Origin: Tubulanus polymorphus
Taxonomy: Eukaryota > Animalia > Nemertea
Direction of reading: 5' to 3'
Assembly: GCF_964204645.1 (NCBI RefSeq)
Contig: NC_134034.1
Coordinates: 7,886,962 to 7,950,961 of the forward strand
DNA: 64,000 nt
Both the position numbers and the translations under genes were made by a program. Position 1 is the first letter of the stretch. Each line of letters begins with the position of its first letter. This document shows, in pieces, positions 1-64,000 of this stretch. The notes under the pieces are model-generated. The model had not been told where the DNA came from. It saw only the letters and a program-made list of their open reading frames with translations, and ran no database searches.

Positions 1-44
1 ACTCATTTTTATAGTCAAAATATATGAAATTAAAAGATGCTGTT

Positions 45-263
45 TTAATCCTCTAAATCATTTTCTAAATTAACTTTTTTATTCTTTCTATTTCTGTGAT
101 TGTTTCCATTTAACTTCTTTAATTTTTTACTCAATTTATTATTTTCATTCATCAAATCTTTTGAAATATTTTCATAGTAAAAGTATAATGCCGCCAATAT
201 TAATCCTCCTGCTACAAGATAATGTTTCAAATCACTTTTCCCAGTTGGGATGAAACCATCCAT
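45..263 (-). CDS. Small single-TM protein (72 aa) of element E0
   Basis: Hydrophobic LVAGGLILAALYFYY then basic/coiled tail. Near-identical paralogue at 29035-29247, both intact. Starts at TAAATAAATG. Confidence 0.65.
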   Translation of the reverse strand: MDGFIPTGKSDLKHYLVAGGLILAALYFYYENISKDLMNENNKLSKKLKKLNGNNHRNRKNKKVNLENDLED

Positions 264-282
264 TTATTTAGGAGAAAATTTC

Positions 283-753
283 AGCTGTCTTATCATTTCA
301 ACTGTTAAACAATTTAACATTTCAACTGTTAAACAATTTAACATTTCAACTGTTAAACAATTTATCATTTCAACTGTTAAACAATTTATCATTTCAACTG
401 TTAAACAATTTATCATTTCAACTGTCTTATCATTTCAACAGTCGAACAATTTATCATTTCAACTGTCAAACAATTTATTATTTCAACTGTCAAACAATTT
501 ATCATTTCAACTGTTAAACAATTTATCATTTCAACTGTTAAACAATTTATCATTTCAACTGTCGAACAATTTATCATTTCAACTGTCAAACAATTTATTA
601 TTTCAACTGTCAAACAATTTATCATTTCAACTGTTAAACAATTTATCATTTCAACTGTTAAACAATTTATCATTTCAACTGTCAAACAATTTAACATTTC
701 AACTGTCAAACAATTTAACATTTCAACTGTTAAACAATTTATCATTTCAACAG
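283..753. repeat. 24-bp minisatellite (ATTTCAACTGTYAAACAATTTAWC), ~19 copies, with a 120-bp higher-order duplication
   Basis: Units read directly; 481-540 is identical to 601-660. Explains the 8-aa periodic ORFs 250..855 and 413..745. Confidence 0.95.
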
Positions 754-807
754 TCTATTAGATATTTAAATCATTTAACTCAATTCAATAATTATAATGT
801 AGAATTG

Positions 808-1458
808 TTACTCTTTACACCAGTTTTTATGTTTAATTGTTTCATAATGCTTTGATTTATGTGATTTTAAATATTTACCTCCGCAATAACAATGCACTTT
901 TTCATTAGGATTGAATTTTCTAAATTCATCATCTAAATTACATTGAACTGCAATATCTTTAAATGATTTTTCATTATCTAATTCACATTGAATTCCAATA
1001 TTTGATGAATTTTCATTATAGATAATTTGTTTATTATCAAAATTGAAATAATATAATTGTCTTTTTTCAATTCTTAAGTTAATCAAATCATTGTAATCTT
1101 TTGAAAGTATTATATCATCATTTCTTTCATTGAAAGGAGTTTTAAGAATATTAATTATGTTTTCATCTAAAGTTCCTTTAAAATTTAAAACTGTATTGAA
1201 TATTTTAGGATTTTTAACGCCATTATCAAAAGTATCTACTAGTTCAGTAATTAAATATGTTTCATTTGATGATAATTGATTAATCATAGTAATATTATCG
1301 ATTTTATAATACCTTGCGGACACTAAATTTGTTGCTGAAATATAATTTTTAATGTAAAACTGTGAAAATGATTTATTGGTTTCATTGATTTCGATTTTAA
1401 AGTTGGGTTCTTCTTCTTCTTTCTTCATTTTTATAACAAAATTTTTATTAAAACTCAT
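808..1458 (-). CDS. Unknown protein with C-terminal CxC...H...H zinc-finger-like motif (likely start 1428)
   Basis: C-terminus EKSFKDIAVQCNLD...PNEKVHCYCGGKYLKSHKSKHYETIKH matches EKSFEDVGIQCNLD...PNEKVLCNCGKYYTRSNKSHHLKSKYH of 28416-28991. Confidence 0.65.
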   Translation of the reverse strand: MSFNKNFVIKMKKEEEEPNFKIEINETNKSFSQFYIKNYISATNLVSARYYKIDNITMINQLSSNETYLITELVDTFDNGVKNPKIFNTVLNFKGTLDENIINILKTPFNERNDDIILSKDYNDLINLRIEKRQLYYFNFDNKQIIYNENSSNIGIQCELDNEKSFKDIAVQCNLDDEFRKFNPNEKVHCYCGGKYLKSHKSKHYETIKHKNWCKE

Positions 1459-2338
1459 TCAAATATAAATATTCACTGTTTTAAATATGAATTATTTCAC
1501 TCACACTTTACTCACACTTTTAATGTTTAAAAATCTAACTCATACAAATATAAATATTGAAATATGTTTAAAATATAAACCATTTCACTCACACTTTACT
1601 CACACTTTCTTCTAGTGAGTAGAAAATGGAAAATAAATTCGAGTGTGTGAGAATTTATTTTTCATTTTTATGAGTTTTGCGACTAATTCAAGTAGAAATT
1701 GTTGTTATTTTAACATTTTGGAAAATTTCTCGGGCTCGACCTTTCGACCTTTGGTATGAAAGCCTATTACCCCTATTACTCCTACTACAGTGTCTGCACC
1801 AATGGGCCGGGACAAGCTGCGGGAAGCTATATCAAAACGACGAGGGGTGGATTATGGGTGTCCTCAATTGACGAGTAACAGCACCCAAATTAAACAATGA
1901 ATACCGAATAAAGTATATGATGATATCGCTTTATTTTACGAAAAACTACCTTTCCATTCCGGTTTCTTTCCAAAACGGAAGCGTGTTCACAAAAATTACA
2001 AAAGAAGAGGGCGCCACAATACAGTGTTAACATCCAGTGGAGCCACCCTATCACACTTTCCCCGGGACACGAAAATATCGTCCCCGATATCTGTCCGTAT
2101 GGTAAATATATTACATAACGTTCCTGCACACATAAAGCAAGCCAACATACAAATTGACAGGCGACAATTATATACGCTCTAAGCATACACAAAACTACTG
2201 GACTGAGGGTGAAAAATACCCTAGAATCAACTAATATCATCCCTTTTTTCCTAAAAATTTTGCGATTTTTTCTAAAATATATATACACAATATATCATAC
2301 AGCTTCGAACAAACGTTTTTAACAGCGACATACGGATT

Positions 2339-5300
2339 TCAGAATATGCCGATATGAGTCACCTGGTAATCCTCGAAACGCATCGGCATTCTCCTTGTAC
2401 GGCCCGATCGCCTGGGCGCTGGTTCATCACTGTGATGCTCTGTTTCAACTTCCATCTCCACGGGTTCGTCAATAACCTCTCCGGAAACCTCTGAACTAAA
2501 TGGTCTTTCGTCACTGGATGTCGGCGGCAACTCAGCTATCGGGTATGCCGGAGATTCTGGAACCGGTGTATTATCCAGAGTATTAATTGAGGGTCCTTCA
2601 TTCGACGTACCCGTAGAACTTGTAGATTCACTTCCTGGGTGTTCTACTGTGGTTCCTGCATCCTGGTTTACTAATACTACTTCACTTCCTTGATCTATCG
2701 TTGACTCTCTGGGGATCTGTAGGATGACGTCGGAAACACTTTCTTCATCTGAAACATCGATAGTCGGTTCATCAACAAGATCCTTGGTGTCTCGTTGTGG
2801 AGGTGACTCCGGTAACTTCACCTGTCTTGGTCTCTTATGATCTCTTGTCATCTCCTCACAATCCCTCAAAGGGAAGGCTAGTAAATGCAGCATATTTCAG
2901 TGAAGCGTACGCTTCTTCTTTGAATTTCTCCCCTCGATGACATAAACTGGAAAGTCCTCATCCGGTCGAGCTACAACTACAAATTCCTCATTCCCCCACT
3001 TGTTGGACAACTTTCCTTGAGCCTTTGGTCCCGTGTTACGTACTAATACTCTGTCCCAATGTTGATTGCACCGCCTTTTATTTGGTGATCATAGTATAAG
3101 CCGGATCTATCAGCCGCAGATACCATGTGTCGACGGGCTATCTCATGAGCTTGTTGGATTTCCTCTTGCAGATTTTCTCCAAATTTAGTCCTGCACCTCA
3201 ATTTGTCTAATTGGAATATCCTATCGAGTTGTAACGTAGGCTCACGCCCAAACAGCAATCTATATGGTGAATATCCTGTAGTACGGTGAGGTGTATTATT
3301 GTATTGCCAGACGACCGTATTTAGATGTTTACACCATTTCCCTTTTTGATCTTCAGCGAGTAGCAAAAGTCTGCTCCGAAGGGTCTGGTTCATCTTCTCG
3401 ACACATCCATTTCCCTCCAGATGATACGGAGACGATCTGCTTTTTTTCCATACCCAGCATGGTAGAATAACTCCTTCAACACCAGACTTTCAAAGTTTCT
3501 CCCCTGGTTGCTGTGCAGTTTCTTCGGTATACCGTACCGGACAATAAACTGACTATAAATCGATCTCGCAGTTGTTGTTGCCAGCAGATTTTTCGTTGGA
3601 ATTACGACTGAGAACTTGGAGAAGTGGTCCGTTAAGACGAGTAAGTTCTCGAATCCTGCGGATGGTTCAAGTTTAAGGAAATCCATACAGAGAAGTTCCA
3701 AGGGTTCACCCGTGAGAATGGATTCCAATGGTGCTCGATCTGCAGTAGCTCAGTTCACTACACATCTACGACACGTATTACAATACTGCTCCACGTCGGA
3801 AAACATACCTGGCCACAGAAATCGTGAGTTAACGACAGTCCGCGTCTTGTCTCTACCAATGTGGCCGAGTCTGTCATGGGCCCAGTGGAGTATGAGTTCT
3901 ATTTTATGGTAAGGTATCAACACTTGGTGAACGGGACCGCCTTCAACATTTTTCTTCCGAGTCAGTATTCCATCCTGCACTTCCAAGGAAGACAGGTATT
4001 TGACATAGCGCTGTTCCCAGCGATTCGCAAGACAGAACTTCTTGTTCTTCATGACGCATTCTTTCAACTTGCAAATAGTTTCGTCACGCTCCTGTAGCTC
4101 AATGATGTCCTCCGCCGGTAATTGAACGACTTGGAGACTCTCAGTCTGTGCAGCACAGCATACAGGTCTAGAAGTAGAAGCCGATGCACATACTGCCTGT
4201 ATTACATCTTGATTTACCTTACGACTTAGAATGTCTGCGTCTGTCATGTTTTATTCCAGGAGTGTACACAATGTCCAGTTTGTAAACGGACAGCGATTGG
4301 AGCCAACGGTGGCTGGCGGCGTCTAATTTTGCTACTTTTAGCACATGAGTGAGGGGGTTATTATCCGTTTCAAAGGTGCATGACTGTCCGTACAGGTATT
4401 CATGGAAGACCTCTGTTACCGCCCATTTAAGGGCCAGGAACTCTAATTTGTGGACCGGGTAGTTGACTTCCGCGTTTTTTAAACTTCTGCTGGCGTAGCC
4501 TATCACCCTTCGTTTTGCTTCTTGTTCCTGGTAGAGAATTGCTCCTAATCCGGATCCGCTTGCGTTGCATCGGAGTAAGAATGGTTTATCGTAGTCGGCA
4601 AATCCGAGGATTGGAGGATTTACAAGATTGTTTTTCAATGTCTCAAAAGCCTTCATTTCCAATTCACCCCACTGGACCATTACGTCTTTTCCTTTGACGT
4701 TCCGTTTAGGAAGACCTTTCAGCTGTTCGGTGAACGGTTTTGCCACATTAGCAAAATCTCTAACATATCTTCTGTAGAATCCACTGAATCCGAGAAATTT
4801 TCTCAGACCCTCGATCGTATCTGGAGGTTCCCAATTCCTAATGGTCTCTGTCTTGGCAGGATCCGTTTCAATGCCCTTTTCTGACACTTTATGTCCAGGG
4901 AAAATCACGTCGGGCTGCATGAAGGAACATTTTGAAGCCTTGACATTCAGGCCAGCTTTCCATAGTCTTTTCAGTACTTCGTGTAATCGCTCAGCAGCTG
5001 CTTGGCCCCCCTTAGCGAAAATAATTATATCTTTTAAGAGCTCCCGCTCCTCATCACCTTTGGCACTAGCTAACTTGACACTCTCCAGAAATTCCTCATC
5101 AGTTAATACCTGTCTTCGGTCATCTCCCTTGTTATTTGATTCCGCTTCAATCGGCACTTCTTCGACCGACGATGCTTGGCAAATGATCGACTTAGCCGGA
5201 ATGGTGACGTCCCTGTCTGTAAAATTTCGCACTTGTATTCCCACACGACTACACTGAACTTTAGAGACTTTGGATAATGTGGGCATAACACTAAGTCCAT

Positions 5301-7130
5301 CTAGGCGGGCTTTGTCCGTCATCACCAATCCTTCCATATTTCTAACTAGCCCACGGATAGTAGATTCCGCGCCTGCAGGTATAATTACCGCAGACGTAGT
5401 TTTCACCAAGTTCAGACTTTCCTGTCTCCGATGAACCCCTGGAACTTTTAAATAGTCCAAGACATAAGTCCCAATGAGTAGTGGAACCTTTTCATGATAC
5501 TCGGTTGGTTCTACGACGAACGCTATTATGGCTAAATCATCCACACCATCACGGTAATCGAGCTCCGCTATACCTTCATAAGGGAGTATTGAGTATCTCA
5601 TCACCAGCTACTGTGCTCAATTCCACCGGCAGGGCTAAGTCTTCAACTGGATGAATCTCAACACTATGATGGTGTTATTGCAGATATCTCTTAGAAACAG
5701 TAGATACGGGGGAACCACTATCTTGGAGTGACATGCATGGTTGGTTCTGTATGTACACGAGCTTTTCGCGGCGTGGACCTACTAGTTGCGTCTTGGGTTT
5801 CTGGAGGCTGTCTCCATTTTCCGCCTGGCCCCGCCTCCCTGACCAGGTTCCTCTGCGTTTTCCGGACACTGAGCTTTCATGTGTCCTTTTACTCCACACC
5901 TGTAACATGTTCTTTCTTCCACCGGAACCGTGGGAGGTCGGTTCTGTGGACCACCATTCCTCCACCTCGATGGTCTCCAGGTCCGTTGCTCTAGTTCCAG
6001 TCTCATTTTGTTCATTTCTCCTTCCATCTTCCGAAGTTTGTTAAGGATCATTTGCATCTCTTCCGATTTGGTTGTTTCGTTTACCTTGGTCTCGTTTACG
6101 AAAGTTTTCCTTTTATTCCGAGGTGATCTACTCTGCCTCATGGCCATGGGTGATTCGCTTTCAACTTTCCGGGCCATGGTTACTAGTTTCCTGAAGTTGT
6201 ACTCCTTTTCTTTGTACAGGCGGGTGGCCGCTTTCCCTTCTATAATTGACAGGCCTCTCCAGAACTGTATTTTAGCATATCGTCAGTCACCGGCACGGAG
6301 CCTCCCCCAGTAGCTTTTATTTTTGCAGCAATCTCCTCACGACTACTAGCATATATAGCAATGTTTTCGTCCTCTAGTTGTATGCACTGGTGAAACTTCA
6401 CGAAAATCTCCTCAGGGTCTAAAACTTCCCCGTACATCAGCTCCATCTTGTCTAGAATTCTCATAGGTGTCAACTCATCTTCGTCCTGGTATAAGTTAGT
6501 CAACACTCATAAAGCTGCTCCTCTTAAAGATGAACGGATCGCACGGAGGCACGTCAACTCGCTGAGTGTGGTGTCCTTTATTAACCCTCTCACTTCCTGC
6601 TTCCATTGGATATAGGAGATTTCTCCCTTAGCTTCCACCCCAGAGAAGATGCCAATCCTGGTATTCTGAAGAGCCACTGCGGTTATCCCTTCAGCTGCTT
6701 TTACTGGTGACTTTGGTGAGGGCGATTCTTGTTCACCATAATTTAATTCAGCTTTCACTTTACGAGTGCTGCGGAAACTCTACTTTGCGCCCCCGGTTTC
6801 ATGGCACTGAAACTCTTTACCATCAGGTCGACCATCGAATTATCCTAAGCTGTGCCCACCATATCTACCAAGAACTCTTCTTGTGACGGATCCAAAGGCA
6901 ACACACGAAAGGTAATTAAAACGTCTGCGACATTCACACTTTTACCATGGGCTTTAAGGGCCATGTTCGAAGACCCCGCATGTTTGAATACCAGAAAAAC
7001 TCCTTCCGGTACTTCTTTTATGGCTATAACTTTCCCACATTTCCTGAAGTATTCAGCGCAGTCGTCAGCTTGATGAGTTGTATGTATTATGATTGTGCGC
7101 CACCTGCATTTTCCGAAATAATGTTCATAT
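2339..7130 (-). mobile_element. Decayed Ty3/Gypsy LTR retrotransposon internal region (PNMA-like gag, protease, RT remnant, RNase H, integrase)
   Basis: Gag FSGVEAKGEISYIQWKQEV and CYRCGVKGHMKAQC knuckle; protease DSGS; FLGFSGFYRRYV; RNase H YASRSL..LEFLALKWAV..TDNNPL; integrase HDRLGH..CNTC, MDFLK, SNQGRNFES, YNNTPH. Many frameshifts; LTRs not resolved. Confidence 0.92.
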
Positions 7131-8352
7131 AATTATTTGAAGGGACGATTGAACTCAATTATCAACGTACATCTGAATATGTAATAGACGGACGCCGGGC
7201 GCCGAAGGCGCCCGGAGGACGTCCCTTTGGTAAACGCGTATATGTGGATACTACGAAGTGTCTTCTTAACCGATTCTGACTAGCTGACAAAGTCAGAAAA
7301 AATGACGTCAGTTGACGTCCGGTTTGAAGTTCATGGGGAAATCGGAAGTAGAATTACGTCACGCTAAAATCCGGCAGCCCATTAACTAAAATCAGGCAAT
7401 TTATGGATAGGGTTATTTCAGAGTTTATTTATTTCATGAAATTTCGAACAAGATTGGGTCGATGAATAGTTTAACAATGAACCGCGTTGATCGATCGAGT
7501 TCGAAAATAGCTGAAATCCCCTTAGCAACGGGAGCGAATTCATAATAAACAAACGACGCGCCGGCCGCGGCCCGGTGCCACGCGGTTCGGCGCGCAGGTT
7601 CGAATCCCGGAGAATTACGCTCTCTCGCGCGCAGCTGTCATTCCCAGCGGCAGCACTGAAATACACTTTTTTAATCAAAAGTAACGACCCTAAAAACTGC
7701 GGTGAGAGTCGCGTTAGAGTCGTAAAATTTCTCGGCCAGCGCGGCGGCGGATCGGCACGGCGTAGTCTCGCTCTCGAGCAGCAGCAACATCGCGGTCGGC
7801 AAAAACATTAGTCTCCGCCCCTTCTTCACCAAATAAGGAATTCGCAACCGCTGGCCGCGTGCACTGCTTATTTTGAACCGTATTCCCGGCGGATTAGAAA
7901 GAAATTTTTCGCAAGAGAAATCAATTTTCGTACTGACATTCGCATTTCCTGCTAATTCGAGTTTTTTCTAGCAGAAAATAATTTTCCGATTTGTGCGTTT
8001 CAAACGCGTATTCGATTTTTTTTCTTTTTGAAGGTAATTAAGAAATGCGTTGGTAATCTTCTCATCTTCCTTTTATTTCCAAATGGAGCTAATTTCTAAA
8101 TTAACTACCAGGTCAAAATTCTTCAATATTGCAAAAACCCCTCTCAGTTTCCACCATAGAAATGTCATTGGTAACGGGTTTCACAAAGAGTTTTAAACCA
8201 TTAAAAAATGACACTTTATCTAAACCGAAAGAATAATCTTTTTAGCAGACAGTGGTACCGAGACCTGATTTATAAGAAATTTTTCAAGTTTTTTTTCTCG
8301 CAAAAATTAAAATATTAAATTTCATTTGATCTTATAATATAGAATTATGAGG

Positions 8353-8416
8353 TTTGATTCATTTCTGAAATTTGGGCTTCTAATATATCAAGCCCAAATT
8401 TCAGAAATGAATCAAA
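8353..8416. repeat. Perfect 27-bp inverted repeat with 10-nt loop
   Basis: TTTGATTCATTTCTGAAATTTGGGCTT ... AAGCCCAAATTTCAGAAATGAATCAAA. Confidence 0.9.
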
Positions 8417-11400
8417 ACTTACAGTTACAGAGTTACAGTTTCATCTTCTTTCTTCCCACCCCTTAACTCGAGCATTAATTTTAAATTTTCCAAGTTTTGA
8501 CTAAGAATTGATTTAATTTCTTCATTAATTCATTGCTTTGGGTTCAACTACAGTACAATTTCAATATGAAATATTGGAGTTGATTCTCTTTCCAGTTTCA
8601 TTAACAACATTTAAGTGTGCTCCTTGTCACTGACAATATTTTGAGTGTTTTCGACTTCGTTACCCCGTACTTGAGGTTGTTTTCCAGTATGGAATTACAC
8701 AACGACAATTGGCTTTAAACTCAACAAACATTATTAAAGAATGTTTCAAACAAAATGCTTTATATAACGACATGAATAAACTTGTTTTACAAAACAAGAA
8801 AGTACATTTTGAACTTTTGAATGGTCGAATCCCATTTATTCACAGTAACCTGTGATGTGGCGATTCTCGGAGCCCTCCTTCTTGATGACGTCACTAACAA
8901 GTGGTCACGGCCGTACGCGTGCACTCATTTCTTTGAAAATCTAGCTTCCCCGCGCAGCGGGACCTGGTGACGCTGCGCCCCGCCCCCTTCGCGCTAAGAA
9001 ATATCTTATTCCCAGTCAGCAGAGACAGGTTCTAAAGATCACAGAGTGCATCGCTGGAGGGTTTCCGATCCATATAATTGAATTTGAATTGGTGCGGTGG
9101 CGCTCTCAATGCGGAAGATTTTGTCATTCGGAATTTTTCATTCGGCGACGGACGTTTATCGTTGTAAGTGATGTAATATGTAAAAAAATACAGGGAAACC
9201 TATCTCAATTTGTTTTTAGCGATGCAATGCAGCGGAACTAATAAGGAACATTTTTATATATAACATGACCATAGTACACTATCCTTGATGGAATAATAAG
9301 CTCCACTCGACAAACTCGTTCCCGTGCATTTTTATCTCTGTTTAAGCACACACACACACAGCCCCTCTACCTACCATCAATGTCTAACCCCTGTTCGACC
9401 AACTGCGGGCGTTCGAAACATAAGCCTAATTGTAAAAGATAAGCATTAATCTAAGTTAATGCTGCATCTTAATCATAAAACCTTAGAAAGATTATTCTAT
9501 TATTTAGGCCTATTCAAATTTTCTGTCACCTACAACCACGTGGAAAAAAGACACAGTCAAAATTGTGCATCACGCTTTGACGAAGAAATTGGTTCTAGGC
9601 TATAAATTTTACGACTCAAACGAATCTTTTCCTCAACAAAGCCGCTTTTAATTTGATGCAAAATGTCATTTGCTTTTAAAATGTGTAACTAGGCCTAATC
9701 AAAAGGATATTTCAAAAGCAAACTTTGCCGGGCCAAGAGCCATATTGAATTCAATTTTTTCCGAACCAATATGCCTCTTTCATCGTAACATTATTTATCC
9801 TATTTCAAGATCTTAGGCCTACAAGTAGAGAGAGGGCCTATGTCGGGTTCAAATCGGAATTTTTTAAGATTTATTTCATTTAATTCCAGTTTTTCACTGT
9901 AGATTATCAAAGACATGTGGCGTTGTGGGAGTTCATAGTTGTTTGATAATCCATCATTTGTAAGTGTAAAGCTATTTGAGGGATTCGAAACAGACATTTT
10001 GTAAATTTTGTAGCTTTATTACGTTTAATTCCAGATGTTTATCATGACACGTTTCATTTTGGGGGTTTGTCAGCGAATTGGTATGCTGTCGGCAGAAGTA
10101 GTTTGATAATTCGTTTCATGTAAGTAAACAGCTATTTGAAGGATTCGAAACCGAAATCTGTATTGTGAATTTTTTAGTTGTATTTTTTTTTTGATTCTCG
10201 GTGAATAGGACATGATTCATTTTGGGAGTTTGTCCGCGAGTTTGTATACTGTCAAATGAAGTTTCTTCGTCAATTTGTCTTATGTAAGTATCAATCTATA
10301 GGTTATTATTAGGGGTTCGATACAGAAATTTGGTGAATTCCTCAGATTTATTTTAATTTATTCCAGGTTGTCATCAGAAAAATATGTACTCTATTTCATA
10401 GGTTGGTCTTTGATTCAAAACTAAAAATGGATGATAGTTCTAAATGACCAATCTAGTAAGTATGGCTCACTCGTCTTTTAGAATAAGAGACCTATTGCAT
10501 TAATCCTTCAATTCAAGTTGCTATACAACCTTTTATACAGATATTTACCTTATCAATATAAACATGTATTTGCCATTAGCCATACAATTCAGTAAAACTT
10601 TTCCCGTCCAGATTTTGAAACATCATTTGACTCAATTTTTCCTCCTGGCAAATTGCTTTAGCTCATTCCAATGTTCGCAGTAAAAGTGAATTGTAGCATG
10701 TATGATTACCATCCATCAATTTTGTCTTGTTTCGTATTTTTAGCGAAAATCTCGAAAAAGTCTGACGTCGAGGCAGGTGGTGGCCAGAAAAAGGTATATT
10801 CTTGGGAAATATTTAAAGACGCATGGCAAACACACTTATTGTTCACTTTTTTCCTATCCTTATTTTGAAATTGAAGTATTGTAATAAACTATTGATTTAT
10901 TTTTGTTGATCAACGCAACTAATTTTTGTTGTTTTCTTTCTTAATTTACATTTGAATTGGATGGTCATCTTGCGTAAGAGTTAGTTTGTCATCGAAGCAA
11001 TACAGTCTAACTTGTTGACGTCTCAGATGCAGCGGGGTAGGGCGGTCGTTATATTGTGGACTTATCCAAATTACACTTACACAGCCCAACGTGTTTCAGT
11101 GTGTAAACTCTGTCGTACTCGGCATTATAAGACAATGAGGAATTGAGTTTTAGTCACCTGAGCCCTCGGCTTGATTCGAAAAAAAGACCTTAACTGACTT
11201 CACAGAATTTGATTATGAGTCAAGGATTTTCTAAATTTCTGAATGCTTTCTCTGGTTTTAAGATCAATTCAAATTCAATCTTCAAAATATTTTATTGAAA
11301 TTAATCTACTGAAGACAGATTTTGAAATGAAGGATATATCCAGGCAAATAATTACAGCAAAATCAACTGATGATCATGAAGGTGAAGTTTTCATTCATCT

Positions 11401-11720
11401 TCGGCTAATTTGTCTACCCCTGATGATTGAAGCATTTTGGTTACTCGCGCCAATTAGTCAGCCAGAGTTGATTTTCATGCCATCTGACCTCTTTCCATCT
11501 GTAATTAAGCAATCAAATGTAAGAATTACTTAGGTAAGGAGCGAAATAATATATAGATATCTTAGGAGACTATTTGAAATCATGAGTTTGTTGTGAAAAT
11601 CTATTACTACAGTCTCGTAGAGCATAGACACCAAGCCACGTGGCATTGGTATTTTAAGGGCTATTCAGTTTACTCCAAAAATAGGTCAATGATTAACATT
11701 AAAAAGCTTCATATCAAGGG

Positions 11721-12541
11721 TATGTCGCAGGACTCGTGACGCCCATGAATTATCATCCCATAATTACAATGAATCCAATTCTGCATGTACGTTAGCACGA
11801 CTGATTACTAATCCAAATATTGCATTACAAAAAAACAATTACGCAAAACGTCAAGTACTTACAGCATCTGAGACAGTTGCGCTTCAGTTAGAGAGTTAAG
11901 TTACGTCTTTGGCTGTCAATGTCGAAAAAGCCTAATTTGAAACATACATTTGCGCACTGTATTCCTTCAAGAATCCGCAAAGGAATTGAAGATCGTAGTG
12001 ACCAGTTCATTCCACGAATAATAGCTGGAAAGAAAGTAATCAAAATAAATTGTCATGCACATTCAGTGTAAACCAGGCCATAACTAGCTGCTATTAAGGA
12101 ATTCCACTGACTGGCTCTACCCATTATATTATATGTCGCAGGACTCGTGACGCCCATGAATTATCATCTTATAATTACAATGAATCCAATTCTGCATGTA
12201 CGTTAGCACGACTGATTACTAATCCAAATATTGCATTACAAAAAAACAATTACGCAAAACGTCAAGTACTTACAGCATCTGAGACAGTTGCGCTTCAGTT
12301 AGAGTGTTAAGTTACGTCTTTGGCTGTCAATGTCGAAAAAGCCTAATTTGAAACATACATTTGCGCACTGTATTCCTTCAAGAATCCGCAAAGGAATTGA
12401 AGATCGTAGTGACCAGTTCATTCCACGAATAATAGCTGGAAAGAAAGTAATCAAAATAAATTGTCATGCACATTCAGTGTAAACCAGGCCATAACTAGCT
12501 GCTATTAAGGAATTCCACTGACTGGCTCTACCCATTATATT
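11721..12541. repeat. Tandem direct duplication, 2 x ~411 bp, nearly identical
   Basis: TATGTCGCAGGACTCGTGACG... starts at 11721 and 12132; both copies end CCCATTATATT; only ~3 substitutions seen. Confidence 0.95.
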
Positions 12542-13034
12542 TAGGGCCTAAATCTATTCTAGGCGCATTCCCCAAAAAAGCTAGGCATTAAGTAAGTAGC
12601 TAACAATGATCATTGCTTCACCGAGTAGGCCCACTCATTTGCTACCACACTCATATTATTAAAGAAATCATTTAATACATTCCCTGGTTCACGGATTCTC
12701 ACCTTAAAATACATAAACTCCGCTGTCGTTGTTATCGATCCGAGTCGTCAACTGAACGCAGAAGTAAAATTCCGTGTGAAAATTCCGACAATTTCTGTCC
12801 ATATCACGTTGATTTGAGCCCGAAATCTTCAGGAAATGTAGCCAACGTAAATTGATTTACGAATAGAATTAATCAATTGACTCATTTTAGAAATCATGGT
12901 TTCGTGAAATTCATTAAAGTCCTAAAACTCGCGATAAATTTAAGCCGAAAATGATTTCAACCATCCACCATGTTGTTTCATTAATAAAACAATTGTTGCG
13001 CGCCGGCGCTGTACTGCGATAATGCATGGTTTCA

Positions 13035-13097
13035 CTGGGATTCGAACCCTCAACCTCTCAGTTGTGATTCGAACACCTTATCCACCCTGCCACAGGA
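13035..13097 (-). other. tRNA-derived (SINE-head-like) fragment
   Basis: Minus strand has A box TGGCAGGGTGG and B box GGTTCGAATCC; poor anticodon stem and no complete acceptor stem. Confidence 0.55.
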
Positions 13098-13269
13098 CAG
13101 AACGCGTCTTTTACCGTTAGTGGGAGTACGCGACACGGCGAGTGGCCATTGCTACTTTCATCCGGTGTTATCTTACAGTAAGTAATTTTAAGTTTAAAAT
13201 AGGATGGAGAGTGCATAGATAGAATCAACGCGGAGAGAATGAGGGTTATATTATTATTCTACATTTCGA

Positions 13270-13432
13270 TTAGAAGCTGTTAGTTGTCGAATCTGATAGA
13301 TGAATTTTATGTGCTGAAAAAAGTGGAAAATATGTAAACAATAATAATAATAAACAGAATTACAAGAGGATTTTCGACGAAAGTCAGAAAACCCTAAATA
13401 TAGCTGCAAAGCAGCGATAACGGGTTTTCTGC
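13270..13432 (+). mobile_element. Junction of two non-autonomous Helentron/DINE-like elements (3' end of one at ~13397, 5' end of the next at ~13399)
   Basis: AATAATAA..AGAATTACAA..GATTTTCGACGAAAGTCAGAAAACCCTAA followed by TATAGCTGCAAAGCAGCGATAACGGGTTTTCTGC; both motifs recur as the ends of 39007-39874. Confidence 0.55.
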
Positions 13433-13456
13433 TGTCTTAGAATCCTGTTCAACGGT

Positions 13457-13668
13457 GGATTTCGACAAAGCATTTGATAAGACACAACATCAGCCATTAC
13501 TAAACAGGCTATTAGGAAACAGTATCAATGATAGGTCGCCCAAATGGCTCAGCAGTTATCTCTGAACGAAAACTTGTAGCCGAAATCAACGGAATCTTGG
13601 AATAAGTCGGTCTAACTAGTGGAGTCACGCAAAGTAGTATCCTAAGTCGTCTTCTGTTTAATGTCCTG
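13457..13668 (+). pseudogene. Decayed CR1/L2-type reverse transcriptase fragment
   Basis: Translates to VDFDKAFDK...KWLSSYL...TSGVTQSSILSRLLFNV (DFxKAFD and GVPQGS-like motifs) with stop/frameshift. Confidence 0.7.
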
Positions 13669-14297
13669 ACGTACACAGTAGGCTAATCCAAAATATACCA
13701 GACCGAGTAAATTTCCAAAACGACCTTAACACGCCGTTCGACCAAAAAACTTAATGTTCCGACAAGAAAATCTTGTTCAAATGAAAACAATTCTGTTTGA
13801 TCGAACAATACACTTTTTGTTTGAACCAAAACTTTTCTTCATTCTGACAAAAATGTGTTCGAATAAAAAGCTATGTTTTTGTTGAAATGAAGAACCTTTT
13901 ATCCCGGCAAAGAAATTTGGTTGAGCGAAAACAACTTTTTTGGAACGAATGTTTGAATGAAAACAATTCTGTTCGATTGAACGAAATACTTAATACTTTT
14001 GGTTCGAAGAAAAAACTTTTTACAATATACTTGTTCGAACGAAAAACTTAATGTTTTTGACAAGAAAATTCTGTTCAAATTAAAACGATTCTGTTCGATC
14101 GAATGATTGTTCGTACGGAAAACCTTTCGTTTGGACAAAAAAAAGTTCAACTTTGTTCTAACGATTTTTTCAAATTGGTTCAATCGAACAGAATATTAAT
14201 CATTCGAACAAAATAAATTTCGTTCCGACGAAAGGATTTTCAAGCGAAAGGTGTTATGAACGAAAAAAGATATTTCTGGGGCTCCGCAGTAACTTAA

Positions 14298-14623
14298 AGC
14301 CGGACGTAGGTAGGCCTTGCGACACGATGCGATCCTCGCGTTGCATCGCAAGTTTCGCTGCAAGTCGGTTGCGATACGATTGTCAGCGACTGTGTGCGAC
14401 TAGTTTCTGCCAGTCGCAAGACCGCGTAGGTCGGTTGTGACAGCCGTGTCGCGTCGCAGAAAGTAGAACACGTGTGACTTCTTGTGACTGGCGTTGCTGA
14501 CAGTCGCAACCCGTCGCAAGGGAGCGTAGGTCGATGAGTCGTTGCGACACAATCGTCGGTCGGTCGCAGTGAATGGCGTCGCAGTGAGTCACAAGCCGTC
14601 GCAAAGCCGACCTACGCCCGGCT
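14298..14623. mobile_element. PIF/Harbinger-type MITE
   Basis: TIRs AGCCGGACGTAGGTAGGCCTTGCGAC / GTCGCAAAGCCGACCTACGCCCGGCT with TAA on both sides; internal GTCGCA/TGCGAC repeats. Confidence 0.8.
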
Positions 14624-15013
14624 TAAGTCATTAGCAATTAATGAAATACCTGTTCCATTTATGATGAAGAACTTAAATGAAAAGTCTGGCTTATAAAGCT
14701 GTCTGCTCGGACGATATTTTCAAAAAAAACTCTTCATTTTTTCCAATAAAATTGATAATTGTGATTGATCGTTGCAAATCAGAACCAGTTAATCACTAAT
14801 TAACATGCATTTTGATAAATCTGATTCTCCTTCACAGTGAACTTAGCTTTAACCTAGTAGAGGCTACTAGCCTATGTAGGCCTATGTATATGCGTAGGCC
14901 TAACATCCGGACATAATGGTCGTAGGCCTATTGAATAACAACCCTCCTAAATATCGTAAATTTTGTTTTGAAGTTCAATCCAATGAGTCCGTTATTAAAC
15001 GCAACAATTATAC

Positions 15014-18000
15014 TGTGTTTGTTTGAGACAGTAAAGGTCAGTTAAGGTCGCGTAAAACTCGATAAAATCTTCAAGCGACACAGCGAACGATCTCCTTTCC
15101 TCCACAGCGAACGCTTACTCCGAATGTCAAGTGTGAGTCCAGCATACGGATAGGAGTGTGTTATATACTTGTTGTTCCGTCGTTGGCGGTCCGTGTTTTA
15201 GTGTAGACAGTTATGGAGAATATATTCTGAAACCGTACTCTAATAGTTGGCTCCGTTTTTGAAGTTCTACTGGATATTTCTCTCTAATATTATATTCCTG
15301 CGATTGATGAGATGAAACATATGGTCCCTCGGAGGCGGATGATGTAAAGATTTGATGTTTGGATGACTACAGATGACCAAAATTTGATGTTTAAGCGAAA
15401 ACACGTGAGTCGACGTCGTGTTAATTTCTGATGAAACGAAAAATTGATAAAAATCTAACTATTGATGCAGAATTGACTTGAATACGAATTAATACTGTCG
15501 AAAAATTGTGTGCTTGTAGTATTAATCTTAAAAAGTCAGTTTCGAGAAAAATAAAGCAGGGTGCTGATGAAAATTTGATGGATTGCTAATTACCGAAAGA
15601 AGACGATCGAGATTGGAATATACCGACCAGAAAGATACAAAATTTCGTAATTGACCATGAATGCTGAACAGAGAAGAGATTTTGAACTTAGAAAACGAAA
15701 AAGGACACCACTCAAAGCAAAAATCACAAGAGTGAAGTCCAAAATTGATGAAAAATTGTTAGATCAGAAGAAATTAGATGAGAAGGAATTACAAAAATGC
15801 AGATGGGCATTAGGGGAATTAGCTGATGCATTTAAAGCAATCTCAGAATTAGATACTGAGACATCTGAAATTATTCTGGAGATCGATGAAGTGGAGTACA
15901 ACAAATTTGTGTTAGAATCTGATGAATATTTAGAAGAATTGTCCCTCTTTATATTCAACCTTAAACAGATTTTAGAACAGCGAGAAAAAAGGCCGGCAGG
16001 TATTGACAAGAGCCAGGACAAGACAAGAAGACCACATCGACAAGTAGAATCGACCTCAGATGAAGAAAGCGACGAGAAACGTCATTCCGATACTTCAACG
16101 GAATCAGAAGATGATAAACCACAACGTAATGTTTTTCAGGGTTTGAAAAAACCAGAATTATCAACATTCGATCGTCAAAAGGAATACTACCATGACTGGC
16201 GAAACCAATTTGATGTTTTTGTAGGGAACACAAAGCTACCCTCAAAAACGAAGATGATGATGTTAAAAAACTGTTTAAAGGGGAAAGCATTGAAAATCAT
16301 TGGTAACCTTGGTTACACAAAAACAGAATATGAAGCAGCCTTGAAGAAATTGGAGCTGAAATTCGGTGGTGAAAAACGTCTCATTAGACAGCACTTAGAT
16401 AGATTAATGGAAACAAGCTCAATTACAGAAGGGAATAATAAGGCATTGGAAATATTTTCAGATAGACTATGTGACATGGTCACCAAATTATCCTTGAAAG
16501 GGAGTGGAGGAGAGTTCGAAACTGACAGTGCCTTATATATTCAAGTTCAAAAGAAAGTACCAGAAAAAATGTTGGTAGACTTTCATCGTCATGTTAAGAG
16601 TTCTGGAAAATCGGATGACCTCCAGGAATTTTCGAATTGGCTGGCAGAAGAGGTAGCATATTTACTTGAAGCTGAAGAAACAAAAGGGTCTAGTACTAGA
16701 ATTCCCAGAGAAAAAAAGACGGTCTTTCAGTACTGGTCTTATGAGAAAACAAGGTTGTTACATATGCGGAAAGAACCACAAGTTGACGGAATGTGATAAC
16801 TGGACGAAAATGGCTGTAGGTGATCGATGGGAACGTGCAAAAATGTATAGTATGTGTTTTAAATGTCTAAATAAAGGACATAGAAGTTGTCAGTGTAGAG
16901 AAACCAGATTCTCTGGATGCAGAATTGAAGGTTGTCAGGATAATAAGCGACGCCATACACACCTTCATCACCCTAAGGAATCTAAACATAATGCAAATGA
17001 AGAGCTGAACCCTCAGGAGGTGAACCCTCATGCAACACATCAAAGAGGTAGATGTCCTCCGGGGCGAGTAGCTTTGAGAATAGTGCCGGTTAGATTGGTT
17101 GGCGCTCGAGATCAAGAAATAATCATCAACGCCTTCCTGGATGACGGATCTGACTCATGCTATATATCTGATGATGTAGCAATTGCTATGGAGTTGGAAC
17201 GGGAGTCAGAACGCCATATAACAATGAATACTCTGGCTGGTGCGAGTGAATTGAAAAGTCGAAAAGTCAGTGTGAAACTGAAAAGTTTGGATGGGAAGGT
17301 TGATGTACTGCTTCAACCATGGGTGATGGACTCTATGTGTAAGGGTATCAAACCAATTGATTGGAGGCGACACGAGGCTGATTGGGGACATTTGAAGGAT
17401 ATTGAGTTTCCAAAACTACCGTCTACTGAAGTAGACATGTTGATAGGTGCAGATCAACCGGAATTGATGGCGGCCATTGAATAACGTCGTGGTGATGTAG
17501 GGGGTCCAGTGGCCCGGAAAACCCCACTGGGCTGGACAGTGATTGGAAAAGTTTCAAATGGATTTAGTGAAAACCAGAGTTTTACGACAACTCATGCGTA
17601 TAGAACTGAAGTTAGGTCCTTCGATATAAGAACTGATGATTGCTTGAGAAAGATCTGGGATCAGGATCTAGATTGCGGAAACCTCCATTAAAAAAGTCGG
17701 AGATAGATATGAAGTCCAAATTCCCTGGAAAGAGGAGAAGAGGTATTTACCGAATAATTTTGAAGATGCTAGTAAACGCCTGATGATGCTGGAAAAACGG
17801 TTTTTCAAAGACGAGGAGATTGCTCGACGATACAGAGATGTGTTTATGGCGAACGTAGAGAAAGGTTATTTGCAGAAAGTGTCAGATGTTGACTTAGAGA
17901 AAAATAGTAGCTGGTTTCGACCACACTTTCCAGTCGTTCGTGAAGATAAGACAACAACAAAAGTTCGCATTGTACATGATTCTGCTGCCAAAACTGGAAA

Positions 18001-18682
18001 TATGAGTTTGAATGATGTTATGATGAATGGCCCTAATCTACAGAATAACATAGTAGAAATATTGATTATGTTCCGAACAAAACCGGTGGCATTGGTAGGG
18101 GATATTAAGGAGATGTTTTCTCAGGTCCAAATGTTTGAAGATGATCGAAGGTACCATCGATTGTTATGGCGTGATGATACACACTCGCCAGTTGAAACTT
18201 ATGAAGCAACTAGATTGATGTTTGGGGACAAGGCTTCGCCATTTCTGGCACAGTTTGTTTTGAGACATCATGTAAACTGCAGTGAAGAAAACCCAAGAGT
18301 GTCTGAAGTTATTCACAAGCAAACCTATATGGACGATTTAATTACATCAGTGGAGAATGTTGTGGATGCGACCACTCTAAGAAGCGAGTTATCATCTGTA
18401 TTATCTGCTGCAGGATTTGATGTAAGACGATGGTGTAGTAATGTTATGGCTGTTTTAGATGGCTTACCTCTTGGAGATATTGAGGATTGCTTGAAGATAG
18501 TTGACAAAGACAATGCAAATATGGAGACTTTGGCTGTACGATGGTTTGCAGTGGGAGATTACTTGACGTACTCAACTCCGGCTAGTTGCGGTAGGCGTGG
18601 AGTCCCGACAAAGCGTAGTCTGTTGAGTTGTATTGCCACACTCTTTGATCCACTGCAGTATTTGGCACCAGTTGTTATACCC
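15014..18682 (+). mobile_element. BEL/Pao LTR retrotransposon, 3'-truncated (LTR end 15319, PBS 15322, gag-pro-RT 15651-18682)
   Basis: PBS TGGTCCCTCGGAGGCGGAT after ...AAACA; DUF1759-like gag; CYICGKNHKLTEC/CFKCLNKGHRSCQC knuckles; protease LDDGSD; RT KVRIVHDSAA, GDIKEMF, YMDD; LFDPL. LTR start is a guess. Confidence 0.9.
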
Positions 18683-19278
18683 ATCAGCATCTAGGACGTC
18701 TTCTTCAAGCGTCAAGACTGCAACCAGTTCATCATTCAAAACATCGATCTGATTCACTGTAGCGTCAATCTCCAACAGGACGCACTTCAGCTCCTCGGGT
18801 CTAGCGCTTATCTCGATCAAATCATCGGCTTTTTGACACTGGCGAGTCAGAACGCCCTTTCTTGCACCACGGGTTCGACGGAGTTTCTTCAGCTGGGCTT
18901 CTATTTCGTTTGTCGACATCTATCTGGCTCGAGGGACCAAAAATGTGGAATACGCGACCACCAGTGAAACTGACAACGACGACGACGACAGAAAACTAGA
19001 TGTCCAGCTGGAGAGAGATCTTTATTTGACTGCCCAGTACAAATTCTACACAGGTTTATATACAGGCAAAAATCATGAAGTATTAAAATAGCTTTTATCA
19101 AAATAGTGCCGGTTTAGGGTTTTTAACAATATAATATACTAGGTAACCGATCAATTTAGAGAGGACTGTATGGTAGGTTTTAGCCAAATGCTATGAATTA
19201 GAGTTCAACAATTGGATTAAATAAACACAATAAGATCAGAAGTTACAACCGAGGAATATTCAATAAATGTCTCTAACA
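18677..19278 (-). mobile_element. 5' end of a second BEL/Pao element: LTR 19278-18944, PBS 18939-18922, gag start 18919
   Basis: Minus strand reads TGTTAGAG...CA with TATA and AATAAA, then TGGTCCCTCGAGCCAGAT and gag MSTNEIEAQLKKLRRTRGARKGVLTR. The LTR edge interrupts the E2 ORF exactly at 19279. Confidence 0.85.
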
Positions 19279-20602
19279 GATGCAGTAATTCCGGGTAAAG
19301 CTGCAGCAGATTTTTTAAAAAGTTCCCATAGATATTTTGCTAATTTCTTTAAACCATCCTTTATCTTGTATAGAATTATTATTATTCGGTGGTTTATCCG
19401 GTTTATTAGGTTTTGGTGTAGATTTTAATGAATTTGATATTGCTAAACCTATTGTTGTGAATACCATAGTTACAGCTGTTAAAATTGAAAGAATTGTTAT
19501 ACCTTCTAGTTTAAATAATAATCTTATTCTATCTTTCAATGATTTTTTAGAATCTGGTTTTATTATTAAATCTTTAAAAATAACTTTTAATCTATTAATA
19601 TTATAATCATATGATTTTATAATAATTTAATTTCTTCTTTCTGTAATTCTATGTTTTATTCTAAATCATCTTTTTCTTTTTCTAAATATGCATTTCTTTT
19701 TTTTAATTTAATTTCTTCAATACCTTTATTATCTATATCTAATTTTAATTGTTCTATTTCTTTAATTTTATCAGTTCTATCTTTTTCTAAAGTTCTAATT
19801 TTAAAATCTCTTATACTTTTATCATGCGCAAATTTATCAGCTTCATTTCTAATACTAATAATTTCTCTAATTGCTTTATCAGAAAATATGTTTAAATCGT
19901 CTAATTGTTGATCTGTTGCATCAAGTAACCCATTTGGTAAAAGTTTTTCAATTTTAACTTTATTTGATTTAAGTTTACCAGTTTTGGAAGTTATATTCTG
20001 TTCAGAAGTTGTTTCTGTTTCGAAATTATTATTGATTATTTCAAATTATTCATTAATTCTTTGTTTAAATACTCTTTTATTTTGATTTATTTCTTCTTGT
20101 GTAACATTTTCTATTTCATAACTATTACTTATTCTTTTTATTCTAGATGGTTCTAAATTACTCAAAGTTGATTCTGCTAATATTTTATTTGATTTTTATA
20201 AGAGATATCAATATGATAATCATGTTTCAAATGATAGTAATATTCATCATCTAAAGATTTTAATTCTCTAACTAAATACCTAGCACCTCTATCATTGATA
20301 TTATATCCAGATCTTTCAAATATAGGTTTGAAATTATAAATTTATTCATTATATTCTAAATTTTGTTTTATTAAATCTGGATTTTCATTTTCGGGATTTA
20401 TTCTCGATTTAGTTCTTCTATCAAACTCGTCTGTTGAAGGGGCTTTAGAACCACTATCTGCTAAATTAGAATTATATGCTGATCGACCATCACTATCAAT
20501 TTTAGTTTCATTAATATCAGGTTGTGGTTCATCAGGTATAAATCCTTCATTATTATTTCCCATTTCTCCCACTTCATAAGCTTCTCCACCTTCTACATCC
20601 AT
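19279..20602 (-). pseudogene. Long acidic/coiled-coil protein with C-terminal hydrophobic helices (E2)
   Basis: Fragments MDVEGGEAYEV..., LKDRIRLLFKLEGITILSILTAVTMVFTTIGLAISNSL, KKSAAALPGITAS; frameshifted and cut by the BEL LTR. Confidence 0.65.
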
Positions 20603-20618
20603 TTATATCATATAAAAA

Positions 20619-21932
20619 TTAAAATTTAAAATATAATATTCCTCCAATTACAATTCCTGTACAAGATATAGCTAATTTAGTATTTTCATGAGATTTATTA
20701 TCATTATAAGTTTTAATTATATCATGTTGAATAATATCAGTTTTCATATTTTCTGATGAATTGTAATATTTTATTTTAGAATCATTGATTAATTTGATAT
20801 TCTTTTTTTTTAGTTTCAGTTGATTGAATATGTTTTTTAATTTTTTCACCTTCCATTAATTTTGGAGCAGTAATAATCTTTTTATTTATATCATTTAATC
20901 CAAACTTATTATATATTGTTGCAGTTTTAATTAGATTATTATAACCAATTATATTTCCCATCTTTAATATTAAATCATCAGAAATAATTAATAAATTAGG
21001 TCCTATACAATAATTTAATCTTACATGTGATTTATCTAAATAATTTTGATATCTTATAATGTTTTCTGGAATTGATCTATTTTCATCATTATGAATGAAA
21101 TCTTCACTTTAAATTGTTTTTGTGTATCAAATGATGTATTTAAATTTCTAATTATTGGGGATCTTGTTTCAACTTGCGCACCTAGAATACATATCAAATA
21201 AGTTCTAATTTTCGGATTGATTTATTATTTGTATACCAGCTTTAGTAAATCCTTCACTATTTTCGAAAATAAAATAAACCCAACCATTATTATTTTCTTG
21301 TTTTAAATTATCATAGAATTTCGGTAATTTATTGAAATTTAATGTTTCTAAATCCTTAGTTTCTATTTTACCATAACCTAATTTATTATTATAGATATTA
21401 AAAAAAGTATCAGATGGTATGGGAAGTGCACAATATTCTGCAATCTTTTTAGGGCAAGGAGGTGATCTTATTGTTCCAAGTTTTGTTCTAAAATCAGAAT
21501 GGGTCTCTTATTCATTTAATAAAGGGGTCTCTTATTCATTTAATATCAATCTTATTTGAAAATAAGTATGAAATCTAAATAAACTTTGAATCAATTTATA
21601 TTTTAAATTATTCAAATGATCATTCCAACTAATTCCACATCCTGTTGTTGCACAAAAATCAGCAAAATTTAATTGGTTCTGCCATTACTTCATATTAGAT
21701 TTTAATAAACATTGTTTTTCATCTTTCGATTTTCTAAAATTAATTAAATATACATGAAATATATTTTTCATCTTTGCATTAAAATTATCAGTTTCAGCAA
21801 AATAAATATCTAAATTAATTAATGAATTCAAAACAAAATTTCTATATGTGATATTTTTATTAAAATCTATTGCTGGAATATTATATTAATTGATTTATTA
21901 TATTGAAAAGCTTTTGGAAAACTATCTACCAT
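20619..21932 (-). pseudogene. Unknown ~430-aa protein with C-terminal TM (E2), candidate structural protein
   Basis: Fragments WQNQLNFADFCATTGCGISWNDHL, FRFHTYFQIRLIL, ILGAQVETRSPII, LNYCIGPNLLIISDDLILKMG, terminal LAISCTGIVIGGILYFKF. ATG at 21932 in TATAAATG; several stops/frameshifts. Confidence 0.6.
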
Positions 21933-21948
21933 TTATATGATAAAAAAA

Positions 21949-22382
21949 TTAATAATTTATTAATACTTTTAATAATTTATCTTGTTCTTCAACTGTTATA
22001 TTACCATTTAAACTCATTATATAATCTAATGTATTTTTTAGTTTATTGGTTTCTTTTAAATTAGATTTTATTTTTTCTTTATAACTTTTTATATTTAATT
22101 TTGAACTTATTCCGGTTAATACACTTGATGATAATCCTAGCACGCCAATTGATATAGCTAAAGGTGTTAATTGACTGAATATTGCTAGAAATGTTATTAC
22201 GGAACTAATTGTAACTGAACTACAAATAATAAAATAATATATAATTTTACTTTTTAAATATTTTTTCTTTTTTATCTTTAAGTCACTTTCAAATTCTAAT
22301 ATTTGTATTTCCAAATATAATTTTAATTTAGTTTTATTTATATCATGAGGAATAATATCAATATTATCATTTTATCAACCAT
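21949..22382 (-). pseudogene. Two-TM membrane protein (E2), frameshifted near the N-terminus
   Basis: IIYYFIICSSVTISSVITFLAIF and PLAISIGVLGLSSSVLTGIS then coiled coil; ATG at 22382 in TAAATAAATG. Confidence 0.6.
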
Positions 22383-22401
22383 TTATTTAGAAAAGAAATT
22401 A

Positions 22402-22824
22402 CTAATTAGTAAATCTATATGCTACAAATATAACAATAACTGTTCCACCTAAAATCCAAATTATTTCATATTTCTTCTGTTCACTACTTGGTGTATAATA
22501 ATCTGATAATTTAGGTTTATATACATGTAATTTTTCTTTATTTGTTACTGCGTTATATAAACTCATAGCTTCATCGACTGATTGAAAATCTCTATGTGCA
22601 ATTATCTGATTATATAATTCTTTATTGATGTAATCCATATAGTTTTGCCTCTTTCATCCATATTCTTCTGCAGCTTTATTATATTTCTCTAATGCTAAGT
22701 TATGTATTCTTTGTTCTCCTAATGAACTATTTTTATCAATATGCTTAAACAAATATCCACCACCAGTAAATGCCAAAGCGTTAACAATTGCCGATCCTAT
22801 AATAGTTATAATTGCAGATTCCAT
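22402..22824 (-). pseudogene. ~140-aa protein with N- and C-terminal hydrophobic segments (E2), one in-frame stop
   Basis: MESAIITIIGSAIVNALAFTGGGYLF...G*KRQNYMDYINKEL...LSDYYTPS...IIWILGGTVIVIFVAY, in frame with ORF 22402..22638. Confidence 0.65.
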
Positions 22825-22848
22825 TTATTAAGTAAAAAAATTACGCAT

Positions 22849-23070
22849 TTATATAGGAGGAATATATTTCTGTTTTTTTATATAATCAATAGTTAAATTA
22901 GATAAAGTAACTGCTAACGTTAATTTTAAAATATCATTGTTATCAAATCTATCAACATTAACACTTCCCATTCTAAATACTTTTTTTAATACCATTGAAT
23001 AACTAACAGTTCCAACTGAAAGTAAGGCACCATTATATAATCCAGTTATTATCCACTTATTATCACTCAT
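22849..23070 (-). CDS. Small hydrophobic protein (73 aa, E2)
   Basis: Intact ORF with two hydrophobic stretches; starts at TAAATAAATG; short gaps to neighbours. Confidence 0.6.
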   Translation of the reverse strand: MSDNKWIITGLYNGALLSVGTVSYSMVLKKVFRMGSVNVDRFDNNDILKLTLAVTLSNLTIDYIKKQKYIPPI

Positions 23071-23438
23071 TTATTTACCAAAATAATACCTATCTTCAAA
23101 AATTTAGTTAACTTAGTTATAATTATTTCAACATTTATTTCATTACTACTTTTATGATTATCATATATTTTAGATAATATGTTTTTAATATCATCGATTA
23201 TTCCATCTTCATTCAATTCATAATATTCTAAAGGCGTTTTCATTAAATCAATTACTTTTTCTATATTATAATTTTCTTGAAATTTCTTCTTATAATCATT
23301 AATGCATTTTAAATGATTTACTTTTAATATCAGTAATTACATCATTTAGTTTAATTCTCATTTCTTTACCACGTTTAAAATCAAACCCAAAACATATACT
23401 CGGTCCTCCTGTTATATTCATATTTATATAGTGAAAAA

Positions 23439-23802
23439 TTACTCTTTACATCTTATAACTAATTCATAAATTACAGGAAAGTTATTCAAATCAATTAAAT
23501 ATCCATTATGATTTCTAATTTCTAATTTAAAATTATTAAATTTTGTAATGCATGTTTTGAAATCACATTCTGTTAAATTATAATGTATTTGCATTCCAAA
23601 TTCTTTAACATTCTTCAATGGTAAAATATTTAATACACTAGAATTACAAGTTGTATCTTTAGTTGCTTCGACACAATTTACAATTCACACAATCTACACA
23701 ATTCTTAAATTCCCTATCTAATTGTACTAGTAAATTATGTGATTTATAATTTATCAGTCTTCTTGAATCAACAAATATTCTGTATTCTTTTAATTCTACC
23801 AT
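23439..23802 (-). pseudogene. Minor capsid (penton-like, single jelly-roll) protein fragment (E2)
   Basis: C-terminal SSVLNILPL...FGMQIHY...FNNFKLEIRNHNGYLIDLNNFPVIYELVI resembles the Polinton/virophage penton C-terminal pattern; N-half frameshifted. Confidence 0.6.
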
Positions 23803-23816
23803 TTATTTTACATATT

Positions 23817-24170
23817 TTATTCGAAATCTATTTCATGGTGCCCTTTTTCATTCTTACCTTTATATATGAAATAGAAATCTCCAGAACATAATTCTTCTAA
23901 ATCTTCACTTGATAATCTATGAAATCTATCCGGTAAATATGTTCTGAATTTATATTTATTTCCTTTTAATCCTTCATATTCTAAGTGGATAACTAATTTA
24001 TCTCCATATTTGTTAGTAACTGTATCAATATTAGTAATTAAATATTTTTTATGAATTGTTAGTTCATTTAACTTCTTAAATTTATAATCTACAGATTTAG
24101 CATTTGTGATATCTTTTATTCTATCTAGAAATGATTTGTTGTTCTCACTTTGTGCTTGTTTACTCTCCAT
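23817..24170 (-). CDS. 117-aa protein next to PolB, possible OB-fold ssDNA-binding protein (E2)
   Basis: Intact. KYLITNIDTVTNKYGDKLVIHLE...FRTYLPDRF looks beta-rich; the function is inference. Confidence 0.5.
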   Translation of the reverse strand: MESKQAQSENNKSFLDRIKDITNAKSVDYKFKKLNELTIHKKYLITNIDTVTNKYGDKLVIHLEYEGLKGNKYKFRTYLPDRFHRLSSEDLEELCSGDFYFIYKGKNEKGHHEIDFE

Positions 24171-27100
24171 TTTAATAACGTATTTTTTATTAAAATTTGA
24201 TTAACATGTAATAATCCTTTTCATAATCTCATTCTCTTTTGTTTCTTCTCTTTTAAATTTTAAGTATTCATCTAAATTGCAACCATACGCGACTGTATGA
24301 ATTCCATCATCTAAAGTATATCTTTTATCATCGAAAGGAATCAAATTTATCCTCTCTATCTCTTCAATAAACATTTCGTCTTCTGATCTTAAACATTTCA
24401 TCTTATGTTTTCTAACTTCTTCATTGAATATACAATTGATGTAATCTTTGAAATGAATATTCTTTTCTACTACGCTTTTGGTAATTCCTTTTAACTTTTT
24501 AGCTTCATGTTCCTTAGTTCTATAACTATACATTTTAGATCGAATTCCAATGAACTCTATCATTTCTACACCTCCTAACTCATCTTTGAATTTACCGGGC
24601 ACCGTTTTATTATCATTGTTAAACATTGTTCATGATCTTTAGGATAATTACTCAAGTCGAAATGATGTTTTAATGTTTTTAAATCATCTGTTATATTATT
24701 AGTTTTTATCTTTAATATGTAACTGTCGGTATCAAAATATTAGATTTCTATATGCTTTTCTCCAAAATGAGGTTGTAATACGTTATAGTAAAATTCATAC
24801 ATAAGTAATTTTGATATTTCTAAAACTGAAGCACCAACATAAATTGGTTTATTTAATTTCATAGAAGTTCTCTTCATTTTAACTGCAGCTAAATTTTCAT
24901 CAAATATTCTGTAACCGATAAATTTAGGATATGTTTGTAAATGTCTAATTCTTTTACCATTGCTAACTAACTCAATATCATTTCTATTTCTGATATTCTC
25001 ACAAGTTTTTCCATAGAATTCATTAACTTGAAGAAATCTTTTTCGAAATCTGTTTTAGCTTTAGTTCTCTGTTTGGTGTTAAAATCTATATATTTTTCTA
25101 ACCATTTAGATTGACTGAATGAAATATATCTATGTACTTTTTTAGGATCATTCCTTGATTCAAATAGAATTTTAACATCCGATAATGCACTACATAATTA
25201 TATTTATCTTCCTGAGTTACCATCAACTTTTCTGTATGAATATGATTTTCAAGTTTAATTCTTTTTTGATAATTTGATAATTCTTCATGCGTTAAAGTTT
25301 TATGTTCGGGGCAGTATGCTAGATTTCTAGATTTAAATTTTTTATCTTCAGGATATTCTAAATCTACAACAAAAAAGTAACCAGTATCTGAATCATCTGC
25401 AATATCTAGAATTCTTTTCTTCCAATCAAATTTCTCAATTTGTAAAAACTTCAGTTATTTGAAATACTCCATAAGGCTGAGGCTCCATCATTACCCAACC
25501 ATATAAATTATTTGCATCTATATATAATAACATATCCAGGGATATCATTTACATTGAAATATCTATCACCTAATACACCTGAAACACCTCCTCTTATAGA
25601 TTTTTCACATAATAATAATTGATCTATATTTGTTAACAAATCCATTTTATACCTGTAAATTTCAAACCACAGTCCCAAGTTAAACCTGGTGATGAATAAC
25701 AATGACATGGATCAACATTAAAATATTTTAGATTAACGTCTCTAAACCTTTCATATATATTAGCTAATAATGATACATCTGATTTTAGATATAAATCTAC
25801 TAATTGTCCATGATTTTTCATTCCAAAATGATTCCAAATATTCAATGTTCTAATATATACTTCATTTTTAACATATTCATTTTTTAATTCATCACAAAAT
25901 TGTTCTTTTAATAATTCAGTTATGTTGAAATCATTATGCGATTTATAAAAAACTATATGGAATTGCTCCATTGTATCTCATTAATTGAAAATCATCATTA
26001 TTTGGATAGTGTTGTTGTAATATTTTTAATTCATCATCAACTAATGATTTTGATAAATTATCTAATGAACTAAATCTATATGAATCTATAAATCTTAGGC
26101 ACCCAAATTGGAAAGATATATAATTCTCAAATGTTTTAGCTAACATTTTAAATTTATAAGTTGGTATTTTATCTTTTGATCTATTTGAATTTACTCTTTC
26201 TATTTCATTATTGATTTCTTCTATTTTATGGCACAGTTGCTTGGTGAATAAATGTGCATCATACCCTGATAAATTATGAAATATAACTGAAACAAAGTTC
26301 ATTTTCTTTGCATGTAAGTAACAATTCTCATGCGCCGCACCTTTAAACTTTCGATTCAAATGATCATGGTCTCTTACTTTTTTATCTTTTAGATTAAATA
26401 TCTTTTCACAATAATAACATTTATCTGCAAACTCAAATTCGTCTTTATCTTCTTCGTTCATAATTATTTCTTTATTTGTATCTAATAGTTTACTAAATTT
26501 GATTTCATACTCAATTGATAAGTCACAAAAATGATTTATAACATTTTCATTTCTATAATGATAATATTCACTTTTAATTAGTTCTGGATAATCAGATTTT
26601 ATATATAACCCGAAAGCTGCAGCACTTTGACGAATCTTTTTAATAGTATTTGTTATTAGAGGATCTGAATAATCAATTACATCATTTTCATTAGAATTTA
26701 ATTTCTTTCGTTTATAATATATTTCTTTTCTATCTTGGTCAGTTAATTCTTTATTTAGTGATTCAAAATCTCCATATATTACAAATGGTACTTTATTCTT
26801 GTAATCATATTTTTCAAATTCTTATATTTTATCCTTTTCATTTGGTAAAACTATTTTACAATAATCATGATTTTCACATAATTGTTTATGATTTAATAAT
26901 GCACTTTCGGTTCTGAATTTAGTTATACATTTTCTACATAGATATATTTTATTATCAAAATCATTTTCTGATTTGAAAAATAAATCAATTCGTTTAATCC
27001 ACGTATAATGATTCTCATTATATAATATATCTATAACATCATTTGAATCATAATCTTTTGGTAAGTATAGTGGTTCTAATGTATAATGTTTCATATTATT

Positions 27101-28085
27101 ACCTTTTGTTCTTGGTAATTTGACTAAATCAAATACATTTATATTTATATTATTATCTCTTTCTATTTTTGGGATATTTTTAATGCTAACAGGATAACTG
27201 CCTATCTTATAATTATTTTCAAATGGTTTATAATTTGATACTCTACAAATATTATCAGTTGGAGGATGTAAGCAACTAATTATTGACCATAGAAAACATT
27301 TATCATCAGAATTTTGTACATTTATAACAGCATTAGTTTTAAATGGTAATTTGATATAACTTGATCCATTAATGTTATCATGTTTATAATATAATAAATT
27401 ATTTTCATCAATTGGTTTTGATTTAGTTACCTTATTATATTTTGTGTTATAAACATGTTAAGTCATAGATATTATTTCATTGAATATTAAACCAGATCCT
27501 TCAAAATATTTCTCTTCTATTTTACTTTTTATTTCATTATAACATTTATCTAATTTATCATCTAATTGTTTTTTTGAATTAATATGTTGTGAATGAGAAT
27601 TTATATTATATATTGGTTTATCTTCAGATTTTAAAAATGTTACCTAAACTGATATACTAATCTTAGGGTATTCTACACCAGTAATTATTTTTATAATATT
27701 TTTCATATTTTCTAAATGTTTTTTATTTTCTTCTAATGTTTTACCTTAATGAAATTTAAATTCAATGGCAGCTCAGTAATAGGGAATATGGGGGTTCAGA
27801 TCAAAGGTCGTAAGGTCGAAAAATAAATTCTCGCACACTCGAATTTATCTTTCGACCATCCAACCTTTGATCTGAACCCCCATATTCCCTATTACTTTAA
27901 GTTTAAATGTGTTAAATTTTTGATTTTAACATAAAAAGTACGAGTAATTAACAAGTGAAAACTTGCCTCGAGAAAACAGTTAATATTTATATTTTTATGT
28001 GTTAAATTCTTATCTTAACATAAAAGTAACGAGGAATTAACGAGTTGAAGAAAATATCAATTTGAATAAAAAATTTGATATTAAA

Positions 28086-28379
28086 ATGGAAGCAAATAAG
28101 TACTACTGTCCGACATGTAAAATCAATATAGATAAATCTAAAAAATCGAGACACAATAAAACTAAATCTCACTTAGAGAATAAATTAAAGTTAAAATATA
28201 AAGATGATATATTAGAAACTAAATAAGATGAATTAAAGAATGAAAAAGAAATATATAAATGTGATACATGTAATCAATCATTCAGTGAAAAAAGATATCA
28301 TAAAGAACATTCTAAGTCTAAAACTCATATTAGAAATATGAATAATGAGTTGAATGATATAAAAAGTAACGAGTATTGA
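28086..28379 (+). pseudogene. Stand-alone double zinc-finger ORF (E1), copy of the PolB N-terminus; inverted copy at ~29828-30163
   Basis: MEANKYYCPTCKINIDKS..H.....H..YKCDTCNQSFSEKRYHKEH....H, closely similar to 30556..30945; one in-frame stop in this copy, frameshift in the other. Confidence 0.75.
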
Positions 28380-28415
28380 AGAAAATATCAATTTTAATAA
28401 AAAAATGACTAATAA

Positions 28416-28991
28416 ATGAATGAACAGATACCACAGTTTAAAGATATCGATTTAAATGAATTAGAAAAATATTTTACAATTAACAATTTCATTCCTATTA
28501 AAGATTTGATTAAAACTGCGCGTCTTCGTTTTCAAGTGAAAAATATTACTGAATTAATGTTTAAAAATCATTATCTAATAATAGAGTTATCGAATGATAA
28601 AGATAAAATCTTATTCAATACAATAATTCCAAAATTCACAACATTTCATGAAATAGATAAACATTTAATAATTACAGATGAAATGCAAACACTTTTTGAT
28701 AATGAAAATTCACATAAAACAATATTTTTACACTTACGTTATTGCCCTTTCAGAGAATGCTATGTAATATTTTTCAGAGTAGAAGAAAAAAGATTAACCC
28801 CCGCCATTCCAATTGAAAAATCATTCGAAGATGTTGGAATTCAATGTAACTTAGACAATAAAATCGAAACACCTAAATATGAACCTAATGAAAAAGTGTT
28901 ATGTAATTGTGGAAAATATTATACTCGAAGCAATAAATCACACCATCTTAAATCAAAATATCATAACTCAAAAATAATGATTCAACTCTAA
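28416..28991 (+). CDS. Unknown 191-aa protein with C-terminal zinc-finger-like motif (E1)
   Basis: Intact ORF, TAAATG start, C-terminus homologous to 808..1458. Confidence 0.7.
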   Translation: MNEQIPQFKDIDLNELEKYFTINNFIPIKDLIKTARLRFQVKNITELMFKNHYLIIELSNDKDKILFNTIIPKFTTFHEIDKHLIITDEMQTLFDNENSHKTIFLHLRYCPFRECYVIFFRVEEKRLTPAIPIEKSFEDVGIQCNLDNKIETPKYEPNEKVLCNCGKYYTRSNKSHHLKSKYHNSKIMIQL

Positions 28992-29034
28992 TTATTTAAT
29001 ATTTTATAAACTGTTTAATTTTTCTTTTAATTAA

Positions 29035-29247
29035 ATGGAAGATTTTAGCATTCCAATTGGGAAAAGTGATTTGAAGCATTATCTTATAGCAGGAGGGTTA
29101 ATATTGGCTGCATTATATTTCTATCATGAAAATATAAGTAAGGATCTAATGAATGAAAATATTAAATTGAGCAAGAAATTAAAGGAGTTAAATGGAAATA
29201 AAAATAACAATAAAAAAATTAATGATTTAAAAGAATTAGAGGATTAA
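29035..29247 (+). CDS. Small single-TM protein (70 aa, E1)
   Basis: Paralogue of 45..263; TAAATG start. Confidence 0.65.
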   Translation: MEDFSIPIGKSDLKHYLIAGGLILAALYFYHENISKDLMNENIKLSKKLKELNGNKNNNKKINDLKELED

Positions 29248-29288
29248 GACAGAATCTTTTAATTTAATTTATTTTATATATTTTAACT

Positions 29289-29513
29289 ATGAAAATGAGT
29301 GAAAATATATTGAACTTATTACATCTGATATATAAAAATCAACAGAATATGAAATCAATTATTATGCTTACAGGTTTATTTTCTTTCTCAGTTTACAGTT
29401 TGAAACAGTTGTTAGAATTCTATGATAATTGCAAAATTAAATATACAAAATTAAAAGATAACGTAAATTATATTTCAGATCGAATAAATAATATTAAGTG
29501 TTGTGAAATTTGA
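29289..29513 (+). CDS. Small hydrophobic protein (E1), 3' end cut by the inversion junction
   Basis: MSENILNLL...IIMLTGLFSFSVYSL; homologous start region at window positions 1-45 (minus strand). Confidence 0.5.
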   Translation: MKMSENILNLLHLIYKNQQNMKSIIMLTGLFSFSVYSLKQLLEFYDNCKIKYTKLKDNVNYISDRINNIKCCEI

Positions 29514-31128
29514 AAGGGCAATAACGTAAGTGTAAAAATATTGTTTTATGTGAATTTTCATTATTAAAAAGTGTTTGCATTTCATCTGTAATTATTAAAT
29601 GTTTATCTATTTCATGAAATGTTGTGAATTTTGGAATTATTGTATTGAATAAGATTTTATCTTTATCATTCGATAACTCTATTATTGGATAATGATTTTT
29701 AAACATTGATTCAGTAATATTTTTCGCGCAGTTTTAATCAAATCTTTAATAGCAATGAAATTTTTAATTGTAAAATATTTTTCTAATTCATTTAAATCGA
29801 TATCTTTAAAATGTAGTATCTGTTCATTCATTTATTAGTCATTTTTTTTAAATTAAAATTGATATTTTCTTCAGTACTCGATACTCTTTTATTGTTTAAC
29901 TCATTATTCATATTTCTAATATGAGTTTTAGACTTAAAATGTTCTTTATGATATCTTTTTTCACTGAATGATTGATTACATGTATCACATTTATATATTT
30001 CTTTTTCATTCTTTAATTCATCTAATTTAGTTTCTAATATATCATCTTTATATTCTGACTTCAATTTATTCTCTCAGTGAGATTTAGTTTTATTGTGTCT
30101 TGATTTTTGAGATTTATCTATATTGATTTTACATGTCGGACAGTAGTACTTATTTGCTTCCATTTTAATATCAAATTTTTTATTCAAATTGATATTTTCT
30201 TCAACTCGTTAATTCCTCGTTACTTTTATGTTAAAATAAGAATTTAACACATACAAATATAAATATTCACTGTTTTCTCGACGCAAGTTTTCACTTGTTA
30301 ATTACTCGTACTTTTTATGTTAAAATCAAAAATTTAACACATTTAAACTTAAAGTAATAGGGAATATGGGGGTTCAGATCAAAGGTTGGATGGTCGAAAG
30401 ATAAATTCCGTCGAGTGTGCGAGAATTTATTTTTCGACCTTACGACCTTTGATCTACCCCCATATTCCCTATTACTCAGCTGGTCCAATATCACTTTTAA
30501 ATGCTTCGGTTATTTCTATTTCTTTTTTTATTATCTAATGAATTGATATAATTTCTTACATCTTCCATGTATGGTCTTTTATTTTATTGTTTAATATATT
30601 TTTTATTCTTTTAATTGTCTTCTGTTTCTCAGCATTATCATTATTAAAATAATCTTCACCTATAATATCATTATTGATATTTGTAATATGACTTTTAGAT
30701 TTTAAATGTTCTTTATAATATCTTTTGTCGCTGAATGATTGATTACATGTATCACATTTGTATATTTCTTTTTCATTCTTCATTTCCTCTAATTCAGTTT
30801 CTAATATATCATCTTTATATTTTAACTTACATCTATTCTCTAAATGTGTTCTAGTTTGATTATGTCTTGAGTTTTGGGATTTATCTATATTGATTTTCCA
30901 TGTTGGACAGTAGTACTTCTTATTTGCTTCCATTTTAATATCCAATTTTCTATTAAAATCGATTTTATATGTTATTCATTATATATATGAACATTTTAAG
31001 AGTAAATAGGAATAAGTTGTTCTAGATTAAAGGTTGAGGGGTCGCATTCATAAAAAATGAAAAATTTATCATTTTTTATGAATTCGACCTCTCGACCTTT
31101 GATCTAGAACAACTTATTCCTATTTACT

Positions 31129-34100
31129 TACAATGAACAATATACTTATGTTTATGATTTTGTGCTAGTATTAATTTTTGTGTAAAACATGATCTTTCGG
31201 TTTAATTTTTTTTCTGATATTCACTTATATTACTATCATCTACGACTAAATTTTCTGGGCAATAATGTAAGTTTCTTGTTTTAAACTATATGTTATCAGG
31301 ATATTCTAAATCAACTACAAAGAAATAACCAATTGGTGCATCATCTTTTAAACTCAAAATTGCGCTTTCCCAATCACTTCTGTAAATATAACATTTTTAC
31401 ATGGTTTTACATAGCCCACCCATAAAGATAATTATCGTCGATATATCGTAATTTATATTCATCATTTGCTTTAAAATGCCTCCCATGCCCCCACAAATTC
31501 CACCTCTTATAGATTTTTCAAACAATAATACCATGTCTGGTTCTTTTAATAAATGTAATTCTACATTTGTATATTTTAAACCACATTGCCAGGTTAAACC
31601 AGGACTTGAATAACAATAACAAGGGTCAACATTAAAATGGTTTAGATTAACTTCTCTAAACTTTTCAAATATATCTGCCAATATCATAATATCTGATTTT
31701 AAATATGAATCAACTGATTCGCCATGATTTTTAAAATTGAAATGATTCCATTCATTCAACGTTTTATTAAAGACTTCATCTTTCACATACTCATTCTTTA
31801 ATTGATCATAAAACTGTTAATTCAATAATTCTGTTTTTTTGAAATCATCGTGCGTTGTATAAAATAAATATGGTATTGCACCTTTACATCTTAATAATTT
31901 GAAGCCATGTTCATCTGGATAATAATAACGGGTTATTATAAAATCATTGACAACTAAACCCTTTGCTAAATTCTAACGAACTTGCTAGAAATCTAAAAGA
32001 ATCTGAAAATCTAATGCAACCAAATTGAAAGGAAATTTAATTTTCAGCTGTCTTAGCTAATAGTTTAAAATCATATTTTCTTACATTTGTGTCATTTATA
32101 GCATTATATTCTTCTATTTATTGATTGATTACACCTGATTTTCCTGATAGTTGTTTTATAGATGAATGGGTATCATAACCTGATAAATTATGAAATAATA
32201 TTGGTACGAAGTTAACTTTCTAAGCTTGTAAGTTGCAATCTTCATGATCAACTCCACGAGATTTTGCATTTAAATGATCATGATCTTTAACTTTTTTATC
32301 AAATGAATAAGAACGTTTTTCGCAATAACAACAATGAGTTGCATAATTAAAATCAACTTCATCTTCTTTGGTCATAATTATTTTTTTTTATTTAATGATT
32401 GTGCAAAATCACTTTCTAATTCAATTATTTTATTACAAAATTCGTTTACTACATCTTCACCTCTAAAACAAATATATTGACTTTCATATAATTCTGGATA
32501 ATTCCATACGCAGCAGCTCTTTGATGAACTTTTTTAATTGTATTTATAATTGGTGGGTCTTGTATTGTGTCTTCATTTAGTTCATTTCCTTTATCCATTG
32601 ATTTTAGAATTTGTTTTTGTTGTATATTTCTTTTCTAGCTTGGTCATTTAATTCTTTATTCAACGATTCAAAATCTCCATATATTACAAATGGAACAATA
32701 TTTTTAAATTTATGATTAGTAAATTTCAACTTATAAAATATTTTTCTGTTGGCATTATTAATTTACAAAAATCGTTATTATCACATAACTCTTTATGTTT
32801 TAATAATGCATTCTCTGTCATACATTTAGATGAACATTTTCTGCATAGATAAATTTTATGATGATGATCACTTTCTGTTTTAAAGAATATGAATCTATTT
32901 GTTTTAACCACATATAATGTTCATCTTCATCTTTTTATAGTATAATGAATCTATAACATTTTCATCATCATAATGTTTTGTTAGATATAATGCTTCCAAT
33001 GTATAATCATAAATATTTCCACCTTTTGTCTCTGGTAGTTGCATTAATTCGAATACATTTATTTTTAAATAATTAATTTTTATAGTAACTGGGTATTGAT
33101 CAATTTTATATAATGATTCATACTTCCGATAATCTGTTACTCTACAAACATTGTCCACAGTTGGGTGTAAACAACTAATAATTGACCATAGAAAACATTT
33201 GTTATCTTCATTTTGAACATTTATAACTGATTTCGTTGTAAATGCTAATTTAAGATAAGATGATGCTTCAATATCCTTTTCTGTTGTAAAGTTTGAATCA
33301 TTTGTAAACATTTTATTACTTTTTGATGTTTTATTTTTTTTGTATGATAGATATTTAAATCTAAAAATGTAATTTCATTCAATGATAAACCAGAACCTTC
33401 AGAATATCTTTCTTCAATATGACGTTTAAATTCATTAAATATTTTTTCTAACTTCCCTTTGATTTGTATTTTTGAAAGTATTTCTTCAGAGTGTGTTTGA
33501 ATATTATTATCCATTTTTTCTTCTGACTTTATAAACTTACTTTCCAAGAGGCACTTATTTGTGGATATTCAACATCTGTAACAAAGTCCATAAATTTTTC
33601 CATTATTTCAATATATTTGCTATAATCTTCTATTGTTGTTCCTTTAAAAAATCTAAATATTATAGCTGCCGGTCCAATTTTACTACATGTATGTAGTGTT
33701 TCTAAGATTTCAATTGTATCTTTTATATCTAGTGAAGCAATATAATTTTTAACATTTTCCATATAAGATTTATTTAAAATAGATTTAGTTTTTTCTATAG
33801 TTTTTTTTTACATGTTGATGTTTTTCATCAAAATAATCTATTCCTAAAAAATTTTTACTTAAATTTTTGTTGATGTTTTTGTGACTCAAGATGCCTATCA
33901 TAATTCCTTTTACTTATAAATTCACTACAAACATAACATTTGATTTCATCTACATTCATATTTTTAATCGTTCTTTTCATTCATTTGAACTTTCTGGTGT
34001 TTCAAAATCTATAACATTTTTTTTCTGATGATTTGTGTTTTTTCATGCCTTGATTTTTGTGACTTATCAATATATTTTTTACAGTATTGACATTAATATT

Positions 34101-34150
34101 GATTTTTATTATCATCAATTTTTTTTTCTTGTTGTTCACTGTCCCCTATT
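31129..34150 (-). mobile_element. Polinton-like element E3: decayed N-terminal two-thirds of pPolB, interrupted by E2
   Basis: KCFLWSIISCLHP, YGDFES, KDHDH, FHNLSGYDTH, YLKSDI, SIRGG; coding stops at ...KYIVHC against the E2 terminus. Confidence 0.88.
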
Positions 34151-34156
34151 TATTAG

Positions 34157-34660
34157 AGGAAAATCGATAGAAAGGCACGTCTCGGTCCCAAAATGCCGTT
34201 CAACGCGAGAAAAGCCGTTTTCTCGTCGATTTTCGTTGTATCGGAATAATGACTAATTCGATATGCAAAAGCGCTCAAATCGACGGGAAAGCCACATTTC
34301 GGCCCAAAAACACCGTTCAGCGTGAGAAAAGGCGTTTGCTCGTCGGTTTTCGTTCTATCGGAAAAGTGATTAAGTCGAGACGCAAAAACGCTCAAATCGT
34401 CAGGAAAAGCACATTTCGGACCGAAAACGTCGTTCGTCGCGAGAAAAGTCGTTTGCGCGTCGATTTTTCGTTCTTTCGGAAAAATGACAAAGTAGAAATT
34501 CAAAAACGCTCAAATCGCCAGGAAAGCGCATTTCGGCCCGAAAATCGATATCTGCAAAAGCGCCCTAATCGCCAGGAAAAGCGAACACAGCGTCCAGCGC
34601 GAGAAAAGTTGATTCTCGTCGATTTTTCGTTCTATCGGAAAAATAACAAGGTTGATATGC
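34157..34660. repeat. Diverged ~117-bp satellite-like tandem repeat, ~4 units
   Basis: AAARCGCTCAAATCG recurs at ~34268, 34385 and 34502; GCGAGAAAAG..CGTCGATTTT..CGGAAAA in each unit. Confidence 0.8.
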
Positions 34661-35233
34661 AAACTTTATGTTTTTACGTTAAACCCAAACAGTTTCTTTC
34701 AATCGGTGTCTCTATTCAAAATTAAAGTTCAAGTTGGAAAATTACCAATTTGAATCTTTTGGATTGACTGCTTGTTGGTTGCATCGTGATGAAGTAAACA
34801 TCCAATGGCTTCACTCTAGAACAGATTTCTCAAATTACATATCGCTTATTTTTTTTAATTAGAAAAAAATCCAATCAGAGTGACTTTTTACGGGAAACCC
34901 TCGATATATGTTCGAAATATCTGGCTTCCGAGTATATGTATATGCCATAACAGTAAGACCCTCTACATAGGTTTGTTGCTTTAAAGATTAAATGAACCGC
35001 GTGTTTATGCTCCTTCCTAATAATTTTCAATATCACCCCTGTAAACAAGCTTTCAAAAGTGTTAACAGAATAGCAAATGTATAGCGGATACATTAACAAT
35101 CAGTAAAATCCAAGCAAGTTCACGAACCGTGCCTCGTCGTGACAGCCGCTGGCTCCGTTGGTTTCCCAGTCGGTAAAAGTTTGCATTTTTTTTATATATA
35201 TATTCACGGACTGTTGATGATATAAAATCATAA

Positions 35234-35792
35234 GGCGCGTTCACACTTCGTACTTTAGCCCGATCTAAATTTGGTCCGTTCCAATCTAACATTTAGACAT
35301 ATATTTCCTGGCAAACGATAATTATGGCGACATCTTACGGGGCAAGTCATAACTGTAGGTAGCCAATTTAGCAACGCGTCAGTGGAGCGGTGTGGTCGGG
35401 TGGTTAGAGCGTTCGGCTCTGGGAAGCCAGGTCATGGGTTCGAACCCCGTACATTGCCGTAGTGTCCTCGGGCAAGACACTTATCCTCATTGCCACTCTC
35501 CACCCAGGAGTAAATGGGTACCTGGCCTGATAGATGACTCCTGAGCGCTTGTAAGCAGCTCGGTGTTACCTCTCCCCAGGGAGAGATGACTGATACATGT
35601 TATGTTAGAGTATAAAAATGGCCTCGGAAATAATACCGAAAATGTAAAGCGCTCTGAGCAGCCTGGCTGGATTTAGCGCTGTACAAGACACATATTATTA
35701 GTGAACGCACAGCACTGTGATTTTGTCTGTTCCAAATTTGGCCCTTTGCAGGTACGGACCCCGGTCTAACTGGTGGTAGTGTGAACGCGGCT
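35234..35792. mobile_element. Harbinger-like MITE interrupted by a SINE
   Basis: Ends GGCGCGTTCACACT / AGTGTGAACGCGGC. Confidence 0.55.
35384..35700 (+). mobile_element. tRNA-derived SINE with L2-like tail
   Basis: A box TGGTCGGGTGG, B box GGTTCGAACCC, body GTGTCCTCGGGCAAGACAC..CTCTCCACCCAGGAGTAAATGGGTACC, tail TGTAAAGCGCT..AGCGCT..TATTATTA. Confidence 0.85.
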
Positions 35793-36445
35793 ATACAGCG
35801 AATCAATGATCAGAAATGATGCAGTAGTATAAAGAGAATCGTTCCCTGGAGGAACTTGACTCTACCTTTGTCCGTTCTGTGTTTGTTATAACATTTTCAT
35901 AATTTCGTAAGCTATAGCGAGAATTATCGTCAGAGCATGGATGGTGTTTTGTCAATCGTGATGATGTGTTAACCGATGCAACCTAGAAACCTAGAGTTTG
36001 AGGTAACTTATACGCGCGAAACAAGCTTGTAGGACAATTCATCAGGTCCAACGACCCAGACAGTTAAGTATACTTTTAGCAAAATCGTTTCTGATAATCA
36101 ACCCCAACCCAAGCGCAAATTGTCCTCGGTAAGACTACCTGGATAATAACTCTCTTCAGACATACCGTACATCTTCCTCTTGGGACGTCATTTTCATAGA
36201 TAAAAGAATTCTGTTATAGATCGATCGAGAACAATATGTTGAAGAAAAAAATTACTATTCTTCTAATTCTATGTTGGTTTTGTATGACCATCTACGACTA
36301 TCAACGATAGTAAATTCGTGAAGTTAAATGGTAGAACGGCACTTTATTCAACTCTTACAAGGTTCCACCACTATCGAACTATTTACCCCCAGTATATAAT
36401 ACGTCATTCATGTTTAAGTTCGTTTTATTTTGCCTCGCTTAGTAT

Positions 36446-36826
36446 TCAGGCGCAACCGCACCGTACGACAATCATCCCTGGTAAATTCGCCAATACGACG
36501 TTTCCTTCATTTGAAGCGTAAAGTAGGGTCAAGGGTTCTAATTTACGGGGCGTGCAACATGTCGCACCTTGTGGAATGGCTGCCTGCACCAGAAACGTGT
36601 GCAGTTGATCATTTAGAAATCTCATCGGACACTTGCCAGAGCAGAAATCCGATCGATAACGTTTCGGGCCTTGAATCCAATCCCAGCCGAACTGTTCGAA
36701 ATCTATGGTAAGTGGATATTTACAACAGCGGACCTCAGCTGTGTCCGTGCCATCACATTCCAGTCCTAGCATATCTCTCTTATTTCGGGTCTGAAACGGG
36801 CGGACCTTCATGTCGAGCGTCGGAGC
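36446..36826 (-). CDS. MSTN: Myostatin/GDF8-11-like ligand, exon 3 (RNKR furin site plus mature domain)
   Basis: Acceptor TATAG|GCT, phase 0; RNKR-DMLGLECD..RCCKYPLTIDFEQFGWDWI..PKRY..CSGKC..CCTPRK..LPGMIVVRCGCA; nine cysteines. Confidence 0.96.
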   Translation of the reverse strand, partial: APTLDMKVRPFQTRNKRDMLGLECDGTDTAEVRCCKYPLTIDFEQFGWDWIQGPKRYRSDFCSGKCPMRFLNDQLHTFLVQAAIPQGATCCTPRKLEPLTLLYASNEGNVVLANLPGMIVVRCGCA

Positions 36827-36971
36827 CTATAATATACAAAACCGAATGACAAAGGATGATAATAAGATAAGTCAATAAGTTGCACGGTAAGTTGATATTT
36901 GTAATCCAATCAGCAATATATTAAACCTTTAAATTTGTGGATTGATCGTTGACTGACACGTTCATACTTAC

Positions 36972-37387
36972 ATAGGCTTTATCTAAATCGTCATTATCTT
37001 TAAGTGAATGAAGCCAGTTATTTGTGACGTCATTGTCGTTGGTGTCAAACACTAATGCCTGTAATCCGTAGTTTTCATCATCATTACTCAACCATTTCTG
37101 TACACTAGCTTTTACGTCAATCTTAATCCATCGTCCTGTTGGATTATTGCGACTGGCTATTGGCGAATTTACCTTACGGCGAATAGTTCGTGCCTTCAAC
37201 ATTTCTCCGCGACTCGGGAACCGGGCCCCTTTCCGCTTCTCCATGTGGTATAGACAAAGTTTTACAGGGTTGCTACCTGAGTATCGCAGGTGCAAATAAA
37301 GTGTTGCCCTCAGCGTGTCATAACCGGCCGTCTTGTCATCAAACGTGAAATATATGACATCATCCGGTAAGCTCAAATAGTGTGGGG
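36972..37387 (-). CDS. MSTN: Myostatin/GDF8-11-like ligand, exon 2 (prodomain)
   Basis: Acceptor TTTTTCAG|CC (phase 1), donor TAT|GTAAGT; ATLYLHLR, GRWIKIDVKASVQKWL...NYGL prodomain motifs. Confidence 0.93.
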
Positions 37388-39006
37388 CTGAAAAAGATAC
37401 ATCGATGAAATAATAGTTGGCGAAAAAGAAACATCGAACCTGCTAATAATGCCGCACGTGACGCTCATTGTTAGTAATGATATTTAAAACAAAAGGTTTA
37501 TGGACCTCGAGACTTGGTCGAATCGGAAGTTCCAGACTGTTTGGGAACAGGAACAACGTCAACTTCAAACATCAATATAACTTTATCGATTTTTATAATT
37601 GCCTTGCTTTTTCATGAACCCTAAAATTGAACCCTAAAATATGCACGTCTGTGCTCAAATGAAATTTAGAATTAAACACTTTGGAAAATTTGAAGTTTAA
37701 ATGTTATGTATGTTTTTAGGCATTGGCTTTTTAACCAAAAATGAATTTATTTTACAAAAGGAACAAGAAAATTAACAAAACAAACAAACCACACCACACG
37801 AAGCGTCATGATGACGTCATATGCGTGGTAATGGTTCTGGGTTTAATTTCTCCAAAATCAGCTAAAGCTAAGCTATTCGCTATCAATTATTTTGGAGGTT
37901 TATGTTTGGTGCTCTATCCAACCACTCCAGTTTTAAGCTGCACATCACTAAATACCTATATAGGAGGAGACGAATAACAACAACAGCAAAACATTTTCTT
38001 AGAAGGTGAAAAAACGCTTAATGGTTGTACAACTTATTCGAACTTTATTGGAAATATTTCTGAGAAAATTTCAATATAAAATCTTTCAATGAAAAATGGA
38101 AATTACAGAAAGGCGTAATTCTAATGACATATTGTTTATCACCACAAACATAGTTATCAATATAACCACATGAAATATTTCGGCAATTTGTTACTTTTGA
38201 ATTTAATTGTGTAAGGGTAACAAAAATCAACAAAACTGTCGTTGCTATTAGATTTTAATGGTTACTGGCAGAATATTGATAAGCTTTGACATTTAAACTA
38301 ACTTGTAGAATTAATTATATCGTCATACCGAAAAAATATGTTCTCTTTTTTCTGGATTTGAAGTGAATATAGGTTGAATGAAACACATGTGATAAAACCA
38401 AAATCGATCTGCTTCTCTTTATTTTTGAAAACGCTCAACAGTTTTGATTGCCATCAAGTTGTTGGACGAAGATAGGCCGTAGAGACTCGAATTACCGTCA
38501 AATCGGCTTAATCCTGATGGACCGGCAATATTTGTCCGGATTACATGAATGAGAAATTTTCTAAAATATATGAAAAATCTGGAGGTTGGTCAGACAAGCT
38601 TCTGGGACATGGACCTTTGAATATCAAACATACTAAGTATCTGCCATGAAAGGTGCTTAGAGGTGACTTCGCAAAATATTGCCGTTATGAATATCTGACA
38701 GGGGACATTACACGAAGGGATAGCCACAGAAAGAACCTCCTTTGCAAGAACAATCTACGTCTGAAAATCATGTTCTTTATTAAAGTTAAGCCCTGTCTAT
38801 GGAACCGGACCCAGAAGTATTGCACCGTGTATCCATCAATGCATAAATCTATCAACTCGGGTGCTATAACAAAACGTGTGGCAACTTCTCTAACTAAATG
38901 CATTTGCACATCGAATGCTGCTCCTTAATTGTACACATAGAATATTTGTAAAATGTAAAATATTAGTAATAGAATAGTAAGAATAAAAGTCAAATTATAA
39001 TACGGA

Positions 39007-39874
39007 ATATTGCTGCAAAGCAGCGACAACGGGTTTCTGCCTTGCTGTTTTAGATTTCGCACTGGAAAGCGCACAAAGATTTCACCAAAATAATTCTTAT
39101 CAGTTTATAATATGCGACTATTTTGAAGGAGCGCGAAACATATCCGGGATATGTGGATCCACAAGGGCTTACCACGTAAAAAGTACTGATGTACCTTAAT
39201 TGTTTGGCGCTTTCATAGTTCCGTTGGGAGTTGCATGAACTAATCGTACCCGTTGGCATATGGTACTTGTGTGTATATGTACTTATACCATGTTTGTTGA
39301 TGTAATCCAGCTTTGAAACTGAATTAAACCACCTGTACTCAATAAATGCTAATTGATTTCAACATACATTCGTGAAGCATTTTGCTAATATCACATCATT
39401 AAAGATCTTGATTTGTTCTATCAAGAACGAATCAATTCTGATCTGATCTATCTTATTCTGATGATATAATTTTGGAAGAGTATCCAGATAGTTAAATAAT
39501 AATAAAAACGCAACTATAACAATCTTCGTGATGATAATGAGATTATTTACATGTTCAAACGTTACGATCGATTTCGACTCATCTCTTCGAGTCCTTTTCA
39601 AGAAATGACATGAAAAGATACAAACTATGCATAGTATACTGTTACTAATTACAGAGAATATCATGCAGGCGTGAAGTGGCCTAGTTTACAAAGTACAAAT
39701 GGATTGATTATAAACATATAACATAATGCTGTCAGAATTGAAAATCAAGTTTATGAGCGGTTAGTAGTCGAATCTGAGAGGAGACATTTTTTGAAAAACA
39801 TTTGTCTGGAAAGTGTAAAAGGTAATAATAACAAGAATTACAATACGGTTTCTGCGAAGAAGCAGAAACTCTAA
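39007..39874 (+). mobile_element. Non-autonomous Helentron/DINE-like element
   Basis: 5' TATTGCTGCAAAGCAGC..GGGTTTCTGC; 3' AGAATTACAATACGGTTTCTGCGAAGAAGCAGAAACTCTAA hairpin; ends shared with 13270-13432. Confidence 0.6.
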
Positions 39875-39966
39875 ATATGCAAATTATTATGTAACCGCCA
39901 TATCAGTGTTAAGTCTACTTATACCTTTTTTATGTCATACAAGTTATGTAAAACCTTGACTGAGAT

Positions 39967-40780
39967 ATGTATCAACTAGTTTTCGGACCTAACAATGTAC
40001 CTTGGTTCAAACTTTTAATTCTCATGTATGCAGATGACACGGTTTTATTAAGTGAATCGCCCGAGGGACCCCCAAAACTAATAGATAATCTCTGCCAAGA
40101 ATGGACACTTTCAATTAATAATGACAGGACAAAGGTCATTATCTTCTCGAAAAGAAGATTAAGAATCCTACCAGAATTTTACATCAATGGTCACAAATTA
40201 GAAATAGTTGATACGTTCAAGTACCTGGGCGTTCTCTTTTCATACACTGCATCGTTCACACAGTGTCGTGAAACTCGGAACAAGTACTGAAATCGGTATA
40301 TTTTGTATTATAAAAGTCAAGTGAACATTCATTAGACCTACATCTGACCTTGAAAATTTATGAGAGCATGGTATTACCAATATTGCTGTTTGGCTGTGAA
40401 ATTTGGGGATATGAGAACACACGTACTCGAGCGTGTTCAGCTACAATTGTATAAATATCTACTCAGATTGAAAAGGTCCACGTCTCGTGTATTTATTTAC
40501 GATGAGCTTGGGCGCTATCCTTTAGAGATTTATGTTAAACTGAGAATCGTTAAATTTTGGACAAAATTAATCTCCCAGACTGAAAATTTTTCTTTTTTTA
40601 TGCACGAACATATTTATCAAACGCACCACGGTGGTCGCAGTAACGCTTGGATTCTTAACGTCAAAAATATTCTTGTAACAAATGGTCTCGGCCACGTTTG
40701 GGAAACTCAAACTGTACCCAGTGCTAATTATCTTTAAAGTATTAAACAGAGACTCGCGAATCAGTAGGCACAATCCTTGC
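39967..40780 (+). pseudogene. Non-LTR retrotransposon RT C-terminal fragment
   Basis: LMYADDTVL, FKYLGV, ELGRYPL; frameshifted. Confidence 0.85.
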
Positions 40781-40814
40781 ACTCCAAGGTCAACGAATCA
40801 AACCTCAAACTTAT

Positions 40815-41916
<1,102 letters not shown>

Positions 41917-43879
41917 AGTTACTATTGGCGACATCCCAATGAACACTTTATAAAACTTTGCTCAATCTGGCGATATTCATCAAAAAAGGTATCGAATCAT
42001 TTACTTAATATTGTGTATAATTATCGGATTTCGATACAACAATTCCGCTTAATCTTCATCTTCATTTGCATAATAATTTCAAAATAATAACAAAAACAAT
42101 AACAATGATAATAAAAAAAATGAATTTATTATTTTACTATCACTTTTATCATTATTATTCTTATTATTATCATAATTGTTATTATTAATACTATCATTAT
42201 ATTTTTGAATTATGCTGTAATTTCTACGTTATTTTTGTGCTCTGTGCAGTGTTATCATAACTTGTGGAGTAGATAAACGACACTGACACAGAAACTGAGT
42301 ATTACGTAGGTTGTTTGTCATAGACATAGTGCTAACAGCTTTGTAACTAGATAATTGCATAGTTTGGATAGTTTAAAGTTAAATTGGCTTTGCATAGTTA
42401 GGATCATGTCTCGGTACTCACCTCTCTACTCATATGCACTGTAAAAATCTCCTTCCTATGTATCCGGGTCATAATACCTCCGCCCAAAATACCTCCACCC
42501 AAATATCCCACACCCAGAATCCCTCCGCCCAGAATACCCTCATATGTTTCCAAAATACCTCCAGGCCCTAGATCTAATGGGTTTATGCCTGAAGGACAAA
42601 AATAAGGAACCTATTAGTAATATAATTTGTTAGAATTTGTCCCCATCAAAGTTTGAATTTACAGGCCATATTCAAATAAACCTAAGTTTAAAAGTTTCTG
42701 TAGTTTAAAAGTAGTTAATTGAGCGAAACAAAGTATAATGTTAGTTTCAGTATATTGTTCGAAGATCATCGTTGCAGTTAAATGGAAATGAACTGAATTC
42801 CCTCGGTAAAAAATCCCCCATTTCCTACGAAAAAATCCCAAAACCTTCAAACTAGGTAAAAATTCCCACTCGGCATTGGTTCAAGATAACTTCACGGCAA
42901 GATGTTTCTCAAATTCTATTCATCTGCAATAAAGCTGCAATACTTTATCAATACGATGTTGAATCTTTTTCGTTGCAGTCAATTCTACAATCAATTCTTA
43001 GAATTGATCGAATCAATCAATGAACGTTTTATTTGTAATATTCCTCAATTCGAACTTGATTAGTTATAAAATGTGTATAGACCTGTCGTATATTTCGCTG
43101 TGCGGTGCGATGAATTATTTCATGCTAAAAGTTCATTATTTCGAATATCTTAAATTCAAACTAGTGTAATATATCTAAAGAATTGGGGATTTTTTTACCC
43201 AGGGGCATATATTTCGAGAATGAATAGTCATACATCTATGGTCGTGGTTGATTCGGGCCTTTTTGAAAAATTTCTGTACGGCTAGAGCAACGGTAAAAAG
43301 ATTTTGACATTGGCCCTTTTTGGTTTTCTCGCGCGAGAATTCAAAACTTTTGGTTTTCTCGAACGCGTTCGGTTTCGCGCGAGAAAACCAAAAGTTCTGA
43401 ATTCTCGCGCGAGAAAACCAATTGTTTTGTTTTCTCGAACATATTTTCATTATTCCCCGAGCCGTATAAAAAAAAATTTTATACCCCGAATCAGCCACCA
43501 TACTCATCTGAACGTTTTTTGAAAATGTACGAAGCAGCGAGAATGTTGGCCTACAACTTTCTGCTGATTGTGAATCGTACATTCGTTTCATACTGCTCTT
43601 TAATCTTCCTCGTGCTGGTTCTTAGCTCAAATTGAGGCTGGCCTATATGAGTTCTAATTGTACCTTAATGCACCCAAATACATCGGCAGCGATGGACAAG
43701 CTCAGACAAATCATGACAAATTTTTCTTTTCTTTTTTACTTCTATTTCATTTCACAATGAAATGTTTTGTTTACAATTGTACTGAACCAGAAATGATGGA
43801 AGTTCTTAGATTTCATGAAAAACTTCCGATTTGTATACGTTAAAAGGTCACATTTTCAGAATCAAGGGGTAAAAACTAC

Positions 43880-44600
43880 TTAACCAGAAAACGGGGTTGA
43901 TAATCATGGGTATAAATATAGACGATAAATGATCATGGATTAATCACATCAATGATGTTCAACGTAAAGTATCTAGGAGTATCAGTATGTTGTATAGATT
44001 AAAACGATTTTAGCGGAGAAAAAAATCTTAGTCAATTATATTTCAGTTTAGTAGAACCGTATCTCAGTTATTGCAATATATATGGTTTGGGCTCAAAATT
44101 TTAATGTTTATTTAAATTCATTATTGATACTTCAGAAACGTGCGGTTCGAATTATAACAAATTCAAATTATTTAGAACACGCTGAGCCACTTTTTAAAAG
44201 ACTGAAAATATCAAGAATCAAAGGAATTAACAAATTAAAGTTAGGTTGCTTTATGTTTAATTATAACAAATCCATGCTACCTGATTCTTAATTATTATTT
44301 TCAATTTCGATATGAAATTCATAATCATCAAACTCGTAGCCATGGAAATCCCTAGAAATCAAACTCAAAGAAGTTATTTTTCAGTAAAGACTTCAGGGGT
44401 CGGTTCCATAGTCAAGACTTAAGACCAAAAGTGGTCTTAAACATTAAGACTGGTCTTAAGTTGTTAGATTGGCTATAGAACTAAGTTTGTCTTAGACCGG
44501 TCTTAAGTCGAAGCCCTGTCTACGGAACCGGCCCCTGGTCTACTACTTTGGAATTCACTCGATCCAACTTTAAAGAAGTGTCTAACACCCTTTTATCTCT
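43880..44600 (+). pseudogene. Decayed CR1/L2 LINE 3' fragment
   Basis: WINHINDVQRKVSRSI, EPYLSYCNI, LQKRAVRII..HAEPLFK, LLWNSL. Confidence 0.8.
44397..44534. mobile_element. Small palindromic Harbinger-type MITE
   Basis: GGGTCGGTTCC...GGAACCGGCCC with CAG/CTG (CWG) flanks; removal restores the LINE frame KTSGLLLWN. Confidence 0.75.
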
Positions 44601-44963
44601 AGGGTGAGATCGAAACGTCGTGTCTTTTATATATTTTTGATTGAATAAATAAATTCTGGTTTTTAAATTCTTTTAATCTGTAAATAGTGGGATTTTATCT
44701 TATTATATTGATCTGAATTAATCTGTGTGTGTGTGTGTGTGATTTCCATGGGTGCAATGGGCAAGTTTTTAACTTCTCCTAGTATCTGTCACCCTGATAT
44801 AAGTCACATATTTTATAATCATACGTATCTACAATTTCATATCGAACGGTTCATAATATTTCATATCTCTTACTACATGAAATGCTTAATAATGATAACG
44901 TTATCAATAGTATAATATAACATAGGACTATAGTATCAATGTGCCTAAAAGTCGTAATCAACA

Positions 44964-47900
44964 TGTGACATTACTCAATATGTTTTCATAGTAATTAGTT
45001 CTAGTCAGCGCTCATCAATAATTAATTAATGTCTCTCAAATATGTCACTAGGTTTTAGTTTGTGAGTCCTGATGTCTACAACTTCTCTGACACCTAGTTC
45101 CCACATCAAACTAAGTTATGATAATCATTCTCATTCCGGGATGCAATAAAGATTGTACATATAAGGTTTAAATGCCTTGTTCCTGATGGATGGAATCCTG
45201 TACCGCTGGTGTAAATGCTAGTTCCGCAGCCAGCCTGCCGATACAACAACCAGCCGGTTACAGATGGCGGAGAACCCAGATTTAAGTCCTAGTGACTTAT
45301 GCAAGTATCGATGAAGCTGCTGATATATGGATAATGACTAGAACGTCTACCACAAAGAGAAGATCGTAGTCAACTACACCCGTGACGACAACACAGTGCT
45401 GATCGGATGGTGGATACTACGCATTGCGGTTAACTTGTCAACCATTGGTAATATAATTGCATCTTCATCTCAAATTCATGGTCAAATTATGAGTATAGAA
45501 AGTTATAGGCGTTTGAATTTAGATGCGCTACCGTGTAATTGAGCGGCTTAATGTGTATATATCTCAGTTTTCGATTGTTTAATTCAAGATATTTCCTAGT
45601 TATCCACTCCCTACGACAATCAACATCAGTTTCATACAATTATTAGGGAATATAACTCATATAAATTATCTTAGTTCGTCTAGTGGGATATCTAATTTTG
45701 TCGCGGCGATCTATATTTTTACAAAACCTCTATCTTTAACATTCAATATAGATAGCTTTCCATTTTTTACGTTGACGTATATAACTATAGTATAAAGATG
45801 AAGCGCCTACATAGTAGTAAAGATGTTTGCCACAAAGAAGCATCTCGATTACGTGTATCAACGCGGTTGATATAAGCTTAGTTTCAGGATTGAATCGGAA
45901 TATTATAAACATTAATATTGATAAACTCACCCAACGAGCATTAGTCGATACAGGCGCATCGATTTCTTGTATTGCTAGGTCAACGTTCGAAAGTTGTATC
46001 AAAAATCCCATATATATTCATTCGGATATAAACATTATCAGAGGAGTGTGGGGAAGCACATTCAGTGATTGGTAGAATTGATGTACCCATTTGCACTCAA
46101 TCTCATATAATAACGCACAAGTTTTATGTATTCGATAGGCTATACACAGATGTTATTCTAGGACTGGATTTTTTGGAAGAAAGCAATGTAAACATTAACC
46201 TTGCATCAGGCACAATTGAATTTAAAGATTCTTAGGAATAACAAGAGCTGTACAGAAATAAAGCTAAAACGGTTAACAGGATTATCTCACCAAATACTAA
46301 AGAAATAGTTCAGATAAGTGCCGATACGTTGGCGGAAGGTTCATTGGTTGTTTTTGAACCATACAACCACAAGTTATTTAATAAATTTTTAGGTGGAAGT
46401 AAAACATTATGCAAAATCGCAGACGGTAAAAATTTTCGCTACTAATGTGAATCCTACTAATGAACCGATTGAAATTTCAAAAGATTATGTGCTTGGATTT
46501 GCATACAATGTAACTGACGACGATTGTTTTGATTTTGCAGATGACAGTACTAGTGCAAACATTTTCTCCGTTGATACTGAAACGCCACGTGATTATGATG
46601 AAAAAATTAAAATAGCGGAGATTTTAGGCATAAAACTTCCAGCAAACTCCCTTGGAGGATTGTCCCTTGAACAAAAGGAGAGATTAATGTATCTAATAAA
46701 CCATTTTACAGTTGCTAGCCGCCATTTTGTTAGGGTACTTTTGTCCCGTATTGTTGGGTCATTTTTTTCTCTTTTTTAAAAACTATCCGTGATGTGTATT
46801 GTATCATATTTCATCTGTCGATGGATGGATTTTGACAACTTCAGCAACATTCAAACCGCGTGAATCTCTAGTTTTCAGTTATGTTAAAATCATTCCTCAA
46901 ATTTACAACAATGCGACATGAGAGCGATATAAAAATTGGTGCTCAGTTTTTGCCGTGCGCATAGAAATCCAGGGTACTGAATTTGAAGTTCGTTATTTTC
47001 AGAAATAATTTTCTAAAAAATCCAAACATTTCAAGCACTGTGCGCATAAATGCCCCCTTTTAGGTGAACTTTGAAATTTTAAGATATCTTGCCTAGTTTT
47101 TTTCCTATGGCTCTTTAACTGCAGCGCGTGTATTGTCATTCCGAGATTCGGCGCTGTTTTCTTTGCGTGTATTTCAGTATATGGGTGTTATTTCTTCATT
47201 TTCACTACACTTGTCTCTACGGAAAATGGTTTTAATTGTTGGTACGAGTATCAGGTTTAAATATCACGTCGTTTATGCAATATAATAGATCGGAGACATT
47301 AGAGATGTTGGGGTTTAAGGGATTTTTCTGACCAGTTTTAGCAGCGAGACTGAGCGGCATTTTGATCACGCATTCGAAGTTGCGCGCGGGAAGAGAATAT
47401 ATGGGCCTATATCGAGATGGAAGAAGAAAAGAAATATAGCACTCAAAATCGAGTATGATGACCATTTAAATCAGTAGTCTATCAATAAATTTACATAAAA
47501 ATCTACTGAAATTAGATGGATGGAGAAGTGGTCAAAAAGCTGGACAAATGGGGTGGGGCAAATATTCAGCTACTTTCTATGAATACTTTCTATTAAGTAC
47601 ACTCAAGATTGATTAGATTGGGAAAAAAATATAGGAAAACGTTTTCTTTTTTTCGAATGTCAGACGCAGGTGATAAAAAGTAAAAAGTGACATCTACCAT
47701 CACCAAAAACGCAAGAAGTGTGTGGATTGCATTTACAACAAAAGAGTGATATTTTGGGTTTTCTTGGGTGCATTTTCGTAAGCCTCTGCCTGCCGTAAAA
47801 GCGGTTACCATTACAGCCATTACGAACTAGCGCCGGAGAACGGAATACAGTATTAATGCCGTAATATTTAAACCTGATACTCGTACCAACAATTAAAACC

Positions 47901-50256
47901 ATTTTCCGTAGAGACAAGTGTAGTGAAAATGAAGAAATAACACCCATATACTGAAATACACGCAAAGAAAACAGCGCCAAATCTCGGAATGACAATACAC
48001 GCGCTGCAGTTAAAGAGCCATAGGAAAAAAACTAGGCAAGATATCTTAAAATTTCAAAGTTCACCTGAAAGGGGGCGTTTATGCGCACAGTGCTTGAAAT
48101 GTTTGGATTTTTTAGAAAATTATTTCTGAAAAAAACGAACTTCAAAGTTCAGTACCCTGGATTTCTATGCGCACGGCAAAAACTGACCACCGATTTTTAT
48201 ATCGCTCTCATGTCGCATTGTTGTAAATTTGAGAAATGATTTTAACATAACTGAAAACTAGAGATTCACGCGGTTTGAATGTTGCTGAAGTTGTCAAAAT
48301 CCATCCATGGACAGATGAAATATGATACAATACACATCACGGATAGTTTTTAAAAAAGAGAAAAAAATGACCCAACAATACGGGACAAAAGTACCCTAAC
48401 AAAATGGCGGCTAGCAACTGTAAAATGGTTTATTGGATGTAATAGGTCAATATTTGCTTGTAACTTACAAGAAATCGGCAAAACTTCATTAGTTACGCAT
48501 AAGATAGAAACAACTGATGACAACCCTATAATTCAAAGACCTTATCGCAAAAGTCCACACTTGAGACAGGTAGAGAACGACTTGGTTAACGAACTGTTAG
48601 ATTGATCTTATTGATCCAACTGATTCTGTTTTCAATAATCCTGTGGTTTTGGTCAGAAAACCAGACAATACGTATAGGATTACTATTGATTTTAGAAGAC
48701 TGAATTCCGTAACACAATCATTTCCACTATCTCATTTTGATGATGTATTTGACACTATAGCCGATGCTAAACCCATGATATTTAGTGAATAAGATCTTTA
48801 TTCAGGATTTCACCAGATACCGTTACATGAAGAATCGCGTCATAAAACAGCTTTTCAAACAAGCAGGTCTAACTGCGAAACCGACTAAGCGTGAATTTGC
48901 AGTCCCAGACATTGAATATCTGGGTTATATGTTATCAGCTGAGGGTCTGCGTACTTGCAAAAAGAACATCGAAAAGGTCAACAGCTTTCCAGTTCCTTCT
49001 AATGTCAAACAATTACGAAGTTATCTAGGATTAACAAATTTTTACAGGAAATTGATTCAAAATTATGCATCAATAGTTTCTCCCTTGAATGCTTTGAACT
49101 CTAAGGATGTGAAATTCAAATGGACCCCTGATTGCCAGAAAGCTATTGATACGCTTAAACAGAAATTAACTAGAGGTCCAATTTTGATATTCCCTGATTT
49201 CAATTCTCGTTTCTATTTCTCAGTTGACTCTTCAGACTATGCTATCGGTTACGTTTTGTCCCAGAAAAAGAATAATTTAGAACATGTTATTGGATATGGT
49301 GGCCGCGCGTTACGTGTAAACGAAAAGAAATGGCATATTAGTGATAAGGAAGGACCTAGCTTTGATTGAAGGAATTTAGAATTTTCGTCCCTACCTTATT
49401 GGAAATGAATTCACCGTGTATACTGATAACACAAGTTTAACGTATATTCATGAAAACCAACTAAATAAACGTATAGGACGTTGGGAATTGGCTCTTCAAG
49501 CGTATAATTTTTCTGTTAAACACCGACCGGGTAAGAAAAATGGCAAATGCGACGTTTTAAGTAGACGAGATCATGATAAACCTCCTCCTCCTAGAACTGA
49601 TGATCCTTCACAAGAGACTGTTTTCACAGCGATGAAAAATGGAACTCAGTCTTATGAAGTCGTGTTTGATTATACTAGCCCCATGGTGGCTGAGTTAACT
49701 CCTGATACTTATAAGGAGATTGAACTGATTATATAAGTCACTCACAGAGGAATTGCCCTGAAGTACGTCACATGTTGGAACATAAGTTAGATCCATCATA
49801 TGCTGTCAACGATGAAAAACTGTTTCGTAAGCTAAGTTGGATAGCCGATCAATATGGCATTATCGATGGCATGTTATATTATTTGTATACGCCTAGAGTT
49901 ATTGGTATTCCAAAAGCCGAGAAGGTCATCCCAGTTCTTGAAGTTCCTAGATCCTTACGGTCGGAAATATTGAAATCTGACCACGATTCATTAGTGGGAG
50001 GTGGCCACCAGGGTCGAGATCGTCTTTATGGTGTTTTACGCAATAAATATCATTGGGATTCCATGTATGAAGATTGCGGGAAATATGTTTCTACTTGTCA
50101 GAATTGCCAACAGGTCAAACGGAATTATCATAGTCATCCAACACCCCTACAACCATTACCAATTGAAGGCTCATTCTCCAGATGACACATTGACTTTCTT
50201 TGCAATCTTCCGGAGACCCCTGATGGTAATAAGCATATCCTACTCGTGGTGGATGT
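44964..50256 (+). mobile_element. Decayed Ty3/Gypsy element in the myostatin intron (LTR 44964-45262, PBS ~45265, pol), 3'-truncated
   Basis: TGTGAC...GTTACA with AATAAA, then TGGCGGAG; protease ALVDTGAS; IDFRRLN; YLGLTNFYRKLI; RNase H VDSSD..YTDN; integrase HDSLVGGGH..CQNC. No gag recognised. Confidence 0.88.
46697..48432. mobile_element. Foldback-type non-autonomous DNA element, ~570-bp TIRs with a ~600-bp non-coding core
   Basis: 46695-47264 is the near-perfect reverse complement of 47864-48434; removal restores Gypsy LMYL-IGCNRSIF. Confidence 0.92.
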
Positions 50257-51281
50257 AAGTGGTCAGGTGTAACTGAGATTATATATTTGTCCACATAAAA
50301 ATTTTACCAATTCATCTTCATGTTTCAGTTATACTAACAAACAAAAAAATATCGACTTACATTACATGACCATATTATCATATGTAATTTTCTATTGTAA
50401 TTTAATTCATAAATAAAGAAAAATAATAATAATAGTAATAAATGCACAGAGTGACAAGATCTCAACCAATATCTTTTCGACGCTCTGACGGTTTTTTACG
50501 AGTCCCAAATTAGCTTCCGTACATACTACCTTACTTTCGCACTGGGCAATTTCCAACCCATTGCAGTTTGATTTCTTCCCTGTTCCGACTTTTCGTAGCA
50601 CGAATTCGATGATACGTTCGTGTCAACAGTCGTTTAGTTGTGGTTAGCGCATACGATTGGAAAAATAAACCCGAAATATCTAAGTGTTTCAAAATCATTT
50701 CTTGTATGTTGATTTTATTATTTTCCATTTATAGACATTAATTCGTAGTTTTCGTCAAAGGGCTGGAAATCCGATTCATCTGACTTTGTCCTAACCGATT
50801 CGACTTTTGTGAGGTTTACTGTAGTAGCATATGTAATCTAGCGTGTTCATTATGTACTACGCACATATTTGAATGAAGGAAAGCCTATATCTCCGCAGAT
50901 TCATACATTTACCATTTCATACACACACATACACATATGCATTTACATATAAAAGGATTTTGAGAAACTAATGAAAATAAAACGTCATGAAATAAATTGG
51001 TGCCTTAAAGAACACATGACAAAATTGTAACGGATTTTAATTGTACGTTCATAGTTAAGGAGCGCGCTTCTTTTTTATTGATTTCTGGGCGACCCGATTT
51101 TCGGAGCTTCAGTGACTACAAATTTTTAGCTTAGAAATTAACTTGAAAGTGGAATTTTCTCTACGGTTATTTCTTCAGACACATCATTGAGGTGTTTAAT
51201 TGTTTTTTTGCCTACAGCAGTAGAGTTATAAATCACGAATACGTTTACTGTTACAAATATGCACGCAATGAGGTAACCTAC

Positions 51282-52008
51282 CTTTGACAGCAACATTGAA
51301 TACGCGTGACAGCGTCGCCTCGTTTTCTTTGTTCCAAGACGCATCCCGTCTCAAGGGGATGGCATCCAGGTAGGGGGCCTTGTCGGATCTTGCATACGTA
51401 TTGATAGCGTTTAAAAGGCTTGGAACTTTTGGTAGGACTCTACCAGTAATATTTGGCGGTTTGGTCATTCCGAGCCCCTTTAGGATATTGTTTTTGATTG
51501 ATTCTATCCTTAGGAGCCGAGCTTGTTCTCTTAGCACACAACTTGAACAGTTATCTTTAATCGGAGCTTCCCCCTGCTTTGCTAAATGATAGTTTATAAC
51601 TTTTGATATATTAATAAATCGTTCTCTCTCCTCAGCAGTGGGTTGTCGGTTTCTTTCACTCCGTGGAATAGACGATGAATTTCTGCTGAACTCGCCGTAG
51701 TAGTTATATTCGTAATCACCGAGAGAATATTGTACCTCGTTTTGTTTGTCGTAGTAATTGACATCGTAATCGTCAATCGTAAGTTTAATTTCCACATTTC
51801 TTACCCGCTGATTCGTTGCAGTGTTTTCCGCATTGTTTTCATCGTTTCGACTTCCAGACATATTGGATGTAATCACTTGGCAGTATCCAACAGAAACGAT
51901 CAATGTAAGATGGATGATTACAGTACACACGTGGTTCTGCATCACTGAAATAGATGACTTCCAGAAAGAATAAAAGGCGAAATATTGGCTGCAGTCACGA
52001 GCTTCCAT
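51282..52008 (-). CDS. MSTN: Myostatin/GDF8-11-like ligand, exon 1 (probable start 51942; upstream in-frame ATG 52008)
   Basis: Signal peptide MQNHVCTVIIHLTLIVSVGYC; CSSC..RLLRIESIKNNILKGLGMTKPPNIT..LPKVP; donor AAAG|GTAGGT phase 1 joins exon 2 in frame. Confidence 0.93.
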
Positions 52009-55000
52009 CTACCACCGACTATAACATAATATAAGCATAGTTCCGCATTAAAGGTAGCCTAGATATAAATCATTGATATGTGTACAGAATGGTTGGAAGT
52101 CCATGTATATCGAACCTCTCAATGACACCTGAATTTTTTAATGATTAATCACCATATAAAGTTGCACGAAGTAGATTTTTTTCGGTCATTGGATTTATCC
52201 TTTATCCCTGTTGTATTGGCTGTTATCATCATTTATTTATTGACCATTCTTTTGTCTTCAAATCAAGTTCTTACAGTTAAATAGACTATCAATATTACTC
52301 TTAGAGCCCTGAAAATACGTACGTAGATTTGTGCTACTCTAAAATCTTTTCAATAACTTTTTACAGTTTTTGTATGACAAATATCCATTAAAAGTAGTGA
52401 GATCCTACCGTTATCGCGAAGTTTCCCTGTCACTGTGATCATCTGAAGTAGTATTTTATTCGAGTAAACGGCGAGAAACTGATGACCTACGTTTGTGTTA
52501 ACTTTCCGAATCGCTGTATGAATTTGGTTCTATGAATAGTCCTTTATTAGTGGAATATTTGTTGCCTGGAAAGTTTAACGCTGACTCAGTTACGTAACCA
52601 CGATCTATTCCAACGATTTCCGCATTATATGCGGTTGACGTGAATCTCGCGAACATTCATGAAGAAAAAAATATAAACTAAGGTCGTAAATAAAAACATT
52701 GCCAAACGAATGAGCGCGCTAGATCAAAATCGCAGCTTTTGAAAGCCATTTCGAATACTTCTGCCAACCGTAGCAATCATCTTGATATATTTACAAATTG
52801 ATTTATATATCTTATCGTTTTAAACCTCTGAACTTACAAGTTTGCCGACTAAATATATTGCATTTTAGCTTCGCAGTCGATGTCTGCATCTAGAAGCTGC
52901 AGTTCCTGTGTTCAATAGTTAAATCGCTCTCATATACAGCAAGGACATCCACTCTCCCTCGTAACGCTCAGTGGATTTAACGCAGCAAACCAAATTTTGC
53001 CAAGGTCTACCATATGATATGCCACAGACTACGTTACTATAAAACAACGATGAATGAACCCGAAGAAGAAATATATGCTGCATGATTAAACTACAATGTT
53101 CTCCCGCGATGTCGTGTTTATTTCAATGTATAGGCTATTCAATGTTACACACCACTTGTTCAATAAATTGATAAGATATCGATTTTTTGTGATAACACAC
53201 ATAGTCTGGATATTTCGAATTAATTAAAAATCAAATCCCCATCTATTCCTATCCAAGCTATCGTGGAACATAGCCTCCTGGTCTAAAATTGCCCGGCTTT
53301 TCCAACCCCAATAATCTTACAGTCGCTCCAATAAGAATGAACACATTGATGTATGGTATCATGCTGTAATACCGCAAACACGTTTATATTCTTAAGGAAA
53401 AAGAGGGGAAACACACAATTAACATCAGTTTACTGTACAAACAAAAGAAACCGTTTAAATAATCATATATAGCTAATTAGTACACATATCATCAATCATT
53501 TGCCACACAATGTGCCTCTCATTCGCGTCATTTTTTCAACGAAAATGCGTAATTTAGGAAATTGTGTATTGCTCCAGCTACCCGGGCGTCACTATCCTGA
53601 ACTTGGGACATGGAGGAAGGCTCGAGAGATCGCATATCCGGGTCATGATAACGCGAAATGAAATTAATTTTGTGACTAAATGCTGATCCTCTACCTGACT
53701 CGACAGCTAAATTACTGCATGTATCCAGAATAACATTACCAGAGTTTTTTTATACTATTGGAAAATAGCTGTAGGTGTGATACGTTTCAGCATTGTACAC
53801 TAATTAACCATGATTGGGACTTCGGAACAGGCGAACATTATTCGAAAATCAGGTAACGGTGGAGGGCGGGAGGTCAAAAAGGCAACTCGTACATGATTCC
53901 TAAATTCTTATAAAATTCTGAAAACCACACACGTCAGTTGTATCGTGTCTCATGCAAAGAAAAAAATATGCGCACTCTGGCATCGAAAATTAGCACCTCG
54001 TCTCTTTTTTTATAGAAATTTAAATCCGCACGCCTGCATCACGCACCAACGTTTTGCAGTTGTCTTTTCAAATTGTTTTGCTGGACGTAGGTCGTTAAGT
54101 GTTATCGGTGGCCAAATTCAAAGGCCTAGGGTGAATATCCTTTACGATTTTGTCGATAGAAATTACAATCATCCTACCTCTTCTCCTGAAAAAAAGGGAT
54201 GTGTTTTATATCAACCGTTGTATTCAATTTTTTTTTAATAAATTCGACGGCTCTATAACATATAGAAATATGTTATGATAAGAAATTAGAAATCAACTTT
54301 GAGTCGCCAATCATCATTTTTACTTTTACTTTATATCTTTTATCGAGAAATATATGTCATGTTTAATAAGAATATTCGCCGCTAGTCCAGCATACTGCAT
54401 TCTAGTGTGAGTCTAGAGTTATACGCTGCGTTCTTCGGCCTGTGTTAATAGCAGTTGGCCGCCGACGGTCAACAGCTAGAGTAAACTATGAGTAGAGGAG
54501 GCAACTTGATGACCATTCAAATGTAAATTATCTAGATAACTATATAAATTGGTTGGACGTAATTTGGAGAACACATCGCGGTTATTGGATGGGTCTTTTA
54601 TGTTGATGTGACGATTCTTTTGTCCTAAATAACGTTGGGAATGTTTTTGATCTGAGAATATGGATCTAATCTGAAACGATTTTTTAGTGAAACGATATTG
54701 CTACGATATCTCTCCACCAAAGTGAAACGATTTTATACAGTGTGACGATCTCTCTCGTCGACGTCTCCGTTTTATCTTTCGACGGTGTCTTTGCCGGCGC
54801 ACACGACCCATTTTTTAGTCGCCGGTTGCTACAACCTATTTTTAAGCAACCGTTCAGCAATCGATCGCTTGGTGTCACCCGTCTCCTACCACTGGCGACA
54901 GACAAGCTATTATCTTTCCTGCCAAACATCTGTATCATGTGATTTGTCAAGATGACCGCGCCTTTGCCTCGGAGTCACCGTATTTGGAAGTATCACATGA

Positions 55001-55886
55001 TAATTATTCGCTCTCTCATTGGCTAGTTGATGAGTCGCTTGTCGCTAGGTGTATCCAGCTACCGTACACGGGCAACTCCCGAGCGATCGGTGAGCAATTT
55101 GTCGGCGACAAGCAAATCTCTATCAAACATGTTTGCTATTGGGCGACGAGGAGCAAATCCTTTCGACAACGAGCAATCGCTGTCTCCCGTTGCCGCAGAC
55201 GAGCGATTTTTTTCTTTCGACGATTAGCAAATCGGCCGATTGCTCGAGAATTGCTCGAAAACGTCGCCCGTGTGCGATAGGCTCGTATAATATGTTTTAT
55301 CTAATGTAGATGAAAGCAAAAACCGTTACAATAATTGTAACGTTTTTTACGGCATCAAAAAAGCATGGAGCTTGACGAAACAAATTGAAGCGATTTATAC
55401 AAGAAGTAGTTGAATGAAAGTATAGTTAGGCTGAACCTGACAACACATAATAAGTGCTAGCATCGAAATTTGATTATTTCGATTTTATTTTTGGTGTCAT
55501 TGAAATTCGTAAATAAAGAATCAACTGTCATTGTACTTAGCATAGCTTCGATTGGGTTTCATATTTCTACATTTTCTACAAGGAGGCCTTAAAGAGTCGT
55601 CCCCGGGTAGAGGTCAAAACTTGGTTTACTTTCTCAAGTTGCTGGAGACTACATGGTTGCAAAGTATAGGGTAGACGATGCACTGCAAACTGATTTAGCT
55701 TTTGGATTAAAATCATGACCTTAAAATCGCCTGACTAATACATACAAATGTATACACCGTAGTCGGTCCCAAATTCGTCACGTTTAACACACTGGACCTC
55801 AGATTCCAACCGCGCGATTAACACCTTAATGATTCTTCTATAACGGTACTGATTCTTATCATCTCTCCTGTTCTACATACAATCGA

Positions 55887-57008
55887 TTGATGCTTGAAAA
55901 AAGAATTAATATCGGATCTATGATTCGTCTGAAATTTGAATGCATCAGGGGCCATCAGTTTTCCTGGGATTCACAACCATTAATAAACAAAGAACCTCTT
56001 GGAAATACTATTTTCCCTGCTGCTATTGTATTAAGTGGTAACACTTATCAGAATATTTCAGATTTTGCGTCTTTTATGAATTTATCTATCATTGGTTCAA
56101 CAAAATACTTTCATGCTCAAGATGTTTATTTATCACCCCTTATCAATGCATTTTGGCTGGAAAACCGTTTGTCTGTTATTCAAGCTGTTAAAAATTTGCC
56201 GAAAATTGTTCTAAGTGGGGATGGACAATGCGACAGTCCAGGGCATTGCGCTAAATACTGTGTTTATTCATTCATGTCGGAAGATAGTAAGGTACTGGAC
56301 ATTCAGTTGGTGCAAGTAAGTGAAGTAAAGAATTCCCAGGGTATGGAGAAGGAAGGATTTTTGAGGGGGATGAAAGCCCTTGGAGATGCAGGGATAAATC
56401 CTAGTTCTATTTTCACTGACAGGCATATCCAAATAGAAAGTGTGATGAATAATACGTTTTCTCACATAAGTCATCAATTCGATATGTGGCATTTTGCTAA
56501 GTCAATACTTAAAATGATTAACAAGAGATTGAACCAAAAGGGAAATGAGTTGTTGGAAAAATGGAAACAGTCGGTTATAAATCATTTGTGGTGGTGCGCA
56601 TCAAGTTGTGATGGAGATGTCCAAATCCTTAAGGAAAAATGGGTGTCTTTACTGCATCATGTAGTAAATAAACATAGATGGAAAATTGGTTCAGTGTACC
56701 ATGAGTGTGCCCATAGACGCCTTATTCGTAAACAAGTAAAAGAAACAGAGTGGATGACGAAAAATAGTCAGTCCTTTGAATCTTTGAAATCTATCGTATT
56801 AAATACAAGAATTTTGAAGCATATCGCTAAATTAAGTGAATTCTGTCATACAGGGCCTGATAAAGGCAAAAAACGGTTCAGGTTTGAATGTACGAAAAGA
56901 AAAAAGGATTGGATTTGTCGTCCCATTATGGAAAAAAAATCATATCAATACGTTCACAATATTTTGTTGGAATATTTACATCAAAAAAAAATAATTGTGG
57001 TAGATTAG
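55887..57008 (+). pseudogene. Kolobok-type DDE transposase, internally deleted
   Basis: SGDGQCDSPGHCAKYC, FTDRH, HQFDMWHFAK, NHLWWC, HHVVNKHRW..CAH; sequence appears to jump at FCHTG|PDKG where the third catalytic residue is expected. Confidence 0.78.
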
Positions 57009-57332
57009 TTCTTGTTGAAGTTTTAAACCCGAAAAAGCACATTTGTCAAAAGCGCCTGTACCAAGACCAAATACAGAAGAGTTGGTAAAAAACAGAATTT
57101 CTCGTTTTAAGAAGGAGTAATATCCTATAGAAGCTTTTTATTAATGAAATTAAACTTGGATGTGTATTTTTTAAAGTCAAATTCGACACCCGCTTGTAGA
57201 TATAAGAAATAATAAACCATTGACATTGAATATCCAATAACAACTCTTGTTGACTTACTTATGGATTTATTTCATACACAAAGAATGTATAAGGATTATA
57301 AGAATTATTCATCAAATAACTTAAAGCCGACG

Positions 57333-58028
57333 TTAACGTATTTTTGCTACAACACATGCTGGTATCACTTGTCTGTTGTGTTTGCCCAAACGATCATATA
57401 TCCAGAGAATGAATTGTCTGTATGCTGCTAGTCTCATTGATCTGAAAAGTTTCATTCATTTTATAACACCATATTTCTTGATCTAGATAACTTAAGAATC
57501 TCTTGACTGTTTCTTTTTTACTCACTTGTTTGGAGCTGGATTATCGGGTACTGGATTGTGATAAAACTGACAAATCATCAGCAATGCCAGGCATACCACA
57601 ACATCATTGACACAAACATTTTCAAAATTTCCACATTCAGTGACACAGTTCTGTTCCTCGCTTAGATTAAGTTTTTCACGCAAATGGTCCCATTGTTCAC
57701 GGCAACAAAAACTCTCCCTCTCAGTAGGCATTAATTGGCAATTTCCACAGAGACACCAAAACATATCACCGCTGCGGTCTGCTCCCTGGGGCTGGGCAAT
57801 ATCCTGACCCGGATCCGGGATGAACTGGTTTTCATCATCGTCGTCAGTACTGCTGCCTGAAGAGCGACTGACTCGCGGTTCATACATGAATGGCTGAATA
57901 GCTGCTGCTGCATCATTCGCACGTATTATTTCATTGGGCCCAGCTGAGCTCTCATCACTACTGCTGTCCGAAAAACTGTCATAATTGTTGCTTTTAGATG
58001 AAGATAATCTTTTGTCATTGGCCGCCAT
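57333..58028 (-). CDS. KolX / P2X7 ballast-domain-like Cys-rich protein, two exons (58028-57526, 57441-57333)
   Basis: WCLCGNCQLMPTERESFCCRE..CVTEC..FENVC; 84-nt GT-AG intron; exon 2 MRLAAYRQFILWIYDRLGKHNRQVIPACVVAKIR*, probably slightly truncated. Confidence 0.8.
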
Positions 58029-58264
58029 TATTGTGAACCACAGCAACTGATAGATCGCGCAAATCGTGTGGTGTCTTCTTAACCCAGATTGAAACTGCGC
58101 AAACTGCGCTGAGACGCCGCACCGTGACGTCACAGCTCTATCGCTATGCGCGGAAAGATGGCGGCACCCACGCGAGATTACAAATTATTATTTACTCATT
58201 ATTTAATTTATGATTTGTTTAACTTTCAATAAACGAACAAAAAATCTCAAGGTGGAGTTCCCCT

Positions 58265-60090
58265 TTGATAATTCTGTTACATTAAAATCATCATGTGTTT
58301 TATAAAATGAATAAGGACTTGCGCCTTTATATCTCAATAATTTAAAATCTTGTTCATTTGGATAATAATGTTGAGTTATTATAAAATCATTATCAACTAA
58401 ACTTTTTGCTAAATTATCTAATGAACTTGCGAGCAATCTATAAGAATCTAAAAATCTAATGCAACCAAATTGAAATGAAATATAATTTTCAGATGTCTTA
58501 GCTAATAGTTTAAAATTAACATTTATTACTGCTTTTGTTGTAAATGGTAATCTAATATAAGATGATGCTTTAATATCCTTTTCTGTTGTAAAGTCTGAAT
58601 CATTTTTAAACATTTTATTACTTTTTGATGTTTCATTTCTTTTTGTATTATAAACATTTAAATCTAAAAATATAATTTCATTTAATGATAAGCCAGAACC
58701 TTCAAAATATATTTCCTCAATATGACGTTTAAATTCATAAAATATTTTTTCTAATTTCTCTTTTATTTGTGTTTTTGAAATTATTTCTTCAGAGTGTGTT
58801 TGAATTTTATGATCCATTTTTTCTTCTAACTTTATGAAACTTACTTTCCCAGAGATACTAATTTTTGGATATTCAACATCTGTTACCAAATCTAGTATTT
58901 TTTCCATGATTTCAATAAATTTACTATAATCTTCTATTGTTGTACCTTTAAAAAATCTAAATATAATAGCTGCCGGACCAATTTTTACTACGTAATGTTT
59001 CTAAAATTTCAATTATATCTTTTATTTCTAGTGAATCGATATAATTTCTAACATTTTCCATGTAAGGTTTATTTGAAATAGATTTAGTGTTCGAAACTGG
59101 TTTTTTTACTTGTTGAGTTTTATCATCAAAATAATCTGCTCCTAAAACGTTATTACTTAAATTTTGTTTGTGTTTATGCGATTCGGGATGTCTTTTATAA
59201 TTCCTTTTTGCTATAAATTCATTACAAACTTCACATTTTATTTCATCCACATTCATATTTCTAATCGTTCTTTTCTTTCATTGGAATTTTCTGGAGTTTC
59301 AAAATCTATAACATTTTTTATATGATTTGCAGTTTTTTCATGACGCGGTTTTTGAGATTTATCGATGAATTTTTTACAATCTGAACAATAATATTGATTT
59401 TTATTAACATCATTTCTATCTGTCTGGAACTCTCTATCTCCCATTTTATAAGAAAAAATATTTCTTGTGGTGATGATGAGTGGGGCGCGGTTACTGTCCC
59501 CCCTGTATATAGCAAACACGCTATTAACCGTTCTCGTCCAAGCCTCGCTGCATCTATCTAACCGAGCATGGCTGGTTGCACAATCACTGTACTACAGTAA
59601 TAGCAAACGCGCTAATAACCGTTCTCGTCGTTAGCGCCTTGCTGCATCGATCTATCCAAGCGCAGCTGTTGTTACGCTCACTCACTGTATACGTATAGCA
59701 CAACGCTGTTGACCACTCTCCATTGCTCACTCTCCTGAACCCTCTAGCTTACTCATATAAACTCTCCTGAAATTATCAAAAATCATCAACTTTGTTTCTT
59801 CATTTCCTTTTCTTTTTTTCCCTGGGTGCTTGCGACAGCGGCCTAAAGGCTTTGCTTGGCCCACACTGAAAGCTACTGTTCTCTCTCTCTTTTTATAATT
59901 GTGCTTTGTTTAAAAAAATTGTAAATTTTATTGTTTGTTTTCTCTCAACCTGTGTACAAAGCCTGTCATGCTTTCTGTGAAATTAATTAAACTTAAATTT
60001 GAACTTTGAACTTGACCGTTCTCGTTAGTGCCTAGCTGTGGTGTGTCGACCTCTCGACCTCTGGTATGAAACCCCACTTTTACAATTACT
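58265..60090 (-). mobile_element. Polinton-like element E4: internally deleted pPolB N-terminus (start ~59444) plus right terminus
   Basis: Closely similar to E3 (YPKIS..GSGLSLNEI..ASSYIRLPF; ENYISFQFGCIRFLDSY); ends TCGACCTCTCGACCTCTGGTATGAAA..CAATTACT at 60090. Confidence 0.82.
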
Positions 60091-60385
60091 TGAGCTCTTC
60101 AAAGACGTCGATGCCACATCAAGTTCGAATCCCGACAATGCAATAATTTTGTTACCTATAATTCCCTCTTTGTGATTAAAGTAAATTAACGTTCATTGAA
60201 TATACGTTGTTAAGGTCGTTTTCAAAGTTGTCATAGTTCAAACATATGTACAATGTGTAAACTGTAACTAATAAATGAAAACAAAAAAATCTTTTTCTAA
60301 AAATCGTTGTTCATTTCTGAATGCAAATTCCTCACTTAACAAATTGATGCATAAAAGTAGACCAACCTACCGGTAGTATTAACGA

Positions 60386-60449
<64 letters not shown>

Positions 60450-60456
60450 TAATAAT
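60386..60456. repeat. (AAT)n microsatellite
   Basis: Read directly. Confidence 0.98.
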
Positions 60457-60599
60457 ATTACTTTATTTTCCCTCGAATTATATACATTAACACGATTATA
60501 TACATACAAAGTTATATAAAAGAATACAAGGTATGTTATATGTAAGTGTCATCATGGGCGCATAGACTTATGTGTGCAAGGCCCCTTACATTCATACCA

Positions 60600-61870
60600 C
60601 ACTCAGACGTAAGATTATTTTTACTAGTAGAATTACAAGTGATATAAGGGAAACATTCGTTACACAACGCTGAAAAATCAGACATAAATGAATTATAAGC
60701 AATTTGAGGATCATAGTTGTTGTAAAGTGCTGACCAGTCACAAGCTAGTAACCGTCTTTCAAATTTTGCCTTATTACGGCAGTTAAAATTCCGAAATTTT
60801 GCTGCTAAATTGCTTTTCTTAGTTACATACTGATCACTCTCAGTAAAAACCGGGAAATGGTCGGAAATATATGTGCAGAGAATGCCACTAGTAAATATAC
60901 TATCTACATCATTACAAAAAATATTATCAATGACAGTAGCTGAAGTGTTATTTATTCTTGTGGGTTTATTTATCAATGGGAATAATGAATAGGTCGTGAT
61001 ACTGTCGAAGAAAGTTTCAGTTTGCTTATGGGTACCAAGTTTAAGTAAATCGATATTGAAATCTCCCGTAATATAAACTATCTTGTTTTCATTGTTGATT
61101 TTATCTAAAATTAATCTAAATTCATTAGTAAAATCATTTACACTAAGATCTGGGGTCTATAGACTATACCGATGATTTTGTTTTTCTGTTTTCCAAAGTC
61201 AATTTCAAGAAAAAGCGATTCAAATAGAGATATATTTCCCGAAAGATCGGTTCTAACTTTGGCTTTCAATGTACTTTTATAGTAAATAGCTACTCCACTA
61301 CCGGGATCCCGACCGACATTTTCGCGGTTCTTGAATATATTATTGTATCCAGATAAATTATATAATCTGTTATTATCAACATTGTCCCTGGTCCACGTTT
61401 CAGTGAGACCTATGACAGAAAAGTTAGTCTTAATACAATTATTTATATAGGCGTCGAAATTATCGAAATCTTTGCTACAACTCCGTAATGTTAAAAGTAC
61501 ATAACAAAAATTTGTTTTCTTGGCGAATAAATGACATCTCATCATAATATTGACAGTTATTTGTAATGGACATAAATTACACAGTTGTAATAGGCGAATC
61601 CATACACGCCAAAATTGTATCTTTTTTGGCTGTTTGTAGATCACTGGGGCTGATATCAGTCGATGATGTCTCGCTGCGCGATCGTTTCTTGGATTGTTCG
61701 AGTAATCCAAGCGCATTCAGGAATGTGCGCGTCAGGAGGGAAGCACCCTCAACTCCGATATGCACACCGGTTTTATCGTCATTGTCATATAGCGCACGGG
61801 TAACAGTGAGATTTGGTCGGAAAATAGCATCATTATCGATAAAGTTAAGTATAATAAGTAACAGAGAAGT
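60600..61870 (-). mobile_element. CR1-type LINE fragment: end of ORF1 (esterase-like) and APE endonuclease
   Basis: GLTETW, GSGVAIY, GIVYRP, GDFNIDL, PTRI..IDNIF, ISDHFPVF; upstream LYDNDDKTGVHIGVEG resembles the SGNH DxxH block. Confidence 0.85.
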
Positions 61871-62039
61871 AATAGTTAGGTGCATCTTGTTATATTATCT
61901 TTAGTTGTAGATATTTCGGCCATTTAGCCTTCTTCGGTTATACAACAACAAACTGCTACAGTTATCAGTTACATAGACTTCCATGGAAACACATGTCCAT
62001 AGTAACGAGATATGATAAATCAGAACAAATTTAATACAT

Positions 62040-64000
62040 TCAATTTTCACATTTAGATAAATACATTTATGACCGTTTATATGTATCGTCTTTCTGATTT
62101 AAACCATATGGTTGTAGGGTTCCTAGGTTTTCAATGAGCTGGGATTCTTTAATTCTTCGTTTATGTGTGTTATCAATTGTTATTAGAGCCATTACTGTTA
62201 TATCATTAATATCATGACCGTTGGAGTTGAAATGTTTACTAATGGGTTTAGAGGAAATTTTTTCCGAATAAGACGCAAATGTTCTCTGAAACGATCACAT
62301 AGTCGACGGGATGTTTCACCGATGTATTTCATGTTACATCGAAGGCAAAGAATGCAGTAAATTAAATTATCACTAGTGCATGTGAATGAACGACGAATTT
62401 GAAATTCAAAATTGTTACCATAATGTGACTTGAATTGCATACATAAGGGCATGTAAAACATCTAGTTCTTTGACAGGTAAAAGTACCAGGTACTTAATCG
62501 TCAGATTGGTTTATTTTCGCGCGAACTAATTTGTTTCATATATTCTGATCGTTTTTGAAAGTGGTTATTATGTTGTTATCAAATAGTTGACCTATATGTT
62601 CATCATTCGTTAGTATGTTTTTAAGTTATCGCGGATGAATTTAGCTACCTTCACATTATATTCATTATATGTGAGAATAAGGGGTATACAGGCTTTGTCG
62701 ATATCTTTAATTTTGGGTCTAAGGGCGTCTTCTCGTGAAATATTCTCGCATTTTTTTAATGCTGAATTGATTATTCGTCGTGGATAATTGTGTTGTTCAA
62801 AAAACGATTTCATTTCTTCGGCTTTAGCTAGAAAGTCGTGATGATTTGAGCATACTCGTTTTAACCTAAGAAATTGCCCGAAAGGAATATTGTCCTTGAT
62901 TTTGTGGGTGTGATTCGATTGATAGTTTAGGTATGAATGAGAATCCGTATCCTTATAATGTACGGTTGTTATAATGTGTGAAGACACAATAGATACCGTA
63001 ATGTCTAGAAAGTTGGATGGATTGCTTATAGCGGAGGTGACTTTGATGGCAGGGTGAAAAGAATCAAAACTTTCTAGTTCGTTAATGGGCATGTTTGTTA
63101 TGCCAAAAATTTCGTCAATAAAACGTTTGTAGATATAAGGGACGCTCCCTACATAATTGTTTAAGAATCTTTCTTCTAAGTGTCCCATGAAAAGGCAGGC
63201 TATGGAAGGACCAAATTTGGTTCCCATACAAATACCTGATGTTTGGCGGTAAAATGAGCCATTGAATTCAAAGCAGTTGGGTTTTAGGACTAGTTCAGCA
63301 AGTCTTAATAAGGTGGTTGGGGGGGGGGTATGGTATATTAGTATTTTTCTCAATATAATACTTTAAGGCGACAAGGGCATCGTTATGTGGTATTACGGTG
63401 TACAATGATTTGACATCCATAGTGAACAATAGGCTCTCATGGTAAACAGGTAGATCTTCGATTTGATTCAAAAAATTGGTGCTGTCTTTTATATATGAGG
63501 GTAATGTGCGTACGATGGGTTTGCAGATGTCATCTAAAAATTCTGAAATATGTTCAGTGGGGCAATTATATGCTGATACAATTGGTCGTCCGGGGTTGTC
63601 TATTTTATGGATTTTAGGTAATAGATAAAATACACTAGTTCTAGGTTTTTTATTAATTAGAGATACTGCGGATTCAGGGAGGTTGCCTTTTTTTATTTCA
63701 TCAGATACTACCTTATCAACATGTTTATTATTAGACACAGTTGTATCTCCGTTTAGACGTTCATAATATAGTTCATTAGAGAGCTGTTGGTTAGCTTCAT
63801 TGAGATAAAGGTCATTTTGCCATACCACAATCGCTCCTCCCTTGTCGGCTGGTTTGATGACAATGTCAGTTCTTTTTTGAAGTGAACGTAGCGCTTCAAT
63901 CTCGTCTCTGGATATGTTCTTTCTGTTGGTCGATTCACATTGTATGCTGTCAACTTTGGCTTTACAGCAGCTAATGAATTTGTTTACAGCTTCAGACGAT
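62040..64000 (-). mobile_element. Penelope-like element (RT plus GIY-YIG), frameshifted, continuing off the window end
   Basis: PADKGGA, YLLPKIHK..PGRPIVS, MDVKSLYT, GICMG, RFIDE, NLIYCILC..C..KYIGET....RFREH, LGTLQPYGLN. Confidence 0.93.

Follow-up and report, generated by a model that had tools for sequence, protein, structure and literature searches.

Why should almost every gene of a decayed mobile element begin in what looks like a poxvirus late promoter, a run of T followed at a short distance by a TAAATG that overlaps the start codon? The question concerns mainly element E2 in the window, that is, the whole 64-kb stretch of DNA analysed here. The elements of the window and the genes of E2 are given below; a hyphen within a motif marks the junction with the start codon, and L001 is an intact syntenic relative of E2.

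1..1780, minus strand: E0, related to E1 and truncated by the start of the window, with two related small genes inside the window
19275..31128, minus strand: E2, left part missing, right terminus intact, E1 nested in its polymerase gene; outlined by synteny with L001
19275-20602, minus strand: 485-aa coiled-coil/membrane gene, broken into several pieces; T-run and TAA-ATG start at 20600..20625
20619-21932, minus strand: conserved 442-aa gene, broken; T-run and TAA-ATG start at 21930..21955
21949-22382, minus strand: 144-aa membrane-protein gene, frameshifted; T-run and TAA-ATG start at 22380..22401
22402-22824, minus strand: 140-aa conserved Polinton gene (the marker gene), one internal stop; T-run and TAA-ATG at 22822..22848
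22849-23070, minus strand: 73-aa gene, open; T-run and TAA-ATG start at 23068..23090
about 23067-23421, minus strand: gene of ~120 aa, frameshifted; T-run and TAAAT-ATG start at 23419..23438
23439-23802, minus strand: penton/minor-capsid gene; TAA-ATG start at 23800..23816 without a T-run
23817..24200, minus strand: 117-aa open gene adjoining the polymerase gene; A-rich core and TAAA-ATG
24201..30933, minus strand: pPolB (protein-primed DNA polymerase B) gene, in many pieces and interrupted by E1; A-rich core and TAAA-ATG start
27775..30476: E1, a 2.7-kb non-autonomous element with inverted repeats of ~980 nt that are 95% identical
27775-27896 and 30354-30476: 122-nt terminal palindromes of E1, seen by DNA folding
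31001..31128: right end of E2, a terminal palindrome of 128 nt, seen by DNA folding
31130..34130, minus strand: E3, which abuts the E2 terminus and holds the 5' part of a second polymerase gene that has diverged

E2 is what remains of an animal Maverick/Polinton that has decayed and lost its left part; it has pPolB and penton genes. Its GC content is 21-26% against 32-48% in the flanks, and tblastn searches with the L001 proteins matched it at 34-83% amino acid identity per piece. The broken polymerase gene encodes N-terminal zinc fingers and an endonuclease-VII-type insertion; positions 24264-27604 match the PolB of another locus, L063 (tblastn, E=1e-130), which contains PF03175 and PF02945. 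Positions 23445-23787 match a 254-aa L001 protein, the penton ortholog, for which the best Foldseek match of the model (pLDDT 77) was the mavirus penton (E=1.7e-10); the E2 gene showed no match to residues ~50-185 of this protein. The 117-aa protein is possibly a single-strand-binding protein, its nearest named Atlas cluster being Phi29 SSB (score 0.84, no more than a lead). Genes for the major capsid, an integrase and an ATPase were not found in the 64-kb window, where the E2 copy is truncated. L001 adds these genes and a deoxynucleoside kinase (dNK) gene, its integrase and ATPase carrying the rve (PF00665) and A32 (PF04665) domains, respectively.

The original prediction described E2 as possibly virophage-like. 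The double-jelly-roll capsid of L001 matched the PBCV-1 capsid (E=9e-12; low-confidence model, pLDDT 56), the capsid profile found 2203 representatives at E<=0.001, and it aligns at 32-37% with other Polinton-type loci, which suggests that it does not belong to the virophage-type lineage. E2 is a mainstream animal Maverick/Polinton and probably not a virophage by descent; what survives of the description is a virophage-like lifestyle, which is likely by analogy. With other animal Maverick/Polintons (Polintoviricetes, adintoviruses) the group shares pPolB and penton genes and, in L001, the rve integrase, A32 ATPase and double-jelly-roll capsid, as well as inverted repeats beginning with AG and a 6-bp target duplication. 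It differs in its terminal palindromes of 122-128 nt, in the dNK gene of L001, in that no adenovirus-type maturation protease was seen in the sequenced parts of these incomplete elements (no protease family among the 15 L001 proteins scanned) and in a pox-type start signal on nearly every gene that is absent from 63 related loci. Protein scans of viral contigs, including a broader capsid alignment, and of genome contigs returned no relatives. Clear gene exchange with poxviruses was not found either; the matches to the L001 dNK were unnamed or named only as deoxynucleoside kinases.

Inspection of the start codons confirmed all ten positions at which the motif had been reported: TAAATG at 20602, 21932, 22382, 22824, 23070, 23802 and 263 (minus strand) and at 28416 and 29035 (plus strand), and TAAATATG at 23421 (minus strand). 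A run of at least four T lies upstream of 8 of the 10, an A-rich tract taking its place at 23802 and 28416, and the seven intergenic gaps of E2 are indeed short (14-30 nt). Two starts can be added, at 24170 and at 30933 (the first part of the polymerase gene), both reading TTAAA-ATG. The nine E2 starts therefore comprise six TAA-ATG, one TAAAT-ATG and two TAAA-ATG; put differently, seven have a TAAAT initiator and the other two TAAA. The starts between 20602 and 24170 are real since L001 proteins match the N-termini of 7 of the 8 genes (tblastn, from query residues 1-17), the eighth being set by gene order. The start of the E3 polymerase gene was not recognisable.

We considered whether such a motif could be a chance product of sequence that is 78-80% AT. 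Away from gene starts, TAAATG is frequent in the region, and a plain count over the whole window gave about twice the expectation (12 against 5.4, with 2 of 100 shuffles reaching 12). This enrichment is mild; the signal lies in the position of the motif at gene starts. Of the 630 non-start ATGs in 19200-34150, just 45 (7.1%) have TAA before them, against 6 of the 8 starts (P = 3e-6 for at least 6 of 8). Controls were taken from related loci and from transposon ORFs in the window. None of 29 ORFs of at least 100 aa outside the elements had TAA before the ATG, and among 24 hand-picked control starts with more AT upstream (87% versus 82%) TAA-ATG was absent and TAAA-ATG occurred twice. The motif is also present in L011, a related locus of 44% GC, where TAA precedes 1 of 171 background ATGs. 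The matched controls refute an origin from AT bias, to which we give a negligible probability.

The same signal was found in related metagenome loci. TAA-ATG occurs at 36 of 39 homology-defined starts in eight of them but at none of 127 starts in 63 other relatives (0/14 in seven with GC <=40% and 0/113 in 56 that are GC-rich). A hand-curated set of 54 starts had a TAAA-type initiator at 53 (48 TAA-ATG, three TAAAT-ATG and two TAAA-ATG); these are related orthologs rather than independent observations, and the positive set was partly defined after the motif had been seen. Left out of the 54 were L001 7588, the downstream piece of a split integrase that is counted within the 39, and a low-complexity antisense ORF. 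A run of five T was present at 27 of 48 starts versus 5.9 in shuffles (maximum 16 in 5000), and a run of four or more at 34 of 48 versus a shuffle mean of 13.4. The run occupies positions -16 to -12, with a freely varying spacer of 5-8 nt to the initiator in 33 of 35 measured cases. Across 75 pairs of orthologous promoters, identity was 0.60-0.85 at -16 to -12 versus 0.32-0.44 in the spacer; only TAA-ATG starts were compared, so that identity at -3 to -1 is 1.00 by construction. A minority of starts has an A-rich core with TAAA(A)TG. In the capsid tree the motif-positive L001, L007 and L011 (20, 33 and 44% GC) form one clade (100/100), and in a quick marker-gene tree the clade holding all motif-positive loci had an SH-aLRT of 91.

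Vaccinia late promoters consist of a core that contains T, a spacer of 5-7 bp and TAAAT(G/A), and intermediate promoters of an AT-rich core, a 12-bp spacer and TAAA, as described in PMC5294985, PMC12917281 and PMC4542343; TAAATG is retained in salmon gill poxvirus. The likeness to poxvirus post-replicative promoters proposed from the window alone was thereby strengthened, with a fixed two-part spacing that is conserved clade-wide and negative AT-matched controls. Like the vaccinia signals, the putative promoter here has a T-containing core and a TAAAT(G) that overlaps the start codon or, as in the intermediate class, an A-rich core with TAAA; it differs in standing on a non-poxvirus element in which no RNA polymerase gene was seen. 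The helper had been called pox/asfar-like. The first half of the term fits better, because the motif overlaps the ATG as in poxviruses, whereas the described asfarvirus late promoter is TATTT plus TATATA. Our literature search found no report of a pox-type promoter in Polintons.

A stop directly before a start could instead be a translational device, either stop-start coupling on a polycistronic RNA or an in-frame guard stop. The tight packing of the genes is in keeping with this, with gaps of 0-3 nt at 3 of 11 same-strand L001 junctions; the other eight are 16-325 nt and all seven in the window 14-30 nt. The motif also stands on divergent gene pairs, 28 nt apart in L007 (where both genes carry it), 64 nt in L011 and 72 nt in L001. 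The TAAAT-ATG and TAAA-ATG variants keep the TAAA and lose the in-frame stop, and the T-run at its fixed distance is left unaccounted for. We regard a translational device as highly improbable: a motif that tracks the capsid clade across 20-44% GC and occurs at divergent pairs is explained neither by coupling nor by AT bias.

The motif might also be a nuclear signal specific to this lineage, for instance a compact core promoter for Pol II or a poly(A) signal that extends over the start of the next gene, and resemble the poxvirus one by coincidence, the element then being autonomous in the nucleus. Short start motifs evolve readily in this group, as sister Polintons (L008, L012, L019, L047 and L055) have their own A/T-rich motif, TATA...AAAA-ATG; AATAAA spans the junction at about half of the starts and TATAAAT is found at many others. 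However, a TATA box on the ATG would put the Pol II start inside the ORF, and in the divergent pairs there is no gene upstream for which a poly(A) signal would be required. None of the 54 starts ends in AG, so the motif is not a splice acceptor. The usual eukaryotic base at -3 is a purine; the T found here goes against it, and 92% of controls have A. AATAAA occurs 5.7 times per kb on L001 coding strands and is not depleted there, nor is it in controls; neither its depletion nor that of splice donors told motif-positive loci from motif-negative ones. L001 had few TTTTTNT (5 versus 10.2; P=0.003 in one test out of 20), and in other loci the result was not significant. Taken together, we consider a nuclear signal unlikely.

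Yeast pGKL elements offer another precedent, since they combine pPolB and their own pox-related RNA polymerase with a TAAAN initiator that yields 5' poly(A) leaders (PMC6211774). Here too the element, or a cytoplasmic plasmid that is its sister, could encode a pox-derived RNA polymerase and need no infecting helper, and no complete element of the clade is among the sequences seen. Nevertheless, E2 and L001 combined span about 17 genes counted from the right terminus, and a scan of 15 L001 proteins, all from sequenced parts, gave no match to an RNA polymerase family. The upstream element described for pGKL is the early-type ATNTGA, in contrast to the T-run at late-promoter spacing found here, and pGKL elements have neither capsid nor integrase; the same source states that transcription genes of this kind are unreported in Polintoviruses (PMC6211774). 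Such a polymerase therefore seems very unlikely.

The poxvirus late-gene signal at almost every start of E2 and its closest intact relatives suggests that a co-infecting pox-like virus supplies the machinery for the element's transcription. We therefore hypothesize that E2 belongs to a virophage-like Polinton lineage in which a pox-like cytoplasmic DNA virus probably provides, in trans, the RNA polymerase that transcribes the genes. We infer this dependence by analogy with mavirus/CroV and Gezel-14T/PgV, shared promoters marking helper dependence in mavirus/EMALEs (PMC8547959) and in Gezel-14T. The helper's post-replicative machinery would start transcription inside TAAAT, where slippage would lengthen the RNA by a 5' poly(A) leader, so that a templated 5' UTR would be missing. 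Polymerase and capsid would be the element's own products, made within the helper's factory, and between infections it would persist by integrating, with duplication of 6 bp of target, in the way known for mavirus and CroV, while E0 and E1 would be non-autonomous passengers keeping the ends and the same promoters. Besides the lack of clear gene exchange with poxviruses, it weighs against the helper reading that L008 and L009 lie inside the marker-gene clade without the motif at 6 of 6 starts, and that a post-replicative-type signal stands on every gene including the polymerase, so that a cytoplasmic enzyme's first access to the nuclear copy is unexplained. No candidate helper was found among 96 viral-contig loci picked for one motif match in 20 of 64 collection parts, none of which used the motif pervasively (best 40%; 61 of 529 ORFs).

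Entomopoxvirus-associated PLVs (Barth et al. 2024, PMC11296320) were likewise proposed to be poxvirus hyperparasites in animals; pPolB is present in some of them, and a beetle chromosome contains an integrated relative. There the evidence is co-packaging in occlusion bodies, and the capsids are described as highly divergent and ungrouped, whereas the capsid here is of a widespread family. The word 'promoter' does not occur in the main text and supplement of that paper, nor 'TAAAT' in its main text; 'TAAATG' occurs twice in the supplement, inside listed repeat sequences. The mavirus/EMALE provirophages of Cafeteria are also integrated pPolB and rve elements, with promoters that match the late promoter of the helper virus and motifs that differ between types; they differ in their protist host, Imitervirales helper, TCTA motif and virophage-type capsid, and in a reactivation that was shown by experiment (PMC8547959).

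The broader view, that this animal Maverick/Polinton clade consists of integrated provirophages of poxviruses or a pox-like family, with late- and intermediate-type promoter classes and satellites of their own (E0, E1), and that the sister motifs point to other helpers, is in our judgement evenly balanced. If it holds, one could read from the start motif of an endogenous Polinton which large virus it had parasitised, and undiscovered pox-like viruses of invertebrates would be revealed. The helper reading would extend the integrate-and-reactivate lifestyle of virophages, possibly with its antiviral role, from protists to animals. It also predicts that a pox-like virus infects a host from which none may so far be known, and a helper-specific promoter on nearly every gene makes it directly testable.

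E0 and E1 carry related starts. The original prediction had grouped them with E2 as pPolB elements, a term that suits E2 but not E0, with two small genes in the part inside the window, or E1, in which the polymerase gene is represented by no more than its 5' zinc-finger part, next to two small genes. E0 starts at 263 (T-run and TAA-ATG) and 1428 (A-rich core and TAAAA-ATG), and E1 genes start at 28086 (TAAA-ATG) and, on the plus strand, at 28416 and 29035 (TAA-ATG). The 191-aa E1 protein had no database homologs and only weak Atlas matches, and its 70-aa neighbour did not match the 130-aa protein of L001. DNA folding gave z = -19.0, -16.8 and -14.5 for the three terminal palindromes (the 128-nt one of E2 and the two of E1), beside which no convincing poxvirus concatemer-resolution motif was seen by eye. 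AG ends and the 6-bp target duplication were established on E1, where the duplication (27769-27774 and 30477-30482) has one mismatch; of E2 only one end is present. The empty E1 site was recovered as well, 285 reads in run X5 joining 27770 to 30479.

All ten sites at which the original prediction had placed a poxvirus-late-promoter-like start motif were found in the sequence as described. A run of four or more T preceded 8 of the 10, in agreement with the claim that most sites carry one, and the intergenic gaps in E2, expected to be about 15-30 nt, measured 14-30 nt. E2 corresponds to the AT-rich block at 19275-31128, a single decayed element on the minus strand. The proposed enrichment also held: TAA lay directly before the start codon (TAA-ATG) at 6/8 E2 starts from 20602 to 24170, compared to 45/630 other ATGs in 19200-34150 (P=3e-6). 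Outside the elements, TAA-ATG was found at 0/29 long ORFs in the window and TAA directly preceded 44/1660 ATGs. Two E2 starts beyond those predicted (24170 and 30933) displayed TTAAA-ATG with an A-rich tract upstream.

A search with the conserved 140-aa gene of E2 matched 12 proteins (36-76% identity); metagenome relatives were the best 80 of the 161 loci matched by this gene. One of them, L001 (11.5 kb, 20% GC), contained all eight E2 genes in the same order, followed by a capsid gene, an rve integrase, an A32 ATPase and a deoxynucleoside kinase (dNK). The capsid product, in a low-confidence model, gave fold matches to double-jelly-roll capsids, and a 254-aa protein with a predicted fold like the mavirus penton has an E2 copy that is partly deleted. 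Based on the synteny with L001, its capsid, integrase and ATPase genes and the penton gene retained in part by E2, E2 is a left-truncated Maverick/Polinton. The BEL/Pao and gypsy-type retroelements on its flanks suggest an animal host, BEL/Pao elements not being known outside animals. The E2 polymerase gene matched an intact polymerase at another locus (L063) bearing PF03175 and PF02945; a putative vOTU-like motif lies in it. The dNK gene of the L001 Polinton (10340-10981, PF01712) has three relatives in other assemblies, 60-67% identical.

N-terminal homology to L001 defined the starts in relatives; no usable start came from 9 of the 80 loci. Eight loci (L001-L007, L011) had TAA-ATG at 36/39 of these starts and TAAAT-ATG at one more; the motif was found at 0/127 homology-fixed starts in the 63 other relatives, including 0/14 where the GC content was at most 40%. 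A mechanical rule (first ATG, ORFs of at least 100 aa) returned TAA-ATG at 38/42 starts in the eight motif-positive loci; applied to 96 viral loci chosen for one motif match, it returned 61/529, with no locus above 40%; the viral scan, which covered 20 of 64 parts of the collection, yielded no candidate helper. Across 54 hand-curated starts, T reached 71-90% at positions -15 to -12, followed by a spacer of 5-8 nt. A T5 run occurred in 27/48 curated starts (shuffle mean, 5.9), and 24 hand-picked starts from AT-rich relatives showed TAA-ATG at 0/24 and a T5 run at 1/24. Between orthologous promoters the T-run was conserved and the spacer drifted. The counted starts are kin rather than independent. 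The start-motif signal is real, strong and specific to its clade. A chance origin was ruled out by matched controls.

In the capsid tree, L001, L007 and L011 formed one clade (100/100) spanning 20-44% GC. The wider marker-gene clade holding the motif-positive loci also took in motif-negative L008 and L009, indicating at least one motif loss or an error of the marker tree at this point. Seven AT-rich sisters (L008, L009, L012, L019, L038, L047, L055) lacked TAA-ATG and had a TATA-like sequence, then an A-run right before the ATG, which could be an ordinary AT-rich context or an asfarvirus-like signal. Since sister Polintons carry a start motif of their own (TATA...AAAA-ATG), the E2-clade motif might likewise be a look-alike nuclear signal, an explanation we consider unlikely.

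Passages on vaccinia (PMC5294985, PMC12917281, PMC4542343) describe late promoters in which a spacer of 5-7 bp separates a T-containing core from TAAAT(G/A) over the start site, and intermediate promoters, read directly by the viral polymerase, in which a 12-bp spacer lies between an AT-rich core and TAAA. The majority class of E2-clade starts has the late layout. A minority A-rich class, comprising the E2 polymerase, its neighbour gene, the larger genes of E1 (nested in the E2 polymerase gene) and its relative E0, and some divergent genes, resembles the intermediate type. Membership of this class followed no consistent pattern of gene function from locus to locus, so the division into late-type and intermediate-type classes is a lead. 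At L007, divergent genes 28 nt apart both carry the motif, leaving hardly any room for templated leaders; a passage of PMC6211774 attributes the 5' poly(A) leaders of poxvirus-type promoters to polymerase slippage. Stop-start coupling is contradicted by the gap sizes and divergent gene pairs, and is an improbable account. A polymerase encoded by the element itself, on the model of yeast pGKL plasmids, also seems improbable; no RNA polymerase gene was found in the sequenced parts of the element. Given this result, and by analogy with mavirus (passage of PMC8547959) and Gezel-14T, whose helper dependence is indicated by promoters common to the helper, the simplest reading is transcription in trans: the RNA polymerase of a pox-type helper probably transcribes the element genes.

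Poxvirus hyperparasites were previously proposed on co-packaging evidence (PMC11296320); the main text and the supplement searched contain no promoter analysis, and the proposed hyperparasites differ in having divergent, ungrouped capsids. No report of a poxvirus promoter in Polintons was found in the titles, abstract openings and passages searched, which came from a literature with few subscription papers and to which bioRxiv supplements could add. If the helper inference is true, these elements would be a further variation on the virophage lifestyle.

Elements and repeats in the window
27775-30476: E1, non-autonomous insertion in the E2 polymerase gene, 6-bp target duplication
27775-27896, 30354-30476 and 31001-31128: near-perfect palindromes of 122-128 nt at each intact E1/E2 end, up to the last base; folding z -14 to -19
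31128-34130: second, diverged polymerase fragment, directly adjoining the E2 right terminus
about 58266-59460: third polymerase fragment, 25 kb away
34150-34700: satellite-like repeat of ~117 nt; two X5 depth bins over it, about 460 and 5200
218-827: 24-nt tandem repeat array between two E0 genes
46691-48438: unrelated 1.7-kb element, inverted repeats of ~600 nt, 96-98% complementary
15657-18694 and 2339-5601: BEL/Pao and gypsy-type retroelements flanking the Polinton cluster

The E0 end (1650-1790) does not fold, unlike those of E1 and E2. Reads of the mapped sequencing run X5, mostly 90-95% alike, spanned the empty E1 site (285 reads) and reached a depth of about 110-600 over 19406-27868, compared to 15-25 on the flanking retroelement; the element family is therefore multi-copy. 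The second and third polymerase fragments near E2 indicate that Polinton elements cluster and nest here.

What the first reader, a model, noticed from the sequence alone, without database searches (positions are those of the whole stretch)
27775..30476. Copy-back/defective-interfering-like satellite genome integrated inside a relative's polymerase gene
Seen: E1 is the first ~1.7 kb of an element end followed by an inverted copy of its first ~970 bp. The junction at ~29511 cuts through two ORFs. It has no polymerase, integrase or capsid, yet has clean AGT..ACT ends and CAGCTC/CAGCTG flanks. The same cargo genes lie at the end of E0. Established: Polintons make ~6-bp TSDs and replicate by protein-primed strand displacement. 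Inference: a template switch made a panhandle mini-genome that was replicated and integrated in trans, disrupting E2's PolB.
Basis: partly seen in the sequence, partly recalled or inferred. Interest (0 to 1): 0.8.

Follow-up and report, generated by a model that had tools for sequence, protein, structure and literature searches.

The report
Fold-back mini-Polinton inside relative's polymerase
A 2.7-kb piece of a virus-like jumping element (Polinton) carries the same end twice in mirror image and sits inside a decayed relative's polymerase gene; it likely arose when a replicating copy folded back on itself and was likely inserted by a helper's integrase, but only this one copy has been seen and loss of the middle of a longer element is not excluded.

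Summary
The structure is real: 27775-30476 has 978/966-bp inverted arms (25 substitutions in 959 columns, neutral pattern), true family tips, a 5-of-6 target duplication, and splits a Polinton DNA polymerase gene at about codon 154. The central junction cuts two ORFs that run on in relatives. New here: both arms are the same 'cargo' end, and each holds a captured 94-codon zinc-finger start of the polymerase, so the element is not a normal left end plus right end. Best reading (0.5): one end was duplicated on replicating, extrachromosomal DNA (direct copy-back, or a hairpin-primed inverted dimer trimmed in the middle; the family has 122-270-nt terminal palindromes) and a helper integrase inserted it. 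Close rival (0.35): a longer same-ended element inserted and lost its centre in the chromosome. 'Satellite' and 'interfering' are unsupported: no listed contig of 110 laid from four runs (two samples) crosses the junction, and no genome or long reads were available. This scan has noted fold-back mini-Polintons and terminal palindromes before in other genomes (unchecked notes). New variant of a known kind; interest 0.4.

The parts
27769..27774 (.). Left copy of the 6-bp target duplication (CAGCTC)
27775..30476 (.). E1, 2702-bp same-ended non-autonomous Polinton derivative
27775..28752 (+). Left arm (978 bp)
27775..27896 (.). 122-nt terminal palindrome, paired to the last base; predicted -49.8 kcal/mol, z -18 against base shuffles
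27805..27818 (+). Two AGGTCG hexamers at positions 31 and 39 from the tip, same positions in E0, E2 and L004; likely origin or integrase-binding element (inferred)
28022..28085 (+). AT-rich leader repeat before the zinc-finger ORF (promoter-like, inferred)
28086..28360 (+). Captured 5' part of the family DNA polymerase: two C2H2-type zinc fingers, residues 1-94 of intact relative P0002 (66% identity), with an in-frame stop in this arm
28362..28415 (+). Second copy of the leader repeat, joining the zinc-finger piece to ORF A
   Evidence: join bridged by X1 record 3
28416..28991 (+). ORF A, 191 aa, no family; only its C-terminal zinc-finger-like motif finds weak matches; distant homologue in E0
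28753..29510 (.). Unique loop between the arms (758 nt)
29035..29247 (+). ORF B, 70 aa, hydrophobic segment then coiled-coil-like tail (read from the sequence); 75% identical to E0 copy
29289..29513 (+). ORF C, cut at the junction; its stop codon is supplied by the first bases of the right arm
29504..29515 (.). Central junction: ORF C homology ends at 29509, one extra T at 29510, inverted ORF A starts at 29511; the word TGAAA stands on both sides, two bases apart
29511..30476 (-). Right arm (966 bp), inverted copy of the left arm with broken ORF A start and zinc-finger piece
30353..30476 (.). 124-nt terminal palindrome of the right end
30477..30482 (.). Right copy of the target duplication (CAGCTG)
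24201..27774 (-). E2 DNA polymerase, residues about 154-1365, broken at several further places
30477..30933 (-). E2 DNA polymerase, residues 1 to about 154, with the zinc fingers
31001..31128 (.). E2 right tip, 128-nt terminal palindrome; abuts E3 polymerase at about codon 1035
1..1780 (-). E0 cargo end (tip at 1780): leader, ORF A homologue without zinc-finger piece, repeat ORF, ORF B; used as comparison

Best explanation
E1 is a 2.7-kb non-autonomous Polinton derivative with the same end in mirror image on both sides, which likely formed by fold-back on replicating extrachromosomal DNA and was likely inserted by a helper element's integrase into E2's polymerase gene. Shown: geometry, true tips, target duplication, arms of one age, absence of integrase and polymerase core, both ORFs cut. 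Inferred step 1 (older than E1): a switch between leader repeats put the first 94 polymerase codons in front of ORF A, giving an end of about 585 bp shared with the polymerase end. Inferred step 2: a strand copied 1736 nt in from that cargo end, turned back at 28752 and recopied the end (direct copy-back, about 0.3), or the 3' terminal palindrome primed itself, gave an inverted dimer, and its centre was lost unevenly before insertion (about 0.2). Inferred step 3: with two intact tips the molecule was a substrate for a helper integrase. It then decayed neutrally. It is best seen as a fossil of one defective genome, not as a satellite lineage.
For: Both arms hold leader + zinc finger + leader + ORF A start, whereas polymerase ends (E2, L001, L003, L004) run zinc finger into polymerase and most cargo ends run leader into ORF A (E0; joints skipping 333-360 nt in X1, X2, X3). 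Arm differences are neutral (2 synonymous, 13 non-synonymous including 2 stops, pN/pS 1.3; control E1 versus E2 zinc finger 11 and 19, pN/pS 0.33, p 0.005) and even along the arm (15 of 583 outer, 10 of 376 inner, p 1.0), so the arms were alike at insertion. Motif at positions 31 and 39 proves true tips. Target duplication 5 of 6, p about 0.0009. Integrase (rve, E 6.5e-9) lies in relative L002, none in the window. Terminal palindromes in E1, E2 and L004 with different letters. No shared TIR boundary at 29511 in relatives.
Against: No second copy: none of the 27 listed pieces (of 110 laid, longest kept) crosses 29510/29511 and no joint was listed, in at most two samples of one study; a one-off junction is what a chromosomal deletion also gives. 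The junction has no overlap and one extra base, which is not the clean microhomology of a template switch (TGAAA on both sides is only a weak hint). The data fit equally a longer same-ended parent. That ORF A-C lies opposite a polymerase in one parent element is inferred from shared tips, not seen. The first 190 bp of the arms have no substitution (p 0.007), which is unexplained. An earlier unchecked note (e1-7884016) found that a similar element in another genome was a centre-deleted copy of a larger palindromic family.
Confidence: 0.5

Rival explanations
1. A longer same-ended (palindromic or very long-armed) element was inserted here and later lost its middle in the chromosome, with one break in ORF C and the other inside the right arm. 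The 2.7-kb form was then never replicated or integrated as such.
For: Junction seen in no other listed contig; blunt join with one extra base fits end-joining repair; relatives' contigs would look exactly as seen if arms were longer; the region is full of truncated copies (E2 left end, E3, E4); earlier unchecked notes e1-7884016 and e1-8072260 describe centre-deleted palindromic elements elsewhere.
Against: No such parent has been seen here; it still needs an earlier end-duplication event; the zinc-finger + ORF A join was bridged by only one listed contig (X1 record 3), so a large same-ended family is not apparent.
Confidence: 0.35
2. Simple internal deletion of an ordinary autonomous element whose normal TIR is about 1 kb or more and happens to include the start of ORF A.
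For: Vertebrate Maverick TIRs reach 1,447 bp (mean 402; PMC8097293 section 7); 250 loose-end rows were not shown.
Against: Polymerase starts 196 nt (E2) and 819 nt (L004) from the tip with no ORF A before it; all 7 listed contigs reaching 29511-29513 continue as ORF A; the nearest whole relative found has a TIR of about 440 bp (L006, 38% polymerase identity).
Confidence: 0.08
3. A normal element was inserted, and a later break in the chromosome was repaired by copying the left end over the right end.
For: The shared outer 310-585 bp offers the homology; the first 190 bp lack substitutions.
Against: The inner arm is not younger than the outer arm (2.7% against 2.6%); each arm has private changes against other family copies (X1 record 7 equals the right arm, X1 record 3 has left-arm letters at three sites; one search read).
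Confidence: 0.04
4. Assembly artefact (fold-back chimeric read or mis-join).
For: No read or contig support for the junction was found; no long reads were available.
Against: Arms differ by 25 substitutions and 5 indels, both ends stop at true tips with a target duplication, and the flanks are collinear with intact polymerases.
Confidence: 0.03

Closest known systems
Polinton/Maverick elements (adintoviruses); PMC8097293 passages and section 7, PMC8502044 passages, PMC3014272 passages
   Same: AGT..ACT tips, long TIRs, 6-bp target duplication; host element E2 and relatives L001-L004 carry a 1,319-1,365-aa B-family polymerase with an endonuclease VII-like region, and L002 an rve integrase.
   Different: E1 is 2.7 kb, not 13-25 kb, has no core gene, has two ends of one type, begins AGTAAT rather than (AGT)2, and ends in 122-nt palindromes. 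The polymerase here starts with two zinc fingers; the OTU domain described for adintovirus PolB was not tested.
Copy-back and snap-back defective viral genomes (definitions in PMC13506859 passages; AAV copy-back genomes mentioned in PMC11575299 passages)
   Same: One genome end followed by its own inverted copy, panhandle with a unique loop, no replication genes.
   Different: Here a dsDNA element with a protein-primed-type polymerase, found integrated in an animal genome with a target duplication; no evidence of amplification or interference.
Terminal palindromes and nested insertions of endogenous virophages and PLVs of Halocafeteria (bioRxiv 10.64898/2026.07.28.741278, passages)
   Same: Palindromes at the tips next to the target duplication, proposed to prime replication as hairpins; elements nested in each other.
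   Different: There the palindromes (52 nt in one subtype) go preferentially with non-pPolB elements of a protist; here 122-270-nt palindromes stand directly before the family B polymerase of animal Polintons.
Hairpin and inverted-duplication derivatives of protein-primed linear replicons (yeast pGKL1, Neurospora kalilo, adenovirus left-end duplications) and non-autonomous Polintons in Repbase
   Same: Same-ended defective forms kept by a helper's polymerase.
   Different: Recalled only, from no call; searches did not retrieve papers on them, and the 2006 Polinton paper was not held. The plasmid and adenovirus forms are not integrated by an rve integrase.

Membership tests
Polinton/Maverick (autonomous) | Long terminal inverted repeats | tested here: met
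   978/966-bp arms, 97.4% identical in aligned columns
Polinton/Maverick (autonomous) | 5'-AG..CT-3' tips with short end repeat such as (AGT)2 | tested here: inconclusive
   AGT..ACT present, but AGTAAT rather than (AGT)2; same tip type in E0, E2, L004
Polinton/Maverick (autonomous) | 6-bp target site duplication | tested here: met
   5 of 6 bases, six-base overlap on uninterrupted copies
Polinton/Maverick (autonomous) | Protein-primed B-family DNA polymerase gene | tested here: not met
   E1 has residues 1-94 only. Family level: PF03175 in 4 of 25 aligned relatives, not in the three closest; weak in E3; no solved polymerase matched
Polinton/Maverick (autonomous) | rve integrase gene | tested here: not met
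   No match in the window; present in relative L002 and 8 of 12 distant loci
Polinton/Maverick (autonomous) | Capsid, ATPase and protease genes | tested here: not met
   E1's ORFs match no such Pfam family and ORF A has no full-length relative; no dedicated capsid profile was run
Non-autonomous Polinton derivative | Family tips and target duplication kept, core genes lost | tested here: met
Copy-back defective genome | Both ends derive from one end of the parent, with a unique loop | tested here: met
   Both arms carry ORF A start and the same chimeric join; loop 758 nt
Copy-back defective genome | Junction made by the polymerase turning back on its nascent strand | tested here: inconclusive
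   No overlap, one extra base, TGAAA on both sides; cannot be told from a deletion in a longer same-ended precursor
Defective-interfering / satellite genome | Propagated as a lineage by a helper (several copies) | tested here: inconclusive
   No listed contig bridges the junction in four runs, two samples; no genome held
Defective-interfering / satellite genome | Lowers helper replication | not testable with these tools
   No data

The most novel reading that the evidence does not exclude
Animal Polintons of this family have two ways to start DNA synthesis, a protein primer and self-priming 120-270-nt terminal hairpins, and so shed same-ended defective genomes that a helper replicates and integrates, preferentially into relatives' polymerase genes; E1 is a fossil of such a copy-back genome and one of a family.
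Probability: 0.15. Interest if true: 0.7.

Novelty: new variant of a known kind. Interest (0 to 1): 0.4.

Why it matters
Polinton replication has not been observed directly (own knowledge). A same-ended molecule with intact tips and a target duplication would be fossil evidence for an extrachromosomal, strand-displacement or hairpin-primed intermediate and for integrase acting in trans, and it makes a clear prediction: the same junction at other loci, or longer same-ended parents. The long terminal palindromes next to a B-family polymerase bear on how these elements prime. As a single decayed copy with an unresolved route, its weight is moderate.

Tried and rejected
No whole genome is held, so the genome-wide junction search could not be run. 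No RNA holder listed; X2-X4 held only 0.10-0.11 of the words and X1 0.30, so none is shown to carry E1, and absence of the junction is not proof. Summed contig depth shows no step at the arm boundary but is not a copy number, so it was not used. No listed piece bridged either E1 tip with its flank, and loose ends at 30479 in X2 and X4 (2 contigs each) may be paralogous polymerases rather than the empty allele. ORF A of E1 and E0 found no homologue of similar length; 18 weak hits to the C-terminal motif only; atlas hits at 0.90 were uninformative. Viral-contig scans with single proteins or the tip pattern found nothing; the alignment found 12 distant loci, none sharing E1 cargo. PDB searches gave only zinc fingers. 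Look-ups of earlier findings by sequence and nearby gave nothing. Paper searches: 'Polinton' + 'copy-back' 0 papers; 'Polinton' + 'defective interfering' 1 listing, not read; searches listed no title on same-ended Polintons (listings only; subscription papers and Repbase are not covered, and supplements of the papers read were not seen). Rejected: artefact, fusion of two diverged active elements (arm changes are neutral), late in-place conversion, and a normal 970-bp TIR.

Full report
Observation. Self-comparison of the window gives one inverted pair covering 27769-28752 and 29511-30482. The arms proper are 27775-28752 and 29511-30476, with 934 matches, 25 substitutions and five indels of 2, 4, 1, 3 and 16 nt; the unique part is 28753-29510. 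The element begins AGT and ends ACT, between CAGCTC and CAGCTG; at least 5 of 6 matches have a chance of about 0.0009. Aligned separately to the uninterrupted polymerase copies E3 and E4, the two flanks overlap by about six bases. An intact environmental relative (P0002, 1365 aa) maps residues 1-154 to 30933-30478 and 154-777 to 27772-25949, so E1 lies in E2's polymerase at about codon 154. That gene is broken at several other places too, so the order of damage is unknown.

Family. A 292-aa piece of E2's polymerase found 597 longer proteins, the best three 71-74% identical and 1,319-1,365 aa long. Of 25 aligned relatives 18 match Endonuclease_7 and 4 match DNA_pol_B_2; the three closest do not reach PF03175 and no solved polymerase matched. 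Metagenome locus L002 (78% nucleotide identity to E2's gene) carries an rve integrase; 8 of 12 distant viral loci match that integrase, and L006 has a TIR of about 440 bp. This is a Polinton/Maverick family. The integrase finds nothing in the window. Earlier unchecked notes call the host a ribbon worm; I did not test this.

The tips are true tips. Two AGG(T/G)CG hexamers stand at positions 31 and 39 from the end in E0, E1 left, E2 and L004 (29 and 37 in E1 right, which lacks two bases); the pattern has 3 matches in the window and 0 in 100 shuffles. E1's ends (122 and 124 nt), E2's right end (128 nt) and L004's end (about 270 nt) are palindromes paired to the last base, with different letters (z -15 to -19). 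E0's tip is not a full palindrome.

E1's arm is a chimera. After the palindrome and a leader come polymerase residues 1-94 (two zinc fingers), a second copy of the leader and ORF A. In E2, L001, L003 and L004 the zinc fingers lead into the polymerase. In E0 the leader leads straight to an ORF A homologue. Contigs of four public runs (at most two samples, one study; 1,726 records laid on 28760-30660) agree: one contig each in X1, X2 and X3 joins leader to ORF A, skipping 333-360 nt; contigs in X1, X2 and X3 join the zinc finger at 29901 to the polymerase flank; and one X1 contig bridges the zinc-finger to ORF A join (29823-29997). So the chimeric end likely exists outside E1, and E1 has two cargo-type ends, not a cargo end and a polymerase end. 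That the cargo end lies opposite a polymerase in one parent is inferred from the shared tip and leader.

The junction. Of 110 records laid on 29440-29580, 27 pieces were listed (longest kept); none crosses 29510/29511 and no joint was listed. Fourteen listed contigs follow ORF C to 29507-29509 and go on with other sequence; seven reach 29511-29513 from the arm side and go on in what looks by eye like the rest of ORF A (three loose-end rows were not shown). Both ORFs are therefore cut, and 29511 is not a shared TIR boundary. The join has no overlap and one extra T; TGAAA stands at 29504-29508 and 29511-29515, a weak hint of homology-guided joining. The runs hold 0.10-0.30 of E1's words, so they need not carry E1; absence says only that the junction is not an abundant form there.

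Age of the arms. Within the two ORFs the arms differ by 2 synonymous and 13 non-synonymous changes, two of them stops (pN/pS 1.3), against 11 and 19 between E1 and E2 zinc fingers (pN/pS 0.33; p 0.005 against neutrality). Divergence is 15 of 583 outside and 10 of 376 inside the chimeric join (p 1.0). One X1 contig equals the right arm over four differing sites and another has left-arm letters at three sites (one search read). The arms were thus alike at insertion and decayed neutrally (K2P 0.027). This argues against an artefact, a fusion of two diverged active elements, and late conversion. The first 190 bp have no substitution (p 0.007), which I cannot explain.

Mechanism. Some event had to copy one end over the other. 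The terminal palindrome offers a second: a displaced strand's 3' hairpin would prime itself, as in the parvovirus rolling hairpin (PMC11575299, passages) and as proposed for Halocafeteria elements (bioRxiv 10.64898/2026.07.28.741278, passages), giving an inverted dimer whose centre is lost unevenly (about 0.2). In both, a helper integrase inserts the 2.7-kb form. The strong rival (0.35) is that a longer same-ended element was inserted and lost its centre in the chromosome; the contigs cannot exclude it, and an earlier unchecked note (e1-7884016) reached that kind of answer for a similar element in another genome. An ordinary element with a TIR of 1 kb or more is less likely (0.08), though vertebrate TIRs reach 1,447 bp (PMC8097293 section 7).

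Comparison and novelty. The geometry fits the definition of copy-back genomes (PMC13506859, passages). Nested insertion of such viruses and terminal palindromes are in print for a protist, there mostly with non-pPolB elements. The anole survey noted an apparent absence of non-autonomous Polintons in that genome (PMC3014272, passages); C. elegans Polinton TIRs of 744 bp cause rearrangements (bioRxiv 10.1101/2024.01.15.575659, passages); PMC8502044 was seen as passages only. Searches for Polinton with copy-back gave 0 papers and with defective interfering one unread listing; the library lacks most subscription papers and Repbase, and I saw no supplements. Same-ended derivatives of pGKL1, kalilo and adenovirus, and non-autonomous Polintons, are recalled, not checked. 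This scan has noted fold-back mini-Polintons and terminal palindromes in other genomes.

Verdict. Observation confirmed; interpretation partly supported. E1 is a real same-ended, non-autonomous Polinton derivative and works like a copy-back genome in form, but replication as a satellite and interference are not shown. New variant of a known kind; interest 0.4.

Noticed in passing
window 31001-31128; 27775-27896; L004:185-456; L001:1-120: Long terminal palindromes paired to the last base in diverged members (z -15 to -19), directly before a B-family polymerase in E2 and L004; E0's tip keeps only an inner hairpin. L001 begins inside what looks like such a palindrome (by eye).
   Followed up: partly
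window 1736-1780, 27775-27819, 31084-31128; L004:190-235: Two AGG(T/G)CG hexamers at exactly positions 31 and 39 from the tip in four elements; they recall a nuclear-receptor direct repeat (recalled, untested).
   Followed up: partly
window 31128/31129: E2's right tip itself abuts E3's polymerase at about codon 1035: two nested events, both in polymerase genes. The rest of E3 and E2's left tip are not in the window, so no target duplication can be checked.
   Followed up: partly
L004:543-596, 945-1033, 5102-5155; window 23817-24170: A leader repeat precedes each gene in L004, and a copy of the tip sequence lies between two genes; a 117-121-aa gene is upstream of the polymerase in L001, L003, L004 but downstream in E2. 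Gene order near the ends seems to be shuffled through these repeats.
   Followed up: no
window 29526 (run X1): One contig leaves ORF A 15 bases short of E1's fold point into 27 GC-rich letters; it may be another insertion or the small hairpin element of note e1-10418976.
   Followed up: no
window 46691-48438: A separate fold-back element with 587-bp arms at 97.6% identity, unrelated to E1 by blastn.
   Followed up: no
window 20782-21507: Broken E2 gene with a weak atlas lead to crAss_MUZ (PF25731, on 16-28% of cluster members, score 0.92-0.94).
   Followed up: partly
window 218-827 and 34161-34663: 24-nt tandem repeat inside E0's cargo region, and 117-nt repeats where E3's end would be.
   Followed up: no
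window 15657-19260, 4219-5601, 55890-57008, 58264-59415: BEL/Pao retrotransposon at E2's truncated left side, another LTR-type reverse transcriptase, a MULE remnant, and a fourth polymerase fragment E4.
   Followed up: no
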